Positions 1-64,000 of a DNA stretch of 64,000 nt are shown here, piece after piece. The notes under the pieces are model-generated. The model ran no database searches, had not been told where the DNA came from, and saw nothing but the letters and a program-made list of their open reading frames with translations. A program made the translations under genes and the position numbers. This stretch comes from a virus. The DNA is taken from positions 25,551 through 89,550 of the IMG/VR virus record IMGVR_UViG_3300010885_049871; one strand, given 5' to 3'. Positions within the stretch are counted from its first letter, which is position 1, and each line of letters opens with the position of its first letter.

Positions 1-3000
1 ACTATTGATGCTGCCTTCATTGGTGGCGGCAGTTCGCCTGCAAACGATTTGGTGATTACAATTGTAACAGTTGTGGCCGGCGGCATTCTTACATTTACAG
101 CAGCAGGTTCTGGAATTGATAACACCGACTCGTTTGACTTGTCTGAATATTTGTATACGGCCAATGACATTGATTCGTTCCTACTAGAAGTAAACGGATC
201 TGCACAGCGCCCGTACATTGATTATACATTTGCTGGAACAACTGTTACATTTACCCCTGCTGCCGTGCCGGGCCCTGATGCAGTTATTTTTGCGTCTGCC
301 AGAACATATTTTAAGTATATTGACAAAATTGACGGACCAGCCGGTAGTGTAAATTTTGGTCATAGTGTAGCGTCGGCTACAGATGGCCGCCAGGTAGTGA
401 TAGGAGCACCAAACACAGTGGTTGCTTCACTAGAGTCTGGCAGTACATATGTGTATGATCGCAGCGTATTACGATACCAAATTAGCCAAGGAGAAACCAG
501 CACGACAACATTTGCACTGCCTACCGGCTGGCAAGCACCAGTCAGCGTGTTGATTAACAATGCATTCTTGACCAATGCAGAGTTTGTAGTTACCGGTGGG
601 TTTAATGTGGTTGGCAATGATGTTGTGTTGACCAACTCAGTTACACTGGCAGTGGGCGACATAGTTGAAATTGAAAGCAACATATTCAACACAGTACAAC
701 AAATAGTAACCACATCTGATTGGGATTCTTTAAATCAAACAGCAGATAATGTACCAATCTACGAAGCACAATTTGGATGGGATGTGGATCTGTGTCCAAA
801 CAACTGTAGCATCTACATAGGAGCGCCACAGAACACCAACAATGATTCTGGTTCTGTGCAGCGCAATGTAAATCAGGCCCGTGTGTACGGTATAATTTCT
901 TCACCAATTTCAAATCCTGTGTTGACAGCAGGCGATACCATTCGTGTCAACAACTACCAAATTGCTGTGCCTGCTGCTCCAAACAACACTGTGGCCGGTC
1001 TGGCTGCTGCCGTTAACAGCGCCAACAACGGCATTGGTATACCAAATGCCACAGCCACAGTAAGTGATGATTTGTATTTTGTTGCAAATGGGATTATAAA
1101 AACATTTGATATTGGTGTAACATATTCTCAATATGACAGCTATACCACAGTAGTGTATCTAGACACAGCATTACAAACAGTAAATGTTGATTACACCTAT
1201 AACAATACCAAAGGCATTGTTACTTTTATCAACGCACCAGCAGATAAAACTGTAATTCGTGTAGTATCGGGTATACTGACTATTAGCGTCATAAACTCTG
1301 CTGCTGCAACATCGGGCGCAAAACTAAATGTGCTGCCGGGACTAACTGGCTCAGCGTTTGCAGATATTGGTTTTGTAAATTACCCTTACACACAAATAAT
1401 TACAAGTCCAAATCCAAGTCAGTTTGCTCGATTTGGTTCTAGTCTGACCATCGACTCGACTGCATCCACATTGGTGGTAGGTGCGCCAAACGGCAATATG
1501 TATAAGCCAGTGACGTTTGACAGCGACACAACTTATTTTGATGATCGTAGTACTATATTTTCAACTACAATTGTACAAAGTGGCGTAGCATATACTTTTG
1601 ATTATTTGCCAAGTTCAACAGATTCAGTTAATAATCCTGGTAAGTTTGTGTTTGGTCAACAATTATACAATGATACAACCAAAGAACTTGACAGTTACGG
1701 AACTGGCCTCAGTTACATCTCAGGCAAACTATTAGTGGGCGCACCCGGCAATGACTTAGAAGACAGCCAGTTTGCCAACTTTGGTCAAGTTGTTGTATTT
1801 GATAACCCCAACAGAACGCCGGCTTGGACAGTAAAACATCTGCAGACTCCGGTAGTTGATATTGCACTGTTAAATTCTGTCTACATGTATGACAAGTTGG
1901 AGTCTCAAGTGACCAGCTACTTGGATTTCTTTGATCCGCTACAAGGTAAGATTTTAGGTGTTGCTCGAGAAAATATTGATTATATTGGAGCGGTAGATCC
2001 AGCAAACTACAACAATGGTCCAATTCGCAATATTGGTAATCCATGGGCCGCCGCAAGAGTTGGACAGATTTGGTGGGATACCAACTCGGTTCGTTTCATA
2101 GATCCCAACCAGGACGATATTGTTTATGCAAGCCGTCGTTGGGGGCAGACATTCCCAGGTAGCCGTATTGATATCTATCAGTGGGTTGAGAGTGAAGTGC
2201 AACCGGCTAATTATACAGGTCCCGGGACTCCACTGAGTTTCTTGAGCTATACTACTCGTGCCGAGTTAAATTCTGAAAATATTTTTGCTACTCGTTATTA
2301 TTTCTGGGTGAGAAATATTTCTACAGTCAACACTGTGGCAGGAAAAAAACTCAGTACAACTGCTCTTGCCAACTATATTCAGTTTCCCCGCGCCAGCGGC
2401 ATTGCATATCTTGCTCCGTTGAATGCAAGCACCGTGGCAATTTACAACGTACTTGATCTAATAAGTGCTCAAGATACAATCTTGCATGTTGAATATGATC
2501 GCTTGGTCAATGATGATAATGTTCATCAGGAATATGAATTAATTGCTGCGGATCGTGCTGACAGTTTCCTAAGTGGTAACTTGTATTTGAAATTGCAAGA
2601 CAGTTTTTCTGGTATTAACATGATGGGCGCTAGTGTGCCAGATGCTGGATTAAGTCCAGCCATGCGGTATGGAGTAGAATTCCGGCCGCGCCAGAGCATG
2701 TTTGCAGATCGGTTTGGAGCACTACAAAACTACTTGGGCCGCGCCAATGCAGTGTTGGCACAATATCCTGTTACTGAAACAAAAAGTTTTACATTGCTCA
2801 ACAGCAGAGAGCCAGAACCAGCAGACAATTCTGGTGCATGGAACAAAAGAGTTGCGAACCTTTTAGAATTAAGTTATCAAAACTTAATTCTTGTACCCAT
2901 TGGATATCGATATCTAGTGGCATCTGACACGGACAACAGTGGCTTTTGGACCATATACGAAGTTGTGGCCGGTACCACCCCAGGCTCCAAACAGCTGACA

Positions 3001-6000
3001 TTGATCCGTGTTCAAAACTATGATACTCGTAGATATTGGAATCGCATTGATTGGTATCTACCTGGCTATAATAAAACAGTAAATCCAACAACTTCAGTAC
3101 CAAACTATGCTGGATTGTCAGGAGTGACATTGGCCACTGCACCAGTTGGCGCCAGTGTTGAAGTGACCAATGCCGCTACCACTGGAAAATTTGAAATTTA
3201 CCAACGCACTGATCTTGGCTGGGACCGCGTGGGATTGGAAGATGGCACAATTGAATTTAGTCGATCATTGTGGGACTATGCCGCTGGCAATTTTGGATTT
3301 GATCTAGAAGTGTTTGACGCTCAGTACTTTGATCAAGAACCTGTTATTGAAACTCGCAAAATTATTCAAGCAATCAACGAACAGTTGTTTATTGACGAGC
3401 TGTTGATTGAACGGAACCGTGCATTGATATTGACATTTGAATATGTAATGAGTGAATTTGCTACGCCTGACTGGTTGATAAAAACCAGTCTGATTGATGT
3501 CAACCATAAGATCCGTAATTTATTACCGTACCAATTTTACAATCAAGATAATCAAGACTTTGTATTAAATTATATACAAGAAGTTAAACCTTACCATACG
3601 CAAATTCGAGAGTTTAACCTGTCCTACAATGGTAACGATGCTTACCCTGGACTGATGACTGACTTTGACTTGCCAGCATTCTGGGATTCCGCATTGACTG
3701 TGCCACAATTTATCAGTCCAGTGTTATTGCCGTATACTCAGTCAACCGCCAACAGCAACACCAACTTCAATGCGGATACAGCAGCTGATTCTACATTGTG
3801 GGCTAAAAACCCCTGGGATGAATGGTATACAAATTACACATTAAACATACAGGCGGTGGTAATTACCAATGGCGGAGTTGGGTATACAACAGCACCATCG
3901 ATCACAGTGACTGGCGATTGTGTTGAGCAAGCCGAAATGACTGCCATTATTAATGGTGCAGGGCAAGTGTCTGGTGTCACAATTGACAACTATGGCAGCG
4001 GATACACAACCACTGCTATTATAACTTTTGTTGGTGGAAACGGAACTGGTGCAACAGCAGCAGTGACAATGGGCAATGATTTGATTCGTCAGATTACCAC
4101 TAGAATCAAGTACGACAGATATGAATATTCATCTACCATTGTTGAATGGCAAGCTGGTGTAAACTACGATAATGGCACACAGGTTCGTTATTTAAACCGT
4201 GTATGGGAAGCGGCAGCCGACGACAGTACAGGCATTCAAAGCAATACGTTTGACCCAGACCAGTGGGTGATTGTCAATCCTGGACTGTTAAGTGGTGTCG
4301 ACCGTACAATGGGTTTTTATACTCCCACAGCAAACGAGCCCGGGTTGAGTTTACCATTGTTGATTGACGGAGTTGAATATCCCGGTGTACAAATGTTTGG
4401 TGTAGGGTACGATCAATATCCTGGCTTTGATATCAACCCATTTGATACTACCCCATTTGACAATTTAACATACGGTCCAGAAGGCAGGCCCACATACGAT
4501 CAGACCATATTGGATGCCATCTATGCAAGCCCATATAACGATCCTTATTTGGGAACATTGGCCACCAGTATCAACGCTGATGGCGGCGCCTATATTGATA
4601 CCTATTCAAGTTATGCTCCGGAAGAATTGGTTCCAGGTAGCGAGTTTGACACACTGGATCTTAGAGTGTATACAACGCCGGGCGCTGATTGGGCCCGCGA
4701 CGGGCATGGGTTCCGTATTGAAGTTAAAAAATACAATGTTGCAGCAATGCCAGAGACATTTGCGTTTGCCGGAGTAGATCCAGTTCCTGCCACATTGCTT
4801 GTGGAGAATCAAACTACAGGATTGTTGCTACATCCTGTAACAGATTACACAGTCAATTGGGCTGCTCAGACCGTTACTGTGATCAATAATGTTGTAGCCG
4901 GCGATGTTGTAGTAATTTCATTATTTGAAATAGGTGGCGGCAACCAGATACTCAAGCGTCCCTACAACGGCGACGAAGTTGGAAATTCGTTGTTGGTTCC
5001 GGTTCAGTATTCATTAATCAACGAGTTTGTTATATTTGTCAACGGCAGTTTGATCAACAACTATACCTATGTACAAGAGGGAACAAATACTAGACTAGTG
5101 TTTGCCAACACTTATACATCCGCTGATTACTTGATGATTGCCGCCATTGGCCCAACTACAGTCAACGACACTGAAATAAATTACAGTTGGTCGGTTCCGG
5201 TTACTCAGTACACTGTAGGTGTAGCTGATCAATACCTGTATACACTGACCAACAGTATGGAATACACCAATCCAGACAATGTGTACGTCACCATTGATGG
5301 CCGACGAGTAAGAACATCTGCAGGCGCACAATACTATGCGGATGGCACTAGTGAATACCTGTTGCCTCAACGTCTGGGATTTGATCAAAGCATAATTGCT
5401 GACAACCAAGTTCGTGTTTATGTGGACAATATTCCTCAAATTCTCAACATAGATTTTATTGTTGAACCATATGATCCTAATACTCCAAGAGCAGTGATAT
5501 TTGATGTTACTCCAACCAATGGTGAGCAAATTTTAATCTGTGTAACCACTGACGCACAAGCTGTGGTCACTGGCAATCAAATACTGTTTAATCAATACGG
5601 AGGCTTTGTTCCTACAGATGGTCAAATTATTGCTGTAACAAGCTGGAATGATACTCGTCAACAGGACATATTGACACAGGTATATGTTGGCCCTGGTCCA
5701 AGAGTTACCCCAGATGCAACTGAACCATTTGACAGTACAGACTTTGACGTTGGAACAGTAATCGGCGAACCAGGATCATTTGATTACGGGCCACCGCAGC
5801 AGGTGTCGTTGAATAATCTATTCTTGGAACATTTGAACGCAGACCCCGATCGGTTATTTGTTACCTTAAATGGTACTTTACTATTCAACAATGTTGACTA
5901 TACACTTGTGAATGATGAAATTGTGTTGCCCGGCGGGTATATTTTGTCTCCAACTGATGTAGTAATGATCACACAGTTTACTAGCAGCATTGCTCCACTA

Positions 6001-6693
6001 GCAATGGCATTCCGCATATTCCAAGACATGCGTGGCGTGCAAGCTACCTACCGAATTACCGCAGCAACTACAACATATTTAACACAAGCATTGAGTGCTG
6101 TTGCTGATACAATTTATGTGTACAATGCAGCCGCGCTGGATGAACCAAATCTAGCCAACAATATCTGGGGGCTGTTGACCATCAACGGCGAAAGAATTAT
6201 GTACCGTAATCGTGATCTTACTACTAATACAATCAGTGGATTACGACGCGGCACAGCCGGAACTGGTGCAGCTGATCATGCTATCAACGCAGATGTTTAC
6301 AACATTGGCCGTGGCAATTTATTACAACCAGAATATCAAAATTATATTGTTTCTAATATAACTTACCCATTGTTGTCGGGAGTAAACATTGGTGATGGAG
6401 TTACCACATCATTTGTTGCTGCACTGATAGATGTGTCAGGTGCTGACAGCACTGTGGACAATGAAGCAGTTGAAGTTTATATAGGCGGAACATTGCAATC
6501 GGGCGGATACACAATTACCAATGAAAACCCTGTCACTGTGTTGTTTGATACAGCACCAGCAGATGGATCAGAAGTTACAATATTAGTACGACGCGGAGTA
6601 ACATGGTATGCGCCCGGTATTGATACCCCAAGCGATGGTGTGGCATTGCAAGATACCAACACTGTGGCCGCAAGGTTTTTACGGGGCGAATAA
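1..6693 (+). CDS. Giant virion structural protein (baseplate wedge-like) with FG-GAP-type repeats; 5' end lies before the window
   Basis: Frame open from base 1; >2200 aa; repeated FG.SV....(V/I)GAP motifs; Thr/Gly/Asn-rich beta-type composition; followed by other structural genes. Confidence 0.7.
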   Translation, partial: TIDAAFIGGGSSPANDLVITIVTVVAGGILTFTAAGSGIDNTDSFDLSEYLYTANDIDSFLLEVNGSAQRPYIDYTFAGTTVTFTPAAVPGPDAVIFASARTYFKYIDKIDGPAGSVNFGHSVASATDGRQVVIGAPNTVVASLESGSTYVYDRSVLRYQISQGETSTTTFALPTGWQAPVSVLINNAFLTNAEFVVTGGFNVVGNDVVLTNSVTLAVGDIVEIESNIFNTVQQIVTTSDWDSLNQTADNVPIYEAQFGWDVDLCPNNCSIYIGAPQNTNNDSGSVQRNVNQARVYGIISSPISNPVLTAGDTIRVNNYQIAVPAAPNNTVAGLAAAVNSANNGIGIPNATATVSDDLYFVANGIIKTFDIGVTYSQYDSYTTVVYLDTALQTVNVDYTYNNTKGIVTFINAPADKTVIRVVSGILTISVINSAAATSGAKLNVLPGLTGSAFADIGFVNYPYTQIITSPNPSQFARFGSSLTIDSTASTLVVGAPNGNMYKPVTFDSDTTYFDDRSTIFSTTIVQSGVAYTFDYLPSSTDSVNNPGKFVFGQQLYNDTTKELDSYGTGLSYISGKLLVGAPGNDLEDSQFANFGQVVVFDNPNRTPAWTVKHLQTPVVDIALLNSVYMYDKLESQVTSYLDFFDPLQGKILGVARENIDYIGAVDPANYNNGPIRNIGNPWAAARVGQIWWDTNSVRFIDPNQDDIVYASRRWGQTFPGSRIDIYQWVESEVQPANYTGPGTPLSFLSYTTRAELNSENIFATRYYFWVRNISTVNTVAGKKLSTTALANYIQFPRASGIAYLAPLNASTVAIYNVLDLISAQDTILHVEYDRLVNDDNVHQEYELIAADRADSFLSGNLYLKLQDSFSGINMMGASVPDAGLSPAMRYGVEFRPRQSMFADRFGALQNYLGRANAVLAQYPVTETKSFTLLNSREPEPADNSGAWNKRVANLLELSYQNLILVPIGYRYLVASDTDNSGFWTIYEVVAGTTPGSKQLTLIRVQNYDTRRYWNRIDWYLPGYNKTVNPTTSVPNYAGLSGVTLATAPVGASVEVTNAATTGKFEIYQRTDLGWDRVGLEDGTIEFSRSLWDYAAGNFGFDLEVFDAQYFDQEPVIETRKIIQAINEQLFIDELLIERNRALILTFEYVMSEFATPDWLIKTSLIDVNHKIRNLLPYQFYNQDNQDFVLNYIQEVKPYHTQIREFNLSYNGNDAYPGLMTDFDLPAFWDSALTVPQFISPVLLPYTQSTANSNTNFNADTAADSTLWAKNPWDEWYTNYTLNIQAVVITNGGVGYTTAPSITVTGDCVEQAEMTAIINGAGQVSGVTIDNYGSGYTTTAIITFVGGNGTGATAAVTMGNDLIRQITTRIKYDRYEYSSTIVEWQAGVNYDNGTQVRYLNRVWEAAADDSTGIQSNTFDPDQWVIVNPGLLSGVDRTMGFYTPTANEPGLSLPLLIDGVEYPGVQMFGVGYDQYPGFDINPFDTTPFDNLTYGPEGRPTYDQTILDAIYASPYNDPYLGTLATSINADGGAYIDTYSSYAPEELVPGSEFDTLDLRVYTTPGADWARDGHGFRIEVKKYNVAAMPETFAFAGVDPVPATLLVENQTTGLLLHPVTDYTVNWAAQTVTVINNVVAGDVVVISLFEIGGGNQILKRPYNGDEVGNSLLVPVQYSLINEFVIFVNGSLINNYTYVQEGTNTRLVFANTYTSADYLMIAAIGPTTVNDTEINYSWSVPVTQYTVGVADQYLYTLTNSMEYTNPDNVYVTIDGRRVRTSAGAQYYADGTSEYLLPQRLGFDQSIIADNQVRVYVDNIPQILNIDFIVEPYDPNTPRAVIFDVTPTNGEQILICVTTDAQAVVTGNQILFNQYGGFVPTDGQIIAVTSWNDTRQQDILTQVYVGPGPRVTPDATEPFDSTDFDVGTVIGEPGSFDYGPPQQVSLNNLFLEHLNADPDRLFVTLNGTLLFNNVDYTLVNDEIVLPGGYILSPTDVVMITQFTSSIAPLAMAFRIFQDMRGVQATYRITAATTTYLTQALSAVADTIYVYNAAALDEPNLANNIWGLLTINGERIMYRNRDLTTNTISGLRRGTAGTGAADHAINADVYNIGRGNLLQPEYQNYIVSNITYPLLSGVNIGDGVTTSFVAALIDVSGADSTVDNEAVEVYIGGTLQSGGYTITNENPVTVLFDTAPADGSEVTILVRRGVTWYAPGIDTPSDGVALQDTNTVAARFLRGE

Positions 6694-6709
6694 GCAAGGT
6701 AAATAAAGT

Positions 6710-6847
6710 ATGACTCAAAATGCAATACCTCAACAGCCCGCAGCACCGGCCAAGAAACCTCAAGAAACAGGGACTATTTCTGTTGAAGGTCATATTCGTA
6801 TTTTTGATCCAAAAACTAAGGAAGTTATAGTGGAGAAGCGAGCATGA
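6710..6847 (+). CDS. 45-aa small protein resembling the N-terminus of the next gene
   Basis: Own translation MTQNAIP...SVEGHIRIFDPKTKEVIVEKRA; TGA overlaps the next ATG (ATGA); TAAATA just upstream. Confidence 0.7.
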   Translation: MTQNAIPQQPAAPAKKPQETGTISVEGHIRIFDPKTKEVIVEKRA

Positions 6848-7464
6848 TAATTCAGCCAGGTTTAGCTAAAATTGAAGGATTTATTAAAATTCATGATCCT
6901 GCCACTGGCGAAGTATTGGTGGACAAAAAGAACGCAATTCATTATGAAAATATATCCTATGCAATGGCTCAAACTCTAAGCAACAGAACATCTGCGCAGG
7001 GCGGAGGTTGGATATATTTAATGGCGTTTGGTAACGGCGGGTCCAGCGTGGATCCCACTGGTATTATTACCTATTTACCCCCAAACACAGTTGGTCAAAA
7101 TGCCAATCTATATAACGAAACTTATGCCAAAGTAGTAGATGATAATTCTGCTGCCAATACAGACACTGCCAACAACAAAATGACAGTTTTGCATACATCT
7201 GGTAAAGTTTACACAGATATTTTAGTGACATGTTTGTTGGATTATGGCGAGCCTCCTGGTCAACAAGCATTTGACAACAGCACAAATTTCAATGGGGAAT
7301 ATGTGTTTGACGAACTAGGGCTTAAAACATGGAACGGCAGTGCTACAGATCTGCGATTGATTACCCATGTGATATTTCACCCGGTACAAAAAAGTTTGAA
7401 CAGACAGATACAGATTGATTATACAATTCGTATTCAGACGCTAACCAATCTTAGTGCAGCATAA
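6844..7464 (+). CDS. Putative baseplate/tail-collar structural protein
   Basis: 206 aa; FDELGL...THVIFHPVQKS-type C-terminus; structural gene context. Confidence 0.55.
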   Translation: MIIQPGLAKIEGFIKIHDPATGEVLVDKKNAIHYENISYAMAQTLSNRTSAQGGGWIYLMAFGNGGSSVDPTGIITYLPPNTVGQNANLYNETYAKVVDDNSAANTDTANNKMTVLHTSGKVYTDILVTCLLDYGEPPGQQAFDNSTNFNGEYVFDELGLKTWNGSATDLRLITHVIFHPVQKSLNRQIQIDYTIRIQTLTNLSAA

Positions 7465-7489
7465 ATACATTTAACGGAGCAAGCTACAA

Positions 7490-8770
7490 ATGTCATATAC
7501 AATTAACTTAACAAATGGTACAATATTTGCTACTATTGCAGATGGTACAATCAACACAGCCAGTTCAATGGTTCTGGTTGGTAAAAATTACGCGGGTTAC
7601 GGCGAATTTTTAGATGAAAACTTTATCCACTTGTTGGAAAATGGATCCAATACCACTGCACCAGGCGCACCACTAACCGGACAGCTTTGGTGGGACAGTA
7701 CCAACAGTTTGATGAAAGTCTATAACGGATCAACCTTTAAGACAATTTCTTCTGCCACAGCGCAATCCACTGCTCCAACCAACAATGTAACAGGCGATCT
7801 ATGGTATGACACAGTCAACGCTCAGCTTAAAGTTTGGACAGGCGTTGCATTTTTGTTGGTTGGCCCAGCGTTTACATCGGGACAAGGCACAACAGGCGCC
7901 ATCGCCGACACCATCACAGACAATGTATCTGTAAGTCATGTTGTAATTAAATTGTATGTTGAAGATGATGTGGTTGGCATTGTCAGCAAAGACGCTGCGT
8001 TTACTCCGCAAGCAGCCATCAGTGGATTCACCACAGTGCGTCCTGGCATTACACTGAGCACATTGATAGGCACACAAGTTCCATTGTTCCAAGGAACTGC
8101 ATCAGTTGCTCAAACACTTGAAGGATACGACCCAACTGATTTCTTACTGAAGAATGTGGCAGAAACCACAACCGGCACATTTGCTGTGTTGAACAATACT
8201 GGATTATCAGTTGGTGCCAATCAGGATTTCCGTGTTGGCGTGACCGGTACAGCAGCAACAATTTACAATCAAACCAGCAATGGCAACATAACATTCAATG
8301 TGAACAAAGCAGGTGTACCAACCACAGTCATGACAATCAATGGCGCTACCGGCGGCATCAGTGGTACAAATATCAGTGCTCAGTATGCTGACGTTGCAGA
8401 GCGATTTGAAGCAGATGCTGTACTTGAAGCAGGTACTGTGGTTGAACTCGGCGGCACTAATGAAATTACCATAGTCACTGACGAACTAAGCGAAAATGTG
8501 TTTGGTGTCATAAGTACTCGAGCAGCTTATTTAATGAATAGTCTTGCTGGATCTGACACAACTCACCCTGCTGTCGCAATGACAGGCCGTGTCCCAGTTA
8601 ACACTGTTGGATTGGTACGCAAAGGCGACAGACTCGTATCAGCCGGCAACGGCGTTGCAAGAGCAGCACAGGTAGGCGAAGCCACAGCATTTAATGTTAT
8701 CGGGCGTTCGTTGAATGATAAATTAACAACAGAGCTCGGCACGGTCGAAGCAATTGTTAAAATTAATTAA
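7490..8770 (+). CDS. Tail fibre/baseplate protein with C-terminal intramolecular chaperone (peptidase G2-like) domain
   Basis: GQLWWD/GDLWYD repeats; YADVAERF..D...GTVV..GG...GV.S...A..GRVP tail. Confidence 0.7.
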   Translation: MSYTINLTNGTIFATIADGTINTASSMVLVGKNYAGYGEFLDENFIHLLENGSNTTAPGAPLTGQLWWDSTNSLMKVYNGSTFKTISSATAQSTAPTNNVTGDLWYDTVNAQLKVWTGVAFLLVGPAFTSGQGTTGAIADTITDNVSVSHVVIKLYVEDDVVGIVSKDAAFTPQAAISGFTTVRPGITLSTLIGTQVPLFQGTASVAQTLEGYDPTDFLLKNVAETTTGTFAVLNNTGLSVGANQDFRVGVTGTAATIYNQTSNGNITFNVNKAGVPTTVMTINGATGGISGTNISAQYADVAERFEADAVLEAGTVVELGGTNEITIVTDELSENVFGVISTRAAYLMNSLAGSDTTHPAVAMTGRVPVNTVGLVRKGDRLVSAGNGVARAAQVGEATAFNVIGRSLNDKLTTELGTVEAIVKIN

Positions 8771-8847
8771 TTAAATGAAACAGGTTAATATCACCCAGCA
8801 ACCAAAAGTTGCGTTGAAATTGATCAACTAATACAAAGGGAAACACA

Positions 8848-9840
8848 ATGACTTATTCAGTAGGAAATACCATAGTAGCAACAGACTACAATGGGTTTGT
8901 TAGTACTAACGCCGCAAATGTAAATGGAATCTGGTCAACCGGCGCCACATCATTTGGCTACGGAGAAACAGCATTGACTACAGTGTCTGCTGCTGCAACC
9001 ATCACAGCCACACAATGGAGTACGCTGAACAGTAAAATTAGTTCAATGGCCAGCCATCAAGGTACAACCATCACCAGCAGAGCCAATCCCACTGCTGGCA
9101 CCACCATTGCAATTTTAGCAAATTTAGGCACAGACGTCACCAACCTTACCACCAACCGTGGTAACGCAGTGGCCAGCGGTGCTCAAACTGTTGCATTTAC
9201 TGGCACATCAAGCAAAACAACCAGCACTGGCAGCGGCGATGCTGCGTGGTCGATTACATTTACTCACACCATAACCTGGGCCAGTGCTGATGCTGCAAGA
9301 TATTTTTTCAACGCTGGTGGCCGCATCAAATGGGAATGCAACAAATCCTCAACTGGACAAGACGGCGATGCAGAGTGGAACGATTTGGCCAGCACTTTGG
9401 TCGGCGACATTTACATCACTGGCGGAACGGACACACAAACTATTGCAGCCGTTCCATACACTGGTACAACCAAAGTGGGCGGAACTGGCACACCGGGCAC
9501 ATTGGCAACCACGGTGGGGTGGTATGATTTTACAACCAGCGATCAACTTATCTATCGTCAATACGCTGATACTGTACCGTACACTGGTCAGAGCATTGCC
9601 ATCAACGCCAAAACAGCAGGCAGCGGCACACAGTTGGTATTGACTACACTATGGGATGATCCGGGCGGCGATGCAGCCCCGGGCGGTACTAACATTATCT
9701 CGGGTGGTACTGCTACCAGTTCACCATTCAGTTCATTTGGTACTGCACCTGCCACAATAGTTACACTATTTTTACCGAGTGCCACTTACCTGACCAGTGC
9801 AGCGTGGGGCACACCAAGTATTGCTGCTACAGTTGCTTAA
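8848..9840 (+). CDS. Virion structural protein (Thr/Gly/Ala-rich)
   Basis: 330 aa; MTYSVG..I.A.DYN start; ARYFFNAGG motif; SD-like AAGGGA upstream. Confidence 0.6.
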   Translation: MTYSVGNTIVATDYNGFVSTNAANVNGIWSTGATSFGYGETALTTVSAAATITATQWSTLNSKISSMASHQGTTITSRANPTAGTTIAILANLGTDVTNLTTNRGNAVASGAQTVAFTGTSSKTTSTGSGDAAWSITFTHTITWASADAARYFFNAGGRIKWECNKSSTGQDGDAEWNDLASTLVGDIYITGGTDTQTIAAVPYTGTTKVGGTGTPGTLATTVGWYDFTTSDQLIYRQYADTVPYTGQSIAINAKTAGSGTQLVLTTLWDDPGGDAAPGGTNIISGGTATSSPFSSFGTAPATIVTLFLPSATYLTSAAWGTPSIAATVA

Positions 9841-9863
9841 TTGAACTGCAACAGTTTTTTACC

Positions 9864-9890
9864 AAAAGGGCCTTCGGGCCCTTTACTTTT
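9864..9890 (+). terminator. Intrinsic terminator with cUUCGg loop
   Basis: AAAGGGCC-TTCG-GGCCCTTT followed by ACTTTT. Confidence 0.75.
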
Positions 9891-9910
9891 GTCTGTGTAT
9901 GCTGTATAAT
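9882..9910 (+). promoter_or_regulatory. Sigma70-like promoter, probably giving a leaderless mRNA
   Basis: TTTACT-17 nt-TATAAT; ATG at 9918, 7 nt after the -10. Confidence 0.55.
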
Positions 9911-9917
9911 AATCTAC

Positions 9918-10226
9918 ATGAATACTGAACAATTAATTGAAACTGGCCGTGCTCGGTTTGAGCATACAGCAGCACGCCGTCTGCTCAAAGAAAAATATCA
10001 AGCCAAGATGTTGTTTGCCTACAATGGCGGCATGTGGTGTGCTGGCCCTGAACTGTTGACACTGTTGCAAGCAATCCCGGTAGAAGATGCAGTGATAATT
10101 TTGGACCTGTATGAAACACCAGTTCAGGTCAACCCAACAGAGCTACAGTATCTAGCATTAGAACGCTGGCAAGAACAAATGACAGCATGGCTGGCGGAAT
10201 ACGAAGAAATTAGCAAAAAACGATGA
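9918..10226 (+). CDS. Hypothetical protein
   Basis: Start moved to MNTEQ; overlaps next gene (ATGA). Confidence 0.65.
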   Translation: MNTEQLIETGRARFEHTAARRLLKEKYQAKMLFAYNGGMWCAGPELLTLLQAIPVEDAVIILDLYETPVQVNPTELQYLALERWQEQMTAWLAEYEEISKKR

Positions 10227-11023
10227 CCACTGGTGCATTGATATTTGCGTTCAATAACGAACATACAGACTATGTTGCCATGGCCAATTGGTCAGCCCGC
10301 AACATACATCGACATTTGAATATTCCCGTTTGTCTAGTCACTGATCAGGAGCCAGTTCAACCGCATTCATTTGATAAAGTAGTAATTGCCACCGCAGTCA
10401 ACGCAGGAACAAGATATTTTTTAGATTACAATTCAACTGTGACTTGGCACAACACCAATCGTATGGATGCCTACCGGCTGAGTCCGTGGGATCAAACATT
10501 GGTGTTGGATGCTGATTATGTTGTGGCCAGTGATCAACTCACCACAGTATTACAAAGCCGTCAAGAATTTTTATGCTATAGATGGGCCTCTGATGCAACA
10601 GGTGTTAGAACATTTGATGATTTAAATTACTTTGGCAGTCATCGTATGCCCATGTGGTGGGCCACTGTTATGATGTTTACACGCAGTAGGTCGGTTGAAT
10701 TGTTGTTTGATTCAATGCAGATGATTCGGGACAATTGGACACACTATAGAAACTTGTATAAAAATAACACAAGCACCTACAGAAACGACCACGCACTGAG
10801 CATTGCGTTAAATACTCTAAGCGGGCACACATTACAGGTCAACTCAATCCCAGGTTCACTGGTCAGCGTCATTCCAGAACACCAATTGACACAATTGTCA
10901 CCAGACACATACAGAATAGATTTTACAACCGCTGACAAAAAAGCACGATGGGTTACTATTGGTCAAGATTTTCATGCCATGGGCAAACAACAACTAGGAG
11001 CAATAGTTGAAAATCCTTGCTGA
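10223..11023 (+). CDS. GT-A (GT8-like) nucleotide-diphospho-sugar transferase
   Basis: SPWDQTLVLDADY DxD motif; YRNDHALSIA. Confidence 0.65.
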   Translation: MTTGALIFAFNNEHTDYVAMANWSARNIHRHLNIPVCLVTDQEPVQPHSFDKVVIATAVNAGTRYFLDYNSTVTWHNTNRMDAYRLSPWDQTLVLDADYVVASDQLTTVLQSRQEFLCYRWASDATGVRTFDDLNYFGSHRMPMWWATVMMFTRSRSVELLFDSMQMIRDNWTHYRNLYKNNTSTYRNDHALSIALNTLSGHTLQVNSIPGSLVSVIPEHQLTQLSPDTYRIDFTTADKKARWVTIGQDFHAMGKQQLGAIVENPC

Positions 11024-11780
11024 GCGTGGATACTTGATTCCGGCTGTTAATACAGACACTGTCAGCTATACTGACTGTGCAGAACAGTTGTCTATGAGTA
11101 TAAAAAGCTGGCACCCGGATGCTAGTGTCTCTATCATGACCAATGATCGTTGCGATTGGTCGGTGTTTGACCACGTGATTGAATTACCTTACGGCGACCA
11201 GGGCGGCTATGCCAACGACTGGCAAGTGTTTGCTGCAAGTCCGTACAGACAGACAATCAAACTGGAAGCAGATATGATTACAGCCAGTCCGGTAGATCAC
11301 CTGTGGAACATGTTTGAACATCGTGATGTTGTGGTCAGTCAAGGTTGTAGAGACTTTTATGATCAACCCAGCACATATCGATTCTATCGAAAATTGTTTG
11401 ATGTGAATAATTTACCTGATGTTTATAATGCCATTACCTATTGGCGGGTGAGTAAAACAGCACAGGACTTTTTTCAATTGGTCAGGAGTATTTTTGAAAA
11501 CTGGGAGAACTTTAAAACACTGTTGAAGTTTCCCGAAGAAGTTCCGTCAACTGATGTTGTGTATGCAATGGCAGCAGAGATCATGGGTAGAGAACAAGTG
11601 ACCCTGCCACTGGGTTATGGACCCACTATGGTTCATATGAAACCGGGTATTGTTGCCACTCACACCCGAGACTGGACCAAAGAACTGGTTTGGGAAAATA
11701 CCAATCCGGGTGTGCGTATAAACACCGTAGCACAGTGGGGATTTGTGCATTATCATATAAAAGATTGGAGACTGACATGA
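11007..11780 (+). CDS. GT-A-like glycosyltransferase, paralog of the upstream gene
   Basis: SPYRQTIKLEADM motif aligns with SPWDQTLVLDAD. Confidence 0.6.
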   Translation: MKILAERGYLIPAVNTDTVSYTDCAEQLSMSIKSWHPDASVSIMTNDRCDWSVFDHVIELPYGDQGGYANDWQVFAASPYRQTIKLEADMITASPVDHLWNMFEHRDVVVSQGCRDFYDQPSTYRFYRKLFDVNNLPDVYNAITYWRVSKTAQDFFQLVRSIFENWENFKTLLKFPEEVPSTDVVYAMAAEIMGREQVTLPLGYGPTMVHMKPGIVATHTRDWTKELVWENTNPGVRINTVAQWGFVHYHIKDWRLT

Positions 11781-12058
11781 GTACCGAACAAGACAAAATC
11801 AAACACAGCAAACGCCTACTCAAAGATGAAAACGCTGTAAAAAAACAGACCAAAATTGCAAAATCCAAAGGTTCTGACGTTAGCCAACCACACAAGTTTG
11901 CAAAACAGCATGCCATGGATTGCGGCAATCCCAAATGTATGTTATGCTCCTACGTCAAAGTACTTGGCATTGACCCTGTGCAAGTACAACGATTTGATCA
12001 GGATGTTGACACTGTTAACCATAAACACAGCAATGGATTGACGCCTGACCGTGAATGA
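11777..12058 (+). CDS. Small basic protein with possible metal-binding H/C motif
   Basis: HAMDCGNPKCMLC; start at MSTEQ. Confidence 0.55.
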   Translation: MSTEQDKIKHSKRLLKDENAVKKQTKIAKSKGSDVSQPHKFAKQHAMDCGNPKCMLCSYVKVLGIDPVQVQRFDQDVDTVNHKHSNGLTPDRE

Positions 12059-12398
12059 AACTACTGAGAATTTCTGGAAAGCCTGGGCAGAACCTGTGTC
12101 AGAGCCTGCACCTGTGTTTTTCAGACTGTACTACGACGAGCATGGCCTACCATTATCTTACAGCATGGAACACTTGCCAGGTAATTACATAGACATAGAT
12201 GCTGAAACATACCAACTGAGTTCACATCGTGTACGGGTCATTGAAGGAAAACTTGTACACATAGTGCCAAAGAAAACAGTTACCAAATTAATGCCTGGCC
12301 CAATGGGCACGCCTTGCTTGCCCGGCAACATCAGCATTGTTGTTGACCCGCAACAACCACATACAAAATGGAGTTTAAAATCACATGAATCGGATTGA
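12051..12398 (+). CDS. Hypothetical protein
   Basis: 115 aa ORF overlapping both neighbours. Confidence 0.6.
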   Translation: MNETTENFWKAWAEPVSEPAPVFFRLYYDEHGLPLSYSMEHLPGNYIDIDAETYQLSSHRVRVIEGKLVHIVPKKTVTKLMPGPMGTPCLPGNISIVVDPQQPHTKWSLKSHESD

Positions 12399-13311
12399 CG
12401 TTGCAGACCTTGACTGCATTTACCTAACTTATGACGAACCACAAAAAGAAGAATTCTGGGTAAAGATTCGCAACATGGTTCCCTGGGCCAAGCGAGTAGA
12501 CGGAGTACGGGGATCGGATGCAGCACACAAAGCTGCTGCTGCGGCCAGTGACACTGAACGCTTTGTGTTGATCGACGGTGACAACATGCCAGATCCCGAG
12601 TTCTTTAATTTAACACTGGAGTTGCCCGACACCCAATGGGAATCCGCAGTGTTTCGCTGGCGTGCTCGTAATCACGTAAACGGATTGATGTACGGTAATG
12701 GTGGGCTGAGTTCGTGGACTAGAAAGTTTGTCAATGACATGCGAACACACGAAGCCACCGACGGTCGTGCAGCAACCGAAGTGGAGTTTTGCTTTGATCC
12801 CTTGTACTGGGCCATGCATGATTGCTATTCAACTACCTATCCCAATGGCAGTGCTTTTCACGCATGGCGAGCCGGTTTCCGCGAAGGTGTCAAGATGTGT
12901 TTGAACACAGGTAAGAAACCCACTGTGGCCGAGTTTCGGGATCGTGTGCATCAACGCAATCTTGACAACTTGACTGTATGGCACAATGTAGGCCGTGATG
13001 CTGAACATGGCATTTGGAGTATGGCAGGATCACGCATGGGTTCTTACATGACCATGCTGACCAACTGGGACTATCGCACAGTACAAGACTTTGCTGCATT
13101 AGAAGAATTATGGGCCACAGTTAAAGACACTGATCCAGAAACAGTGTTGAGCCGAGTGGCCGGCGAATTGACCACGCAGCTGGACTTGCCAATGGTCTGG
13201 ATTGACGAGTCTGCTAGCAAGTTTTTTAAACATCACTATCGCAGCAACTGGCACAATCGAGGAGTTACTGTGAGAGAAATTGATGTAATCAGGAGTCAAG
13301 AAGGGTGGTAA
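12385..13311 (+). CDS. GT-A-like glycosyltransferase
   Basis: RVDGVRG...AH..AA, IDGDN motif, NGLMYG, AWRAGFRE; paralogous to the C-terminus of 33187-35610. Confidence 0.6.
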   Translation: MNRIDVADLDCIYLTYDEPQKEEFWVKIRNMVPWAKRVDGVRGSDAAHKAAAAASDTERFVLIDGDNMPDPEFFNLTLELPDTQWESAVFRWRARNHVNGLMYGNGGLSSWTRKFVNDMRTHEATDGRAATEVEFCFDPLYWAMHDCYSTTYPNGSAFHAWRAGFREGVKMCLNTGKKPTVAEFRDRVHQRNLDNLTVWHNVGRDAEHGIWSMAGSRMGSYMTMLTNWDYRTVQDFAALEELWATVKDTDPETVLSRVAGELTTQLDLPMVWIDESASKFFKHHYRSNWHNRGVTVREIDVIRSQEGW

Positions 13312-14003
13312 TGAATGCCTTGATAGGGCACACTGGTTTGATTGGCTCTGTGCTGGCCGCAGGTGTTGATGTTGATCTTTGTTACAATTCCTCAAACATA
13401 GAGCAGATTGAGCATGGCAAGTTTGACACTGTGTACTGTGCGGCTCCGTCAGGCAATAGACGGTTGGCCGATCAAGATCCAACTTGGGATACTGAAAACA
13501 TTCATCGTCTTGCTTGCAGTTTGCGCACAATCACTGCCAATAGATTTGTGCTGATCAGCAGTGTAGATGCTGTGTATGCTCCTGAGTCTGTGTATGGTAG
13601 CAACAGACTGGCTCTGGAACATTTTGCACAAACGCAATTTGAACTGTGTCATGTAATTAGACTGTGTACCTTGATTCACACCCGAATCAGCAAGAATTTG
13701 CTGTTTGACATTAGGCATCAACAATATCTAGACCGTGTTAACAGCGCCATGGTTAGACAGTACTACCCGCTGTCAAGACTGTGCAGAGATATTGACACAG
13801 TGATTCGGCATGACATCAAGGAAATCAACTTAGTAAGCGAGCCAGTAACCGACTCTGAGATAATGCAACAATTCTGCCCCGATACTGTGTTAACTACAAC
13901 GCCAGTTCCACCTTATGACCTACGCAGCCAAGCACCCTTTGGGCAATATGTACTGTCAAAATCTGACGTATTTGAACATGTAACAGAGTACATAAATGAT
14001 TAA
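13311..14003 (+). CDS. NAD(P)-dependent epimerase/dehydratase-like protein
   Basis: GHTGLIG Rossmann motif; ISS..VY and YG.NR..LE. Confidence 0.7.
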   Translation: MNALIGHTGLIGSVLAAGVDVDLCYNSSNIEQIEHGKFDTVYCAAPSGNRRLADQDPTWDTENIHRLACSLRTITANRFVLISSVDAVYAPESVYGSNRLALEHFAQTQFELCHVIRLCTLIHTRISKNLLFDIRHQQYLDRVNSAMVRQYYPLSRLCRDIDTVIRHDIKEINLVSEPVTDSEIMQQFCPDTVLTTTPVPPYDLRSQAPFGQYVLSKSDVFEHVTEYIND

Positions 14004-14955
14004 GTTTGCCAATAGCGACAGCACAATTTGGAATCGCGATCAGCTGATCATTGAGCTGGCACATGCCATGTCCGAGAATCAGCCACGTATTGATATTGGT
14101 ACCCGGGGCGAGGGTCCTTGTGCTCGCAGTTTGGGCCTGTATGACTTGTTAGATAAGCTATGCAATCGTTTCAATTACAGTGCCAACTGTATCTATATCA
14201 CAACCTGCAACTTGGTCGAAGCACATAACTGCTACAACATTGTAATAGATCCACAAGTGTTGTACCTCAAGGCCGCACAGGGTTACACACCACCTGCCAG
14301 CATCAAGCAAATTAACAAACACTTTGGGCACTTTATTGGGCATGGTAATCAACCCCGATTGTATCTTGGCAGTTACTTGTACGCACATCACGGTGAACAA
14401 ACTGTGCAGACTTATCATACTCAAGTTACTGAAGAATATCACAGACCCTTTATTGGCGTAGAAGACATGATGTTCAATGGCCACGCCTGGGCAGAAGTTC
14501 AAGACGCTGTTGAATTACTGCAACATGCACCATTAACAATTGACTCAATTGATCAATACCCCATTCTTAATCCTGCCACACTGAACATTACCAAAGTATA
14601 TCCTAACTTCTTTGTGGAAATTGTAAATCTGACTTACTGGTCAGGAGATACATTTTACATAGATGAAAAGATCTGGCGCCCCATTTTGATGCGTACACCA
14701 TTTGTTGTGCATGGGCCACAGAACTTTTTACCCAGACTGCGTGCTCTGGGTTTCCGTACGTTTGATGCCTGGTGGGACGAAGGCTACAGTGAAGACCCAC
14801 CAGATTATCAATTGAAAGAAATTGTAGATATCATAAAACAACTGGCCAAAAAAAGCATCAACGGACTCAACGCCATGTACGCAGACATGCAGCCAGTACT
14901 GGAACACAACTATCAGTTGTTGAAGCGTATTCAAAAACAAGATTTACATGTCTAA
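13996..14955 (+). CDS. Putative glycosyltransferase (GT10-like C-terminal module)
   Basis: EKIWRPI...PF......L..LGF.TF..WWDE.Y motif shared with 3 paralogs. Confidence 0.5.
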   Translation: MIKFANSDSTIWNRDQLIIELAHAMSENQPRIDIGTRGEGPCARSLGLYDLLDKLCNRFNYSANCIYITTCNLVEAHNCYNIVIDPQVLYLKAAQGYTPPASIKQINKHFGHFIGHGNQPRLYLGSYLYAHHGEQTVQTYHTQVTEEYHRPFIGVEDMMFNGHAWAEVQDAVELLQHAPLTIDSIDQYPILNPATLNITKVYPNFFVEIVNLTYWSGDTFYIDEKIWRPILMRTPFVVHGPQNFLPRLRALGFRTFDAWWDEGYSEDPPDYQLKEIVDIIKQLAKKSINGLNAMYADMQPVLEHNYQLLKRIQKQDLHV

Positions 14956-15811
14956 GCTACACATACACTACGCTGAGTTTTATATTATTAATGTTTGCAA
15001 TCTAGCATGCTCAGGTTGCAATCGTTTCAATAACTACAACTTTACAGGCTATCAACGCTGGAGCGACTATGCCAATGTATATCAACACTGGGCCGAACAA
15101 ATGGACATTGACAGTATTGGTATTCTAGGCGGTGAGCCCTTGCTTAATCCTACATTTTTAGAATGGGTACAGGGTATAAATCAGTTATGGCCCAACAAGA
15201 AACTAAGAATTATCAGCAATGGCTTTAGACTAGATCGACATGCTGACCTTTATCCTGTGCTAGAGCAACATCGCAATATTGAACTGTGGGTTGGCATACA
15301 CAACAAACAGCACAAATCAGAAATCATACAAAAGGTCAAAGACTTTTCCCAGGCACCGCACACAGTGAGTTTCAACACAGACAATCCTTATCAACAGTAC
15401 ATGACCGTTACTGATGCTCGCGGTGTGTGCATCAAAATAGAATACAACTGGTGGTTTCATCAGGGTGCTATTGTCAAACAAGATAATACACTAACGCTAC
15501 ATCAAAGTGATGTTGTCAAGGCACATGACATTTGTCACATGAAAACCTGCCATCATTTCATACGCGGCGAACTGTACAAGTGTGGTGTTGCGGCTGTGTT
15601 GCCTGAATTTGATCAACAGCACCCACTTATACTCAGCACTGAAGACCGTGAACTCATGCTGAGCTATCGTCCCTTAAAGATCACTGACAGTGACACAGTC
15701 AAACAGCAGTTTGTGAACAGTCTAGACCAGCCCATTGATCAATGTCGTTTTTGCCCAGAAGTATATCATGGTAACCAAATATCAGCACAACTTAAAAAAG
15801 ATTTAAAATGA
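14948..15811 (+). CDS. Radical SAM protein with C-terminal Cys cluster
   Basis: CNLACSGC; GGEP; C-terminal C..K.C...LYKC...CRFC. Confidence 0.85.
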   Translation: MSKLHIHYAEFYIINVCNLACSGCNRFNNYNFTGYQRWSDYANVYQHWAEQMDIDSIGILGGEPLLNPTFLEWVQGINQLWPNKKLRIISNGFRLDRHADLYPVLEQHRNIELWVGIHNKQHKSEIIQKVKDFSQAPHTVSFNTDNPYQQYMTVTDARGVCIKIEYNWWFHQGAIVKQDNTLTLHQSDVVKAHDICHMKTCHHFIRGELYKCGVAAVLPEFDQQHPLILSTEDRELMLSYRPLKITDSDTVKQQFVNSLDQPIDQCRFCPEVYHGNQISAQLKKDLK

Positions 15812-16512
15812 CTTATGTGTTTGCCGGAGACAGTTGGGCTTTAAAAGGTTTTACCAATGACAATTATGATAAAGGTAATACCCACCCTGTAAGTGGAGAT
15901 ATAAGACTAGCGGACCACTGGCCTTGGAAGTACCAGCATTGCCTGACCCCGGGTCAGGGCAACTTAGCTTGTTTAGACAAGCTGGTAGCAATGAATATTC
16001 CTACCGACGTACCAATCATTTGGGTATACACAGAGCCTGGTCGTGATTACGGTCGTATAAAGAATCAATCTCCACATGACTGGATTGAAAAAGAAGATAT
16101 ATTTGATATACGCACTGCATTGAATCATGTTATAATGCAAGAGATAAAAGATTGCTTAGATAACCCCATTGCCTTCATCGGCGGGCTTAGTGATGTGGAT
16201 CCGTTATTAGCACAGGCATTTGGATTTGATGTACTAAATCCAAGTTGGCAAAAGTGGATTGCAGAAAAATTAAACTCACGATGGTTCCAATTTGGCTGGG
16301 GTGCTAGTGATGTTGGATGGAGAATGCATAGTAATAAAGTAGTACCAAGTCGAGCTGCAACTTTTGCTTGGGGCGAGCAAATTAAAGAGTGGTGTTGGTG
16401 GGAGGAAAATGGATATTTTTGTCATGAACATCCAACGCCATTGGCCAACAAAGAATTTGCAGAATATCTACAACCAGTGGTAGAGGAATGGATCAATGAA
16501 CAAAGGCGATGA
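15808..16512 (+). CDS. SGNH-hydrolase-like hypothetical protein
   Basis: N-terminal GDSW and C-terminal HP. Confidence 0.45.
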   Translation: MTYVFAGDSWALKGFTNDNYDKGNTHPVSGDIRLADHWPWKYQHCLTPGQGNLACLDKLVAMNIPTDVPIIWVYTEPGRDYGRIKNQSPHDWIEKEDIFDIRTALNHVIMQEIKDCLDNPIAFIGGLSDVDPLLAQAFGFDVLNPSWQKWIAEKLNSRWFQFGWGASDVGWRMHSNKVVPSRAATFAWGEQIKEWCWWEENGYFCHEHPTPLANKEFAEYLQPVVEEWINEQRR

Positions 16513-17908
16513 AGTTGCAACAGACTTTAAATCAAAGTTTCTAGACAATGCAGAATTTATGAAGGAAAACTTGGGGTCAGCACTATGTTTGGCCAAGTGG
16601 AAACAGGTTAGCCTACACTTGACCACTGGCCTTAACAACAGTTGTTACCACCCACCCTTGCATCGTATACCTATAGATGCAATAGGTCGTAATCCTAGTG
16701 CATTGCACAACACTGATTATAAAAAACAACAGCGTAAACAGATGCTCAATGGTGAACGCCCTGCAGAATGCAGCTATTGCTGGACAATGGAAGACAATGG
16801 TAAACTGAGTGATCGCCATTATCGATCTGGCGAGTCCTGGGCTGCCAAAGACTTTGGCACTATTGTCAATGCAGAATGGGACGCTGACATTACTCCTAGC
16901 TATGTAGAAGTAAATTTCAACAATGCTTGTAATCTTGCTTGTAGTTATTGTAGTCCACAGTTCAGCAGCACATGGCAACAAGAAACTGATCGCCATGGTG
17001 CTTACCCTACATCTACTCCACACAATGCACCGGAACATTTTGCCGGCGATCGCAAACCTATTCCGGTCCGGGAACATAATCCCTATGTAGAAGCGTTTTG
17101 GCAGTGGTGGCCCACCCTGTATCCAGAGTTGGAGCACTTTAGAATGACCGGTGGCGAACCATTATTGGATAAGAATACCTATCGTGTGTTTGACTATGTG
17201 CTGGCCAATCCCAAACCCGACCTGCACCTGAATGTGACCAGCAACTTCAGTGTGGATGAAAAAAGCTGGCAACGGTATTTGGCGTACACCAAACAACTGT
17301 GTCAAGAAGGGGTAGTTGAACATTTTATGCAATACATCAGCCTAGATGGATGGGGTCGTCAGGCAGAGTACATGCGACATGGCATGGACTTTGACTTGGT
17401 ATGGAGCAGAGTAAATCAATTCTTAACCGAAGTTCCTTACCGAAACAGTGTAACTTTCATTGTCACAATGAACAATCTGTGTATGACCAGTTTACCCCAA
17501 CTGTTAGATGGCATACTGGAACTTAGAAAAAAGTACAGCAACACATATCAGCGTGTGTGGTTTGATACCCCGGTGTTGCGACAACCTGCTTGGCAAAGTT
17601 TACAATTGTTGCCAAGCAGCTATGTAGCACAGTTGGAAAAACTAAAAACATCAATGCAACACAATATTGAAACTGAAGCAACCAGATTTCACGGTTTTAA
17701 AGATTATGAAATAGCTCGCCTTGACCGTGACATAGCATGGATGCGTGACGGACAAAAATTAGACCCTGCGTACTTGCAACGGAACAAAGCTGACTTCTAT
17801 CGGTTCTTTAGCGAAGCGGACCGAAGACATGGGACAGAATTTGCACAGGTGTTTCCAGAAATGAGTGCCTGGTGGAAGGAATGTGAGTATCATGCTAGGC
17901 AATCGTAA
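16496..17908 (+). CDS. N-terminal twitch-domain radical SAM protein
   Basis: CLAKW..SCYHP..CSYCW before core CNLACSYC; GGEP. Confidence 0.85.
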   Translation: MNKGDEVATDFKSKFLDNAEFMKENLGSALCLAKWKQVSLHLTTGLNNSCYHPPLHRIPIDAIGRNPSALHNTDYKKQQRKQMLNGERPAECSYCWTMEDNGKLSDRHYRSGESWAAKDFGTIVNAEWDADITPSYVEVNFNNACNLACSYCSPQFSSTWQQETDRHGAYPTSTPHNAPEHFAGDRKPIPVREHNPYVEAFWQWWPTLYPELEHFRMTGGEPLLDKNTYRVFDYVLANPKPDLHLNVTSNFSVDEKSWQRYLAYTKQLCQEGVVEHFMQYISLDGWGRQAEYMRHGMDFDLVWSRVNQFLTEVPYRNSVTFIVTMNNLCMTSLPQLLDGILELRKKYSNTYQRVWFDTPVLRQPAWQSLQLLPSSYVAQLEKLKTSMQHNIETEATRFHGFKDYEIARLDRDIAWMRDGQKLDPAYLQRNKADFYRFFSEADRRHGTEFAQVFPEMSAWWKECEYHARQS

Positions 17909-18998
17909 ATTAGTAATAGACACAGGATGTGGAATACACGACGAACTCGCAGGGTATGTCGATGATACGTTTTCTAATTTTCAAGAGCACACGCTGATTC
18001 CCAATGCTATATATTTGATAAGTTACGCCGAGACTGAGAAAAATTTTAAAAAAATTGCAAAGTTGGCAACCTCTAACATTATAAAAGTTATTTTTGCTGA
18101 ACCGTCTGAAGGGTCGAGTACTGCAATACATCGTTGTAATCGGCAAAGGTTTCGTACTAAAGCGCCCAATGGAAATGGCCACATTGAACTACTTGAGTTA
18201 ATCAAACAAGGAAAAATATTATTATTAACCGGTGGCGATGTTTCGCCACAATATCCGCATTTGGTGTATGAAAATTTTCTCCCAAAGATACTGGACTATG
18301 ACGAAAATATTGACGCCATACAAATTTATAATAACACCTATTCAACCAACCGACCATATAAATTTTTATTTTTAAACGGAAAAGGAAGACCTCATAGAAA
18401 ATTTATGATCGAACAATTGGCCGACGTACTTGATACAGCACTGTGGAGTAATTTAGATCCTACCAATGGCCCAGTGAAATTACTTGATCAGCAATACGAA
18501 CTTGACCGTTTTAATGTAGACGTGTGTCGGACTGATACAAATGTAAAAGAATACTTGTTTGGGTCCGGTATATGGGGAGAGGTGTATCTAGTCCCGTCGC
18601 AGTATAGCAATACCTATTTTAGCCTGATAACCGAAACTGTTCAGCAATATAACTTCAGTTTCAGAACAGAAAAAACATGGAAACCTATTGCAATCGGGCA
18701 TCCATGGATTGCAGTTGCCAATCAGGGATATTATAGAGATATCCGTAATTTGGGATTTCAAACATTTGGACATGTCATTGACGAAAGTTTTGATGAAATA
18801 GCAAACAATCAAGATAGGATGATGCAAGTAAGTCGTGTTGTTAAAGATTTATGTCAACAAGACCTTGCAAGTTTTTTAAAAGAATGCTATAATGTATGTA
18901 AATACAATCAACAACATATTGCAGAGATGAGAACTCGAGTTCGATCCGAGTTTCCAGAACGCTTCCGACAGTTTATAAACAAACATATCAATGAATGA
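17892..18998 (+). CDS. Putative glycosyltransferase (GT10-like C-terminal module)
   Basis: LITET...TEKTWKPI...PW...LGFQTF...DESFD. Confidence 0.5.
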   Translation: MLGNRKLVIDTGCGIHDELAGYVDDTFSNFQEHTLIPNAIYLISYAETEKNFKKIAKLATSNIIKVIFAEPSEGSSTAIHRCNRQRFRTKAPNGNGHIELLELIKQGKILLLTGGDVSPQYPHLVYENFLPKILDYDENIDAIQIYNNTYSTNRPYKFLFLNGKGRPHRKFMIEQLADVLDTALWSNLDPTNGPVKLLDQQYELDRFNVDVCRTDTNVKEYLFGSGIWGEVYLVPSQYSNTYFSLITETVQQYNFSFRTEKTWKPIAIGHPWIAVANQGYYRDIRNLGFQTFGHVIDESFDEIANNQDRMMQVSRVVKDLCQQDLASFLKECYNVCKYNQQHIAEMRTRVRSEFPERFRQFINKHINE

Positions 18999-20340
18999 TT
19001 TAGATTTCAAGCACCAGCTGCTGGATACCAAAAGTGCCAGCTTCTGTGCAGCCAAATGGTACAATGCCACCATATGGCTAGGTTCTGGACAAACAACCAG
19101 TTGTCATCATCCACCGGCACACGCCATTGATCTTGAAGAACTAAAAGTTAATCCTTCTGCATTACATAACACAGCAAAAAAGAAAGATGATCGCAAGAAG
19201 ATGTTGGCAGGTGATCGTCCTGCAGGTTGCGAATACTGTTGGAAGATCGAAGACATGGCCACTGATGCTGTCAGTGACCGTGTATATAAAAGTAAAATTT
19301 ACCCTATAAAGGCACTCGATGAAGCTTACCAAACTCCTTACCATGAAGACGTCAATCTTCGCACACTTGAAATTGCGTTCGACCGCACTTGCCAATTTGC
19401 TTGTAGCTATTGTAACCCTGCTTTCAGTAGTACATGGGTTAATGACATTAAAAAGCACGGAGGATATGCCAATCTGGTGTCTGATGGGCGCAATCACTTT
19501 ACTCACACTCACGATAGTGCTCAACTATACCGCTTTGGTGAGACTAATCCGTATGTGGAAGCCTTTTTCAAGTGGTGGGAAACAGATCTTCACCGTACAC
19601 TCCAAGAACTTAGAATAACCGGCGGCGAGCCGCTGATGAGTGGCGAAACCTGGAAACTGATTGATTGGTTCAAAACAAATCAAGGCCGTAGTCAGACTCG
19701 TCTGGCAATTAATTCAAACCTGGGCATGGACCGTGACAAGCTGCACGAATTCGTTGAACGAGTTAGGGATATTCCGCATCTTGAAATTTATACCAGTTGT
19801 GAAGCAACAGGCTCTGCTGCTGAATACATAAGAGACGGCCTGGACTACGACCTATGGATGCACAATGTTCAAGAGTTGTTGGAGCACGATCATATTCGTG
19901 CTGTACATGTGATGTGTACAATCAATGCATTGTGTTTAGAAACATTACCCGAGTTCCTGGCACAATTGGTAAAATTAAAAACCTTGTACGGAACACAACG
20001 AATTAATTTTACGCTAAATATATTACGCTTTCCAAGTTTTCAATCCCCGTTGGTATTATCTCCTGCATTGCTGTCCTCCGCTCGCACTCAGTTGATGATG
20101 TGGGAAGAGTCTGCCAGTAATAGATCAATATGTCAAGAGTTTGAACTGAATCATGTTCGCAGACTGATTGATTATTTGAAAATTGTTAAAACTCCGCACA
20201 GTGACACATTTGACATGCCTAAGTTGCACAACGACTTTCGCCGGTTCTTTGATCAATATGATGTGCGCAGGAACAAAAACTTCAGCAACACATTTCCTAA
20301 ATTAGAATCATGGTACAATGACTTACAAATACAACAGTAG
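18991..20340 (+). CDS. N-terminal twitch-domain radical SAM protein
   Basis: CAAKW..SCHHP..CEYCW; core CQFACSYC. Confidence 0.85.
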   Translation: MNDLDFKHQLLDTKSASFCAAKWYNATIWLGSGQTTSCHHPPAHAIDLEELKVNPSALHNTAKKKDDRKKMLAGDRPAGCEYCWKIEDMATDAVSDRVYKSKIYPIKALDEAYQTPYHEDVNLRTLEIAFDRTCQFACSYCNPAFSSTWVNDIKKHGGYANLVSDGRNHFTHTHDSAQLYRFGETNPYVEAFFKWWETDLHRTLQELRITGGEPLMSGETWKLIDWFKTNQGRSQTRLAINSNLGMDRDKLHEFVERVRDIPHLEIYTSCEATGSAAEYIRDGLDYDLWMHNVQELLEHDHIRAVHVMCTINALCLETLPEFLAQLVKLKTLYGTQRINFTLNILRFPSFQSPLVLSPALLSSARTQLMMWEESASNRSICQEFELNHVRRLIDYLKIVKTPHSDTFDMPKLHNDFRRFFDQYDVRRNKNFSNTFPKLESWYNDLQIQQ

Positions 20341-21598
20341 TGATTTAGTAAAACCCATTGAGTTAACCAAACGAGAAGAATTCTTATTAAAAGATTCCAA
20401 GACGTTTTGTATATACCCATGGATACACATACACACATATCCAACCGGCGAAGCATATCCCTGTTGTCATGCTGAAATGAAGATTGGACAAATTGGTAAT
20501 TGTAAAATCAATACACTGGCTGAGATATGGAACAGTCCCGAACAGATGAAACTTCGCACAGATATGCTGACCGAAACAGCCAATCCTGCATGCGGCCGCT
20601 GCTACGAACAAGAACAGTCAGGATTCTTTAGTGGTCGTAAAAGTGCCAACAAGCATCATGGCCATCATATTGACCGAGTCAATGCCACAGATCAAACAGG
20701 CCACACTGAACAGTTTGAAATGACCTATTGGGATCTACGCTTTAGCAATTTATGTAATCTAAGTTGCCGCAGTTGCGGACATATCTTCAGCAGTAGTTGG
20801 TACAAGGATCAAACTGTACTAGCAGGCCCGGCCTGGGCAAGTCAAAACAAACCATTAAACTATGCAGGCCGTTTTGCCACTGACATGTGGGAACAGTTGA
20901 TTGAACACATTGATCATGTAGAGCAAATTTACTTTGCCGGTGGTGAACCCCTGATGATGGAAGAACACTACTTGATTTTAGAAGAACTAGAACGACGCGG
21001 CCGGTTTGATGTTAGATTGATATACAACACCAACTTCACGCAAACACGCCTCAAAGACCGCACAGTGTTTGATTACTGGAGAAAATTTGATAGTGTTGCA
21101 GTTGGCGCAAGTTTAGATGCAGCAGGCCCACGCGGCGAGTATATTAGAAAAGGCACCGACTGGACGGTCGTAGAAGAAAATCGTCGGCAAATGATGAAAA
21201 TATGTCCTGATGTGGACTTTTATATCAGTCCTACACTAAGCATTCTAAACGCAATGCATCTGCCAGACTTCCATCGAGACTGGGTAGAAAAAGGTCTAAT
21301 ACGGCCGTCGGATTTAAATGTAAATATATTGCAAGACCCACCACACTATAGAATAGACATAGCGCCTGCTGAGTACAAAGGATTGTTGATGGCTAGGTAT
21401 CGCGAACATATTGAATGGCTTCGCGGTCAAGATCCTTTGCAGCGAGCCACAGTGGGTTTTGAAAGTGCCATCACTTTTATGACGGCCACAGATAACACAC
21501 CGTTGATAGGTAACTTCTGGCGTAAAACACACGAGTTGGACGCTATTAGAAAAGAAAATATACTGGATATTATTCCTGAACTGAAAGCACTCCAATGA
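20318..21598 (+). CDS. N-terminal twitch-domain radical SAM protein
   Basis: CIYPW..PCC..CGRC; core CNLSCRSC. Confidence 0.85.
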   Translation: MTYKYNSSDLVKPIELTKREEFLLKDSKTFCIYPWIHIHTYPTGEAYPCCHAEMKIGQIGNCKINTLAEIWNSPEQMKLRTDMLTETANPACGRCYEQEQSGFFSGRKSANKHHGHHIDRVNATDQTGHTEQFEMTYWDLRFSNLCNLSCRSCGHIFSSSWYKDQTVLAGPAWASQNKPLNYAGRFATDMWEQLIEHIDHVEQIYFAGGEPLMMEEHYLILEELERRGRFDVRLIYNTNFTQTRLKDRTVFDYWRKFDSVAVGASLDAAGPRGEYIRKGTDWTVVEENRRQMMKICPDVDFYISPTLSILNAMHLPDFHRDWVEKGLIRPSDLNVNILQDPPHYRIDIAPAEYKGLLMARYREHIEWLRGQDPLQRATVGFESAITFMTATDNTPLIGNFWRKTHELDAIRKENILDIIPELKALQ

Positions 21599-22809
21599 AC
21601 ATACCACATGATACTTTTTGTGTACTACCTTGGATCAGCTTAGAAGCAAGTCCGGTAGGAACAGTCCGGCCTTGTTGTTTGGCAATGGACGAAATTGCAG
21701 ACAACAACGGCAACAAATATAAGTTGTCCAACACCAGCCTGGTAGAAATACAAAACAGTACAGCAATGAAAACGCTGCGTGAAGATTTCCTTGCTGGTAA
21801 AAAACCACAAAACTGCCGGCGTTGTTGGAACGAAGAACGTGCCGGACGTACAAGTAAACGTATGCATACACTGGAAAGACTCAAGCACATGATTGACAGC
21901 AATGTATCTTGGACCACGGATGCAATGCCACTGATGTTTCTTGATCTAAAATTAGGAAACATTTGCAATTTGAAATGTCGTATATGCGGATCTTGGAGTA
22001 GTAGTCAGTTTGCAGCAGAAGAAATCAAATTTAATCGTCATGAAGAAACCCGCAGCAGTTTCGCTTATCAGATGTTGAAAGACGGCGCATGGCCCAGGGA
22101 AAGTGCTGAATTTTGGGCAGACTTGGATCGACATCTGGACAACATTCGTTACATTGAGTTCACTGGTGGTGAACCATTCATGATCAAAGAACATTTTCAA
22201 CTGCTGCAAAAATTAGTAGATACAGGTCGCGCTGCACAAGTTGAAATACACTACAACACCAATGGCACACAGTACCCCGAAGAAGGTGAAGCAATTTGGA
22301 AACATTTCAAACATGTGGAAATTGCACTGAGCATTGACGATGTTGAACACCGATTTGAATATCAGCGCAGCAATGCAGTCTGGGCCGATGTGGTCGAAAA
22401 TACAGAACGCTTTAGACAACTACGCAGTCGCAACAACAACATTACATTGCAGGCTTGTTGCACCATTAATGTGTTCAATGTGTATTATCTTGAAACAGTT
22501 GCCGACTGGCTAATACAACAAAAGTTTGATTTTATATATTGGAATATGATGCATGATGCCTATTACTTCAGCATCAGTACACTGCCCGAAAGAGCCAAAA
22601 CAGTAATTACAAAACAATTGACCTTGGCTGATGTTCCGGCCAAAATACTGTCAGAATTTGTCAGCGCCGCAGAATTTATGAATCGTGGCAACAGTTTAGA
22701 TGGACAATTGTTACGAATGAACATACAGGACCTTGACCGTAAACGACAACAAAATCTAGCAGATGTAGAACCCGAGTTTGCAGCATTAATTGATTATGTC
22801 AAAGCCTGA
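21595..22809 (+). CDS. N-terminal twitch-domain radical SAM protein
   Basis: CVLPW..PCC..CRRC; core CNLKCRIC. Confidence 0.85.
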   Translation: MNIPHDTFCVLPWISLEASPVGTVRPCCLAMDEIADNNGNKYKLSNTSLVEIQNSTAMKTLREDFLAGKKPQNCRRCWNEERAGRTSKRMHTLERLKHMIDSNVSWTTDAMPLMFLDLKLGNICNLKCRICGSWSSSQFAAEEIKFNRHEETRSSFAYQMLKDGAWPRESAEFWADLDRHLDNIRYIEFTGGEPFMIKEHFQLLQKLVDTGRAAQVEIHYNTNGTQYPEEGEAIWKHFKHVEIALSIDDVEHRFEYQRSNAVWADVVENTERFRQLRSRNNNITLQACCTINVFNVYYLETVADWLIQQKFDFIYWNMMHDAYYFSISTLPERAKTVITKQLTLADVPAKILSEFVSAAEFMNRGNSLDGQLLRMNIQDLDRKRQQNLADVEPEFAALIDYVKA

Positions 22810-24088
22810 AACACTATGTATGGCGCCGTGGACTCACACTTATTTAAGTCCGCAAACTGAACGCAGAATGTGCTGTGCCAGCCGAGAGCCCGCACAAAGT
22901 TTTACACAGTACATTGATACCCAAGCTGGCACAGGCCGATACACTCCCATTACACTGGATCAACACTGGAACAGTGAGCATATGAAGAGTGTGCGCCGTC
23001 GTATGATGGCCGGAGAAACACTGCCAGAATGTGATGTATGCAACAACAAACTGCTGAATACCAATGTTTACCGTAGCTATTTCTGGAGTATGTTCAAACA
23101 TAAGTACTCTAGCATTTGGGAAACTACCAATGACGACGGCAGCACCAGCATGTTGCCAGTCAGTTGGGACTACAGATTCAGTAACTTATGCAATTTCAAA
23201 TGCCGCATGTGCGGTGACATGTTGAGCAGTGCATGGGAAAGCGAACAGCGCCAGCACAACATGATTGATTGGTCCAACTCAAAGAACAATTGGATGCAAA
23301 CTGAGGTCAGAAAGGATATCTCCCGGTTTCAAGATCAACAAATTGAAGCAGAATTTGCGCAGGCTGTTGAAGAACACCGCGTTGAAGAAGTGTATTGGGT
23401 TGGTGGCGAGCCTTTGATGTACGAACAACATTGGCGCTATATGAAACGCATTGTTGAACTTGGAGATGGGCATAAAGTTTATGCGAGATATAATACTAAC
23501 CTTTCGAGAATTAATTATCGTGGTGTCGATCTCTTTGATGGGATTCTACATGGCCTTCGTGATTGGCAAATCTGTGCGAGCCTCGATGGCACACAACGCA
23601 TTGGTGAATATATTAGAACAGGCCTTGACTATGCTGGCTGGCGCAAAAATTACGATAGAGCAGTTGCAGCAAGAACTAACAGACGCCAGGTTAGAATCGA
23701 CTTCACTCTTACCCTGCCGGGAATGTTTGAAATTGAAAACATTGTGCAACTTGCACAACAAACAGACACCGACATCTTAGCAAAAGTGGTATTTGCGTTT
23801 TCTCCGGACATTGTAATGAGCCCGTTGGCCTTGCCGCGGCGCCTGCTTGATCCGTGGCTGGATGAGTTAATAGACTCTTGCTCAGATGCAATGCAAGATA
23901 TTCTGGTGCAATTAAAAACCCGGCCAACCTTTGAAGAACAATGGCCAGACACTTGGCAAGCAGGCCTTGTTCAAGGCAAGCAGCGTGTGTTAAAGCTAGA
24001 ACAAATTCGCGAAGATAAATTTACAATGGCCGATATACTAGCAGGGCGTCCTGATGTATTAAAATGGTGGAATCAAATTGACTGTTAA
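22796..24088 (+). CDS. N-terminal twitch-domain radical SAM protein
   Basis: CMAPW..MCC..CDVC; core CNFKCRMC. Confidence 0.85.
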   Translation: MSKPETLCMAPWTHTYLSPQTERRMCCASREPAQSFTQYIDTQAGTGRYTPITLDQHWNSEHMKSVRRRMMAGETLPECDVCNNKLLNTNVYRSYFWSMFKHKYSSIWETTNDDGSTSMLPVSWDYRFSNLCNFKCRMCGDMLSSAWESEQRQHNMIDWSNSKNNWMQTEVRKDISRFQDQQIEAEFAQAVEEHRVEEVYWVGGEPLMYEQHWRYMKRIVELGDGHKVYARYNTNLSRINYRGVDLFDGILHGLRDWQICASLDGTQRIGEYIRTGLDYAGWRKNYDRAVAARTNRRQVRIDFTLTLPGMFEIENIVQLAQQTDTDILAKVVFAFSPDIVMSPLALPRRLLDPWLDELIDSCSDAMQDILVQLKTRPTFEEQWPDTWQAGLVQGKQRVLKLEQIREDKFTMADILAGRPDVLKWWNQIDC

Positions 24089-25181
24089 AATTGTACTACG
24101 CAATCCGTTGAAACACAGTGATCAGGTCGACTATACCATACTACCTGCAGACAATGCATTGGCACAAGATTGGATACCTGCTCTCAAAACACTGTTACAA
24201 TCTGGCAACCTGCTGGAAAAAAACTTTTGTTTTATGGGATTTTCCAAAACAGCTCGCACACTTGATTATCTGTGTGGCGAAGTTAACCAAGCTGCCAGTG
24301 TAATAAACAACTTCTTTGGTGACTACAAAATTGAAGAAACATACTTGCCTGCCAATGTCACGACAACCGGCCCATGGTCACAAAATCCTGATAAAATTGT
24401 ACAACATGTCAATCATGACATGTTAAACAGGCTTCACAACCACTTTGAAGTGCTGCAAGGTACTGTAAACAATTTAAGCAACTACTACCAACGGGCCGAC
24501 TACAACACCAAGTACGCTATAAGACAATTGAACAATGTCTGTCACGAAATGGAGTCGTTGATACTCAGTCGGCGCAAAGCAGACACTACGCCGTATTGGG
24601 TGCGCCCCAGTCAAATTACTACATTCTTAGCAGCAGCTCGCTATGATCTAAAACCTGCACATAGATCGGGCTTTGTAACCAACGGATATGACCGAGTGTT
24701 AGGTGGTGTTTACATGCACTGGGCACAGATAGGCAAAACACTATTTGAAGTGTTTCGTGACGAACATGCGCCAGCACTCACTGCAACAGTATGCAAAGCT
24801 ATTACAGAATTAAAATATTACAGCGGTGAGTTTGATATAGAATGGGGAAACGATGTGGTTTACGACGGCGATCAACCTTGGCATAATGATCAACAAGACG
24901 AATTTAAAAAATGGTTAATTGCCAATGGTCGCGACCCGCAAGATTCAGCGTTGAGTTTAGGATACCTACCCGTTGGTCAAGTGCAGTTACAGCAAAGTTT
25001 TGGCACAACTGATTATCAAGCCATTTGGGATATACTGAGTTTACACTTGGATATATACAAGATAGAAATAGACGGTGTCGCCAGCACATTTGATTACTGC
25101 TGGACTGACGTGGATTACAAGCAAAAACAAATTGATATGATGCGGCCTGGCTATGACTATTCATCAAGGAAAACAACATGA
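24078..25181 (+). CDS. Hypothetical protein
   Basis: 367 aa; LNRLHNHFE and LNNVCHEME His/Glu motifs; coupled to neighbours. Confidence 0.6.
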   Translation: MTVKIVLRNPLKHSDQVDYTILPADNALAQDWIPALKTLLQSGNLLEKNFCFMGFSKTARTLDYLCGEVNQAASVINNFFGDYKIEETYLPANVTTTGPWSQNPDKIVQHVNHDMLNRLHNHFEVLQGTVNNLSNYYQRADYNTKYAIRQLNNVCHEMESLILSRRKADTTPYWVRPSQITTFLAAARYDLKPAHRSGFVTNGYDRVLGGVYMHWAQIGKTLFEVFRDEHAPALTATVCKAITELKYYSGEFDIEWGNDVVYDGDQPWHNDQQDEFKKWLIANGRDPQDSALSLGYLPVGQVQLQQSFGTTDYQAIWDILSLHLDIYKIEIDGVASTFDYCWTDVDYKQKQIDMMRPGYDYSSRKTT

Positions 25182-25279
25182 ACTGGATTAAAAATTTAAT
25201 TGGCCGTATCCGCTTAGAAATACGCTATCGTAAAAAACTCAAAGAACTTCGCAAACGAGATCCGTTTATCTACAAATGA
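25178..25279 (+). CDS. 33-aa basic peptide ending RDPFIYK, coupled to the carbamoyltransferase
   Basis: Own translation MNWIKNLIGRIRLEIRYRKKLKELRKRDPFIYK; ATGA overlaps at both ends. Confidence 0.7.
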   Translation: MNWIKNLIGRIRLEIRYRKKLKELRKRDPFIYK

Positions 25280-26790
25280 AATTAAAAAAGTATTTGGGAA
25301 TCAGCGCCGGCTATCACGATGCTGCTGTCAGCATGATCGACTCTTACGGATCTGTTCTGTTTGCTGGTCATGCAGAACGCTATAGCAAGAGCAAGAATGA
25401 CGCACACCTAAATGATGAATTAGTGGCAGCAGCACTGAGTCACGGCACACCAGACCAAGTGGTCTACTACGAACGTCCATGGATCAAAAAACTACAACAA
25501 CTTTACTCCGGGCAATATCATGAAGCGTTTGATCTTAATTCTTTTACTCTTGGTCAGTATCTCCGTAAACATCTATCTGCTGGTCCACATCTCAGCACTT
25601 TACTACATGCTGAACACTGTTACACAGGACACCATGCTGCCCACGCCGCCGCGGGATTTCAGACCAGCCCCTACAACAGAGCCACAGTGGTTGTGATAGA
25701 TGCTGTAGGAGAACTAGACACCATAACCATTTGGGGCGCTGAATACAACTCCGCAGGCCGAGCAACTTATAAAAAACTTTGGTCCCGCGGATATCCGCAC
25801 AGTATAGGATTGTTTTACAGTGCAGTCACTGCTCGAGTGGGTCTTAGGCCATTAGACGAAGAATACATTCTAATGGGCATGGCTGCGTACGGACAAAACA
25901 ATATCAGCAATCGACTACGCTACGATCTCGTCGACCATGAATATGAAATTCGGTTTAAAGAAAATTTACACGCAGGGCTCGAAGCCAAGTATCTAAGTGA
26001 TTATTCGGACTTTGACATTGCAGCGGCAGCACAAAGCCTGGCTGAAGATCTTATTTTGAATGTAATGTTTCGTGCAAAAAAATTGGACTGGAGCAACAAT
26101 CTAGTGTATATGGGTGGTGTTGCTCTTAACTGTAGTGCCAATCGACTTATTGGAAATTATTTTGACAATATTTGGATCATGCCAAGCCCGGGCGATAGCG
26201 GCAGCAGTCTTGGTGCCGCAGCATTGGCCCACGGTGGCCGTATTAATTGGACGGACGCTTTCTTGGGTGACAGCATTGGTGGTAAATATCCTGTTAATGC
26301 TATTCTGGACACACTGGTTACAGACCGCATTGTGGGCGTGGCCTCAGGCCGTGCAGAATTTGGGCCGCGAGCACTGGGCAATCGCAGTTTACTAGCAGAT
26401 CCGCGTGGCCCAGATATAAAGGATCAAGTGAATGAGATCAAACGCAGACAACAATTCAGACCATTTGCGCCAGTTATCCTTGAAGAATACGCTGATCAGT
26501 ATTTTGATATGCCTAGGGGTTTCAGCAACAGTAGGTATATGCAGGCAGTCGCTGTCTGCCGCCATCCTGATCTTTTTCCTGCTATTGTGCATCATGATGG
26601 TACTAGTAGAGTGCAGACAGTTCCTGCGGATGGTTCAGGCATTAGAGAACTACTGGAAAAGTGGTTTGTAATGACTGGTTGTCCCATGCTGCTGAACACC
26701 AGTCTTAACATACGCGGAGAGCCCGTGGTAAATGACAGATCCGACGCTGATCGCTTTGAACAATTGTACGGAGTAAAGGTCCATTCATAA
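25276..26790 (+). CDS. Carbamoyltransferase (NodU/CmcH/TobZ family)
   Basis: HDAA, ERY..K, HH.AHA, GGVALN, EFGPRALGNRS, RPFAP, H.DGT.R.QTV, LNTS.N..GEP. Confidence 0.93.
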   Translation: MKLKKYLGISAGYHDAAVSMIDSYGSVLFAGHAERYSKSKNDAHLNDELVAAALSHGTPDQVVYYERPWIKKLQQLYSGQYHEAFDLNSFTLGQYLRKHLSAGPHLSTLLHAEHCYTGHHAAHAAAGFQTSPYNRATVVVIDAVGELDTITIWGAEYNSAGRATYKKLWSRGYPHSIGLFYSAVTARVGLRPLDEEYILMGMAAYGQNNISNRLRYDLVDHEYEIRFKENLHAGLEAKYLSDYSDFDIAAAAQSLAEDLILNVMFRAKKLDWSNNLVYMGGVALNCSANRLIGNYFDNIWIMPSPGDSGSSLGAAALAHGGRINWTDAFLGDSIGGKYPVNAILDTLVTDRIVGVASGRAEFGPRALGNRSLLADPRGPDIKDQVNEIKRRQQFRPFAPVILEEYADQYFDMPRGFSNSRYMQAVAVCRHPDLFPAIVHHDGTSRVQTVPADGSGIRELLEKWFVMTGCPMLLNTSLNIRGEPVVNDRSDADRFEQLYGVKVHS

Positions 26791-27338
26791 TGGCCAAATT
26801 TACACAAGTAGATGATCGTGGTAGACTCTGGCAAGTTGATGACTTGTTACCCCGAGAACAAGCGGATGAAATAGTCAGCACGGACTGGTCCACCATGGCT
26901 ACTAGTTTAAGCAGTGGGCAAGAATCTTGGCCCCGTCAACAAATCAATTGGGACGATGCCACTGCTCGGCGTTACAGCGGATACATCAATCATTGCTTGC
27001 CTGAAATTAATGCTGCACTGGGCACAGAGTTTAAATCAATGGGCGGCCATTTCTGGATAGATGTTCCGGGGTTTGATGTTGCAATGCACACCGACGGACA
27101 TGTACCTAACAGTATGCAGTTGTATTGGACAGTGCCCAGCGAAGCTTATGGCACTGGATTTTATCGTTATAAACACCCAGAGAGCCTGTTGTATCAATTT
27201 CTAAGCCGACCCAATTCAGGCTATATCATGCTTAACCATCTGGCCGAAGACGGCAGTCAACCACTACTTTGGCACGCTATGCTTAATCCTGTGCCAGAAG
27301 GTACCATTAGAGTTTCTAGTTACTGGCGTTTTACTTAA
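26790..27338 (+). CDS. 2OG-Fe(II) oxygenase-like protein
   Basis: HTD ... WHAM ... RVS triad pattern. Confidence 0.6.
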   Translation: MAKFTQVDDRGRLWQVDDLLPREQADEIVSTDWSTMATSLSSGQESWPRQQINWDDATARRYSGYINHCLPEINAALGTEFKSMGGHFWIDVPGFDVAMHTDGHVPNSMQLYWTVPSEAYGTGFYRYKHPESLLYQFLSRPNSGYIMLNHLAEDGSQPLLWHAMLNPVPEGTIRVSSYWRFT

Positions 27339-27346
27339 AATAAATT

Positions 27347-28123
27347 ATGAAACTACCGTTTATAACAGCAGTTGTACTTGTGGCTAGCAGCTGGGCAAAT
27401 GCCGCAACCAGTGTTTGGGTCTACAATCAAACCCAGGATGCAATTGTGCTAAATCAACAAGCCAATACTGTTAGACCCATTGCATCTATTACCAAACTGA
27501 TGACAGCAATGGTGGCTCTGGATCATGATCCGGTGTTGAGTCGCAGTGTAAAACTTAGTGATCGTGTGGGCAGCAAGTTGCCACCGGGTCAGTACACACG
27601 CCGACAGTTGTTTGATGCCATGCTGGTCAGCAGCAATAATGCAGCAGCAGAAACATTGGCACAAGACTATCCCGGTGGACGATCAGCGTTTGTTCAAGCA
27701 ATGAATCGTCGTGCCAGTGGCCTGGGTATGACAAGCACTCGATTTCAAGATCCGTCAGGACTGAGTCGAAACAATGTGGGCACTGCGGGGGACATGGGCA
27801 CCTTGGTCACAACTGCCGGCAAGTATGCACTGATCCGAGAAATCAGTGTGCAACGACAGATTCAAATTGAATCACATTTTAAAAAACGCATTCGGGTAAT
27901 TTCTTTGCCCAACACCAACCAGCCTCTGTTGTTTGATTTTGATAACATACATGTTAGTAAAACAGGATTTACTAATCCAGCCGGTTGGTGTGTGGCATTG
28001 TTGGTAGAAAAAAACAAACAGACGTTTGCTATAGTAGTGTTGGGTGCTGAAAACAAATCCAAGAGATTAGACACAATAAAAGATTTGATGTACAATCACA
28101 TCAGTGACACAATAGAATTCTGA
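27347..28123 (+). CDS. D-Ala-D-Ala endo/carboxypeptidase (peptidase S11, PBP7-like), secreted
   Basis: Signal peptide; SxxK (ASITK), SxN (SSNN) and KTG motifs. Confidence 0.9.
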   Translation: MKLPFITAVVLVASSWANAATSVWVYNQTQDAIVLNQQANTVRPIASITKLMTAMVALDHDPVLSRSVKLSDRVGSKLPPGQYTRRQLFDAMLVSSNNAAAETLAQDYPGGRSAFVQAMNRRASGLGMTSTRFQDPSGLSRNNVGTAGDMGTLVTTAGKYALIREISVQRQIQIESHFKKRIRVISLPNTNQPLLFDFDNIHVSKTGFTNPAGWCVALLVEKNKQTFAIVVLGAENKSKRLDTIKDLMYNHISDTIEF

Positions 28124-29115
28124 GAGTTTTTTTGTCCGCAAGTGTCATTGCAAATTTTTAAACGCCCGTCAGCAAATGTGGGCTTGCTCCAAGACTCTGA
28201 CACATGGTTGAACCACTCAATGCATGTGGCCAAATCATGCTCATTGGCATTGTTGTGTTCAATTAGGTCTTTGTATTGATAATTTTCAGGTTTGTTAAAC
28301 TCTTTGGGGTTGTAGCCCATGTGGCAGCATGGATAAACTCCGCCAGTGCTGTCAACATACACTGAGCGCATGGCCTGAACTTCGCACACAATAGGATCAT
28401 TGATTTTGCCTGTGAGCATAACAGGCATGGCAGGCCGCCGAGTCCGCCCGTCTAACAATTGAGTTAAATCAACCTTGCCAATTTTGCCCATGGTGTACAC
28501 CAGTTTGCCGCGATTGTTGAACACCGGTGAATTGTTGCTGGATCGGCCTGGCTGTAGAAAAAACATTTCAAACCCCAATTGTTTACTTAATTCTTCGGCT
28601 TCTCCCAGTTGGTGTGCATTATGATCAAACTCTATCATTTTCCATACAGCTCTGCCACCGTTGTTGATTACAGTCTGTGCATTTTTAATCACAGTGGAGA
28701 ACACAGTATTTTGTCTATAAATGCTGTGAGTGTCTTCAAGACCGTCGATGCAGAAAAAAATCTGTACTTGTAGTTCAGCCAGTCTGGTCCAGAACTGTTT
28801 GTCTCTTGCACCACCATTGGTGGATATATTGATACGGATATTGGGATTTTGTTCTAAGAAATATTCTATAATTGGCACAGTGTCCGGGTTCATTACAGCA
28901 TCACCAAAATTAACATTGATAGACATGCCTGTTAACTGTTGTAAAAAATCTGGTTGAAATATTTGTTTGGCTTCAGCCAAGGTCATGTTGTGTTCAACAT
29001 ACCCTGCGTTGAATGGATATCCATGTAGATTCCGCGGACACAACGGACAACTAGCATTGCAGTAACTAGAAATTTCCAAGTGTAGATGTCGTACATCCTC
29101 AATGCGGTAAATCAT
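28096..29115 (-). CDS. Radical SAM/SPASM-domain protein
   Basis: CNASCPLC; C-terminal C..YVD..G.VYPCC..C..TC; start at MIYRIED. Confidence 0.85.
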   Translation of the reverse strand: MIYRIEDVRHLHLEISSYCNASCPLCPRNLHGYPFNAGYVEHNMTLAEAKQIFQPDFLQQLTGMSINVNFGDAVMNPDTVPIIEYFLEQNPNIRINISTNGGARDKQFWTRLAELQVQIFFCIDGLEDTHSIYRQNTVFSTVIKNAQTVINNGGRAVWKMIEFDHNAHQLGEAEELSKQLGFEMFFLQPGRSSNNSPVFNNRGKLVYTMGKIGKVDLTQLLDGRTRRPAMPVMLTGKINDPIVCEVQAMRSVYVDSTGGVYPCCHMGYNPKEFNKPENYQYKDLIEHNNANEHDLATCIEWFNHVSESWSKPTFADGRLKICNDTCGQKNSQNSIVSLM

Positions 29116-30131
29116 AGATAACTTTCTAATCCACCTTTTCTTGTTAGATCTTGTGTGCAACAGCTGATACCGCCGTCCCAGAAATAACTGTGCCTTAGTT
29201 CGCTGATGATGGGATTGATCTTGTGTTTTTTGCAAAAATCAAAAACATCTCTGTTGTATGCACTAAAAATAACATTTTGTTCGTCCAACACCAAACAGTT
29301 GACATCAAACACTGTTTCGGCAACAAAACCAGTCCATTTGTTCAAGTAAGTGTTTACAAAGTCTGTAAACTCTGCTGTGGGTGTCTGTCCTTGCACATAC
29401 CATGCACCCGGGCTTTGTTCGTATTTGAATTTGCCTATTTCCATTGCAGCCCAGATGCTGCTATCCCAAATTTTTAGCACTTCCCACCCAGGAAAGTCTG
29501 TGGCAAGATGTAGCTGTGCATCATGCTTACTGGATAAGATCACACCAGGTTTGAGAATAGCAAACACTGCATCTCCGTGTCCGTCTGTGATGGCTTCATG
29601 TATGCGATACTCCGGGCCAAGACAATTGTCAACAATCCATCGTGTTTGTTCAGGTTTTAAGTAATCACTATTGTCAAAGAACACATCACGGCCCACACGC
29701 ACAATACAACTAGCGCTTGCGCCGTTCAATATACAATCTGGATTCCAATCTTTTCCATGCGGGTTAACAACTTGATCAGCATACTCTGCACAAATGTCGT
29801 CTAGTTCTTGTATTGGTAAAACACGCAATAGCTTTTGACCAAGACTAATTTGCCAGTCTCTGGGTGTCAACGGCGGCAACGGTGCACCTTCGCCGTCGGA
29901 CTGTTGTTGTTGGAATTCGTGTATATCTGGAAGATTTGGCCTTCTGACACGAGCACCAAATGTTTCGATTGTCTTTTGTAGGTTGTTTAAATCTTCTTCG
30001 GTTTCACTTAGAATTTGTTGTAGTTGATTGCGCACCTGTGGATCTTCAATGAAGTCAAAGTAGTCTGGGCTGTATGCACGACCTACAATAACTTCTTCTA
30101 AGGGCTGCCAACTGGTATAGGAATTAATCAT
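29112..30131 (-). CDS. Amidinotransferase (glycine/inosamine-phosphate amidinotransferase family)
   Basis: W.PLEEVIVG, PRD, GH.D..F, RH..FWDGGISCCT catalytic end. Confidence 0.8.
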   Translation of the reverse strand: MINSYTSWQPLEEVIVGRAYSPDYFDFIEDPQVRNQLQQILSETEEDLNNLQKTIETFGARVRRPNLPDIHEFQQQQSDGEGAPLPPLTPRDWQISLGQKLLRVLPIQELDDICAEYADQVVNPHGKDWNPDCILNGASASCIVRVGRDVFFDNSDYLKPEQTRWIVDNCLGPEYRIHEAITDGHGDAVFAILKPGVILSSKHDAQLHLATDFPGWEVLKIWDSSIWAAMEIGKFKYEQSPGAWYVQGQTPTAEFTDFVNTYLNKWTGFVAETVFDVNCLVLDEQNVIFSAYNRDVFDFCKKHKINPIISELRHSYFWDGGISCCTQDLTRKGGLESYL

Positions 30132-30144
30132 ATTTTATTTAATG

Positions 30145-30927
30145 TTAGTTAAGTACGACAAGATTATTTTTAGTCAAATAAGGTAAGAGCACATCACGTG
30201 TCCAGTTGAAATGAGCGTCAGGCGAAGGGTGATGATCGTGTGGTATACGCATCTTATTTATAGAGGCATACTCTCCTAATGTTAATAGATTTGCCATTAA
30301 TTGTTGATACCTTATACCCAACTTAGGATCAGTTAATATACGTTTATCTACAGTAGAATCCCATTCTAAGAATACAAATTTAAAATTTAAATTAGCAAGA
30401 TAGTTGGCCAGCGATATTATTTTTATAAAAGAATCAAATACTTGTGCGTTAGAATCAATTAACGTAAGATATTGTTGGCATAATAATGTTACATTTTTGT
30501 CAGGCTGCTGCCCACTCCAAGTCTTCAAATCAGATTTCATTGACCCAATTCGTAATGAAGATAATTGATTATTATATAGATGGGTCTCCATGTTACTCCA
30601 TGATTTAACTACATCGACACTAGCTGTGATATCGACTCTTTCGAGCCCGGACCACATAATAATCACAAGTGTGTTATCCGGGGATATAGTTGCATTAGTT
30701 TCTATTTCGTTGATGATACTATTAAATGTATGATTACATCCTGAACCTGGTTGACTACAGTCTAATACAGTATCAAACTGAGCAAGATCTCTAAGATAAT
30801 AAGGCCAGGTGCATAAGTGTTCTTCTGAATTATTCCAAGTATAGCTACATCCACTTACTAATAAATTTGTGTAAGGTGTTTGGTAAATTGGTGAAAACAC
30901 GCGGGCAAGGTCTCGTTGTTTAGACAT
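30145..30927 (-). CDS. SGNH-like hypothetical protein (AT-rich)
   Basis: SGCSYT...W, WSG..R, HPS..AH. Confidence 0.5.
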   Translation of the reverse strand: MSKQRDLARVFSPIYQTPYTNLLVSGCSYTWNNSEEHLCTWPYYLRDLAQFDTVLDCSQPGSGCNHTFNSIINEIETNATISPDNTLVIIMWSGLERVDITASVDVVKSWSNMETHLYNNQLSSLRIGSMKSDLKTWSGQQPDKNVTLLCQQYLTLIDSNAQVFDSFIKIISLANYLANLNFKFVFLEWDSTVDKRILTDPKLGIRYQQLMANLLTLGEYASINKMRIPHDHHPSPDAHFNWTRDVLLPYLTKNNLVVLN

Positions 30928-32113
30928 TGTATATTCTTTCTAATAGAGTATTTAATCTGCCAGATTTTGTACTGCAAAATAACTGTTGATTGTATTCAAT
31001 GTCACTGCGGCAACTTTCAAACCATGTGTGCAAGTCTTGTGACTTTATGTGTGCAATTGCCGATCGAACAGCAATCCAGCGTTCAGTATTGTTTTGTATG
31101 CTATCGTAACTGTTGTCTATAGCATGATCAAATGTACGATAACCCATCTTTCTCAGTGCGGCCAATGAACCCGGGCAACCTATTATAACAAAAGGCTGTC
31201 CGTGTTTGATTGCCTTGAATGTTTTTTCAGTTAAGAATGCGCCACCAGATCCGTCAGCATCAAAGTGAGTTTCTAGCACTATGTTACAGTAACTTTCTGC
31301 GTGGTGATCAATTTCAATTATATGATGATCGTTATGTTGTGATGCAGTTTTTGCATCACAAGTGTATGGACCATTGGATAAAAATTCTGTGATGTCTGAA
31401 CGAATACCCAAGGTATCTACTTCAATGGGATTGTCTGTTTCGGATTCATCCAATGCTATGTCAGTTCCGTAACTCCAGTAGCTATTTTCTAATAGTCCTG
31501 CACGATGTAAGTCGGTCATCACAGTGGCTCGCCACCATTTGTGTGTTCTGCTGAGCACAGTAAAATTGTGTGTTCGACGTTTGGAATGTATAGGGGTTGG
31601 AGCAATTTGGCGATTGCGATGCCAGTACAGCAGTTCGTGATCAGAAAAGTACACAAAATTTTTGATCTTGTCGGCTGCTGTGTTACCACTGATAAACCGG
31701 TAGCAGGTTGACGGCAATTGATGATGTTGACACAGGTCATCCAACCGCTGTTTGATATGATACGGATTGTCGCCTTCGTGATAGTAGAACAACACAGTCA
31801 GTTGTTCCTGCTGCAATTGCTGACGAGTTGTGGTCGACATCAATGCAAAGTAATCAACATCAAAATTAAAAAAACCTATGCCTACCGTGTAGTATGGAAT
31901 GGTAGTATTGTCGACAGTGTTGAACTCGCACAAGTTATAGTCAATGCCATGCGTATTAAAATGTTCGTACAGTTCAACCGGTACAGTGTTGGGCCACTGT
32001 TGAACAAATTGTCTCCAGGCAGCAGTATAAGGTTCAGCTGACCATTTTGCTAATTCTGGATATGCTTTGTGTTTGACAACACGGCTGGCTACAAAATTAT
32101 TTGAGTAACCCAT
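30920..32113 (-). CDS. Putative glycosyltransferase (GT10-like C-terminal module)
   Basis: IVLET...FLTEKTFKAI...PF...GYRTF...DNSYD. Confidence 0.5.
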   Translation of the reverse strand: MGYSNNFVASRVVKHKAYPELAKWSAEPYTAAWRQFVQQWPNTVPVELYEHFNTHGIDYNLCEFNTVDNTTIPYYTVGIGFFNFDVDYFALMSTTTRQQLQQEQLTVLFYYHEGDNPYHIKQRLDDLCQHHQLPSTCYRFISGNTAADKIKNFVYFSDHELLYWHRNRQIAPTPIHSKRRTHNFTVLSRTHKWWRATVMTDLHRAGLLENSYWSYGTDIALDESETDNPIEVDTLGIRSDITEFLSNGPYTCDAKTASQHNDHHIIEIDHHAESYCNIVLETHFDADGSGGAFLTEKTFKAIKHGQPFVIIGCPGSLAALRKMGYRTFDHAIDNSYDSIQNNTERWIAVRSAIAHIKSQDLHTWFESCRSDIEYNQQLFCSTKSGRLNTLLERIYNV

Positions 32114-33188
32114 CCAGCATTCCAGTTAATTCTGCCCACAACACATGTGACAACCCGCCACGATAAAAATGTTGAAAATTGTGTTCCACTATGGGTATGC
32201 ATGCACGGTGTATTTGTTGCCGTTCTTGATGGCTAAGATTGTCTAAATCTTTTAATACCTGGGTAACTTTTTCCACTCGTAATATATCGTCAGTCTCAAG
32301 ATCATAACTCTCATTAAAAATACCGTCAAATGTTTTAAATCCGTAACTGCGCATATACTCTAAACTGTGTGCTGGTGCAACCAACACAAACGGCATTTCT
32401 AAAGCAATGGCTTTGAATGTTTTTTCTGTTATGTGTGTCCTACGGCCAAAATAAACTGTTTCAGTTGGTACATACACCAAACTATCTTGTGCTTCTGCAT
32501 AGTTACCTAACCAGCAACTGGTCATTTGTTGTGATTCTTCGCCGGCAAACAATCTTGGTAAAATTGCATCATCGAACACTTGCGAAATATCTGGATATGT
32601 GCTACAATATTTGTTAGCTACAACGCTTATGTCAACATTTTCGTATTGGCATGTACGTGGCACACTAATATGATTATGTTCTAATCCTTGCTTGAATATG
32701 TTATACAAAAATAGTACACGATGATCACGCTTGCCGCCTACAATGCGATTGGGACTCATAAAAGTCTTTGTGGGCGCACGATCTCTTGCACGGGGAATTA
32801 AGAATGATTTATCGTAACCACGAAACCAGTCTTGGCAAGCCCAGCCATGATAAAAGTAGTAGTGACTTTTCCACCCATATGTGGCACATAGACGTTCAAC
32901 ATATTCGCCATGCTCACTTACAACTACATGTCCGCGAGGCTTTGCATGGATATCATTGTTGCGTCCAATGACATCGTCAAACAATGGCTTATATTCTTCT
33001 ACCCAACAAGGTTCTTGATCGTGCATCCATACATAGTCGGTTTCTACAATGTTCTCACTTCCCAAGTTAAATAAAGAGTCCGGGCTAGTTGAGCCAGGCG
33101 GATCACAAAAAAACAATCTCGCGCCAGGCTTATTTTTTTGCAGCCAAGGCCAAAAAGTATTATTATAAATCTCGTCTATTCTAATCAT
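32097..33188 (-). CDS. Putative glycosyltransferase (GT10-like C-terminal module)
   Basis: PTET...ITEKTFKAI...PF...GFKTF...NESYD. Confidence 0.5.
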   Translation of the reverse strand: MIRIDEIYNNTFWPWLQKNKPGARLFFCDPPGSTSPDSLFNLGSENIVETDYVWMHDQEPCWVEEYKPLFDDVIGRNNDIHAKPRGHVVVSEHGEYVERLCATYGWKSHYYFYHGWACQDWFRGYDKSFLIPRARDRAPTKTFMSPNRIVGGKRDHRVLFLYNIFKQGLEHNHISVPRTCQYENVDISVVANKYCSTYPDISQVFDDAILPRLFAGEESQQMTSCWLGNYAEAQDSLVYVPTETVYFGRRTHITEKTFKAIALEMPFVLVAPAHSLEYMRSYGFKTFDGIFNESYDLETDDILRVEKVTQVLKDLDNLSHQERQQIHRACIPIVEHNFQHFYRGGLSHVLWAELTGMLDGLLK

Positions 33189-35610
33189 GTTTGATGTATT
33201 TTATTCTGGAACCAAGCCCAATTTGTTTGCTCATGAACAAGCAGTAGATACCATTGAACAGGCACAACAGCAGAGTCGTACTCGTTTCTTTTGGTTTGTA
33301 AATTACTTATCAGATTATACAGACTTTGATTTTCTTTGGGAACCTGTACCATGGCAGAGCAAATACACGCACACATGGCCTAGCCAACATCATGCTTATT
33401 CGGGCACCTACCTTGTGCCCAAGTCAGGAGAGATCAACTACCACTTTCATGATCAAGTTATTCCTAACCAACACATTCCTGCTAATGTTAGCACTCTGGT
33501 GGATAATGCAGAATTTGATTACTCATGGTCGCCACATCCGCATGACCCTCCTTATATCTATGTGTTTGGCAATCAATGGTGGCCTGCTGAAGTATTTCCC
33601 ACTGTGCAATACACAGTGTCTGGTGCAACCGAAGTCAAGTACATGACATATCCCACTGCAAAATTGCCCAGCAACATAATTCATTGGGTCACTACCACAG
33701 AGTTACCATTTACTTTTGATTATTCTTGGCAACCCGACCCCGGAGACGCTCCTTATATCTATGTGTTTGGCAATCAGCATTGGTCAGGAGAAATCATGCC
33801 CACAGTGGAATATCATTCGCCAGGCGCAACCGATCGCAAATATGTACATTGGCCCCGTGCTCAATTACTACCAACTTCGGCATGCTGGACTGTGCCCGAG
33901 GGACTGACCGAGGTAGACTTGACTTGGTGTCCCAACCCCGGTGACCCGCCAATGATTTATCAGTTTGGTACTCAGTGGCAACGCACCGGTGGTCCGGTCT
34001 ATTCTGTAACAAGCGCAACAGAAACCAAGTATGAAATCAAGTATGTGAGTTATCCTAGAGCTACCAAAGTTGTTAGAGATCCGGACTGGACAGTGCCAGA
34101 CGGTGTAGATACCAGTACATTTGATTGGACCTGGCATCCAGATGCAACTGAACCACCATATGTGTATCAATTTGGCACACAGCATCAACGCACCGGTGGC
34201 CCTTGCTACACTGTCCCGACAGCGACCGAAGTCAAGTATGTGGATCAGATACGCATCCAGGCAGATGCTACGACAGCAGTGATTTATGAAATTGATCACT
34301 TGGATGGTAATGCAGGACAAATACTCAACACTGTAAAACGTGTACGTTATTTTGACAACTATCGAGATACCCTGATACGACTGGCCAAAAGCATTGGTCC
34401 AGAACATGAATGGGTGTGGGTATGCAGTAGCATTTGCGACTACGCAGGCTTTGACTTTAGCTGGCATCCAGAACAATGGCAAGCCACAATGCTGCATGTA
34501 TTCAGTTCAGGCGAACAAAAATTTGGTGACACCTTCTTTATGCATGTGCCTACTTTTGCTGCCAGGGCCGAAAAGAAAGCATTACTGGAATGGTATGATG
34601 TAAATTTTGTAACCGCAGCAGTGCCACGCAGACCCATGCCTGTGATAGAACACCACAACGATAGTCATGTTGATGCAGTTAAAAGCTCAAGCTGGTCTGG
34701 ACCACTTGCAACATTTACCAACACCGACTATGTAACAGGCGATTTAGTCACAGTACCACTATGGCGTGCAGAAACCAAAACAATTGTACCGCTGAGTCCG
34801 GGCGCTTCCAGTGTGATTGTACCCAGGACAGCAGTTGGGCACATTCAAACACAGTTGTATGACTATGCTTATATAGATCGAACACATCGCTTACTAAAAG
34901 ACCGACCACTGGATATTGTTTTTATCAGCAACGGCGAGACAATAACCAATGAAACATTTGCACATTTACAAAATGTCACTGGCAATTTGTTTAGAGAACA
35001 ACGAATACATCATGTAAAAGGCGTCAACGGCCGTGTAGCAGCCTATCATGCTGCTGCTGAAGCCAGCAGTACTCCTTGGTTCTTTGCAGTGTTTGCCAAA
35101 CTGTTTGTGGATGAAAAATTCAATTGGGACTGGCAACCCGATCGTATGCAACAGCCCAAACATTATATTTTTCATGCATTGAATCCTGTCAATGGATTGG
35201 TATATGGTCACCAAGCAATGATTGCCTACAACCGGCAACTGGTGTTAAACAATCCCGGGCACGGTCTAGACTTTACACTGGACGACGAACATGAAGTTGT
35301 GCCTATATTGTCTGGTACTGCTGTGTACAACATGTCACCGTGGGTGGCATGGCGCACTGCATTCCGCGAAGCACTCAAACTAAAAATCAGTTTGCCAGAT
35401 GTGGAAAATGAGTTTAGATTAACTCAGTGGTTAAGTACCAATCCCGGCAGTCAACACATTGCCAATGAAGAATGGAGTCGTTGGGGCGCAGAGGATGCGG
35501 TTGAATACTACAATGAAGTCGACGGGGATTTTGCAGCTCTTAAAAAGAGCTACGAGTGGGCGTGGCTAGCCAGTTATGCGTTTATCAAACGCAGTCTAGT
35601 ACCTGATTAA
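33187..35610 (+). CDS. 807-aa repeat protein with C-terminal GT-A-like domain
   Basis: ~7 FD.(S/T)W.P repeats; C-terminus (GV.G...A..AA, NGLVYG, AWR.AFRE) paralogous to 12385-13311. Confidence 0.65.
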   Translation: MFDVFYSGTKPNLFAHEQAVDTIEQAQQQSRTRFFWFVNYLSDYTDFDFLWEPVPWQSKYTHTWPSQHHAYSGTYLVPKSGEINYHFHDQVIPNQHIPANVSTLVDNAEFDYSWSPHPHDPPYIYVFGNQWWPAEVFPTVQYTVSGATEVKYMTYPTAKLPSNIIHWVTTTELPFTFDYSWQPDPGDAPYIYVFGNQHWSGEIMPTVEYHSPGATDRKYVHWPRAQLLPTSACWTVPEGLTEVDLTWCPNPGDPPMIYQFGTQWQRTGGPVYSVTSATETKYEIKYVSYPRATKVVRDPDWTVPDGVDTSTFDWTWHPDATEPPYVYQFGTQHQRTGGPCYTVPTATEVKYVDQIRIQADATTAVIYEIDHLDGNAGQILNTVKRVRYFDNYRDTLIRLAKSIGPEHEWVWVCSSICDYAGFDFSWHPEQWQATMLHVFSSGEQKFGDTFFMHVPTFAARAEKKALLEWYDVNFVTAAVPRRPMPVIEHHNDSHVDAVKSSSWSGPLATFTNTDYVTGDLVTVPLWRAETKTIVPLSPGASSVIVPRTAVGHIQTQLYDYAYIDRTHRLLKDRPLDIVFISNGETITNETFAHLQNVTGNLFREQRIHHVKGVNGRVAAYHAAAEASSTPWFFAVFAKLFVDEKFNWDWQPDRMQQPKHYIFHALNPVNGLVYGHQAMIAYNRQLVLNNPGHGLDFTLDDEHEVVPILSGTAVYNMSPWVAWRTAFREALKLKISLPDVENEFRLTQWLSTNPGSQHIANEEWSRWGAEDAVEYYNEVDGDFAALKKSYEWAWLASYAFIKRSLVPD

Positions 35611-35619
35611 TGATATTAT

Positions 35620-36429
35620 CTATCTTAAAGAATTTACATGTTCTTTTATAACATCATAGATAAGTGATGTATTAACAGGATAATCTATATTATCAAACGG
35701 TGGTCCTTGATAAAGTTTACACATCTTGGATAAATTAAAATTAATCCACCCTTGTTCAACAATTGTACAATTAATTTCTGTATCACTATTGGAAAATATA
35801 TCATTGATTAAGTAATTACATTTTTTAAACGATTGCCATCCCTGATTATATTGTATAAATGTTTTCCATAAATGATATAATGACTGATCGGGAAAAAATG
35901 CCTGACTTAAAAAGTTAGACAGATCAGTTAGTGCTATACAAAAATCGTTAAAAGAAAAAAATGCTTCAAACGGAAAGTCAAAGATCTGATTTGAAATTTT
36001 AGGAAAATCTTTATAATAAGGTACATACTCATCTTGATTATTAAACTTGCTATACCAACTATTTCGATACTCAACAGGGTTATTTCTAATAGGTTCTGAA
36101 ACTGACAATAGTTGCTTTTCAAACCCAACATCGCCAGCTTTACATAGTAGATTAGTCAACGCAATAAAAAACATATTATTGTTATTTTTTGGCATTATTA
36201 TTCTAATAACAGTATCGGTGTTTTCTATTTGTTGTTGACTGGAAAAATGTCCACATTTAATTTGTCGATTATTTAAATAATTTTTGTCGGGTGCATGAGC
36301 CGAATAAGTTGGCGGTTTAAATATACTTAACTTGCTCGGAGGTGTTTGCATAATATAAACATTACTAACATATTCTAGGAAATGCCCGTGTGTACTACCG
36401 TGGAAGTCTATTTTTATTATGTTAAGCAT
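35620..36429 (-). CDS. Hypothetical protein, very AT-rich
   Basis: 269 aa ORF; N-terminal G..GHFL motif. Confidence 0.55.
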   Translation of the reverse strand: MLNIIKIDFHGSTHGHFLEYVSNVYIMQTPPSKLSIFKPPTYSAHAPDKNYLNNRQIKCGHFSSQQQIENTDTVIRIIMPKNNNNMFFIALTNLLCKAGDVGFEKQLLSVSEPIRNNPVEYRNSWYSKFNNQDEYVPYYKDFPKISNQIFDFPFEAFFSFNDFCIALTDLSNFLSQAFFPDQSLYHLWKTFIQYNQGWQSFKKCNYLINDIFSNSDTEINCTIVEQGWINFNLSKMCKLYQGPPFDNIDYPVNTSLIYDVIKEHVNSLR

Positions 36430-37505
36430 GCTAATACCTGATCAATAACATAGTCCACTTCACTATCCGTTAGTTCAGGATAGATTGGTAGACTCAATGC
36501 TCGTCTACTCAATGCACTTGCAGCACTGACAATACTGGGCCCAGCATACTGTTGATATGCATCTAGTTCGTGCAGCGGATGTTGATAATGCACTCGGGTT
36601 TCTATGCCCGCAGATCGTAGGGCAACTTGCAGTTGGTCTCGATTGCTGGTATCAATAACAAACTTGTGAAAACAGTGAGCGGATACATTTGAGTCATCGA
36701 TCAAACAACGAAACGGTGCATCTCGAAATGCCGCCATGTATTGACGTGCAATGCTTTCTCTGCGAGCTTGCCATTGATCTAGATACGCAGTCTTCGCCAT
36801 CATTTGCGCACAGTCTACTTCGCTCATTCTTGAGTTAGAGCCGGTTCGTGCATGGCCGGATCGTTTACCGTTGTCACACCAGTTACGAGCATAGTCACTT
36901 AGATTGCGATCATTGGTGACAACGGCACCGCCGTTGCCGTAGTTGTTTAGATTTTTCATAGGGTCAAAACTGATAGCACTGGCTTCACCCAACCGATGAC
37001 ACTGGTCAGACAACCAGTGTTGTGCTGCATCTTCAATGAGCAAGGGTTTGATCCGGCGTAGGTTGTCGTGCAATGCTGCCCCATACAATCCAATGCCAAG
37101 TATGGCATGGTAATTAAGATCCCGCGGTATATCGCCAAATTTTATGTTGCCGTATGCATCAGTATCAATCAAGTGTATGTTCCATCCTGCTCGTACAAAC
37201 GCATTTGCACTGGCCGGAAACGTCATGGCAGGAATCAACACCGTGGGTGGGGTTGGCTGGACATACAGGCTATTCTCTGTACGGTAATAACCAGCCAGTA
37301 TTTCCAAGGCCTGCGTACCCGAGTGACACAGCACTGCATAATTTGAATGATTTTTTGCTGCCAACCATTCCTCAAACTGCTGAGTGAACGGGCCGTTCAT
37401 GAGATTGCCAGATGCTAGTACCTGATCAGTAACATCTAGTATCTCTTTTCTTAGATTGGCGTACTGTCTTTGAAGACCAGTAAACGCTATTTGAAAACCG
37501 TTCAT
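36417..37505 (-). CDS. DegT/DnrJ/EryC1/StrS PLP-dependent sugar aminotransferase
   Basis: SGTQAL, EDAAQ, SFDPMKNL (PLP lysine), G.NSRM, LSLP.YP. Confidence 0.92.
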   Translation of the reverse strand: MNGFQIAFTGLQRQYANLRKEILDVTDQVLASGNLMNGPFTQQFEEWLAAKNHSNYAVLCHSGTQALEILAGYYRTENSLYVQPTPPTVLIPAMTFPASANAFVRAGWNIHLIDTDAYGNIKFGDIPRDLNYHAILGIGLYGAALHDNLRRIKPLLIEDAAQHWLSDQCHRLGEASAISFDPMKNLNNYGNGGAVVTNDRNLSDYARNWCDNGKRSGHARTGSNSRMSEVDCAQMMAKTAYLDQWQARRESIARQYMAAFRDAPFRCLIDDSNVSAHCFHKFVIDTSNRDQLQVALRSAGIETRVHYQHPLHELDAYQQYAGPSIVSAASALSRRALSLPIYPELTDSEVDYVIDQVLACLT

Positions 37506-39073
37506 ACTGTTTTTTCTTTAAATTCTTTAAGAATCTTCTCAATTGTTTTCTTTGAAGGACTTACTTTTTTAAACAGTTGTCCAAAAATCATACGAAAAAA
37601 TTTATGGCGTTTGCGTGGTGTATCTTGCCACCAACTGGGCTCTTGATAAATTATAGTGTCAGCTTGATCGCACACTTTCTTTAAGTTGTCTGTGCCTCCC
37701 ACATCTGCCAAGCTGGTGTAGTAGATGCCTGGTTGTAATTTATCGTGTACATTATCCGTGGTGATTTTTACAGCATTGCGATCACGATCTCGCGCACTAA
37801 CTTCTAGGTACCATCCCAGTGGATGTACATGGTCACCAATGTACACAATTATTTTACCAAAATCAATGCCGAGATCTGCGCCTGCATACCCGTATTGTTT
37901 AATTAATTTGGCAAATTCAGGAAACACATGATCGAAGTTTTCTTTTCTAATCTCATCCAACGCCTGTGTTATCTGTAAAAATTGTTGCCAGTTCGCAGGC
38001 ACCACTGGCTGATTTAACCAGTTTACAAATTCATCAAATGCGTTATCATCTTTTAGTACTTCAATCACTTGAGATTTTAATGCTTGGGGCATGTGTTTAA
38101 TGTTGAGCCATTCAGGCTCAACCAACAAGTTCCAGAAAGGATCATTGCCCAACAGTTGTTTTACTTGTTGTTTTATCTGTGGCAAATAAAAGATGTTCAG
38201 TATGCTTACAGTAGTAATTGACGTAATTGTAACTGGAACTGCATGCTGTAAAAAATATGCTTGCCATTGTTTGATATTTGAAACTAATTTTTCATAGTCT
38301 AATCCGTGACGGGTATATTCAAAATGTGCGCCAATGCCATCAATGCTGACACCAATTTCAACACTGCGGAACCGATGTAACAATGGAATACGATTGACAA
38401 TGTCCGAGCTGCCATTGGTGTTTATATACAAGTCTATGTGCGAACTATTTCCGGATTCGACAATTTGGTTTATCAAGTTAATTACTTTTTTATTGTAGGT
38501 TGGCTCACCACCAAACAACTCCAGTCTGGCCAAATGGTTGCTGAGTACAAGTATTTCTTCAATTTGAGAATCAGACCAGTTGACTTCTTTCACATCAATG
38601 CGGTATATAGATTTACCTGTTCGTTGTTCCAGTTGTATTGCATCGGCGGTCCATCGACTGCTGTCTCCGGGATGGCAAGAACGACATTTTGCATTGCACA
38701 CATTACCACTTTTGATAGATAATAATTTAGGCCCACGACGATACTCACCGGATTTGATGTCTTGCATCACTTCTGGGTTTTGCAACAGCGGATAGTCACT
38801 GGTGTGATTCACTGGATCCCGCAGGCGAAGTCTAAGACTTTTTTTGCCGTGTGCTTCTTCGTCCCAACAACGATTACAAATTGGTGATTTTACATTGGAA
38901 AGGAAATCGGTCCTGAGACTTTCTATTTCTGGGCTGTTCCAACTTTCCGAAATTGTTTGATATTGTGGCGCCCAAGTGGTTCCGCCCAGGTACGGACATG
39001 GGCTAAAAGATCCCGACGGAGACGTAGTAATTTGTAAGAATGGTGCTACACAAAAATTATTAGATTCGTTCAT
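37502..39073 (-). CDS. N-terminal twitch-domain radical SAM protein with extra C-terminal domain
   Basis: CVAPF..PC..CNRC; core CNAKCRSC; start at MNESN. Confidence 0.85.
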   Translation of the reverse strand: MNESNNFCVAPFLQITTSPSGSFSPCPYLGGTTWAPQYQTISESWNSPEIESLRTDFLSNVKSPICNRCWDEEAHGKKSLRLRLRDPVNHTSDYPLLQNPEVMQDIKSGEYRRGPKLLSIKSGNVCNAKCRSCHPGDSSRWTADAIQLEQRTGKSIYRIDVKEVNWSDSQIEEILVLSNHLARLELFGGEPTYNKKVINLINQIVESGNSSHIDLYINTNGSSDIVNRIPLLHRFRSVEIGVSIDGIGAHFEYTRHGLDYEKLVSNIKQWQAYFLQHAVPVTITSITTVSILNIFYLPQIKQQVKQLLGNDPFWNLLVEPEWLNIKHMPQALKSQVIEVLKDDNAFDEFVNWLNQPVVPANWQQFLQITQALDEIRKENFDHVFPEFAKLIKQYGYAGADLGIDFGKIIVYIGDHVHPLGWYLEVSARDRDRNAVKITTDNVHDKLQPGIYYTSLADVGGTDNLKKVCDQADTIIYQEPSWWQDTPRKRHKFFRMIFGQLFKKVSPSKKTIEKILKEFKEKTV

Positions 39074-40025
39074 GCCAGTATTTACTTGTGTTGAGCCACT
39101 CATAGTATTTCTGAAATCCTTGTTCAACATCAACTTGTGGGTCAAAGCCCAAGATGGTTCTTGCACGATCAATGTTCAGTGCTCCGCGACTGGGAAAGTC
39201 AGCATCTCTGTCTTGACATTCAATGGTACCAGAACCCACAATCTTCACAATCATTTCGGCTGCTTGTAACAGGCTCACTGAATGTGATTTGGTAATGTTG
39301 TATGTTCGATTGGCACTCATGATTCTAGTTGCAGCAGCGACCACACCATCCGCAGCATCATCCACATAGGTAAAGTCCAGTGTTTCGCCTGCTCCGTTGA
39401 CTTTCAGCACACCACCACGCATGGCTGTCAGCATGAACTTGGCAACCACGCGGTCTTCTACATCTAAGGGTCCGTACACAGCACTGGGTCGAAGTATCAC
39501 ATACTCCATGCCGGTTCTGCGAGCATAGTCCTTGACCAACCATTCCCCGGCCAGCTTCATGATGCCATATTGTCCTTGTGGCTTACACTCGTCATCTTCC
39601 AGTACCTGATCTTCAAAGTCGCCGTAGACCATGCTACTGGACATGTACACAAATCTGCGAACCTGGTGTTTTTTGGCACTCTCAAGAAGATTGATTAGAC
39701 CACGCATCATGACATCAGCAGCGTGTGCAGGGTTGGCATTGACTACTTTTTGTCTGGGAAAGCTGGCACAGTGTATGATCACCTCTGGAGTTTCAGCAGC
39801 AACAATGGCATCTATGCGATCTGCATTTTCAATGTAGTCATGATAGTGACTACACAGTGCTAGTTTTTTAAGACGCTCTCCGATCAAGTAGTCAACTTCT
39901 TCACGCGGAATAATACCGTAGGTGGTTTGATTGTCCACAATGCTCACTGTGTCTTCACGCTGCTGTAAACGAACTGCCACATTGTGACCAATCAGTCCCA
40001 GTCCGCCAGTTATCAATACTTTCAT
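39060..40025 (-). CDS. NAD-dependent nucleotide-sugar epimerase/dehydratase (GalE/WcaG-like)
   Basis: TGGLGLIG; SSS.VYG; YG..K; DFTYV.D. Confidence 0.92.
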   Translation of the reverse strand: MKVLITGGLGLIGHNVAVRLQQREDTVSIVDNQTTYGIIPREEVDYLIGERLKKLALCSHYHDYIENADRIDAIVAAETPEVIIHCASFPRQKVVNANPAHAADVMMRGLINLLESAKKHQVRRFVYMSSSMVYGDFEDQVLEDDECKPQGQYGIMKLAGEWLVKDYARRTGMEYVILRPSAVYGPLDVEDRVVAKFMLTAMRGGVLKVNGAGETLDFTYVDDAADGVVAAATRIMSANRTYNITKSHSVSLLQAAEMIVKIVGSGTIECQDRDADFPSRGALNIDRARTILGFDPQVDVEQGFQKYYEWLNTSKYWHERI

Positions 40026-40285
40026 CGGTTGCCCCATTTCATTTGAAACCATGTATACACTTTTTTATCCATCAACATAAAGTCCCCGGCGCTGCTATAG
40101 TCCCAGTATGTTCCGTCTCGATGTATTCCTGCGTGACCAAAATTTTTCAGCAACCAGTTTTCTGCTGCCATGCCTGGATATCCTTTTATCCTGTACAATG
40201 TGATTGGCACAAATCGTTCACCATTCCATACCTGTTTCCGCACAGGCGGCCTTGGTATGACTTCTGCATCAATATACTCTATCAC
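40022..40285 (-). CDS. Hypothetical protein (C-terminal WFxxKW family)
   Basis: Ends YTWFQMKWGNR; start uncertain (GTG assumed). Confidence 0.5.
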   Translation of the reverse strand: MIEYIDAEVIPRPPVRKQVWNGERFVPITLYRIKGYPGMAAENWLLKNFGHAGIHRDGTYWDYSSAGDFMLMDKKVYTWFQMKWGNR

Positions 40286-40614
40286 TTGATTCCGTCCCAT
40301 TTGAGTCTCCAAAATGTTTCATTCTGTTCGCTGAGTCGTGCCATAATACGATACACCAGGTGGTAGCTTGCGTAATCCGTATACTGAGTCCAGTAAGGTT
40401 TGCCTACTGCATGCTCCATTACAAACTTGCCTGCGTCTGTTTGTTGCCATTCCCAAATTGGTGCAGCAACATATATGTCCGGATCCTCTACATCGCCCAT
40501 TTTAATTGTATGCACACATACATCACGAAAACGCACAGGCCGGCCGTCTAAGATTTTAGTCTCAGCAGCCAGCCGGGGTGCAAATTCAGTTTGGGTAAAG
40601 TTTGTAAATGCCAT
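40282..40614 (-). CDS. Hypothetical protein (C-terminal FxLKW family)
   Basis: GDVEDPD.Y.A.P motif; ends TFWRLKW. Confidence 0.6.
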   Translation of the reverse strand: MAFTNFTQTEFAPRLAAETKILDGRPVRFRDVCVHTIKMGDVEDPDIYVAAPIWEWQQTDAGKFVMEHAVGKPYWTQYTDYASYHLVYRIMARLSEQNETFWRLKWDGIK

Positions 40615-40634
40615 ACGCTAGTATAGCACAATAG

Positions 40635-41327
40635 TCAGTTGCTAGCAACCAGAGCGGAGGTCATGGGAAAAATTGCTGCAATGGCCTGAGCACATGCACG
40701 AGCAATATCCATGTGTTCTTTTTGTGTGCCATTGGCACTCCGTAATTCCATGTAGTGTATCCAGCTACGCAAGGTACCGTTCATGTACATGCGACTCACA
40801 GTGAGTCCTTCTGGCAGCACAGCTCGGGCTTGTTCTTTGGCAATGCCATTGGCAATGGCCCAGGAGTATTCTTGTTTGACACTGAACAACACACGCTGTT
40901 GTGCTCGTTTCCATTCATAAGACAGGAGCTTTTGTGCTTCGTCGGCCATGTCTAGTTCTATGCTGTTTTGTCTATTCTTGGTGTCTTGGAATCGTGCCTC
41001 ACGCAGCACAAACGCTTCATCAAGTTCAGCTGTAGGATCAGCATATCGCTGACTGAACTCTTGAAAGCTGAAACTTCTGTGACGAAGAATCTGTCTAGCG
41101 ATGTCTCTGGTGGTGACAATTTCGCAACAGGCTGAGACCATTTCAAGTGGGCTCCAGTGTTGGTGTTTGACCAAGTACCGAATGAGTCGCTCACTTGTTT
41201 CTGTGTTGACTTGACTGGCGGGATTGCTGACACGGGCGCAATACGCAATGAGCTCTTGGGCATCGCCGACACCCAGGTTGGCAAATTCTGCTGTTGGCTG
41301 ACTGTAGGATACAAGTTTAACATTCAT
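40635..41327 (-). CDS. thyX: Flavin-dependent thymidylate synthase
   Basis: RHRSFSFQEFSQRY ThyX motif; H.SPLE; EQAR.VLP. Confidence 0.95.
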   Translation of the reverse strand: MNVKLVSYSQPTAEFANLGVGDAQELIAYCARVSNPASQVNTETSERLIRYLVKHQHWSPLEMVSACCEIVTTRDIARQILRHRSFSFQEFSQRYADPTAELDEAFVLREARFQDTKNRQNSIELDMADEAQKLLSYEWKRAQQRVLFSVKQEYSWAIANGIAKEQARAVLPEGLTVSRMYMNGTLRSWIHYMELRSANGTQKEHMDIARACAQAIAAIFPMTSALVASN

Positions 41328-41629
41328 TTAAGTTTGTTTAATATTTTATTGGTTTCTGGTTGAACAAGATTGGCAACAGCAACTACATCCACAACAAAAT
41401 CTACATCTCTAATCTCTTTATCCAGTTCCAAAAAGGTACGAGTAAGCATAGTTTCAATTTCTTCTATGCTCATACCTTGTTTCTGAAGTGAATTCAAGTT
41501 GAAAGTTTTTTGACGGCCACCATGTAGTTTAAGTATTACCTTTTTGATACATTCTAGTGGAACGTCAGTTTTTGTTATGTCAGCAATTATGTGTTCCCAT
41601 GCGGCAATGAAGTCGTCATTTGGCTCCAT
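41324..41629 (-). CDS. Hypothetical protein
   Basis: Start at MEPNDD; coupled to thyX. Confidence 0.6.
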   Translation of the reverse strand: MEPNDDFIAAWEHIIADITKTDVPLECIKKVILKLHGGRQKTFNLNSLQKQGMSIEEIETMLTRTFLELDKEIRDVDFVVDVVAVANLVQPETNKILNKLK

Positions 41630-42383
41630 CAGCCACCGCAGTCTTGACTTTGTTAGGGCCACGAGTGCGACGAGCTGGCGCGGCAGGTTCGACCTTTGCT
41701 GGGGTTTCGCCAAACGCTGATCTTGAAGTGCCGGGACGTTTGACTGTTGGATCCATTTTTTCAGCATCTTTTTTCATTTTAGCTGCTTCGGCAATCATTG
41801 CTTTGGCATTGGCTTCCATGGACTGTGCCTGTGCCAACATGTTGGAAGCAATATCGCGATCACTCAACACACCATTTTCACCAGCCTTCAACACAGGTGG
41901 AGCAGTGTAACCAGGTGCAGCCTTGGCTGCTTGACTTGCTTTGTATTCTGCTTCAGCCCGGCGTTTGACGTCAGGAGCAACCATGCCACGGCTGGCATCA
42001 TTGTCGGCCAGTCGTTTGATGGCTGCATCGCCTTGCTTCATTTCGTTCAGCATTTTGTTCAGCTCATCCAATCGAAGTTTTGCTGCACCAGTTGGAGTAA
42101 CCAATACATCAGCAGTGCGAATCTTCTTGATCATTCGTTCCACATGCAGTGTTTCAAGAATTGGTCTGCCATCTGGAAGATAGCTGCGATGCAATGCATC
42201 TGCAAATTCTTCAGCAGCTTGTCCGATATCGCTTTCTAAAACTTTTTGCACAGCATCTTGCCAGTGTGCATGTAGAGTTTCTGGATAAATCACTAGACAC
42301 ATGTGATCATCTCCGGGGACCTGACGATATACGATGCAGACCTTGCGATCACCGTGTTTACCAACGTGTTTCATAAATGCCAT
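41616..42383 (-). CDS. Hypothetical protein with coiled-coil C-terminus
   Basis: 255 aa; SD GGAG upstream. Confidence 0.65.
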   Translation of the reverse strand: MAFMKHVGKHGDRKVCIVYRQVPGDDHMCLVIYPETLHAHWQDAVQKVLESDIGQAAEEFADALHRSYLPDGRPILETLHVERMIKKIRTADVLVTPTGAAKLRLDELNKMLNEMKQGDAAIKRLADNDASRGMVAPDVKRRAEAEYKASQAAKAAPGYTAPPVLKAGENGVLSDRDIASNMLAQAQSMEANAKAMIAEAAKMKKDAEKMDPTVKRPGTSRSAFGETPAKVEPAAPARRTRGPNKVKTAVADGAK

Positions 42384-42385
42384 TG

Positions 42386-42589
42386 TTACTCTCCTTGTGT
42401 TTGACTGCCCAGGAAATCTTCCTGGGCCTTGGCTTGTGCTACTACAGCTTCTAAAAAGGCAGTGAGTTTGTTATACACTTCGCCTACTTCTTTCATTTCC
42501 GCTGCACGAAATGCACCGCGGGTACTGGCCAGATCTATGATGTTTTTCAACAGACCCAAGTCAGCAATGGTAATTTCTTTATTTTCCAT
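42386..42589 (-). CDS. Small helical hypothetical protein
   Basis: IIDLASTRGAF.A.EM; TAAATA upstream. Confidence 0.65.
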   Translation of the reverse strand: MENKEITIADLGLLKNIIDLASTRGAFRAAEMKEVGEVYNKLTAFLEAVVAQAKAQEDFLGSQTQGE

Positions 42590-42602
42590 ACAGATATTTA
42601 AT

Positions 42603-42636
42603 AAAAAAAACAGCAGTGGGAATGTTTTTCACTGCT
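42603..42636 (-). terminator. Probable intrinsic terminator
   Basis: Minus strand AGCAGTG...CACTGCT then T8. Confidence 0.5.
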
Positions 42637-42661
42637 TATTTGGTCAATTAGAGCAAATTGA

Positions 42662-43474
42662 TCATTGGGATAAAAAGCGTCTCCAGCTGTCATTGGCATC
42701 AACCACAGGTTCTAATCCTTCTACAGCGGCCCACCCAGGCGGAACAGCAACCACACTGAACAATGCACTGTTGTTAAAGATGTTGTCAGTGTTGTTTTTA
42801 AAATTGGCAGGATTGTAATTGCGAATACAACCCCAGTACAAGTGATAGCCAATGTCGGTCAATATGCGGTAGATCTTATCCAGGTGCGGAGACTCCTGTG
42901 CTTCGTAGTAGATCAATGGCAAGTTCTTTTTAATGCTTTCAATACAGCCCTGTATAACACCCAGTTCGGATCCTTCGGCATCAATTTTAATCAGATTTGG
43001 CAGTGGCATGTCAACATCATCCAACCGTGCTGCCTGTGCGCTGACTCCGGACTCTTTGTTGATCAGCATCTCGCCGTAGTTGCCGGCAACTGCGGGATCA
43101 AATGTTTGGATCAAAATGTCGCCAGCCACATTGGTAGCTGCTAGGTTGTGCAAAGTGACATTGGCAAGTCCTTTGGTATTCTGCTTCAGCATGGCAAAGT
43201 TCAACGGATTGGGTTCAAAGCAATGAACTTCAGCACCGGTGCTGGCAAATGCAGTGGCATGAACGCCAATATTGGAACCTACATCATACACCACCACAGG
43301 CTTGTTTTGTATATTATTGATGATGGAAAGTAAAAAATCAATTTCAGACTGACCATATTCACCGTACAATCTTAGACTACGCCCAATTATAGAATCGTTG
43401 GTGTAGTAAGTGAATTTCTTGTGGTAGCGTGTTTCGGTCACTTCTTTCAAAGTGGGTTTGTTGTTTTTCTTCAT
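42662..43474 (-). CDS. FkbM-family SAM-dependent methyltransferase
   Basis: DVGSNIG, FEPNP, IKIDAEG.E. Confidence 0.88.
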   Translation of the reverse strand: MKKNNKPTLKEVTETRYHKKFTYYTNDSIIGRSLRLYGEYGQSEIDFLLSIINNIQNKPVVVYDVGSNIGVHATAFASTGAEVHCFEPNPLNFAMLKQNTKGLANVTLHNLAATNVAGDILIQTFDPAVAGNYGEMLINKESGVSAQAARLDDVDMPLPNLIKIDAEGSELGVIQGCIESIKKNLPLIYYEAQESPHLDKIYRILTDIGYHLYWGCIRNYNPANFKNNTDNIFNNSALFSVVAVPPGWAAVEGLEPVVDANDSWRRFLSQ

Positions 43475-43641
43475 CACACCAACTCCTCCACAATGCCCAA
43501 CACTTCTGCCATAATAAAGCAAATGCCAGCCATTAGTAAATTGCCTGTGATCAAACAGCCACCCGCTACAATGCGTACAGCACTTTTGGCAATGCTGACA
43601 TAAAAATGTCCACGACTAGTGTCTTTAGGTTGGATTTCCAT
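43474..43641 (-). CDS. 55-aa membrane protein
   Basis: Own translation MEIQPKDTSRGHFYVSIAKSAVRIVAGG...AEVLGIVEELV; SD AGGA. Confidence 0.65.
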   Translation of the reverse strand: MEIQPKDTSRGHFYVSIAKSAVRIVAGGCLITGNLLMAGICFIMAEVLGIVEELV

Positions 43642-43702
43642 TGTGTTTCCTGTTGTTGTATTAATTATCTGCTGCGGAGCACAGCCCGCAGATTTATTGC
43701 AG

Positions 43703-43942
43703 TCATGACCGTAGTCGTAACTCTTTATACTTGACTCTAAGATATTGATACACTACGCCGTCAACCCGTAGCGGAAGGTCCAGATGCACACTGACCATTG
43801 GACCTTCGATCTCGTTGCGCATGACATCACTGCCCACAGTGCCCACCCAGGGAATCTTTTTAAATAGGCCTTCTACACGGTCGCCAATGTGATATCGTGC
43901 AGTAGGCCTGTGTTCAGCAAAGTATTCGGCCAGCGTCGCCAT
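43703..43942 (-). CDS. Hypothetical protein (SH3-like)
   Basis: Y.IGDRV.G motif. Confidence 0.55.
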   Translation of the reverse strand: MATLAEYFAEHRPTARYHIGDRVEGLFKKIPWVGTVGSDVMRNEIEGPMVSVHLDLPLRVDGVVYQYLRVKYKELRLRS

Positions 43943-44169
43943 TACACAATCCGGCCGGTCACAGCATAGATCAAATCATCCAACAGGCGTTGGTAGTCTT
44001 TTCCATTGCGTCGAAGCTGCCAGATTTGTTGTACTAATTCGTTACTGTCATATGGCCCAGTGCTGGAAGGTAATTCTCCGCGTTCTTCTAATTCTTCAAT
44101 CAGATCATCAGTGTCGAAGTCGTGCAAGTCAACATCAACTTCAACTTCTTTGTAAACTGTTTTGTACAT
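43942..44169 (-). CDS. Hypothetical protein
   Basis: EVDVDL.DFDTDDLIEELE.R. Confidence 0.6.
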   Translation of the reverse strand: MYKTVYKEVEVDVDLHDFDTDDLIEELEERGELPSSTGPYDSNELVQQIWQLRRNGKDYQRLLDDLIYAVTGRIV

Positions 44170-44178
44170 GGCCGATCC

Positions 44179-44319
44179 TTACTTGTTCACTAACGATTCT
44201 CTACATTCCATCAACAAATCTCTCACTGCAACATGGTTAGCAAGTTCAGGATTAAACAGTCCACCCATTGCTAGGTACGCTGTAATCCTGTTGACCAGGT
44301 CCTGAACTTGCTGGTCCAT
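44179..44319 (-). CDS. 46-aa hypothetical protein
   Basis: Own translation MDQQVQDLVNRITAYLAMGGLFNPELANH... Confidence 0.6.
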   Translation of the reverse strand: MDQQVQDLVNRITAYLAMGGLFNPELANHVAVRDLLMECRESLVNK

Positions 44320-44320
44320 A

Positions 44321-44440
44321 TTACTTGTTCATCATGAGTGCGTTGAAGTTTGAAGGAACAACAATGGTCTGCACACGACCCAACTTGATACCTTCAGATA
44401 GACCAGCCTGTTCAGCAAGTTTTAGAATTCGTTCGTTCAT
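44321..44440 (-). CDS. 39-aa chimeric ORF (MNERI-family head fused to an unrelated tail)
   Basis: MNERILKLAEQAGLSEGIKLGRVQTIVVPSNFNALMMNK. Confidence 0.5.
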   Translation of the reverse strand: MNERILKLAEQAGLSEGIKLGRVQTIVVPSNFNALMMNK

Positions 44441-44679
44441 TCTTCAACTCCGAAATGTTGTGCTATCTCGTTAGCAACCCACTTTACGCCTTGATACCAA
44501 TCTTCGCTGACATCGGGAGCGTGGGCACATTGGTTGATACATTCCCGCACAATCAACTCGGCGAACTTTTTATAGGCTGCTTCAGATTCTTCGGCCGACA
44601 TGGCTCGCGGCCACGGCGTACCGTTAAGGTCCACATACAGGCCTGCCTTGACAGCAAGTTGTTTAATTTGTTCGTTCAT
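44437..44679 (-). CDS. MNE(R/Q)I...FAELIVREC...HFGVEE family small protein
   Basis: Tandem paralog of 44676-44891. Confidence 0.7.
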   Translation of the reverse strand: MNEQIKQLAVKAGLYVDLNGTPWPRAMSAEESEAAYKKFAELIVRECINQCAHAPDVSEDWYQGVKWVANEIAQHFGVEE

Positions 44680-44891
44680 TCTTCAACTCCAAAATGTGCT
44701 TTTATAACCTTGCCGATTTCGTAATCATCGTCAGCAGTTAACCCAACCTCGCGTCTAAAATCAATATCAGCACATTCCCGCACAATCAACTCCGCGAACC
44801 TTTTACACTCTGGCATATCCCAGTGTCCAATGCCGAACATATCTGTTGTGTATCCGGCTTGTTCGGCAAGTTCTTTAATTCGTTCGTTCAT
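44676..44891 (-). CDS. MNE(R/Q)I...FAELIVREC...HFGVEE family small protein
   Basis: Tandem paralog of 44437-44679. Confidence 0.7.
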   Translation of the reverse strand: MNERIKELAEQAGYTTDMFGIGHWDMPECKRFAELIVRECADIDFRREVGLTADDDYEIGKVIKAHFGVEE

Positions 44892-45316
44892 TTCGTAATC
44901 TCTAGCCGGGTCAGTGCTGAATCAAACTTTTTGTCTGCTGTCCAGCCTGCAAGATAACTGTTGTCCTTGTCAAATTGTTGTAAAAATTCAGCTTCAGTAA
45001 TTACTCTATGTGATACAATCTGCTCACCCAGGCACTCTTGGCTGAACTCTGCGGCCTGTTCCATTGTAACAGTGTCCAGGGCCCATGATTCGGGAGAATC
45101 TTCTGCCAGTTCCACAGCATAACGCATGCGGTATGATACTAGTGCATCAACCAGCACAATTTTGGTCTTGGGCTTCTTGCTCATGGTCCACGATCCATCT
45201 TCATTATCCTTCCACACAATGGTGTCGCCAGTTTTCCAACCAACTGACTGCAACAGTTCGTCGCTGAGTGGCAGAATCAAATCGCCGTTTTCATCCTGTT
45301 CTAGTCGTACAATCAT
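44888..45316 (-). CDS. Protein with N-terminal AbrB/MazE-like domain
   Basis: GDLILPL..ELL..GWK.GD.I.W. Confidence 0.55.
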   Translation of the reverse strand: MIVRLEQDENGDLILPLSDELLQSVGWKTGDTIVWKDNEDGSWTMSKKPKTKIVLVDALVSYRMRYAVELAEDSPESWALDTVTMEQAAEFSQECLGEQIVSHRVITEAEFLQQFDKDNSYLAGWTADKKFDSALTRLEITK

Positions 45317-46590
45317 TTCTTTTTCTCCTCATCGTAATAGGCATGCTGTCCCCAAGGTGGCTCAATAGTTGTGGTACCATGCAAGATCCACACAGTGTCT
45401 GCATAGTTCTCGTCACCCCACGATCCGTAAGGGTAACCGTCTGTGAACACCACCAGTCGCTTGGGTTCAATATCGTTCTCTTTAAGATAATTAAACACAC
45501 AATCAAAGTCTGTGCCACCACCGCCCTTGATCTGGTATTCAGTGATGTCTTCTAAATTTTCTGAATCGTATTGCTGTGGATTGTATACTTCGGTATCAAA
45601 ACTTGCAACATGGATACGATATGCAGGAAATGATTCCATGATGCCGGCTGTTTCGCTCAGGATGTCTTTGAGCATGTCCTCGCCCATTGAACCCGAAGCG
45701 TCAATGAACAGTGCAATATCAATCATGGGATCCAGTTTCATGCCCGGCATCACTGCATCCATGTGCCAGCCTTTACGACTTGCTCGCAGCCAAGTGTAGT
45801 CACTTTTGATAGTGCTCTCCAATTGCATACGCAACAGTTCACGCCAGTTCATCTGCGGCTCGGTGAGATCACGAATAATACGCTGTACACCTGCGGGCAA
45901 ATTGCCAGCACCTTCGGCATCTGCTGCCACAGCAGACAACATGGCTTCTTTGATTTCGTCTTTGATTTGTCGACGGTCTTCTTCGCTGAGTTTGGGGCGG
46001 CCCTTGCCATCTTTACCGTCACTGTCGCTATCGCCTTCACCATCCAAGTGCTCGTCGATAAGTTTATCCAGCAGTGAACTGATGTCGATCTTGTCGGCGT
46101 TTTTGTACAGGATGTCGTACACTTCTTCGGCACTCATGCCTTCGTATTTTTTGTCGTACAAGCAAGGTACACTGGTAATGAACTCGCCGACATTGTGTTT
46201 TTTCAAGTCGCCGTTTACGCAAAAGTCATCTGCAATGTTCCACAGTTGTGGATCTCTATCACCACGACGACCAAAGTGATCATATACACAATGCAACACT
46301 TCGTGTCCAAACAAGAATTCAACTTCTTTGGGGCGAAGCATTTTGATAAAGCGGCTGTTGTAATAGAAATTACGGCCGTCTGTTGCGGCAGTAGGGCACC
46401 ATTCGTCGGCATTGACCAGTGTAAGACGAGTTGCCATGTTGCCAAAGAAACTGGCCTTGAGCAACAGTCCAACCCGTGCAGTGATCAAAATCTCACGAAC
46501 TTCACGATCAATTTTAGGCTCAGTTGGGCCAATGAGATCTTTAAACTTGTCGTTTTCTTTGCTGTCTGCTGTGGTACCTGCTTTGCTCAT
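45313..46590 (-). CDS. vWA-domain plus metallopeptidase-like protein (DUF2201-type)
   Basis: TAATDG, HEVLH, MIDAS DASGS, GGGGTDF, FTDG. Confidence 0.85.
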   Translation of the reverse strand: MSKAGTTADSKENDKFKDLIGPTEPKIDREVREILITARVGLLLKASFFGNMATRLTLVNADEWCPTAATDGRNFYYNSRFIKMLRPKEVEFLFGHEVLHCVYDHFGRRGDRDPQLWNIADDFCVNGDLKKHNVGEFITSVPCLYDKKYEGMSAEEVYDILYKNADKIDISSLLDKLIDEHLDGEGDSDSDGKDGKGRPKLSEEDRRQIKDEIKEAMLSAVAADAEGAGNLPAGVQRIIRDLTEPQMNWRELLRMQLESTIKSDYTWLRASRKGWHMDAVMPGMKLDPMIDIALFIDASGSMGEDMLKDILSETAGIMESFPAYRIHVASFDTEVYNPQQYDSENLEDITEYQIKGGGGTDFDCVFNYLKENDIEPKRLVVFTDGYPYGSWGDENYADTVWILHGTTTIEPPWGQHAYYDEEKKK

Positions 46591-46617
46591 GGTGTTCCTT
46601 TGTTGCGTTATGTATAT

Positions 46618-46646
46618 ATTATAGCAGAAATTGAATTAATGGTCAA
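46618..46646 (-). promoter_or_regulatory. Sigma70-type early promoter
   Basis: TTGACC-17 nt-TATAAT. Confidence 0.75.
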
Positions 46647-46647
46647 A

Positions 46648-46980
46648 TCAGCTATTGTTCTGACGTTTGCGGTTCAAGTACTTTAACTGGAACCAAGAGT
46701 GCGCAGCCTCTGTAAAAAAATCCAAGTGTACCTGCGGACTATAGTGATGCCGTTTTTCTACAGAGACTAGCTCAGGATATATTACTGCGGCGCCTGAGAT
46801 TGGTGCATAGTATGCTTCTAGTCCTTGATGATCACGAGCAGTAAATCCCAACTCACGCCGCATTATGTGCCGCATGCGAATTGTGTTGCCATAAGTCTGA
46901 GTCAATTTATCTAGAATTTCCATCCAGTCAGCAGGATCATGAAATACCACAAGATTCTTTTTTACAGTTACCTGTCCCAC
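46648..46980 (-). CDS. Hypothetical protein (C-terminal WFxLKY)
   Basis: RRELGFT.R.H; VHLDFF.E...SWFQLKY. Confidence 0.6.
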   Translation of the reverse strand: MGQVTVKKNLVVFHDPADWMEILDKLTQTYGNTIRMRHIMRRELGFTARDHQGLEAYYAPISGAAVIYPELVSVEKRHHYSPQVHLDFFTEAAHSWFQLKYLNRKRQNNS

Positions 46981-47300
46981 TATTCAGTGCCCGAATGTGC
47001 CAGTTGGAAAAATGCCAGTTCTTGATCGCCTTTCAAGTAGATGCGATAGTCTTTGTACACAGCCGAATATGCCCAGTACTGGTTGATATCACCTTCTTGT
47101 AACACTATATTACTGTTCTTGATCGCACTGCGAGTTTCCACATCCTGGCTCCAGCCCCAGGTGCGATTCATCCAACGTCTAGCACGGTCAAAGTCCAACA
47201 CGCCGGTGCCTTGCCAGTTAGGTTTGGAAAATCTCAGCATGTAATTGAAACTGGCACTGTGGCTGAAACGCCGGTCCATATCGGTCACTTGGTATTTCAT
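46980..47300 (-). CDS. Hypothetical protein
   Basis: Ends RIYLKGDQELAFFQL. Confidence 0.6.
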   Translation of the reverse strand: MKYQVTDMDRRFSHSASFNYMLRFSKPNWQGTGVLDFDRARRWMNRTWGWSQDVETRSAIKNSNIVLQEGDINQYWAYSAVYKDYRIYLKGDQELAFFQLAHSGTE

Positions 47301-47539
47301 TTGTAACTGCTTCTCTGCAACATGTAGGGTTTATTAACTTCGTAGTATCGCTTAAAAATATTTTCGTAGTCCTGCCAGTTACAATGTGCCCATTGTTCTT
47401 TATAGTCGATTCGGGTCGACTGTAATCTTGACCAAAATAGTTTTTTATTGTGCCCAGTCACTTGCGATCGTGCCTTGGATTCAACATCGTAATATCTCAA
47501 AATCTCGCCAGATTTTTCAGAATAAACTACCCATCCCAT
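47297..47539 (-). CDS. Hypothetical protein
   Basis: 80 aa ORF coupled to the next gene. Confidence 0.5.
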   Translation of the reverse strand: MGWVVYSEKSGEILRYYDVESKARSQVTGHNKKLFWSRLQSTRIDYKEQWAHCNWQDYENIFKRYYEVNKPYMLQRSSYK

Positions 47540-47542
47540 GCT

Positions 47543-47614
47543 CTAATCCTTGTGATAAAAATTGGGACTGCTGTGACTGAACCGGCAATCCATATCGGTT
47601 ACATGGTATTTCAT
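47543..47614 (-). pseudogene. Truncated duplicate of the 5' end of 46980-47300
   Basis: MKYHVTDMDCRFSHS vs MKYQVTDMDRRFSHS. Confidence 0.7.
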
Positions 47615-47622
47615 AATGACCT

Positions 47623-48018
47623 TTATAATTTACAGGTATTTAAAAGGTATATGGCAAAGTTATGCAATTGCGGGGCAAATCTTATTTTGAATGTATATGT
47701 GCCAGGCCAAGCCATATAACCGTATGTACCGGCCTGATGGCAGTTTGTACTATCTGTTACATATAAGCCACATTGATCAATATCATTTATTTTCACTCCG
47801 TTGGCCTGGAGATTACCTACCACAATATGACTCTGACTATCTTCGGGTTTGGTCATGCTGACAGAAACACGCAATTGGGTGCGAGGATTGTACTCAATTT
47901 CGTGCCAATTCAATCCATCCGCAGTCCAGGTCCTGTTGGCCGGGGCTACAGTGTAAGAGATCGGACCGTTGGTGTCATTGACTTGAACGGATAGCAAAAA
48001 CTTTATGTTTGGTTTCAT
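47623..48018 (-). CDS. Hypothetical small beta-rich protein
   Basis: HI.V..L..NG..I motif shared with 49506-49916. Confidence 0.5.
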   Translation of the reverse strand: MKPNIKFLLSVQVNDTNGPISYTVAPANRTWTADGLNWHEIEYNPRTQLRVSVSMTKPEDSQSHIVVGNLQANGVKINDIDQCGLYVTDSTNCHQAGTYGYMAWPGTYTFKIRFAPQLHNFAIYLLNTCKL

Positions 48019-49495
48019 TATAAATTTTATCTAAACTTTCAATTTCTTTATGGTATTTTTGCAACGGCATTCCGGGCTGGAACGAGTATCCTAGGTCTTG
48101 GGCCAACGTTATCAACTCTTTGAACCGTCGAGATCTTGCTGGATAATCGTTGTCTACATATCGAGTACTGGTCCAAAACTTGTTGTTATGATTACTATGA
48201 TTGTGTTCAATACCGTATTTTTGTGCTATCTCGGAGTCTAGCAATAACGGGCTATTGTTTAGTAACGCAAATGTGGGAGTGATTCCTATAAGTATTCTTT
48301 TGTTCACTGCCAGTGATGCATAATTGATCAACAACTGTTTGGTATCTTTAAAATCTTTTTCGGTCTCGGTTGGGTAGCCAACCATTAATAACCAACTTTG
48401 CACTATGTTGTATTTGTGCAAGGCCCTGACACTCCAATCCAGATCATCATTGTTGAACTTTTTTTTCATATCAAATCTGATTTTTTCACTACCCGACTCA
48501 ACTCCAACACCCCATTGATTGCATCCGGCATCGGCCGCAAGTTTAAAATCTTTGTCAGGCATTTCATCTTTGCCTCTAAAAATAGCATAACCTGAATAAT
48601 TGATAGTTTGCGGTATAGTATCAACCAACACTTCATTCATTTTTCTGTAGTTGCTGATGCTGCCGTTGATCAAATTATCAGTAAACAAAAACTTCTTGAT
48701 TCCAGTGTTTTGGTAATTATGGATGATTTCATTTGCAACTTTAACAGGATCGCGATAGATAAAATCTGGCCAAAAACTACCAACATCACAAAATGTACAT
48801 TGCCTAACACAGCCTTTGCTACCGGTGATAGCCATATAAGGTTCACTGTTTTGATCCTGTTGGTCACGGTATTGACTCAGCGGTTGATAGAACGACAAAT
48901 CATATTGATCCCACGCCGGCACAGGAATATCGTCAAGATCCTGTTTGGTCTGGGGAGCAGAAAAAATCAATCCTGTCTTGCTGTGTTTTAAACTTTCAAT
49001 AATTTCTTTTTCTGCGTCACCTACAATTATCAAATCAGCTATTTGATTAGAAATCCAAATATTATAGTGCTTGACATTGTCGGTGTGGGACACCTCCAGA
49101 CCTTTGCCGCCTGCTATTATCTTAGTCTCGGGCCAATACTTGCGTAACATATAACTCATCAGCATGCCATAATCCAGGCTTTCGGATGTGAAGATGCTGA
49201 GACCTATGTATTCGGGCCGATATTGTTCATGAACTTGTTTGAGAAAATGTTTAGTAAATTTATAAACTTTCTTAAACATTCTCCGACTCAGTGCAGATTT
49301 TATTAGATGACCCAACACCAGTAAATTTTTAAATGCAATAAATTCTGGATCATCGGCCAACTGTGCAAGAAACTTGGCTGAAAAGTCAATGCCAATACTG
49401 TTAATACCAGCCTGATTTAAGCAAGCACTCAACAGGACCGGCGCCACCATTGGATAAGGTTCGCAGTATGGAACAGATAATATTACTACTTTCAT
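47975..49495 (-). CDS. B12-binding (class B) radical SAM protein
   Basis: N-terminal cobalamin-binding-like domain; SKGCVRQCTFC; GVESGS; VGYPTET. Confidence 0.85.
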   Translation of the reverse strand: MKVVILSVPYCEPYPMVAPVLLSACLNQAGINSIGIDFSAKFLAQLADDPEFIAFKNLLVLGHLIKSALSRRMFKKVYKFTKHFLKQVHEQYRPEYIGLSIFTSESLDYGMLMSYMLRKYWPETKIIAGGKGLEVSHTDNVKHYNIWISNQIADLIIVGDAEKEIIESLKHSKTGLIFSAPQTKQDLDDIPVPAWDQYDLSFYQPLSQYRDQQDQNSEPYMAITGSKGCVRQCTFCDVGSFWPDFIYRDPVKVANEIIHNYQNTGIKKFLFTDNLINGSISNYRKMNEVLVDTIPQTINYSGYAIFRGKDEMPDKDFKLAADAGCNQWGVGVESGSEKIRFDMKKKFNNDDLDWSVRALHKYNIVQSWLLMVGYPTETEKDFKDTKQLLINYASLAVNKRILIGITPTFALLNNSPLLLDSEIAQKYGIEHNHSNHNNKFWTSTRYVDNDYPARSRRFKELITLAQDLGYSFQPGMPLQKYHKEIESLDKIYNETKHKVFAIRSSQ

Positions 49496-49505
49496 TTGAA
49501 ACTTT

Positions 49506-49916
49506 TTACCACAATTGTTTGTTGTTGATGATCCAGATCACAGGATCATCTTGGTCAATGGCCAGTCGAACAGTTCCGTTATAGTTCCAAAATACAGAAT
49601 GCTCAGTGCTGGTCATCACTGTTGAATCAAGTTTGTAACCGTCAATATGAAATCCATTCACTGTTAGAGATAACAAACAAATATGTTTGTTTTCACTAAT
49701 ATTACCTTGAGCATCACACACAGTGTCTTGATGTTGTCTGTTAGACAAGACAAAATCCAAATATCCGGCAGTATTTATTTTTAAACTAATCTGATGTCTA
49801 CCATTGTCAAAATTTTTGCCAGAATACAACACCTGGTTGTTTGACTCAATTTGCATGGCCATCGACGAATCATTTGCTCGTTCAATGTTGAATACCAAGT
49901 CAATGTCGGTCAACAT
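49506..49916 (-). CDS. Hypothetical small beta-rich protein
   Basis: DT..D..GNI...KHI.L..L.VNG; start at MLTDID. Confidence 0.55.
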   Translation of the reverse strand: MLTDIDLVFNIERANDSSMAMQIESNNQVLYSGKNFDNGRHQISLKINTAGYLDFVLSNRQHQDTVCDAQGNISENKHICLLSLTVNGFHIDGYKLDSTVMTSTEHSVFWNYNGTVRLAIDQDDPVIWIINNKQLW

Positions 49917-50523
49917 GGAAAAAATCTGGGTTTGATATAAAAAAATCTTGTACCTGCTCAAACTTCTGATGAAATTTTATTTGGAACACTTCTCGTTGAC
50001 CTCGATTGACTACGCCGTGGACAACATCGGTATTGATCAACCAGGTGTCGCCTGGAATGGTTTGATACCTTTGTTGTACCAGACCTGACTCGATAAATGT
50101 AAACGATTCGGTACTGTCTGAAGAAATAATATGATTAATATTGCAACTACCTAGATTTTTTTCTTGATCTGTTTTCCCGTCAATATGTGCATCAATGTTA
50201 TCAAAATGCAATGTGTAAGTGAAGTTGACAAAGTTAAGTTGACTCTTCAACAACTTTTGCCTGATATCTTTACACCACGGAACAGTGGTTTCCAACAACG
50301 GTCCAGTCCAAGTATACCACGGAGAATTATTGGTCAGACTATGATTGACTATCACACTACCGTGGCAACCGATATTAAAAATTTTAGCATCATACGCCGG
50401 CTCCCAAACCATACTGTTGTTAAAATAACCTTGATCTACTTTTGAAAAGAGATACCCAGCGACCGATTGTAATCGACTCCAATCGTGATTTTTTATTAAC
50501 GAACTTGAGATTTGGTATAACAT
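49900..50523 (-). CDS. 2OG-Fe(II)/cupin oxygenase-like protein
   Basis: AHID ... WLINT...HGV.N...R. Confidence 0.55.
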   Translation of the reverse strand: MLYQISSSLIKNHDWSRLQSVAGYLFSKVDQGYFNNSMVWEPAYDAKIFNIGCHGSVIVNHSLTNNSPWYTWTGPLLETTVPWCKDIRQKLLKSQLNFVNFTYTLHFDNIDAHIDGKTDQEKNLGSCNINHIISSDSTESFTFIESGLVQQRYQTIPGDTWLINTDVVHGVVNRGQREVFQIKFHQKFEQVQDFFISNPDFFHVDRH

Positions 50524-50580
50524 TTACAAAGGTAGAGCCAGTTGGGCTGAGTATTTAGTACACTACTCAGCCCATTCAAT

Positions 50581-51666
50581 TTAGGCACTGGCCTGCAAGA
50601 TGTACTTGCCAAAACGCTGGTGGAACTCGTCAAAGTTCTTCAGCTTGGTGGGTTGGAACGGCAGGTTGTATGTGGTCAGGGCAATACGGGCACCCATCAC
50701 AGTCAACTCTGTTTCAAAGTTCTTCATCATGTAGCCTAGGAAGTTGTCGGACATGGCATGGAACTCTTTGTCCGGAATCTTGCGAGCCACTGCATCCTTG
50801 AGCTCGTAGCACATTGAAATTACCAGACTGTACATGGCACTGACTTCTTTGACATCCAGTGTAGTAACCTTGCCGCTCAAGATATCTTCTGGCTTGGGCA
50901 GTCTAGCACTGATCTTGCGGTGCGCCATAAATTTCACAGCAAGACCTTCGCCCACAGTGCCTGCAATCAGGTTGGTCAATGTGTCGGCATCGCCGTCATC
51001 TTCGTCCAACAGCTCGCTTACAAAGGTCCAGGTACGTGGAGTAGCAAAAGCTCGTGAGCTGGACTTGGAGTCAAAGTCATACAGGTCCTGTTTGGCAAAA
51101 CTCAAGTAGCCCACCACATCCTTGTGGATGTTGTTTTGCACCGCCCAGGTCTGGTACGATGCAAAATCCACTTTCATTTCCTGGTGAATGAAACGATTTG
51201 CCAGCGGAGTAGGCATACGATAAGTGACACCTTTGTCGCTTTCCCTGTTGCCTGCAGCCACCAAGACTACATTTTTAGGCAGACGATACTTGCCAATGCG
51301 TCGATTCAGAATAAGTTGATAAGCTGCGGCTTGAACACTAGGTGCGGCCGAATTCAGCTCGTCCAGGAACAGCACCACAATGGGATAGTCCCGGGCCATT
51401 TCTTCGTCAGGCAGTTCAATTGGTGGAGCCCAATCCATCTTGCCCAGTTCTTTGTTGTAGAATGGAATGCCACGAATGTCGGTGGGTTCCATTTGGCCCA
51501 GACGCAGATCGATCATTAGTCCACCAAGTTCTTCGGTAATGCCTTCTACCAATTCGCTTTTGCCAATGCCCGGAGGACCCCACAAGAACAAGGGACGTTT
51601 GGCCCGGAATGCTCGTAGCAAACTTTTACGAGCTTGGGTCGAAGTAACAGTGCGTGAATCTGACAT
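50581..51666 (-). CDS. MoxR/dynein-related AAA+ ATPase
   Basis: GPPGIGKS Walker A; LFLDE Walker B; AAGN; LANRF. Confidence 0.9.
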   Translation of the reverse strand: MSDSRTVTSTQARKSLLRAFRAKRPLFLWGPPGIGKSELVEGITEELGGLMIDLRLGQMEPTDIRGIPFYNKELGKMDWAPPIELPDEEMARDYPIVVLFLDELNSAAPSVQAAAYQLILNRRIGKYRLPKNVVLVAAGNRESDKGVTYRMPTPLANRFIHQEMKVDFASYQTWAVQNNIHKDVVGYLSFAKQDLYDFDSKSSSRAFATPRTWTFVSELLDEDDGDADTLTNLIAGTVGEGLAVKFMAHRKISARLPKPEDILSGKVTTLDVKEVSAMYSLVISMCYELKDAVARKIPDKEFHAMSDNFLGYMMKNFETELTVMGARIALTTYNLPFQPTKLKNFDEFHQRFGKYILQASA

Positions 51667-51695
51667 AGAAATCCTTTTAAGTGGTTAATGCGTTT

Positions 51696-51724
51696 ATTAT
51701 AACAAGAAATGCGTTTGCTGTCAA
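51696..51724 (-). promoter_or_regulatory. Sigma70-type promoter
   Basis: TTGACA-17 nt-TATAAT. Confidence 0.8.
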
Positions 51725-52035
51725 TTGGTGTGAACTTTTTGCAACATCAAAAACAAGTGCTTTTTTTTGCGCGGCAACCATTTTATTGCAGCAGCGCCAC
51801 ATGTTTTGTTCCAAGGACTCCTCATTGTTGTGGCACTTTGGAAGTATCCTTCTTTTGCCAACCCAATCACTGGATCGTAATCAGGTGGTATCCAACTTTC
51901 CGGAAGAGTGCAACTGAACTGTCTGGACGCTTTGATCAGCCGTGCCAACCAATCTGCTCGGGAATGTTTGCAGTCCTTGCACAACAATTCCTTGTTGTAT
52001 TGTTCTTGTCCGAATCCGGGAAAGTTGGATGCCAT
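51721..52035 (-). CDS. Hypothetical Cys-containing protein
   Basis: CKDCKH...C...CG; SD AAGGAG. Confidence 0.6.
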   Translation of the reverse strand: MASNFPGFGQEQYNKELLCKDCKHSRADWLARLIKASRQFSCTLPESWIPPDYDPVIGLAKEGYFQSATTMRSPWNKTCGAAAIKWLPRKKKHLFLMLQKVHTN

Positions 52036-52064
52036 TTGTACTCCTTTTGTTGCGGTATGTGTAT

Positions 52065-52093
52065 ATTATAGCAAAAGAGCAAATATCAGTCAA
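52065..52093 (-). promoter_or_regulatory. Sigma70-type early promoter
   Basis: TTGACT-17 nt-TATAAT; downstream leader resembles that of the 46618 promoter. Confidence 0.75.
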
Positions 52094-52118
52094 CCACTCA
52101 AAAAGTAGTACTAGTGTG

Positions 52119-52730
52119 TTACATGCTAGTTGATATTGCTTTGAACCGTTTGATTGATTCTGATTTATCCCAGAATCCAATTTGCAATGATTTTCGTGGA
52201 CCTGTTGTAAACCCTTCAACCGAGTGTAGAGCCTGGGCGCATAGCAAGTGCCAACGGCCGCGTTTCAACCGTGCTCGGCCAACTTCTTTAAGATTGTCAT
52301 ATGAAGTAGGAGCTGCCCATTTCATATCATATGAATCAGGGCCCGAAGGGTGGGTGTCTCTGATCACTGGGTGATTGCCTTCTTGCCAGTACACAGTGTC
52401 GACTTCTGGCCCGCCCTCGTCCAGCAACCACATCAATGTCCAATTGCGACTTTTATCAGTGTGCGGCAGTGCAACGCCGCCTGGTTCTCCATGGAAGCTA
52501 ACACCAAGATCTGTATAATCCGAACTAATATTTTCTTTAACCCAGTCACAGATTTTTTCACTGACAGGATGCCGCCAATAAGTTGTGTTTGGAATAGACA
52601 CGCCATCTTTAGTAGCAGAACGATCAAACGCTCTGCCCAGTAATTCGTCACGATTGTACGCATCTGCGGCGTCCAGCAATCCGTCGGGTATTGCAGGCAA
52701 GGCAGGATAATAAATTAGTGTTTCAATCAT
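52119..52730 (-). CDS. 2OG-Fe(II) oxygenase-like protein
   Basis: PHTD..R ... LHSV ... R.S. Confidence 0.6.
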   Translation of the reverse strand: MIETLIYYPALPAIPDGLLDAADAYNRDELLGRAFDRSATKDGVSIPNTTYWRHPVSEKICDWVKENISSDYTDLGVSFHGEPGGVALPHTDKSRNWTLMWLLDEGGPEVDTVYWQEGNHPVIRDTHPSGPDSYDMKWAAPTSYDNLKEVGRARLKRGRWHLLCAQALHSVEGFTTGPRKSLQIGFWDKSESIKRFKAISTSM

Positions 52731-52787
52731 AGAAGTTTTCCTTATAAAAATAGGCCGCAACGAACCTATTTATTTTGTGATACAGAA

Positions 52788-53609
52788 TTATTGTCCCAGA
52801 CCCAGATGCACTGTTGATGGTCTTTTGACTAAGAATTCTTTGAAAGCAGCTGATTTTAAAATTTCAGTCAACACAGACACAGTATCTTTGGACACTGTGC
52901 TCATGCCCCACAAATCTATAGTCACATAGTGATTGTTGTACTTGCCCGGGGCAAACTGTCCCAGGAATGGCAAACCATAATGATTCTTTGCTGTGGATGC
53001 TGCAATACATTTACCGCCAGCACTGACAACAGCTTCGGCACCATTGGCAATGAAGATCATATCAACATCAGTTCCTGCAATCACAGCAGCCCTTGCAGCA
53101 GCATTGGCTTCGTATGGAATAGTACGAATATTCAGTTTTGGGGAACTATTAGCCACAAGATTGGTCCACGGCGGCAGTGTAACAGGTCCAGACGTTATGG
53201 CCACTTTATAAGTTTGTGTGCCAGTAAGATCTGCCAGGGTGATATTTGTTTTTGCAGGTGAAGTACACAGATAGTGTGTTGTGCTGGCCAGATTAGTGAC
53301 AAATTTAAATGCAGGATAATCTTTCTGTGCCGGGCAAAGACCTGCTGCATCTTGCATATCTCCACCACTCATGACAACAAATGCATTTTCTTGAGTTTTT
53401 GCTCGAATCAATGCATCGTGGCACGATTTAAAAAATTCTTGTTTGACTGTGTGGCCTTTGTTTCGTAGCCCTTCAATTACCGGCATCGACCAGACTTCGG
53501 TACCACCGCCAGGTGGATAATAGTAGTTGAAGTGATAGGTGTCGGCCATTGCGGCAGCGGATGCAACAGCAAATGTAATTGCCGTAAAAAACTTAGAAAA
53601 TTTACTCAT
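52788..53609 (-). CDS. TctC/Bug-like periplasmic substrate-binding protein
   Basis: Signal peptide; YPPGGGT; IPY......A..AG.DVD; adjacent to a TctA-like gene. Confidence 0.65.
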   Translation of the reverse strand: MSKFSKFFTAITFAVASAAAMADTYHFNYYYPPGGGTEVWSMPVIEGLRNKGHTVKQEFFKSCHDALIRAKTQENAFVVMSGGDMQDAAGLCPAQKDYPAFKFVTNLASTTHYLCTSPAKTNITLADLTGTQTYKVAITSGPVTLPPWTNLVANSSPKLNIRTIPYEANAAARAAVIAGTDVDMIFIANGAEAVVSAGGKCIAASTAKNHYGLPFLGQFAPGKYNNHYVTIDLWGMSTVSKDTVSVLTEILKSAAFKEFLVKRPSTVHLGLGQ

Positions 53610-53618
53610 AATTTCTCC

Positions 53619-54944
53619 TTAAAAGTTGAGTAATAAAAATCGGAAAATTTCCGATGATACTGACATTGACAAAAGCATGCCAAATATCAGTGCAACGCGA
53701 ACAGAAAACTCTTTTACAAAAAAACCAACCAACACGGAGACCGCAGTCAACGACAGGTACAGGCCAAGTTGTTGGTTGGTTATTCCTTCTGAAACACACA
53801 CCGCTATGCTCAGTGCAATCAGGACGGGATAGATTATCTTGCTCAAGCGAATGTAGAGAGAAATCATATGTTGATAAAACATTCCGGCAACGAACCAATT
53901 GACTACATTGACCAGTACCAGTATCAAAATCAATGGGCCAGCCAGTGCTGCTATCAAATTGAAACTGTTGTTGATTCCAAATCCGCTGCGTTCAGCCAGC
54001 GCCATGATCACTGCTTCGGATGGAATAATGGGCAATGCTAGAAATATCAATGGTATCAACACAGTGATGGCAGCTGAATTGTTGGCAGCTTCTGCAGAAA
54101 TTACTATTTGTTGATTGTTGTTGTTGATCTTTTTTTCAATCACTGCTGCGACCATTGATGATACCGATGTTCCTATCATGGGTACCAAGCCCATCACTGC
54201 ACCTATCACGGATCCACGCAGGGATGACAACACCGGCGGGAATTTTAACAATGTTGCCAAACGGGTCCGCATACCAAACTCATTTGAATTGATGTTGACA
54301 TTCAACAATCTGTGCCTTGCGTGATGCACAATCTCTGGCAACATTAGAAATCCAATGAACACAGGCACAAACGGAATGCCACCTGGCAGAAAATCTGCAG
54401 CAGATAAAAAGTGCTCACGCCTCAAACTGTCGTACCCAATGTGTCCAATCACTAACCCTGCAATTGCAAATGCCAGCGCCAGGATCTTTTGTTTGCTGGC
54501 CGCACTGATCAACAAAATAAGCACAGTTAACAATACCAATCTTGGAGTGTTGTTGATAAAGTACTTCATAAAATCAATATACTGTGTGGCTGCATAGAAA
54601 ATCACAACACCCACAACGGATGCTATCAGACTGGATGTGGCAGTGCCGCTTAGTAATTCTGCGCCACGACCTTGCCTAAATTCGTCATGGCCATACTGCA
54701 CTGCCGGCACACTGGTGATTTCTCCGGCTATGCCATACACAATGGATGGTATGCTGCTGTAATACTGTACTGAAGACATCATCACTGAATAAAATACAAA
54801 CAAATCCACCACTGGTAATCCAAGCAAAACAGGATACAAGATCATTATCCCAGATGCAGGTCCTACTCCGGGGAATACACCAATCACAATGCCGCTGACT
54901 ATGCCAAGCAGTATGATTGGTAACAGATACAGTAACTCTGTCAT
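53619..54944 (-). CDS. tctA: Tripartite tricarboxylate transporter permease TctA-like
   Basis: G...G..PG.G repeats; AEAANNSA..IP; many TM helices. Confidence 0.75.
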   Translation of the reverse strand: MTELLYLLPIILLGIVSGIVIGVFPGVGPASGIMILYPVLLGLPVVDLFVFYSVMMSSVQYYSSIPSIVYGIAGEITSVPAVQYGHDEFRQGRGAELLSGTATSSLIASVVGVVIFYAATQYIDFMKYFINNTPRLVLLTVLILLISAASKQKILALAFAIAGLVIGHIGYDSLRREHFLSAADFLPGGIPFVPVFIGFLMLPEIVHHARHRLLNVNINSNEFGMRTRLATLLKFPPVLSSLRGSVIGAVMGLVPMIGTSVSSMVAAVIEKKINNNNQQIVISAEAANNSAAITVLIPLIFLALPIIPSEAVIMALAERSGFGINNSFNLIAALAGPLILILVLVNVVNWFVAGMFYQHMISLYIRLSKIIYPVLIALSIAVCVSEGITNQQLGLYLSLTAVSVLVGFFVKEFSVRVALIFGMLLSMSVSSEIFRFLLLNF

Positions 54945-56077
54945 TTGATTTTGTACTCCTGTGAACTGACCGCATAGTATGATTGCACTGATTGCTGGTC
55001 TGAAGACAACAGTCCCATCCGCACCATGTATGATATCAGTGTTTGGTCTGTTTGTAAAATATGCCAGCCGTTGATGTATTTTTTTACAGCAGAAGATTGA
55101 CGCTGCAATCCTGACAGCAATGGCAAGCTGGTAGAATTTTTTGATAGTTGGTACAACACTGAAGCTGAAATTTCTTTTGAAAAATCAATTGATTTCACTA
55201 TACTGTCATGCCCGGCATTGATTTGTTTTTCCATTTGACTAATTCCCGGTATTACCTCCGGATCGCGACCTTGTACTGCACACTTTAAATAGTAATTTTC
55301 TGGTTTTTCTAATTCTGTCAGCGATGTATTGGTCCTTAGACAATAGTTCAACATCATATGACACTGTTTGGCATGCAGTTCTGGCATGTCAGGAGATATA
55401 AAAAAGAACTCTAGGTCGCTGCGATTTAGTGCGCCAGCAAATAAGCGGTCGGAAAATCCAAAGTAATAGCCGTCTTTGCGCTGAACCAACTGGGGCTTTT
55501 CAAAGCCCACAATTGTGCAGTAGTTATAATTGTTGTAGGATTGATCAAAATTGTCTTGATGCAGCACAGGCCGGCAGTATTTGACCAATTGATGTCTGAG
55601 ATTTTTATCATCGTTTACCATGTAATCTTCTGACGAAAGTTGTTTTTCGTATCCAAGAATATCGTCGTGAGTATGTACTGATTTAATATTGATTTTTGTA
55701 GTCTTGTCTGGATGATTTTCCAACAACCAGGTCACTGCTTTTTCTGGTATTAAATTGTCAACGCCGGATCGTGCGTAACAAATGTAAATCTCATCTAGGT
55801 GTATGTTGTTGCGTAGAAAGGTGTTGTATATGGTGATTGAGTCAGTGCCACCACTGAATGCCAGTGTAAGTTTATCATATCTGTTTCTCAATTGATGTGC
55901 TCGTCTGTCACACAGTGTTTGAAAACTTTCCGCTGGTTCTATGGTCCAGTCAACCGTGGCAAACTCACGGTCGTAGAACTCAAATTTTGGAAATGTATGA
56001 GGATCGTGTATGGACCCGTGCAGGAATGCCGTGAACGGATTGTCAAATTTTATTCCATTGATATTGTAATAAACCAT
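54941..56077 (-). CDS. PP-loop (adenine nucleotide alpha hydrolase-like) protein
   Basis: LAFSGGTDS motif. Confidence 0.6.
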   Translation of the reverse strand: MVYYNINGIKFDNPFTAFLHGSIHDPHTFPKFEFYDREFATVDWTIEPAESFQTLCDRRAHQLRNRYDKLTLAFSGGTDSITIYNTFLRNNIHLDEIYICYARSGVDNLIPEKAVTWLLENHPDKTTKINIKSVHTHDDILGYEKQLSSEDYMVNDDKNLRHQLVKYCRPVLHQDNFDQSYNNYNYCTIVGFEKPQLVQRKDGYYFGFSDRLFAGALNRSDLEFFFISPDMPELHAKQCHMMLNYCLRTNTSLTELEKPENYYLKCAVQGRDPEVIPGISQMEKQINAGHDSIVKSIDFSKEISASVLYQLSKNSTSLPLLSGLQRQSSAVKKYINGWHILQTDQTLISYMVRMGLLSSDQQSVQSYYAVSSQEYKIK

Positions 56078-56145
56078 TGGCAGTTTTACTGTATTCGGGG
56101 CGATTGCTTGTAGAAGAACTCTACTTACGGTAGGCGTTCTGTTAT

Positions 56146-56175
56146 ATTATAACAGTAAAGACATTGCTATGTCAA
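56146..56175 (-). promoter_or_regulatory. Sigma70-type promoter
   Basis: TTGACA-18 nt-TATAAT upstream of the PP-loop/tctA/tctC cassette. Confidence 0.65.
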
Positions 56176-56251
56176 GCGTCAATTGGTGATCCGACGTCAA
56201 CAGATTGTTGGCGTTGCTAATGTTATTTATATCAACCGCATACGAATGGCC

Positions 56252-56278
56252 AAAAAAAAGGCTACCGAAGTAGCCTTT
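56252..56278 (-). terminator. Intrinsic terminator with cUUCGg loop
   Basis: AAAGGCTAC-TTCG-GTAGCCTTTTTTTT. Confidence 0.85.
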
Positions 56279-56296
56279 GTGTCCAATCGTGTTGGA

Positions 56297-57136
56297 TTAG
56301 AACGAGTGTGATACACGAACACGATATGTGTCGGTATTGTTGGCAGCAGTTGTGTTGCTGCTGACTTGTGCCACGGCCAATTGAACTGAAGTTCTCTTGC
56401 TCAATGCATACTCAGCGCCAACCTCTTTGGCAGTGCCATTACCATCAGAATATGCAGCGCCCACAGTCACAGCACCTACAGTGTAGGAAGCACCTACCAC
56501 ATAGGAGTCGGCAACATTGCGTTCATTGCGACTGACACCTGCACCAACTGTGATGCCTTTTACAACAACTTTGGCACTGGCGCGAACCCGCTCAGTTGTT
56601 TGGTTGTAATCAACAGCACTGCTGACTGGGCCAACTGTGTAAGTTGCACCAAACACATTTTTGTTTGTGCCGGTGTTGTTGATGGCTCTAGTGTTGCTGA
56701 CTTTGAATGCCAGTCCCGACACTGTGGGTGTTGTGTAGCTGACAGATTGCACATTGGACTTGGCGCCCAACACAACTCCGTCTTGACCTATAACCGGTGC
56801 ATCACCTAGCCCAAGACCAATGATGCCATTGGCAGATTCAATTTGACCAACTTTGACTGAACCAACCGGAGTTGCAACATCAACATACATGTCGTTACCT
56901 TCGGCAGCAGTGCCGTTTCCGCCTGGCTGAATTTCTGCATAGGCCTTGACAGTTATGCCATTGCCAATGGATTCTGTAGCAGTAAAGTTGATATTGCTGG
57001 TGTCCATTGGAGACATTGTGGTTACGGTGTTGTCTGACCGCTTGATGTCGTATGCAAGTTTTCCGCCAATTTTAAACTGGGCGTGAGCTGTACCTAATGC
57101 AGCCAAAATTGCTACTGCGACTAATGCTTTTTTCAT
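56297..57136 (-). CDS. Gram-negative outer-membrane porin (betaproteobacterial type)
   Basis: MKKAL..A signal peptide; SYTTP..SG; GA.Y.LSKRT; C-terminal H.F. Confidence 0.85.
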   Translation of the reverse strand: MKKALVAVAILAALGTAHAQFKIGGKLAYDIKRSDNTVTTMSPMDTSNINFTATESIGNGITVKAYAEIQPGGNGTAAEGNDMYVDVATPVGSVKVGQIESANGIIGLGLGDAPVIGQDGVVLGAKSNVQSVSYTTPTVSGLAFKVSNTRAINNTGTNKNVFGATYTVGPVSSAVDYNQTTERVRASAKVVVKGITVGAGVSRNERNVADSYVVGASYTVGAVTVGAAYSDGNGTAKEVGAEYALSKRTSVQLAVAQVSSNTTAANNTDTYRVRVSHSF

Positions 57137-57341
57137 TGTGTATTTCCTTTGTAAGTGTGAAGGGGCAGAATTGCCACTGGAGTATTTATTTGCGGTTGCA
57201 ACAATAACTTAAAAAACAGGCAGTTTATATTAGTTTTCTGGAATATTACCGATCTTTGTCAACACAATCATGGGCTGCCGCGTTAAATATACATGTACAG
57301 AATAGTTTTGTACATAAGTTTCTAACCTTAAGGAAAATACC

Positions 57342-57623
57342 ATGAAACAACTTATTGCTATTATCGCTACACTCGCTACCGCCACTGCATTTGCCCAGGC
57401 TCCTGCTGCTGCACCTGCTGCTGCAAAACCGGCTGCTCCTGCTGCTGCGCCTGCTGCTCCGGCCGCCGCTGCTCCTGCTGCCAAGAAAGAAGAAGCCAAA
57501 CCTGCTGCTAAGAAAGAAGAAGCCAAGAAGCCAGCTGCTAAGAAAGAAGAAGCCAAGCCTGCCAAAAGTGCACCGGCTGTCGACGCAAAAGCAGCAACTC
57601 CAGCTGCACCAGCAAGCAAGTAA
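57342..57623 (+). CDS. Secreted Ala/Lys/Pro-rich low-complexity protein
   Basis: Signal peptide ending AFA; PAAKKEEAK-type unit x3; SD AAGGA. Confidence 0.75.
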   Translation: MKQLIAIIATLATATAFAQAPAAAPAAAKPAAPAAAPAAPAAAAPAAKKEEAKPAAKKEEAKKPAAKKEEAKPAKSAPAVDAKAATPAAPASK

Positions 57624-57806
57624 TCTAGAAGTAGACAACGACGATGACATCTGGTGCGGAGTCGATGATCTAACTTTTCACCGTGGTCGTGATCGTCCTG
57701 TTTTAACAGATGATGCGGAACTGAGTCCTTATGTTTGCAATAGACTAGCACTGGCAAGACATCTTGCACTGGCTCGATATCGTGAAACACACATGACTTA
57801 GATTCA

Positions 57807-57834
57807 CAATAGGCAGGCAACTGCCTATTGTTTT
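57807..57834 (+). terminator. Intrinsic terminator with GCAA loop
   Basis: CAATAGGCAG-GCAA-CTGCCTATTG-TTTT. Confidence 0.75.
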
Positions 57835-57864
57835 GACCGCACTCCAATACTGTACAAATAAGTC

Positions 57865-57892
57865 AAAAAAATAGGACCCGAAGGTCCTATTT
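57865..57892 (-). terminator. Intrinsic terminator (cUUCGg) ending the tmRNA transcript
   Basis: AAATAGGACC-TTCG-GGTCCTATTTTTT. Confidence 0.85.
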
Positions 57893-58218
57893 ACTATTTT
57901 CTGTTTCTAAGCATAGTTGCTCAAAGCAGTGTTTAGACTGCTAAGGAGTGGCGTTGTGCTGTACGAGCAGAGAACTTGACGTTCTTACCTGAAACAGTTA
58001 CTTCACCTGTATTTGCGTTTGCATTTACGGTTTTTGTGTCTACGGCCGAAATACTCCGACCCTACGGCTTCTACATTGCCGGACTGTCCATTTCCGTACT
58101 CTTGACCCAATCGATAGCCTGGTCATCCCCACCTAAATATACCTTATACACTTAGGTGGAGATGGTGGGAGTCGAACCCACGTCTTGAATCCTTTTCTGT
58201 CTACTTCATACAGTCTTA
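57893..58218 (-). ncRNA. ssrA: Circularly permuted (two-piece) tmRNA
   Basis: Acceptor piece ...GTGGGTTCGACTCCCAC-CATCTCC-A-CC (ends 58155) precedes GGGGATG (58130); G3:U70 pair; tag ORF 58022-57933 ANANTGEVTVSGKNVKFSARTAQRHSLAV*; outer ends approximate. Confidence 0.88.
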
Positions 58219-58231
58219 ACTTGTATTTATT

Positions 58232-58894
58232 TTACTTCTGCAGATACTGTTTTATTCTTGCTACAGTAGCATCTTTGTCCACATCAACAGTGCTGTCAAA
58301 CTTGCAGTATACATCAAGCAACTGGCTAAGATTTTCAACCAAATCATACTTGTTCACTGACATGGGCTTGGGCCACGGTGTGTCAAACTGTTGAGTTGGT
58401 AAGTTCACAGCATTGTAAAATGCCTGTGCATTTTGTGTATGCACATGAAACAACAGAGGTATCATGTCACTGTGAGTTTGCTGTTGCCATTGAGATACGG
58501 CACAATCTCTGTTGTGGTTTGCTTCCAATAGACCAAGGAACTGACCTGGGTCAATGGTAAATTTTGTATTTTGATATTTTTCTCGGTATTCTGCCAGGTC
58601 TTGGTCACTGCCCATATGATGTTTGTTTGTGTGTTCAGCAACAAAATGGCTCAGTGCTGAATCAAAATAATTTCTTCTACACCAAAGCCTGGTGAACTCA
58701 GGCGGTGCTGTGACAAACACTTCAAACTGATGTGTGTGTTGAATTGTCAATGACCAATCGGGAATAGCATTACCGGCGCTCCAACTTACATATGAAGACG
58801 TTTCTTCAAGAGATCTTGGTACAGCAGCGTCTAGCCATAGTGCATAAATGGTAGAACCGGTTCTACCATTTATTCCGACAATAAATTTTTGCAT
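58232..58894 (-). CDS. P-loop sulfotransferase-like protein (Stf0-like)
   Basis: GRTGST; RRN.F..ALS...A. Confidence 0.55.
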   Translation of the reverse strand: MQKFIVGINGRTGSTIYALWLDAAVPRSLEETSSYVSWSAGNAIPDWSLTIQHTHQFEVFVTAPPEFTRLWCRRNYFDSALSHFVAEHTNKHHMGSDQDLAEYREKYQNTKFTIDPGQFLGLLEANHNRDCAVSQWQQQTHSDMIPLLFHVHTQNAQAFYNAVNLPTQQFDTPWPKPMSVNKYDLVENLSQLLDVYCKFDSTVDVDKDATVARIKQYLQK

Positions 58895-58931
58895 AGTGAT
58901 GTTGATTTTGCTTCAACACAATATTTATCAC

Positions 58932-59005
58932 TGGTCTCAGTAGCAGGAATCGAACCTACGCTCCTTGGTCCCAAACCAAGAGTGATACCATTTCACCATA
59001 CTGAG
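58932..59005 (-). tRNA. tRNA-Pro(UGG)
   Basis: Cloverleaf; anticodon arm CTTGG-TTTGGGA-CCAAG; CCA encoded. Confidence 0.92.
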
Positions 59006-59014
59006 AAAATCAAC

Positions 59015-59088
59015 TGGTACCTCGTGACAGAATCGAACTGCCGTCTGCGCTGTGTAAAAACGCGGCCCTACCATTAGACGAACGAGGC
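59015..59088 (-). tRNA. tRNA-Val(UAC)
   Basis: GCGTT-TTTACAC-AGCGC; CCA encoded. Confidence 0.9.
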
Positions 59089-59096
59089 AAAAAATA

Positions 59097-59172
59097 TGGA
59101 GCGGCTAACCGGGTTCGAACCGGTGACGTCTTGCTTGGCAAGCAAGTACTCTACCAACTGAGCTACAGCCGC
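59097..59172 (-). tRNA. tRNA-Gly(GCC)
   Basis: CTTGC-TTGCCAA-GCAAG; U73-CCA. Confidence 0.95.
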
Positions 59173-59182
59173 ATATATTAAC

Positions 59183-59258
59183 TGGTACCAAGAGACGGGA
59201 TCGAACCGCCCACACACGAATTTTCAATCCGCTGCTCTACCAACTGAGCTATCTTGGT
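59183..59258 (-). tRNA. tRNA-Phe(GAA)
   Basis: GCGGA-TTGAAAA-TTCGT; CCA. Confidence 0.93.
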
Positions 59259-59259
59259 G

Positions 59260-59334
59260 TGGTGGAAGTAAGTAGATTCGAACTACTGACCCGCAGCGTA
59301 TGAAGCTGCTGCACTACCGCTGTGCTATACTTCC
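59260..59334 (-). tRNA. tRNA-CAU (elongator Met or Ile2)
   Basis: GCAGC-TTCATAC-GCTGC; paired 1-72, so not initiator; CCA. Confidence 0.88.
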
Positions 59335-59344
59335 AGAACTGCTG

Positions 59345-59421
59345 TGGGGTATAGTATGGAATTCGAATCCATGCTGACGGAATCACAATCCGTAGTGCTG
59401 ACCGCTGACACTAACTACACC
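59345..59421 (-). tRNA. tRNA-His(GUG)
   Basis: ACGGA-TTGTGAT-TCCGT; G-1:C73; CCA. Confidence 0.92.
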
Positions 59422-59493
59422 ATAGAAAAACACACTGTACGCAACCTCTTATGCGCTGGGGTGACCAGAATTTAATCCCAATGTGTTTATCTA

Positions 59494-59569
59494 TGGTAGG
59501 ACCACCCGGACTCGAACCGGGAATTGGCAGATTAAAAGTCTGCTGTGATAACCATTTCACTATGATCCC
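59494..59569 (-). tRNA. tRNA-Lys(UUU)
   Basis: GCAGA-CTTTTAA-TCTGC; CCA. Confidence 0.94.
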
Positions 59570-59631
59570 ATTGTCAGTCGTGAATTGTCTTTCAAGTGCC
59601 AATCCAGACCGACATGGGATCTGGGTTGACA

Positions 59632-59655
59632 CTACATTTTAGCTGTTTGCTTCAT
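59632..59655 (-). CDS. Mini-ORF MKQTAKM (putative leader peptide)
   Basis: SD AGAGGT, ATG 59655, TAG 59632; between a promoter and tRNA-Lys. Confidence 0.45.
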   Translation of the reverse strand: MKQTAKM

Positions 59656-59681
59656 ATAGTACCTCTTTGGTTTAAGTTTTG

Positions 59682-59710
59682 ATTGTACAACAATTTCAGA
59701 ATGTTGTCAA
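59682..59710 (-). promoter_or_regulatory. Sigma70-type promoter for the Lys-Pro tRNA block
   Basis: TTGACA-17 nt-TACAAT. Confidence 0.75.
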
Positions 59711-59720
59711 CTGTTTTTTT

Positions 59721-59794
59721 TGGTGCCCCACGACAGAATCGAACTGCCATCACAGGATTACAAAACCAGTGTACTGCCATTGTACTAGTAGGGC
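59721..59794 (-). tRNA. tRNA-Thr(UGU)
   Basis: Loop TTTGTAA; anticodon stem has two U-U mismatches; CCA. Confidence 0.85.
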
Positions 59795-59801
59795 TAAAAA
59801 T

Positions 59802-59877
59802 TGGCTCCTCAGGTACGGATCGAACGTACGACATCTTCATTAACAGTGAAGCGCAACTACCGCTGTGCTACTGAGGA
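59802..59877 (-). tRNA. tRNA-Asn(GUU)
   Basis: CTTCA-CTGTTAA-TGAAG; G73-CCA. Confidence 0.94.
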
Positions 59878-59885
59878 ATAAAACT

Positions 59886-59973
59886 TGGCGGAATGACTCG
59901 GACTCGAACCGAGAAGCCGTTTAACCGACCGACGGCTTAGCAAGCCGCTCCAATACCATTATGGGACCATTCC
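59886..59973 (-). tRNA. tRNA-Ser(GCU)
   Basis: GCGGC-TTGCTAA-GCCGT; long variable arm; G73-CCA. Confidence 0.93.
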
Positions 59974-59989
59974 AAAAACTAACATTGCT

Positions 59990-60018
59990 ATTATATAACA
60001 GTTGACCAACAGTGTCAA
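59990..60018 (-). promoter_or_regulatory. Consensus sigma70 promoter for the Ser-Asn-Thr tRNAs
   Basis: TTGACA-17 nt-TATAAT. Confidence 0.85.
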
Positions 60019-61157
60019 CTGATATTCGCCTGCGGAAACACCGCTAGGTAATTGGTGCCTCTAATGTCGTCCAGTAGGTCAATGTAGTCTTTAAACTTGC
60101 GATACAACTCAGCATCATAACCAGCAGAGTCAATCATGCCTACAATCAATGATCTCTGGCTGTGGTCAATGTCAGTGCTGGACTCTGCCCAGGACTTAAA
60201 CGGCACCAGATGATCTACCGGCACTGAGTGCAAGCTCAAATGCGGATATCCAGATATTGTGGTAATATGCACACGCAGGCTCTGCAGTTTTGCAAATGCC
60301 ATCAGGTCCGGCAGCGCATACGCACTGGTGTGTTGCAGCACATGATTGACGGTTAGTCTTGCCTGTGGCAATTGTTGTTTGAGCAGTTGAATATTTGATT
60401 CAATATCACTCCACCGACTTGGATGTCTGACATAATCATTCATTGCACCGGTACCTTCTAGGCTGATACAGATCTCTATGTCTTTAAATTTTTGCAATGT
60501 AGTCAACAGTTTATTACCAACTTCGGTTAGATTAGTGTTAAAGCTCACAACAACATCGTTGCATCGAGGCATCAACATTTGTAAGAAGTTGACCACTTCA
60601 GGAATGATAAACGGTTCACCACCTGTGATGTTTACTCTACGAACATCGGTTGTCAGCACAGTCTGTGCAAACTGTTTGAATTCTTCATCTTTCCAGTAGT
60701 ACGGCATGTCGCCCACTGCGTTCTGAGCACCAATTTTTACAAAACGATCGTGATATTTGACACGTTCTGCGGCAATACTAGAACTTGATGCTGGGCCACA
60801 CATGATGCATTTGAGATTGCAAAAATTGCCTAGTCTTAGTTCTAAATCATAGATTGGATTGTCTGCACTGACGGCTGTGACATCCGAAGGATACCATTTA
60901 TTTTGGTGTTGTCTTAGACTAGTCCAGCCATGTTGTTCTTCTCTATAGCATTTAACACATCCTGCATGCGGTCGGCCAGCAGCCGCATCTGCTTGCATCT
61001 TTGTAGGTATATCTGCTAGATACTGATCAAACTTGGTGTAATGATGTTTAGTTTTTATTTTAAAATCTTGGTCATACTGACAACATGGCTCAATTGTGCC
61101 GTTGGCATTTACACAAATACTATGATAAGCGGCCTGACAGCTGGTCGAAGTTGACAT
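60015..61157 (-). CDS. N-terminal twitch-domain radical SAM protein inside the tRNA array
   Basis: CQAAY..PCC..CVKC; core CNLKCIMC; GGEP. Confidence 0.85.
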   Translation of the reverse strand: MSTSTSCQAAYHSICVNANGTIEPCCQYDQDFKIKTKHHYTKFDQYLADIPTKMQADAAAGRPHAGCVKCYREEQHGWTSLRQHQNKWYPSDVTAVSADNPIYDLELRLGNFCNLKCIMCGPASSSSIAAERVKYHDRFVKIGAQNAVGDMPYYWKDEEFKQFAQTVLTTDVRRVNITGGEPFIIPEVVNFLQMLMPRCNDVVVSFNTNLTEVGNKLLTTLQKFKDIEICISLEGTGAMNDYVRHPSRWSDIESNIQLLKQQLPQARLTVNHVLQHTSAYALPDLMAFAKLQSLRVHITTISGYPHLSLHSVPVDHLVPFKSWAESSTDIDHSQRSLIVGMIDSAGYDAELYRKFKDYIDLLDDIRGTNYLAVFPQANIS

Positions 61158-61216
61158 CTACGATTTCTTTCAATTTATAAAAATATTTAGCAATTGACAC
61201 AGTGTTAACATATATT

Positions 61217-61290
61217 TGGTACCATGTACAGGTAACGATCCTGTGTCTATCGGTTATCAGCCGATTGCTCTACCTTTGAGCTAACGTGGT
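61217..61290 (-). tRNA. tRNA-Ile(GAU)
   Basis: ATCGG-CTGATAA-CCGAT; atypical T-loop ATCGTTA; CCA. Confidence 0.85.
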
Positions 61291-61297
61291 ATTTGTA

Positions 61298-61371
61298 TGG
61301 CAGAGGGTACTGGGATCGAACCAGTGATGACAGAGTCAAAGTCTGTAGTGTTACCGCTACACTAACCCCCA
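61298..61371 (-). tRNA. tRNA-Gln(UUG)
   Basis: ACAGA-CTTTGAC-TCTGT; G73-CCA. Confidence 0.92.
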
Positions 61372-61379
61372 ATAAAACT

Positions 61380-61453
61380 TGGTGGAGGATGAGAGAATCG
61401 AACTCTCATAAACAGCTTGCAAAGCTGCCGTAATCCCATTATACTAATCCCCC
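61380..61453 (-). tRNA. tRNA-Ala(UGC)
   Basis: GCAGC-TTTGCAA-GCTGT; G3:U70; CCA. Confidence 0.93.
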
Positions 61454-61460
61454 GTTATCT

Positions 61461-61537
61461 TGGCCGGCCCTGAGAGACTCGAACTCCCAACCTCTGGTTT
61501 CGAAGACCAGCACTCTAATCCATTGAGTTAAGGACCG
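61461..61537 (-). tRNA. tRNA-Arg(UCG)
   Basis: CTGGT-CTTCGAA-ACCAG; CCA. Confidence 0.92.
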
Positions 61538-61542
61538 ATATT

Positions 61543-61616
61543 TGGCGTACCCACTAGGACTCGAACCTAGACTGACGGTTTTGGAGACCGCAATGCTGCC
61601 ATTACACTATGGATAC
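61543..61616 (-). tRNA. tRNA-Trp(CCA)
   Basis: GCGGT-CTCCAAA-ACCGT; G73-CCA. Confidence 0.92.
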
Positions 61617-61661
61617 ATTCTAAAAAAATTCAATACAAAATTGCCAATAAGTACTGTCGAC

Positions 61662-62354
61662 ATGAAAAACTTTTTCTTATATCAACTTGCTCATCAAAGA
61701 CATCCAGAATATCAGCCATTGACTTCGGTGTTGCCGATACAAAATGTTAAGAATTCAATGGCAAAAAGTTTAAAAGTGCTATCAAAAGTTTCATACAACA
61801 ATGACCATGCCTTCCAGGCGTTTTCGGTCAATAGCAAATACTTTGAATTAATGGCTGAAAATCCAAAAACATTCAATGTAGATACGATACCATTGGCAAC
61901 ACTGAGACAATGGGTGTACGATCCAGAATTTGATGAATTATTAACAAAAAATTCTCATATGGAAGTAAACTTGCAAGGTGCAATTCTAAAGTTCGTTGTG
62001 TCTGAATTTTTAAACGCAATTGGAGTAGATACAACCCAAGTGTCTACCAGTCGAGCAAAATTAAACATACAAGAACCCGGTCAAATGTTTCCTTTGCACT
62101 TTGACCGAGTTCGGCACAATGATTACGATAATGCTGAAAAACAACTGGTATCCGACCCGTCACATGATAGATTTTTAATTTTTTTAGAAGATCAGCAACC
62201 GGGACAAATGTTCCAATTTGATATGTGCAATATAACCTGGTCTCAAGGAGACGTGTATACTTGGAATGCTCGAGACACCATGCATGCATCAGCAAATGCA
62301 GGATATTGGACTAGAAGACTTCTGTTGATTGATGTTGGTAAAACATCATGCTGA
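61662..62354 (+). CDS. 2OG-Fe(II) oxygenase-like protein
   Basis: Q.PGQMFPLHFD ... MHASAN.G..R; start at MKNFF. Confidence 0.65.
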   Translation: MKNFFLYQLAHQRHPEYQPLTSVLPIQNVKNSMAKSLKVLSKVSYNNDHAFQAFSVNSKYFELMAENPKTFNVDTIPLATLRQWVYDPEFDELLTKNSHMEVNLQGAILKFVVSEFLNAIGVDTTQVSTSRAKLNIQEPGQMFPLHFDRVRHNDYDNAEKQLVSDPSHDRFLIFLEDQQPGQMFQFDMCNITWSQGDVYTWNARDTMHASANAGYWTRRLLLIDVGKTSC

Positions 62355-62404
62355 ATTTGTCAACATTCTAATGCACATCGAGTTTGCCCCTAAATAAATA
62401 CTGG

Positions 62405-63013
62405 ATGAAACTAGAATTTACTCCAGTGACTGATATTTTGTATACCGTCAATTATGATGACAAAACAATATTGGATCAAATATTTTTACAATTGCCCACA
62501 GCACCATGGCTATTTTGGCCGCCAGCAGATGGAAATGCAAAAAATGCTATAGATATTATTGACGTCGCTGACACCCACCTGTTGTCAGCAGAAATGCAAA
62601 CTTTTGAATCTTGGGTACACAGTGAAGATTTTAAACAACAGATATTGAACTTGTTGTTTGCAAACTCAGAATTTATGGATATATGGGGACAACCACAGCG
62701 TGAACTGTTTGATGCAGTGACCCGAGTCAGTGCTGGATGGGTTCGTACTCCGCCCAACTGTGCCAATTATTCCTGGCATCTTGATTGTCGTAGCCAAGTG
62801 GCACTTGGCATGATTTATTTTATACAAGGCGATGATCCCGGACAAAGTACCTACTTTGATACTGTTCCCAACACAACACATCAACGTATCCCTACCGGAT
62901 TGGGTCGGGGTTGGTTTGTAATAAACCATCACCGCGCCCGGCATTGTGCAATGAATGATACTGATCAACACAGACACTGTTTAAAATTTACACTAAACTT
63001 GAACGTTTTATAA
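62405..63013 (+). CDS. 2OG-Fe(II) oxygenase-like protein
   Basis: WHLD ... RHCAMN...R; similar to 26790-27338; ATAAATA 4 nt before the ATG. Confidence 0.6.
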   Translation: MKLEFTPVTDILYTVNYDDKTILDQIFLQLPTAPWLFWPPADGNAKNAIDIIDVADTHLLSAEMQTFESWVHSEDFKQQILNLLFANSEFMDIWGQPQRELFDAVTRVSAGWVRTPPNCANYSWHLDCRSQVALGMIYFIQGDDPGQSTYFDTVPNTTHQRIPTGLGRGWFVINHHRARHCAMNDTDQHRHCLKFTLNLNVL

Positions 63014-63092
63014 TCTTCTGCACCTGCATCTATACATTTTAAAACACGCCATCTGCGGTATCGCAACCCAGGCCAGCTTGGTATGTTTTAGA

Positions 63093-63235
63093 ATGCAGTG
63101 TGTTGCCACACCACATGACGGGGTTGATACCCCGCCCAGGAGTCTTACTAGAATGTTGTCGCCACTCGTTCATGTGTCCTGTCCGCCCGTTTGCCTGTTT
63201 TATTGTGCTGGCCGAATCCTCGTTACTCATTGCAC
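63093..63235 (-). ncRNA. Candidate ~140-nt structured ncRNA of unknown family
   Basis: CACATGA/TCATGTG stem, GCGGGG/CCCCGT hairpin, GTGTG-GCAA-CACAC hairpin, possible CAGGA/TCCTG pseudoknot. Confidence 0.5.
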
Positions 63236-63237
63236 AT

Positions 63238-63274
63238 AAAGAAAAACCCTGGAGTTTTTAGTTCCAGGGTCTTT
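63238..63274 (-). terminator. Intrinsic terminator (attenuator 3:4 hairpin)
   Basis: GACCCTGGA-ACTAAAAAC-TCCAGGGT-TTTTCTTT. Confidence 0.8.
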
Positions 63275-63295
63275 GAAGTTTGTCGGTTACTGCTG

Positions 63296-63427
63296 TTATG
63301 CGCAACTGCTGCCTTCTCGGACCCTGTGATTTGCTGTAATATTCTTGCCACGGCCAAAACCGCGTGACCACGGCTGAGCCAGGGTCGTTACGCGATGCAT
63401 GGGGCTAAAAATATTGGTGTTCATCAT
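63296..63427 (-). CDS. 43-aa putative leader peptide
   Basis: MMNTNIFSPMHRVTTLAQPWSRGFGRGKNITANHRVREGSSCA*; directly after a promoter; contains both alternative pairing segments. Confidence 0.55.
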   Translation of the reverse strand: MMNTNIFSPMHRVTTLAQPWSRGFGRGKNITANHRVREGSSCA

Positions 63428-63434
63428 AAGTCCT

Positions 63435-63463
63435 ATTGTATGTTATTTATCATTCAGTGTCAA
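63435..63463 (-). promoter_or_regulatory. Sigma70 promoter with embedded ATAAATA late-type motif
   Basis: TTGACA-17 nt-TACAAT; ATAAATA at 63450-63444. Confidence 0.8.
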
Positions 63464-63481
63464 CCACTGACGATTTGTTAT

Positions 63482-63555
63482 TGGTTGCGGGTGACAGATT
63501 TGAACTGCCGATGCTCCTGGCTTATGAGACCGGAGTGGTGACCACCCTACCCGCG
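63482..63555 (-). tRNA. Atypical initiator-like tRNA-Met(CAU) with minimal D-arm
   Basis: C1:A72 mismatch; loop CTCATAA; D-arm GGTG-GT-CACC; CCA. Confidence 0.7.
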
Positions 63556-63597
63556 AAATTATTTATCTATATCAAACTGCACTGCTGAGATTTAACC

Positions 63598-63689
63598 TGG
63601 TACCAGCGGAGGGAATTGAACCCTCTCAAGAACGCTAATCTGGCGCTAAAAGGTCTATAAGGCCTCTCTGACTTCCAAGTCTCGCTGGC
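63598..63689 (-). tRNA. Atypical tRNA with UAU anticodon, short D-arm and long variable arm
   Basis: GCCAGCG/CGCTGGT-A-CCA; loop CTTATAG; V-arm AGCGC/GCGTT; T-arm GAGGG-TTCAATT-CCCTC. Confidence 0.7.
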
Positions 63690-63697
63690 ATATTGAA

Positions 63698-63917
63698 TTT
63701 GTTAGAGTAGCAGCACCACGTTATTGCTGCCATTCACCCGAATTAACAAGCTCGAGCGGGAGTCGGTAAGTTACTTGGGATACCGGTCCAGTTTAGTCGC
63801 CTCAATGGACCCCTGCAGTTCCCCGCAGGGTGGGTGTCGAACCCATGACCTTCTACTGTTTTGGTCCTTCGAAGAAACCTAGACAGCGTGACTTTCTCTT
63901 GCTAACACTCTAACAAA
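63698..63917 (-). ncRNA. Candidate ~220-nt multibranch ncRNA
   Basis: Closing stem TTTGTTAGAGT/ACTCTAACAAA; six or more internal hairpins including T-arm-like TGGGTTCGACACCCA. Confidence 0.6.
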
Positions 63918-64000
63918 ACTAATCAAGAGCTTGTAGACCAAACTACAATTTACCGGTTTCTAGACGAACTCTTAAACTTGGTGGTTAGTGCTGTTGCGAC

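Follow-up and report, generated by a model that had tools for sequence, protein, structure and literature searches.

The window analyzed here, a stretch of 64,000 nucleotides from an 89,550-bp, 26%-complete virus record (G000), carries on its minus strand a complete ssrA gene in permuted order, with the acceptor (3′) piece encoded upstream of the coding (5′) piece. ARAGORN called a permuted tmRNA at 57842-58246 (-) with the tag ANANTGEVTVSGKNVKFSARTAQRHSLAV, and a search of the entire 64-kb window against 4227 Rfam families matched RF04321 (tmRNA_permuted) over model positions 1-213 of 213 with 91.8 bits, well above its gathering score of 47, and an E-value of 2.1e-16, a match far beyond chance. 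The tRNA-like domain comprises a 7-bp acceptor stem with G3:U70, a discriminator A (58157) and a T arm whose loop is canonical. The internal frame opens at an alanine resume codon (GCA) and ends in hydrophobic residues (SLAV), its stop codon lying within the loop of a hairpin. A preliminary description of this DNA had proposed a circularly permuted two-piece tmRNA in a phage and had suggested ARAGORN and the Rfam models as checks; both bear the proposal out, ARAGORN returning the very tag that had been read by eye and the betaproteobacterial model RF01850 aligning over its full length in addition to RF04321. The span originally given, 57893-58230, ends just short of the terminator. The features of the gene are as follows.

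58224..58231, minus strand: AATAAATA box directly upstream of the acceptor piece, a candidate -10 or late-type promoter element
58230-58224, minus strand: ATAAATA, read from the sequence
58155..58222, minus strand: acceptor piece, comprising a 5′ extension with P2 strands, T arm, acceptor 3′ strand, discriminator A and CC (RF04321 alignment, pairs, covariation); its edge at 58222 is the start of conservation with the relative L008 rather than a mapped 5′ end
58215-58210, minus strand: P2 outer helix, 5′ strand GACTGT, pairing with ACAGTC at 58087-58082
58191-58185, minus strand: P2 inner helix, 5′ strand GATTCAA, pairing with TTGGGTC at 58110-58104
58181-58165, minus strand: T arm GTGGG-TTCGACT-CCCAC (sequence and RF04321)
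58164-58158, minus strand: acceptor stem, 3′ strand CATCTCC, pairing with GGGGATG
58157, minus strand: discriminator A (sequence)
58156-58155, minus strand: CC (sequence)
58154-58131, minus strand: intervening segment of 24 nt, forming with ACC an 11-bp hairpin stacked on or extending the acceptor stem; presumably removed on maturation
57863..58130, minus strand: coding piece, from GGGGATG to the terminator, with P2 strands, two hairpins, tag frame and two 3′ hairpins (ARAGORN, RF04321, RF01850; predicted mature ends)
58130-58124, minus strand: acceptor stem, 5′ strand GGGGATG, completing the 7-bp stem with G3:U70
58110-58104, minus strand: P2 inner helix, 3′ strand TTGGGTC (pairing and covariation)
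58087-58082, minus strand: P2 outer helix, 3′ strand ACAGTC (pairing and covariation)
58044..58081, minus strand: two hairpins where pseudoknot 1 would be expected (pairing and covariation, for the hairpins only)
58081-58078 with 58068-58065, minus strand: first of these hairpins, CGGC/GCCG (pairing list)
58061-58057 with 58048-58044, minus strand: second of these hairpins, GGTCG/CGGCC (pairing list)
57933..58022, minus strand: tag reading frame of GCA, 29 codons (ANANTGEVTVSGKNVKFSARTAQRHSLAV) and stop TAA (ARAGORN, RF04321 and relatives)
58022-58020, minus strand: resume codon GCA, preceded by TAAAT (sequence)
58022-57936, minus strand: tag codons, ANANTGEVTVSGKNVKFSARTAQRHSLAV (translation)
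57935-57933, minus strand: stop codon TAA (sequence)
57925..57942, minus strand: helix 5, AGCAG/CTGCT, whose 8-nt loop contains the stop codon (by inspection)
57909..57922, minus strand: 3′ hairpin GAGCA-ACTA-TGCTT (by inspection)
57862..57892, minus strand: intrinsic terminator, with a 10-bp stem and UUCG loop (57892-57869) and a T run to 57862 (terminator scan)

All the pairings named in the preliminary description are present in the window, and covariation was assessed on 60 family sequences, 56 of them distinct. Across this set, 94.3% of the cells were paired, as opposed to 35-44% when the partners were slid, and both sides had changed in 19 pairs; the covariation score (0.233, versus 0.096 on shuffling) was equalled in none of 500 shuffles. 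Changes on both sides were seen in four of six pairs of the P2 outer helix (89.5% of cells paired), five of seven pairs of the P2 inner helix (98%) and four of five pairs of the T-arm stem (100%). In the acceptor stem, A5:U68 alternates with G5:C68 (28 versus 28 of the 56 distinct sequences), while the presence of G3:U70 in all 56 was fixed by the search pattern. The CGGC/GCCG hairpin changes on both sides in all four of its pairs, but with just 60.7% of its cells paired, partly through misalignment, and the GGTCG/CGGCC hairpin, missing from 30 of the 56 sequences, is 96.9% paired in the 26 that have it. The middle P2 helix of the RF04321 model is not formed in the window sequence, and the alignment to that model places both the resume codon and the stop on consensus positions. 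Downstream of the tag, RNAalifold returned no structure from a poor alignment of 46 sequences of the 3′ part, so that helix 5 and the following hairpin rest on inspection: AGCAG/CTGCT in the window becomes GGCAG/CTGCC in the relative L032, a compensatory change, and relatives carry GAGGTA-GTTA-TACCTT in place of the window's 3′ hairpin. Only ACC is encoded at the acceptor 3′ end, where a T follows; the final A of CCA is absent from the DNA, as it is from the RF01850 consensus.

The unusual length of the tag, 29 residues ending in LAV, had been singled out in the preliminary description, and conservation among relatives indicates that this frame is really read. Comparison with L032 shows four synonymous changes in the frame and, at two separate places, a 3-nt indel, and in L165 a serine within the tag has switched from TCN to AGT. 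The core VTVSGK[NSG][VI]KFSAR[TS] shows an in-frame pN/pS of 0.29, versus 1.20 and 0.81 in the other frames (15 codons, nine unique related variants), and distant long tags (L085, L204, L206, L192 and L078) share the pattern ..V..SG[KR]G.K...AR.. at little nucleotide identity. Part of the core is unchanged at third codon positions too, and RNA-level constraint or low divergence is inseparable from peptide selection in that part. On this comparison of sequences, the approximately 17 extra residues in the middle of the tag appear to be under peptide-level selection. The context of the resume codon matches that of short-tag relatives.

Tag length varies widely among these genes. ARAGORN predicts tags of 22-33 residues in 39 of 134 unique viral or metagenomic genes, whereas 101 of 108 bacterial beta-type genes, sampled from Azonexus/Dechloromonas, Thauera, Propionivibrio, Accumulibacter, Azoarcus and relatives, encode the 10-residue ANDE[RQH]FA[LIV]AA. 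Within the ARAGORN set, long tags have a median net charge of +2 versus -1 for short tags, and an -AV ending is present in 10 of 39 long tags and none of 94 short ones; small hydrophobic C-termini among the long tags include LAV, FAV, VLA and LAA. In this analysis the conserved 29-residue tag type was seen only on phage DNA. The novelty of the gene was overstated in the preliminary description: phage two-piece tmRNAs have already been published, accounting for 53 of 133 unique phage tmRNA structures in PMC9004378, ARAGORN finds the gene unaided, and long tags as such are frequent among its relatives. Our literature search turned up no publication describing long conserved tags for the two-piece tmRNAs of phages. 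We found no such tag in the text and three supplementary files of PMC9004378, the latter being files without tag sequences, and no phage rows were found in the supplementary file of PMC11915505.

At its upstream end, the AATAAATA box overlaps the end of the preceding ORF, whose stop codon lies at 58234-58232. Among 77 unique sequences taken from upstream of the gene in relatives, 43 contain the motif [TA]ATAAATA and 26 also TTGAC[AT]-N16-18-TAnnnT, an element not present in the window. A promoter scan gave no sigma-70 match directly upstream of the tmRNA gene, the nearest being at 58281-58254; any promoter role of the box is putative. At the other end, the terminator scan returned two sites, which are both strands of a single palindrome, where 0.4 were expected, and the terminator aligns with that of RF01850. 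The coding piece is matched by contigs from three lake-water metatranscriptome runs belonging to three studies, although DNA may be present in such RNA libraries; one of these contigs, 138 nt long and spanning 57953-58089 with one synonymous difference, is no proof of transcription. A search of metatranscriptome runs found at most 0.18 of the words of the stretch shared, all in contig-only runs. The aligned contigs, from four RNA runs, give neither RNA ends nor strand, and the parts they leave uncovered are uninformative. Contig ends at 58115 were considered as an RNA end and rejected, the contigs there running into adapter sequence.

The same tmRNA gene is present in a collinear relative of 340,172 bp and 98% completeness (G001). 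The gene adjoins the tRNA array of the phage and is 98% identical to those of G001 and G003, with neighboring protein genes 83-91% identical; conservation with L008 ends at the gene edges. When window positions 50000-64000 were compared by megablast with 50,697 phage records, none of the records matched. The observation that the window has no smpB holds for the whole 89,550-bp record and the 98%-complete relative as well: smpB was found in none of G000, G001, G002 and G003, and neither SspB nor Lon was found in G001. That relative does encode ClpX (474.9 bits; cut-off 370.75), two ClpP proteins (263 and 96 bits), ClpS (74.5 bits) and a ClpA-like protein of 763 residues (783.7 bits), in regions that, by collinearity, the 89.5-kb record does not span. 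The Clp genes offer no specific explanation of the long tag, since the short-tag relative G002 (ANDELYALAA) has the same set.

Together, these results make it very probable that the locus is a functional beta-type two-piece tmRNA gene of an uncultured giant lake phage, roughly 340 kb in size, and that its RNA would be processed, charged and used for tagging with ANANTGEVTVSGKNVKFSARTAQRHSLAV along the following lines. The gene would most likely be transcribed as one precursor ending at the UUCG-loop terminator, in which the 24-nt intervening segment contributes the 11-bp hairpin that lengthens the 7-bp acceptor stem. Maturation of this precursor would fall to the tRNA-processing enzymes of the host, with RNase P cutting before GGGG, the 3′ end being trimmed to ACC and the CCA-adding enzyme supplying the missing A. 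Loss of the intervening segment would split the molecule into acceptor and coding pieces approximately 65 and 270 nt long, respectively, kept together by the acceptor stem and the two P2 helices. Host alanyl-tRNA synthetase would charge the molecule with alanine via G3:U70, and SmpB, assumed to be the host's because the phage lineage has no smpB, would carry it with EF-Tu to stalled ribosomes. Translation would restart at GCA, add ANANTGEVTVSGKNVKFSARTAQRHSLAV and end at the UAA in the helix 5 loop. The C-terminus of the tag is hydrophobic and resembles a ClpX/ClpA degron, and Clp proteolysis most likely remains the fate of the tagged products, whether carried out by the host or by the ClpX, ClpA-like protein and ClpP that the phage lineage encodes.

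To place the gene among permuted tmRNAs, we compared it with RF01850 and with bacterial and viral relatives. It aligns with model positions 1-331 of 331 (E = 2.3e-20), but its 68.3 bits fall short of the curated gathering score of 84, and we therefore call it beta-like rather than a member of RF01850. All 18 viral loci retrieved with the window's acceptor-arm pattern match this model, 14 of them at 90-160 bits, over the gathering score; L008, L019, L015 and L016 lie below it, the match of L016 being listed merely as a clan overlap of lower rank. In form, the intervening segment is similar to the beta consensus, and the 35-nt intervening stretch, with two free positions, occurs at 50 viral and 79 metagenome loci (129 in all) and in none of 185,579 species genomes. 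In an unrooted tree of the tRNA-like domain (120 columns), the window sequence, represented by the identical L008 row, falls in a 67-row group without a bacterial member (SH-aLRT 82) and outside the bacterial beta clade, which unites 93 bacterial rows with 5 viral ones (SH-aLRT 97). On this tree, the gene belongs to a radiation made up of viruses only, which lies next to the bacterial beta clade. The sub-threshold score and this position could be taken to favor the suggestion, made in the preliminary description, that this phage RNA was perhaps permuted independently, which would amount to a fourth or later origin besides those of the alphaproteobacterial, betaproteobacterial and cyanobacterial lineages. 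Yet in an unrooted tree of 120 columns, branching apart from the bacterial clade carries no information on a separate origin, and the piece order identical to that of RF01850, the end-to-end alignment, the continuous series of phage relatives at 90-160 bits and the form of the intervening segment all argue against one. The suggestion is thus not supported, and we regard an independent origin as extremely improbable.

Three further readings concern what the gene does. It could have no role in the phage and be carried as a passenger, consisting of host DNA or of the remains of an attachment site acquired through imprecise excision, given that tmRNA genes are common integration sites and that their fragments occur in prophages (PMC9004378, PMC4131195). 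The gene is, however, complete from the upstream box through the terminator and 98% conserved among phages with differing flanks, its intervening segment recurs at viral and metagenome loci and in no species genome searched, and its tRNA-like domain groups apart from bacteria, all of which make this account scarcely credible. Somewhat less far-fetched, though still very unlikely, is a decoy that soaks up host SmpB, EF-Tu or alanyl-tRNA synthetase and so shuts down host trans-translation, the tag frame being irrelevant. Such a role was earlier proposed for the TLD-only RNA of mycobacteriophage DS6A, and a TLD-like molecule inhibits tmRNA, perhaps by SmpB titration (PMC4131195, PMC11915505); in a phage lineage without smpB, moreover, the RNA must compete for the host protein. 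Against a decoy stands the conservation of tag frame, resume context, helix 5-loop stop and peptide pattern, for which it would have no need, and DS6A-type RNAs are without the coding part that the window gene retains in full.

The third reading accepts tagging but questions its outcome, holding that the long tag serves chiefly as something other than a Clp degron and that its mostly basic, strand-turn-strand-like middle gives the products another fate, through a phage adaptor, another protease, or aggregation or sequestration. In its favor, the middle segment is conserved as a peptide even among distant variants, long and short tags differ in charge and in the -AV ending, bacterial beta-type tags are nearly uniform at 10 residues, and in Mollicutes a longer tag is tied to another protease, Lon (PMC9382460). 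Conversely, the tags retain the kind of small, hydrophobic C-terminus found in Clp degrons (LAV, FAV, VLA or LAA), and an AAV-ending variant is still degraded by ClpXP, if more slowly (PMC9382460); no candidate adaptor was identified, the short-tag relative has the same Clp genes, and the strand-turn-strand reading was made by inspection only. We consider this alternative possible but doubtful, and retain Clp proteolysis as the most likely fate of the products. A related proposal, which we put forward tentatively and as a rather unlikely one, is that a phage-only beta-like radiation uses long tags (approximately 22-33 residues, with a conserved core, often basic and sometimes ending in -AV) to do what the 10-residue bacterial tag cannot. 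If true, such tags might for example hand products to phage Clp machines (ClpX, ClpA-like, ClpS and two ClpP) or to a phage adaptor, and the phage would then need nothing but SmpB and alanyl-tRNA synthetase from the host for a tagging-and-degradation pathway of its own.

Tags of tmRNAs are usually seen as short, interchangeable degrons; in a large group of tmRNAs from uncultured freshwater phages, by contrast, the tag has a conserved core and is roughly threefold longer than in bacteria. Identical tRNA-like backbones are found with ordinary 10-residue tags as well, which provides a natural comparison for what the rest of a tag encodes beyond its C-terminal ClpX signal and bears on the investment of large phages in ribosome rescue and in Clp proteases of their own. 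The general picture of the tmRNA mechanism is unchanged by the long-tag gene. The Mollicutes ssrA tags read by Lon likewise far exceed the usual 10-11 residues and end in a motif other than LAA, and they accompany the loss of ClpXP (PMC9382460), whereas the window's phage lineage has Clp genes and no Lon was found in its 98%-complete member. They also differ from the window's tag in sequence and organisms, and Mollicutes tmRNA is of the one-piece form.

Among the closest known systems is the betaproteobacterial two-piece tmRNA described by RF01850, with which the window gene shares the order of acceptor piece, short intervening hairpin and coding piece, the incomplete ACC end, the resume context, a tag starting with ANx, the stop codon in the helix 5 loop and the terminator hairpin, in addition to the end-to-end alignment. 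It differs in its 29-residue, LAV-ending tag, in an additional hairpin ahead of the tag, in its lower score and position outside the bacterial clade, and in an intervening segment that none of the species genomes contains. The cultured Methylophilales phage Melnitz and Pelagibacter phage Mosig, also aquatic, carry complete permuted ssrA genes too, for which a matching host tmRNA type is not needed (PMC9004378). The Melnitz gene, however, is reported to be alphaproteobacterial in type and is accompanied by a glutamine riboswitch (PMC9004378), whereas the window gene is beta-like and the Rfam search of the tmRNA region matched no riboswitch family. We rejected inferring the host from the tmRNA type: Acinetobacter phage BUCT628 has a beta-type gene, while the sampled bacterial beta-type genes are almost all Rhodocyclaceae-like. 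BUCT628 (MZ593728, Obolenskvirus) gave the single, partial match to the window gene in a blastn search of 50,697 phage records (76.5% identity over 22% of the query). Its permuted tmRNA, which is unannotated, is of beta type (RF01850, 94.3 bits; RF04321, 123.9 bits) and has the same acceptor stem, GGGGATG/CATCTCC, but it is encoded by a 45-kb phage, has another intervening segment and specifies a 13-residue tag ending in LAA, ANDNVFGAKTLAA.

The minus strand of this window carries a two-piece tmRNA gene of beta-like type from a giant lake phage; its tag, conserved and 29 residues long, belongs to a long-tag family seen only in phages. The ARAGORN search proposed in the preliminary description called a permuted tmRNA at 57842-58246 (-), with a tag, ANANTGEVTVSGKNVKFSARTAQRHSLAV, identical letter for letter to the one first read. 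The Rfam permuted tmRNA model (RF04321) matched over its full length at 57933-58215 with 91.8 bits, above its gathering score of 47 (E 2.1e-16, computed over the full window and all 4227 Rfam families). Reading of the minus strand recovered every element of the gene as originally described, and the interval assigned to it then stops slightly before a UUCG-loop terminator.

Elements of the tmRNA gene (minus strand; sequence reading, except the terminator)
ATAAATA box
T arm
CATCTCC-A-CC
58131-58154, intervening segment of 24 nt
GGGGATG, completing a 7-bp stem with G3:U70
Pairings GATTCAA/TTGGGTC and GACTGT/ACAGTC
Resume context TAAAT-GCA
UUCG-loop terminator (terminator scan)

Among the older lineage-specific Rfam tmRNA models, compared at relaxed thresholds, the betaproteobacterial two-piece model (RF01850) scored best, aligning over positions 1-331 of 331 (68.3 bits, E 2.3e-20). 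Because of the large tag insertion and an extra hairpin before the tag, this score falls under the gathering score of 84. An acceptor-arm pattern taken from the window retrieved 18 loci from viral sequences, 17 of them called as permuted tmRNAs by ARAGORN. All 18 match RF01850, 14 at 90-160 bits and thus above the gathering score; L008 (the tmRNA locus of a 340-kb relative), L019 and L015 lie under it, and the match of L016 appears solely as a clan overlap of lower rank. Bacterial beta-type genes, retrieved with a looser pattern from at least 120 loci, are almost all Rhodocyclaceae-like, with Azonexus/Dechloromonas, Thauera, Propionivibrio, Accumulibacter and Azoarcus among the matches listed. 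On an unrooted tree of the tRNA-like domain, inferred from 120 columns and 237 distinct rows (93 from bacteria, 113 from viruses, 30 from metagenomes and one from a cultured phage), the bacterial genes fell into one clade together with five viral rows (SH-aLRT 97), and the window sequence, via the identical L008 row, into a 67-row group lacking any bacterial member (SH-aLRT 82). These results indicate that the window gene is of a beta-like kind and shares ancestry with the known two-piece lineage, which speaks against the independent permutation entertained in the preliminary description, and that it belongs to a radiation seen only on viral and metagenomic DNA.

ARAGORN called 108 of the 120 bacterial beta-type loci listed, assigning 101 of the 108 a 10-residue tag of the form ANDE[RQH]FA[LIV]AA; the remaining seven seem to be miscalls. 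Ten residues is also the commonest tag length according to the tmRNA database paper (PMC11915505). Across the window and the loci from viruses and metagenomes, 204 calls representing 134 unique genes revealed a bimodal distribution of tag lengths (94 of 8-15 aa, one of 19 aa and 39 of 22-33 aa), in proportions that reflect the search patterns used to pick the loci and are not population estimates. Median net charge is +2 for long tags versus -1 for short ones, and 10 of the 39 long tags end in -AV, versus none of the 94 short tags. The window tag has close variants (ANANTGEVTVSGKSVKFSARSVKAESFAV, ANASKGEVTVSGKNIKFSARSVKRQLLAV and ANVNKTVTVSGKNVKFSARTAKEALAV) as well as distant ones that keep the same pattern despite little nucleotide identity (ANANTKGEVAINARGVKIARRAAVLA, AKASTNGSFKFSGKGVKLASARREAVLA and AKKVNATKTASGSFKVSGRGLKITSARREAVLA). 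Two indels of 3 nt each, at separate places, and four synonymous changes distinguish it from the tag of L032, a related locus, and nine unique variants of a 15-codon core yield a pN/pS of 0.29 in frame, versus 1.20 and 0.81 in the two alternative frames. The resume codon context GTAAATGCAAAC is common to the window gene and to relatives with ordinary tags, and in the RF04321 alignment both this codon and the final five codons of the tag fall at consensus positions, the additional codons being inserted between them. Together, these features show that the 29-residue frame is real and under selection at the peptide level, upholding the unusual tag length first reported. The tag core of another relative, L165, shows a TCN to AGT serine switch. 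At certain core codons the third position does not vary either, and constraint at the RNA level may also act there. Further long-tag families, such as ANADTFEFGALNFTGNTVRGAANEGRFALAA, occur on the same backbones, and tag type does not track the clades of the unrooted, 120-column tree of the tRNA-like domain, which points to an exchange of modules. A search of literature that excluded most subscription journals found no description of long conserved tags in phage two-piece tmRNAs.

Pairing was assessed on an alignment of the 5' 212 nt of the window gene with 59 relatives sharing its intervening segment, counting pairs on the structure read off the window. Standard pairs occupy 94.3% of 2368 cells, versus 35-44% with the 3' partners slid by 1-3 columns; both sides change in 19 of the 45 pairs, and the covariation score of 0.233, versus 0.096 in shuffles, was reached in none of 500. 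The compensatory changes occur in both P2 helices and the T arm and at pair 5:68 of the acceptor stem, and the 18-bp acceptor-plus-intervening hairpin is nearly invariant by construction, the loci having been picked by that sequence. The RF04321 model includes a middle P2 helix that the window sequence does not form. Inspection revealed compensatory differences in helix 5, whose loop holds the stop codon, and in the hairpin that follows; RNAalifold returned no structure for this 3' part.

Many relatives (L156, L171, L173, L202, L211, L212, L216, L236, L249, L259 and L260) carry, ~55-35 nt before the intervening segment, a T arm of CCGGG-GGCAGTG-CCCGG, with the loop GGCAGUG in place of UUCGACU. 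Their D-loop analogue is changed too (GACACAGGATCGA in place of GACCAGGCTATCGA), and ARAGORN made no call on them; a tmRNA without a canonical T loop would be unusual. Two contigs, one of 537 nt (record 8 of X3, a lake metatranscriptome run) and one of 963 nt (record 2 of X1, probably a DNA run), join 58115 to 58177, replacing the 61 letters of the window (58116-58176) with 175 others. They point to a relative in which the stretch from the T arm through the intervening segment to the 5' strand of the acceptor stem is much longer.

The intervening segment (window 58131-58154; L140-L268 in relatives) is letter-identical, save for two free positions, across 129 loci. The 35-nt query CTCCACC...GGGG, with those two positions free, was found in 50 viral and 79 metagenome loci, sets that partly overlap through shared contigs, and in none of 185,579 species genomes. 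This constancy is seen in a segment expected to be cut out and discarded. The segment, which holds TATATT five bases ahead of the 5' end of GGGG, could signal processing, mark a recombination joint or serve as an internal promoter.

The tmRNA gene is carried by a giant phage of ~340 kb. The 89,550-bp virus record containing the window is rated 26% complete, and window positions 44001-64000 are collinear with the related records G001 (340,172 bp, 98% complete) and G003 (106,918 bp), at 83-91% identity in protein genes and 98% in the tmRNA and a number of tRNAs. When the tmRNA gene is aligned with L008 and L019, six differences lie within it; beyond its limits, 5' of the AAATAAATA box and 3' of the terminator, similarity disappears completely. 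The RNA gene itself is therefore the unit under selection.

Neighboring genes (window, minus strand)
58932-63555, 16 tRNA genes, shortly upstream of the tmRNA on the same strand (ARAGORN)
60015-61157, radical SAM protein gene between two tRNA-array blocks (Pfam, 36.9 bits; three PHROG radical-SAM families)
56297-57136, Porin_4 porin (family profile match, 92.5 bits)
53619-54944, TctA subunit (family profile match, 166.3 bits)

The Gram-negative porin and the tricarboxylate transporter subunit follow soon after the tmRNA, beyond one 205-aa ORF of no clear family; both are ~91% conserved in the 340-kb relative and are therefore phage genes, not assembly chimeras. In that relative a tRNA-Pro (L008 315-388) lies directly 5' of the tmRNA. 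At that place the window holds a 220-aa ORF without family match (58232-58894), with tRNA-Pro at 58932-59005, and it looks as if one gene was inserted or deleted between the two phages. Stretches of 25-60 nt at ~44400-44900 and 46600-46650 match many separate sites at 332-336 kb of G001 with 80-100% identity, and constitute a dispersed short repeat of the phage genome.

The AATAAATA box of the window ends 4 nt ahead of the conserved start, and [TA]ATAAATA recurs in 43 of the 77 unique sequences that lie upstream of the gene in relatives. The box may resemble the T4 late promoter motif. A promoter scan of the window returned no sigma-70 match at its position. A TTGAC[AT]-N16-18-TAnnnT arrangement, lacking in the window, is also present in 26 of the 77. 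The coding piece is matched at 90-99% by contigs from three lake-water metatranscriptome runs, each from a different study, matches that do not show transcription and cannot show ends; one contig of 138 nt spans 57953-58089 with a sole, synonymous substitution (GGT to GGC at 58005). These contigs hint that the coding piece may be transcribed.

SmpB, noted earlier as missing from the window, was likewise not found in the whole record or in the relatives G001, G002 and G003, and neither were SspB and Lon. The near-complete G001 does encode ClpX (474.9 bits, equivalog cut-off 370.75, 406-aa frame), ClpS 700 bp beyond it, a 763-aa ClpA-like protein (783.7 bits, under the cut-off of 993) and two ClpP paralogues (263 and 96 bits), located at G001:C1 49671-51827 and 304228-306330 and at L393 7457-8032 and 9674-10264. 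By collinearity, the record holding the window spans only ~106-193 kb of G001, outside these genes, so their absence from it means nothing. The Clp genes would fit a scheme of phage-run proteolysis; G002, a 316-kb relative with a 10-residue tag, has the same set, which therefore does not single out the long tag. According to PMC9382460, ClpX recognizes a C-terminal LAA and degrades an AAV variant more slowly, ClpS lowers ClpA action on ssrA tags, and the longer tag of Mollicutes is read by Lon.

Phages are known to carry tmRNAs: PMC9004378 reports such genes in 402 of 18,146 phage genomes, with 53 two-piece forms among 133 unique structures, 50 of the 53 belonging to phages of marine or aquatic origin; both tmRNAs and SmpB occur in huge phages (PMC7162821), and phage tmRNAs are listed in PMC4131195 and PMC11915505, the latter counting 79 phage sequences. 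Among 50,697 phage records, the sole match to the window gene was a partial one in Acinetobacter phage BUCT628. This phage has an unannotated permuted tmRNA of the beta two-piece type with tag ANDNVFGAKTLAA, in an 850-bp gap between annotated genes (L002 2972-3305, corresponding to MZ593728.1 ~39424-39757), which scores 94.3 bits against RF01850.

Follow-up and report, generated by a model that had tools for sequence, protein, structure and literature searches.

The window analysed here, a 64,000-nucleotide stretch of the IMG/VR virus record IMGVR_UViG_3300010885_049871 (positions 25,551 to 89,550 of that record), carries on its minus strand a compact module made up of a promoter, a short ORF and an intrinsic terminator, beyond which lie a structured RNA and a tRNA array. 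The promoter is of the σ70 type, TTGACA-17-TACAAT (63435..63463; TTGACA at 63463-63458, TACAAT at 63440-63435), with 11 of 12 matches in the promoter scan, and its spacer holds GATAAATAA, the TAAATAA core of which recurs in the spacers of related modules. The ORF of 43 codons (MMNTNIFSPMHRVTTLAQPWSRGFGRGKNITANHRVREGSSCA; 63296..63427) starts with an ATG at 63427 and ends with a TAA stop codon at 63298-63296, and the 43-residue peptide found no match in Pfam or PHROG. Its ATG lies 7 nt past the end of the -10 box, a detail overlooked in the original prediction; as this leaves no room for a Shine-Dalgarno sequence, the mRNA must be leaderless if it is translated.

The terminator (63241..63271) consists of an 8-bp G+C-rich stem, with the 5' arm GACCCUGGA (63271-63263), a 9-nt loop ACUAAAAAC and the 3' arm UCCAGGGU (63253-63246), followed by a U-run at 63245-63241. 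It is absent from the list returned by the promoter and terminator scan because that scan allows loops of 3-8 nt, which its loop exceeds. The original prediction had described a four-segment leader, and the promoter, the 43-codon ORF and all four segments are indeed found at the minus-strand positions that it gave: segment 1, GACCCTGG, at 63386-63379; segment 2, CAGGGTC, at 63326-63320; segment 3, given there as GACCCTGGA, at the coordinates of the 5' arm; and segment 4, given as TCCAGGGT then TTTTT, corresponding to the 3' arm and the U-run. Segment 2, read in the RNA as CAGGGUC, is the 5' strand of an antiterminator helix with segment 3 (GACCCUG); it lies within the ORF at codons 34-36, 21 nt before the stop codon, which in turn is 24 nt from segment 3. 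A small hairpin, GUUGC-GCAUAACAGCA-GUAAC (63286..63306), is predicted by the folds around the stop codon, within the loop that the 2:3 helix closes, and by eye the relatives possess a hairpin in the same place with other stem sequences.

The 5' part of the leader RNA is predicted to fold into a structured domain (63338..63415), the inner hairpin of which (63396-63359) has segment 1 as its 5' arm and contains the sole Trp codon (63370-63368) in its 3' arm. At the equivalent position the sequences of relatives show CCAGGC...GCCUGG hairpins, and this conserved hairpin, which spans the Trp codon, may be a candidate pause signal. The thought that this single conserved Trp codon acts as the sensor, suggested by the frequent position of tRNA-Trp as first or second downstream, was not established: the codon lies in the 3' arm of the conserved hairpin, two loci (L085 and L105) have leaders devoid of Trp, and the loci are related by descent.

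The 193-nt RNA as a whole folds with -59.1 kcal/mol (z = -3.78; none of 200 shuffles as good), and the terminator fold is nearly isoenergetic with a forced antiterminator fold (-59.1 vs -58.6 kcal/mol). In the nascent RNA of the window, segments 2 and 3 are predicted to pair with P = 1.00 and a ΔΔG of 13.5 kcal/mol. The original prediction had posited a terminating state in which segment 1 pairs with 2 and segment 3 with 4. The 1:2 duplex in the window (-14.0 kcal/mol) does better than 99% of shuffles and equals the 2:3 duplex (-13.9 kcal/mol), but nascent RNA free of ribosomes is already predicted to adopt the 2:3 fold, so that the default in the absence of translation is predicted to be read-through rather than super-attenuation, and a 1:2 hairpin that brings about termination in untranslated RNA is not supported. 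Neither the leader nor the RNA beyond the terminator had an Rfam family match at E ≤ 1, the matches in the region being limited to tRNA and tmRNA-type models, and a blastn search with 62900-64000 gave zero matches in a collection of phage genomes from GenBank.

About 40 related modules from freshwater jumbo-phage contigs retain the ORF, the terminator and a GGGUC motif within the ORF. After removal from all counts of L100, an ordinary gene tail that had passed the ORF filter, 38 unique modules remain; L018, whose minimum-energy fold gave no segment 2, was left out of the composition test, the pair table and the segment 1 test. All 38 contain an ATG-started ORF of 20-50 codons that ends 17-32 nt before segment 3. 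In most of them the ATG lies 5-10 nt past the -10 box, while five (L007, L008, L011, L067 and L080) are not leaderless and possess a 5' UTR containing a Shine-Dalgarno box. The encoded peptide is weakly constrained, with a mean column identity of 38%, and ratios of synonymous to non-synonymous codon changes of 10:12 (window against L004) and 2:7 (L008 against L011). Motifs such as WS[HR][AG][FY] and NSIPG are shared. The GGGUC motif, on the other hand, is retained in all three reading frames (as GS, RV or GGL); segment 2 lies within the ORF in every module with a segment 2 call, and identical terminators that follow ordinary genes are without the motif.

The predicted alternative pairing is likewise general. 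Of 33 modules folded as nascent RNA, 31 pair GACCC with GGGUC at P ≥ 0.75 and 28 at P ≥ 0.9, and in those 31 the antiterminator is stabilised by 7.6-18.3 kcal/mol vs shuffle means of 2.2-5.0; the controls, 13 terminators of the same family after ordinary genes, reach 0-6.5 kcal/mol and P of 0.08-0.50. When the 2:3 pairs of 37 modules are tabulated, 292 of 333 cells are canonical vs 65-201 in slid registers, and the flanking pair of the helix appears as C-G (19 modules), U-A (12), U.G (2), G-C (1) or C.A (3). Compensatory variants include AACCC with GGGUU (L080 and L122) and GACGCCC with GGGUGUC (L101), and in L105 the stem is entirely different and is matched by a 12-bp partner. The terminator stem covaries among relatives as well, through CUGGA/UCCAG, CCGGA/UCCGG, CUGGG/CCCAG and CCGGG/CCCGG. 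RNAalifold gave zero consensus pairs on a MAFFT alignment of 23 truncated leaders; this alignment shifts segment 2 by 1-2 columns, and pairs were therefore counted on anchored positions and on a shorter alignment. In the latter, the 7-bp core varies so little that its covariation is weak (score 0.133 vs 0.116; 14 of 500 shuffles scored as much).

An upstream partner for segment 2 that is better than 95% of shuffles occurs in only 3 of 37 modules, which is the chance level. Thus the promoter, the ORF and segments 2, 3 and 4 are conserved and non-random, and segment 1 is present in the window only as a non-conserved part. The comparison of homologous leaders by which the original prediction proposed to be checked accordingly bears out ORF retention and the conservation of segments 2, 3 and 4, but not that of segment 1; of the attenuator logic that it had recognised, the promoter, the retained ORF, the terminator and the conserved antiterminator within the ORF stand, and the four-segment trp/his geometry does not. 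Upstream of the module, GOLLD was found only in L011 and L014 among nine loci scanned, and the ornate RNA upstream in the window had no Rfam match and no blastn similarity to the GOLLD of these two.

The first product past the terminator is a structured RNA, here called RNA X (63032..63235, minus strand), which is conserved in 18 loci. In contiguous relatives it occupies the entire 181-271 nt between the terminator and the first tRNA, and across the modules the start of RNA X or of a Shine-Dalgarno-led gene lies about 5-35 nt from the U-run; no promoter was found between the terminator and RNA X or the following Shine-Dalgarno-led genes. A 63-residue ORF overlapping RNA X has no Pfam or PHROG match, and L027 does not preserve its frame. 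Same-strand tRNAs occur within about 0.2-0.6 kb downstream in 16 further loci scanned. The original prediction that the downstream products are ncRNAs and tRNAs thus holds directly in relatives, but in the window two plus-strand genes (62384-63013 and about 61662-62354) intervene between RNA X and tRNA-Trp. Neither has a Pfam or PHROG match; they show 38% identity to a protein in L002. The 3' end of RNA X is duplicated around this pair (copies at 63045-63032 and about 61625-61613), and, judging from contiguous relatives such as L009, we infer that the pair was inserted between RNA X and the tRNAs. A TTGGCA-19-TAGAAT sequence before tRNA-Trp was considered as a promoter, but is more simply explained as the duplicated RNA X 3' end.

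The tRNA array itself (58932..61616, minus strand) encodes tRNAs for Trp, Arg, Ala, Gln and Ile, a radical-SAM protein, and then ten more tRNAs, for Ser, Asn, Thr, Lys, His, Met, Phe, Gly, Val and Pro. As about 1.6 kb of opposite-strand coding DNA separates the module from these tRNAs, and the later tRNA blocks have consensus promoters of their own at 60018 and 59710, at most part of the tRNA output in the window would depend on read-through.

The amino-acid composition of the leaders provides a further link to the downstream tRNAs. The leader of the window includes all 15 amino-acid types of the array, and 93% of its residues belong to this set vs 75% expected (p = 0.003); the per-module p-values for such coverage range from 0.03 to 0.52, with 13 of the 38 modules left out for having fewer than 8 downstream tRNAs. 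A composition test was then restricted to the 18 modules that are followed by 4 kb or more of sequence, 20 of the 38 being left out for having less than 4 kb or fewer than 8 tRNAs. Amino acids that lack a downstream tRNA are depleted ahead of segment 2 (55 observed vs 120.3 expected, O/E 0.46, uncorrected for phylogeny), while from segment 2 onwards the same 18 modules show no depletion (26 observed vs 25.4 expected, O/E 1.02). Exchanging tRNA sets among modules at random never gave so low a count in 5000 permutations, phylogeny again being uncorrected. Tyr is present in the leader of all 10 modules with a downstream tRNA-Tyr vs none of the 8 without one, and the pooled table for D, E and Y is [[18,2],[4,30]], both counts being uncorrected for phylogeny; the number of independent F/Y switches is not resolvable from leader similarity. 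Four phages possess a second type of module, which carries AYE.DC and precedes tRNAs for Glu, Tyr and Asp (and Cys in two of them), and the window-type leaders of the same four phages are devoid of Y, E and D before segment 2. The leaders contain no regulatory codon runs of the kind known from trp or his. At the level of codons the match is partial: if plain wobble is allowed, downstream tRNAs can read 71% of the codons before segment 2 vs 51% in the tail, and 35 UCN Ser codons have no matching downstream tRNA.

Metatranscriptomes from lakes contain contigs of 182 and 163 nt, from two studies, that match 63242-63423 and 63245-63404 and end at 63242 and 63245. These hint weakly that the terminated leader exists as a discrete RNA; contigs cannot show true RNA ends or strand. 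A further contig of 108 nt (63163-63270) crosses the terminator, but includes only 29 nt upstream of the U-run and was not counted as read-through RNA; gaps in the contig cover and an apparent drop of summed depth past the terminator were not taken as evidence.

With the anatomy, conservation, alternative pairing, synteny and composition match observed here, we regard the module as probably a ribosome-dependent (leader-peptide) transcription attenuator of three parts, which senses the supply of the phage's own tRNA set; the translation of the ORF, the coupling, which way the module responds and what triggers it in nature are what we infer. As a candidate trigger the original prediction had put forward starvation or host defences that cleave tRNAs. 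The host RNA polymerase would begin at or beside the AUG, and a ribosome would load once the 5' end emerges. Should no ribosome be at segment 2 when GACCCUG is made, segments 2 and 3 would pair, closing the domain around the stop-codon hairpin and withholding the 5' arm of the terminator, and transcription would continue into RNA X and, in the presumably ancestral contiguous layout, onwards into the tRNA genes. Brisk translation to the end of the ORF, by contrast, would let the ribosome melt or occlude segment 2, and with the stop codon 24 nt before segment 3 the terminator would be left free to form, releasing a leader RNA of about 185 nt. The codons before segment 2 would sample the amino acids of the tRNAs encoded downstream, such that a shortage of any sampled tRNA would slow the ribosome and turn the array on, and the new tRNAs would turn it off again, constituting a homeostat. 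Put simply, this giant lake phage probably reserves the making of extra tRNAs for times when ribosomes are slow.

The same architecture might, however, report translation capacity in general, for example ribosome availability, host shut-off or leaderless initiation, with the composition match arising from shared ancestry. The lack of codon runs, the sampling of any one amino acid at no more than one or a few positions, the partial codon-level match, read-through as the ribosome-free default, the conserved leaderless start and composition statistics that are uncorrected for phylogeny would all sit well with it. We nevertheless consider it unlikely, as non-array amino acids are depleted solely in the region before segment 2, the tail serving as an internal control, in 4 of 4 phages the division of Y, E and D between the two leaders of a genome mirrors that between their tRNA blocks, and none of the 5000 permuted tRNA sets was as low.

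Two other explanations dispense with the regulation of downstream genes by the leader ORF. The module could be a stand-alone small-protein gene with its own promoter and terminator, in which GGGUC is kept for another reason and the downstream genes are expressed from elsewhere. The invariable retention of the ORF, the mild synonymous excess in the closest group (10 synonymous vs 12 non-synonymous changes), the shared peptide motifs and the use of the same terminator family to end ordinary genes speak in its favour; but a peptide that is poorly conserved overall and without a family match, a motif kept across three frames, a strong alternative pairing that is missing from the control terminators, the lack of a promoter ahead of the adjacent RNA X or Shine-Dalgarno-led genes, and a composition that tracks the downstream tRNAs combine to make it very improbable. 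Alternatively, the terminated leader RNA of about 185 nt could itself be the product, as a trans-acting or dual-function sRNA whose two folds tune its own activity or stability. Its pronounced structure (z = -3.78) and the discrete contigs of matching size in lake metatranscriptomes are consistent with this, and there is a precedent for an attenuator RNA acting in trans in the attenuator-derived sRNA rnTrpL of Sinorhizobium, as reported (PMC7968998). With no target or seed known, and with ORF retention, the composition match and the fixed place ahead of tRNA arrays left unexplained, we consider this very improbable as well; in any case it would fit alongside the attenuator reading and does not contradict it.

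The attenuator reading invites comparison with several known systems. Leader-peptide attenuators of enterobacteria include those of trpL, hisL, leuL and pheL, as well as the multivalent thrL and ilvGMEDA leaders. As in the trp-type attenuators, a short ORF close to the promoter is followed in the phage module by an intrinsic terminator, which cannot form together with the antiterminator helix, and here too the position of the ribosome would decide which helix forms, with slow decoding leading to read-through; as in the thr and ilv leaders, several amino acids are sampled. Unlike them, it precedes tRNAs and an ncRNA rather than enzymes, has no regulatory codon runs, and is leaderless and three-part, with segment 2 inside the ORF and no super-attenuated state. 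T-box riboswitches of Gram-positive bacteria bind uncharged tRNA directly, without the need for translation, and control synthetase and amino-acid genes. The phage module would resemble them as a terminator/antiterminator switch that reports the state of the tRNA pool, but the T-box covariance model was unmatched in the region (Rfam, E ≤ 1).

In the bmrCD, mef/mel and erm-type systems of antibiotic-resistance genes, a ribosome stalled in a short leader ORF is reported to relieve a terminator or a sequestered start (PMC4191407, PMC4335068, PMC8274638). The proposed phage mechanism shares with these systems, as so described, the remodelling of RNA by a stall in a short leader ORF and a response to impaired translation in general; they depend on drug-bound ribosomes and specific nascent peptides, whereas the phage leader has no conserved arrest motif and a composition that follows the tRNA set. 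A physiological parallel is offered by the trn operon of Anabaena PCC 7120, a supernumerary and horizontally spread tRNA array which is reported to be silent by default and induced by impaired translation (PMC8421152, PMC10272220). Its control reportedly lies with the ribbon-helix-helix repressor TrcR on a megaplasmid, in contrast to the leader ORF and terminator of the phage module. The roles of phage tRNA sets are themselves debated, with codon compensation, replacement after host shut-off and escape from tRNA-cleaving defences among those named in the literature (PMC10264068, PMC11555353). Our literature search found no published account of such an attenuator, nor a description of the regulation of phage tRNA genes.

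In more general terms, we see an even chance that in jumbo phages each tRNA block stands behind a leaderless test ORF that samples its amino acids once each, a stall at any of these codons allowing the antiterminator within the ORF to form and thereby opening the block. Such modules would act as homeostats, would represent the first leader-peptide attenuation of tRNA genes, and would serve as sensors of host tRNA depletion, including that caused by anticodon-nuclease defences. Being short, self-contained and driven by a host-type promoter, the module is testable in laboratory strains, with no need to culture the phage. If the proposal is true, the phage would measure decoding in real time and make tRNAs on demand, and classical attenuation would be extended from enzyme genes to the translation apparatus itself.

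The module, on the minus strand of the window, is comprised of a promoter (TTGACA-17 nt-TACAAT, 63463-63458 and 63440-63435; 11/12 in a promoter scan), a 43-codon leader ORF (ATG at 63427, TAA at 63298-63296) and an intrinsic terminator in which GACCCUGGA (63271-63263) and UCCAGGGU (63253-63246) enclose a 9-nt loop and precede a U-run. These parts, read directly in the sequence, and the four mutually complementary segments are all located where the original prediction had placed them; the window terminator escaped our terminator scan solely because the latter allowed loops of 3-8 nt. A point absent from that prediction is the spacing of only 7 nt between the -10 box and the ATG, so that the mRNA, if translated, must be leaderless. 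Also missing from it is the place of the module within the tRNA region, not ahead of it: the tRNA-Met gene (63482-63555) and further RNA genes, as far as the contig end, all lie upstream. Among these, a tRNA-like element (63602-63689, minus strand) matches tRNA-Sec only weakly, at 25.8 bits where the threshold is 47, and has no ARAGORN call; L002, a relative from IMG/VR, has tRNA-Cys at the matching place. In the promoter spacer of the window (63441-63457) lies the motif GATAAATAA, whose TAAATAA core is near-universal in the spacers of related modules, and a similar TTAAATAC comes after the same terminator downstream of ordinary genes. The motif resembles the T4 late promoter (TATAAATA) and may mark an additional promoter, specific to the phage, that overlaps with the host-type promoter.

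The window makes up the final 64 kb of an IMG/VR virus record of 89,550 bases, the completeness of which is put at 26%, and the stretch occurs in freshwater and lake metagenomes. The contig of a relative spans 342,865 bases, which places the phage among the jumbo phages, at roughly 340 kb. The GenBank phage collection contained no match to the module region. L002 was reached through a neighbouring protein and has the element too, complete with an identical terminator; searches of IMG/VR with the exact terminator, a degenerate terminator pattern, a pattern with the stem base freed and a peptide pattern recovered, respectively, 19 loci, 61 loci, 94 stretches and 11 matches. De-duplication, and removal of an ordinary gene tail (L100), left 38 unique small-ORF modules. 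The same terminator family was also found in many copies downstream of ordinary long genes, and 13 of these terminators served as natural controls. Loci of the control type include L036, L037, L049, L051, L057, L062, L071 and about 25 more, and in many small contigs the terminator, loop included, closes a gene whose product ends ...DSC.S.GFKL.... The near-invariant 9-nt loop suggests a role for the hairpin beyond termination. A contig from the lake metatranscriptome run X15 fuses tRNA-Met to the terminator (63274/63482), omitting 207 nt with the promoter and leader; therefore, some relative must possess this terminator but lack the module.

All modules contain an ORF that begins with ATG, is 20-50 codons long and has its stop 17-32 nt ahead of segment 3, the first arm of the terminator. 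In most modules the ATG lies 5-10 nt past the -10 hexamer, and five (L007, L008, L011, L067 and L080) have instead a 5' UTR with a Shine-Dalgarno box; both arrangements argue for selected translation of the leader ORF. Conservation of the peptide is poor, with a mean column identity of 38%; its only near-invariant residues are the initiator Met and one Trp, and it matched nothing in Pfam or PHROG. Close leader pairs display little or no synonymous excess, with synonymous to non-synonymous changes of 10:12 (window/L004), 2:7 (L008/L011) and 2:5 (L031/L032).

A GGGUC motif, contained in segment 2, is found 36-59 nt upstream of segment 3 in nearly all modules, and in none of the control terminators. 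It occurs in three reading frames (GGG UCN, NGG GUC and G GGU C), and is therefore conserved as RNA, not protein. When the nascent RNA of 33 modules, taken from the AUG through segment 3, was folded, the probability that GACCC pairs with the motif was at least 0.75 in 31 and at least 0.9 in 28, the pairing stabilising those 31 by 7.6-18.3 kcal/mol (window: P = 1.00, 13.5 kcal/mol). With the upstream part shuffled (30 mononucleotide shuffles each) the mean stabilisation was 2.2-5.0 kcal/mol, and the 13 control terminators gave P of 0.08-0.50 and 0-6.5 kcal/mol. At the anchored positions 292/333 cells of the pair table were canonical, versus 65-201 in registers slid by 1-3. The core GGGUC:GACCC is 92.6% paired, and covariation within it is weak (score 0.133 vs 0.116; 14/500 shuffles as high) because it hardly varies. 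Flanking the core there is a C-G pair in 19 modules, U-A in 12, U.G in two, G-C in one and a C.A mismatch in three, including the window. The helix is lengthened to 13-14 bp in L043/L058 and L063; a compensatory variant pairs AACCC to GGGUU in L080 and L122, GGCCC meets GGGUC via U.G in L085 and L095/L111, and GACGCCC is matched by GGGUGUC in L101. L105, with a wholly different terminator stem, has a 12-bp partner overlapping its own stop codon. In the full-length leader RNA of the window the terminator fold and the forced antiterminator fold (2:3) are nearly equal, at -59.1 vs -58.6 kcal/mol.

Segment 1 (63386-63379) pairs with segment 2 (63326-63320) in the window at -14.0 kcal/mol, vs -13.9 for 2:3, and better than 99% of shuffles. 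An upstream partner of this quality was found in 3/37 modules only, and none in the closest relatives of the window, which rules out segment 1 as a conserved part of the design. The four-segment scheme of the original prediction thus fails as a conserved feature, while retention of the ORF and conservation of segments 2, 3 and 4 among homologues were borne out. The predicted fold of the window places segment 1 in a local hairpin, as the 5' arm, opposite a 3' arm that holds the Trp codon, and relatives form a hairpin at the same site from different sequence (CCAGGC...GCCUGG); as a conjecture, this could be a pause hairpin. Segment 2 is always within the ORF, ending 1-28 nt ahead of the stop. 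Given this, and a stop 17-32 nt from segment 3, a ribosome at the ORF end must open 2:3 and is too far upstream to block the terminator, distances that dispose of the earlier reservation about a stop codon unlike the classical geometry. The design departs from that of trp, and the ribosome itself would take the role of segment 1.

The 43-residue window leader includes 15/15 of the amino-acid types of the downstream tRNAs, and 93% of its residues belong to this set, vs 75% expected from phage protein composition (p = 0.003). Of the 25 modules followed by 8 or more tRNAs, 19 cover every type and 6 lack a single one, with modest single-module p-values (0.03-0.52). In the 18 modules that have 4 kb or more of DNA downstream, residues whose amino acid has no tRNA there number 55 before segment 2 vs 120.3 expected (O/E 0.46), and 26 vs 25.4 (O/E 1.02) from segment 2 onward; with tRNA sets permuted among modules, 0/5000 were as low. 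Tyr precedes segment 2 in 10/10 modules with a downstream tRNA-Tyr and 0/8 without, and an aligned site in WS[HR][AG][F/Y] flips between Phe and Tyr. Pooling Asp, Glu and Tyr gives [[18,2],[4,30]] (Fisher p = 1e-8), these composition tests counting related modules as independent and leader similarity being unable to tell the number of separate switches; a conservative count for Tyr is 14 lineages, 7 vs 7. A downstream tRNA can read 71% of the codons ahead of segment 2 vs 51% of those in the tail (p = 2e-5); a clear exception are the UCN codons for Ser.

A second module type, upstream in L002 (6900-7095, minus strand), has a promoter, a leaderless 32-codon ORF (32-35 codons across phages), a different terminator (AGACCCGC....GCGGGU) and an in-ORF look-alike of the terminator 3' arm. 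It is also present in L008, L011 and L129, with AYE.DC in 4/4 leaders. The tRNAs between the two module types are Glu, Tyr and Asp (Cys too in two phages), and the window-type leaders of the same four phages are without Tyr, Glu and Asp before segment 2; the two leaders of each genome divide the amino acids as the tRNA blocks do. The equivalent region of the window's phage lies past the contig end.

There is no promoter after the terminator, and the first product past it is a structured RNA, RNA X (63032-63235, minus strand). Conserved in 18 loci, it starts within a few nt of the terminator and reaches exactly the first tRNA, with a length of 181-271 nt in contiguous loci. Its first hairpin has a constant AACGAG-type loop on stems of differing sequence, and in contiguous relatives the first tRNA begins right where its long closing helix (CAUUCUAAAAC / GUUUUAGAAUG) stops. 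It had no match in Rfam; its candidate roles include tRNA-precursor processing and aiding polymerase through the array. In L012, L017, L033, L055, L058, L063, L064 and L067 a Shine-Dalgarno-led gene for a helical product of about 55 aa (some 51-60 aa across these phages), with the common motif ...K[IL][ED]RA..., replaces RNA X ahead of the tRNAs. ARAGORN detected a same-strand tRNA array downstream in 16/16 further loci, and in L009, the closest contiguous relative, tRNA-Trp begins 205 nt past the terminator. In the window and L002 one or two opposite-strand genes separate RNA X from tRNA-Trp: the window has two (within 61613-63045), neither with a Pfam or PHROG match and each with an HxD-type motif made out by eye, and L002 and L026 have one at the same place. 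The 3' end of RNA X is duplicated in the window as a 13-nt stretch, TTTTA[A/G]AATGTAT (63045-63032 and about 61625-61613), flanking these genes, which look like an insertion splitting RNA X from tRNA-Trp. Read-through in the window would need to cross 1.6 kb of antisense DNA, and tRNA blocks further along come with consensus promoters of their own (60018 and 59710). The proposed gating of the tRNA/ncRNA array is thus upheld across the module family, and in the window directly for RNA X only. A promoter-like site (62987-63014, plus strand; TTTACA-16-TATAAT, 11/12) at the end of an opposite-strand gene faces RNA X and the leader, and would yield antisense RNA. At 59575-59710 (minus strand) a near-consensus promoter (TTGACA-17-TACAAT), a Shine-Dalgarno box, a 7-codon ORF (MKQTAKM) and a hairpin without a U-run stand just ahead of tRNA-Lys, His, Met and others, an arrangement that may represent a further leader of a different kind.

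Four lake metatranscriptome runs have contigs on the stretch. A 182-nt contig from run X16 (63242-63423) and a 163-nt one from X15, of a different study (63245-63404), both cover the leader from shortly past the AUG as far as the U-run, a weak hint of a discrete terminated leader RNA from contigs that cannot prove ends or strand. An ornate RNA upstream of the module (63698-63917, minus strand) has a summed contig depth of up to about 9 x 10^4 in lake metatranscriptomes, far above the rest of the stretch. Over 136 nt it shares 83% identity with L002; Rfam gave no match, and blastn no resemblance to the GOLLD RNAs that precede the module in L011 and L014.

Taken together, the module is probably an attenuator that depends on the ribosome, with three parts and a leaderless start. 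A ribosome moving briskly to the stop would bring about termination, and a slow or absent one would let the antiterminator form, with read-through into RNA X and the tRNAs. With the leader sampling the amino acids of its block, a shortage of any such tRNA would induce the block, and the newly made tRNAs would shut it off again; for this tRNA-specific version we consider the chances about evenly balanced. That the leader is a general translation sensor, rather than one matched to its tRNAs, appears unlikely beside the leader compositions. A plain small-protein gene is less likely again, and a free-standing small RNA marginally more improbable still; these two explain less.

Full-text literature searches turned up no description of tRNA genes, phage or cellular, under the control of leader-peptide attenuation. 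The nearest published case is the tRNA array of Anabaena, which is induced by translational stress (PMC8421152) and controlled by a repressor protein (PMC10272220), whereas the window module has a leader ORF and terminator. The mechanism itself is the classical one, and the novel features are its target, multivalent sampling by single codons, a leaderless start and a three-part layout. The module family offers natural controls in the form of identical terminators that follow ordinary genes, an antiterminator inside the ORF that persists across three reading frames, a tail-versus-body contrast in leader composition, and a within-genome pair of leaders splitting the amino acids like their own tRNA blocks.
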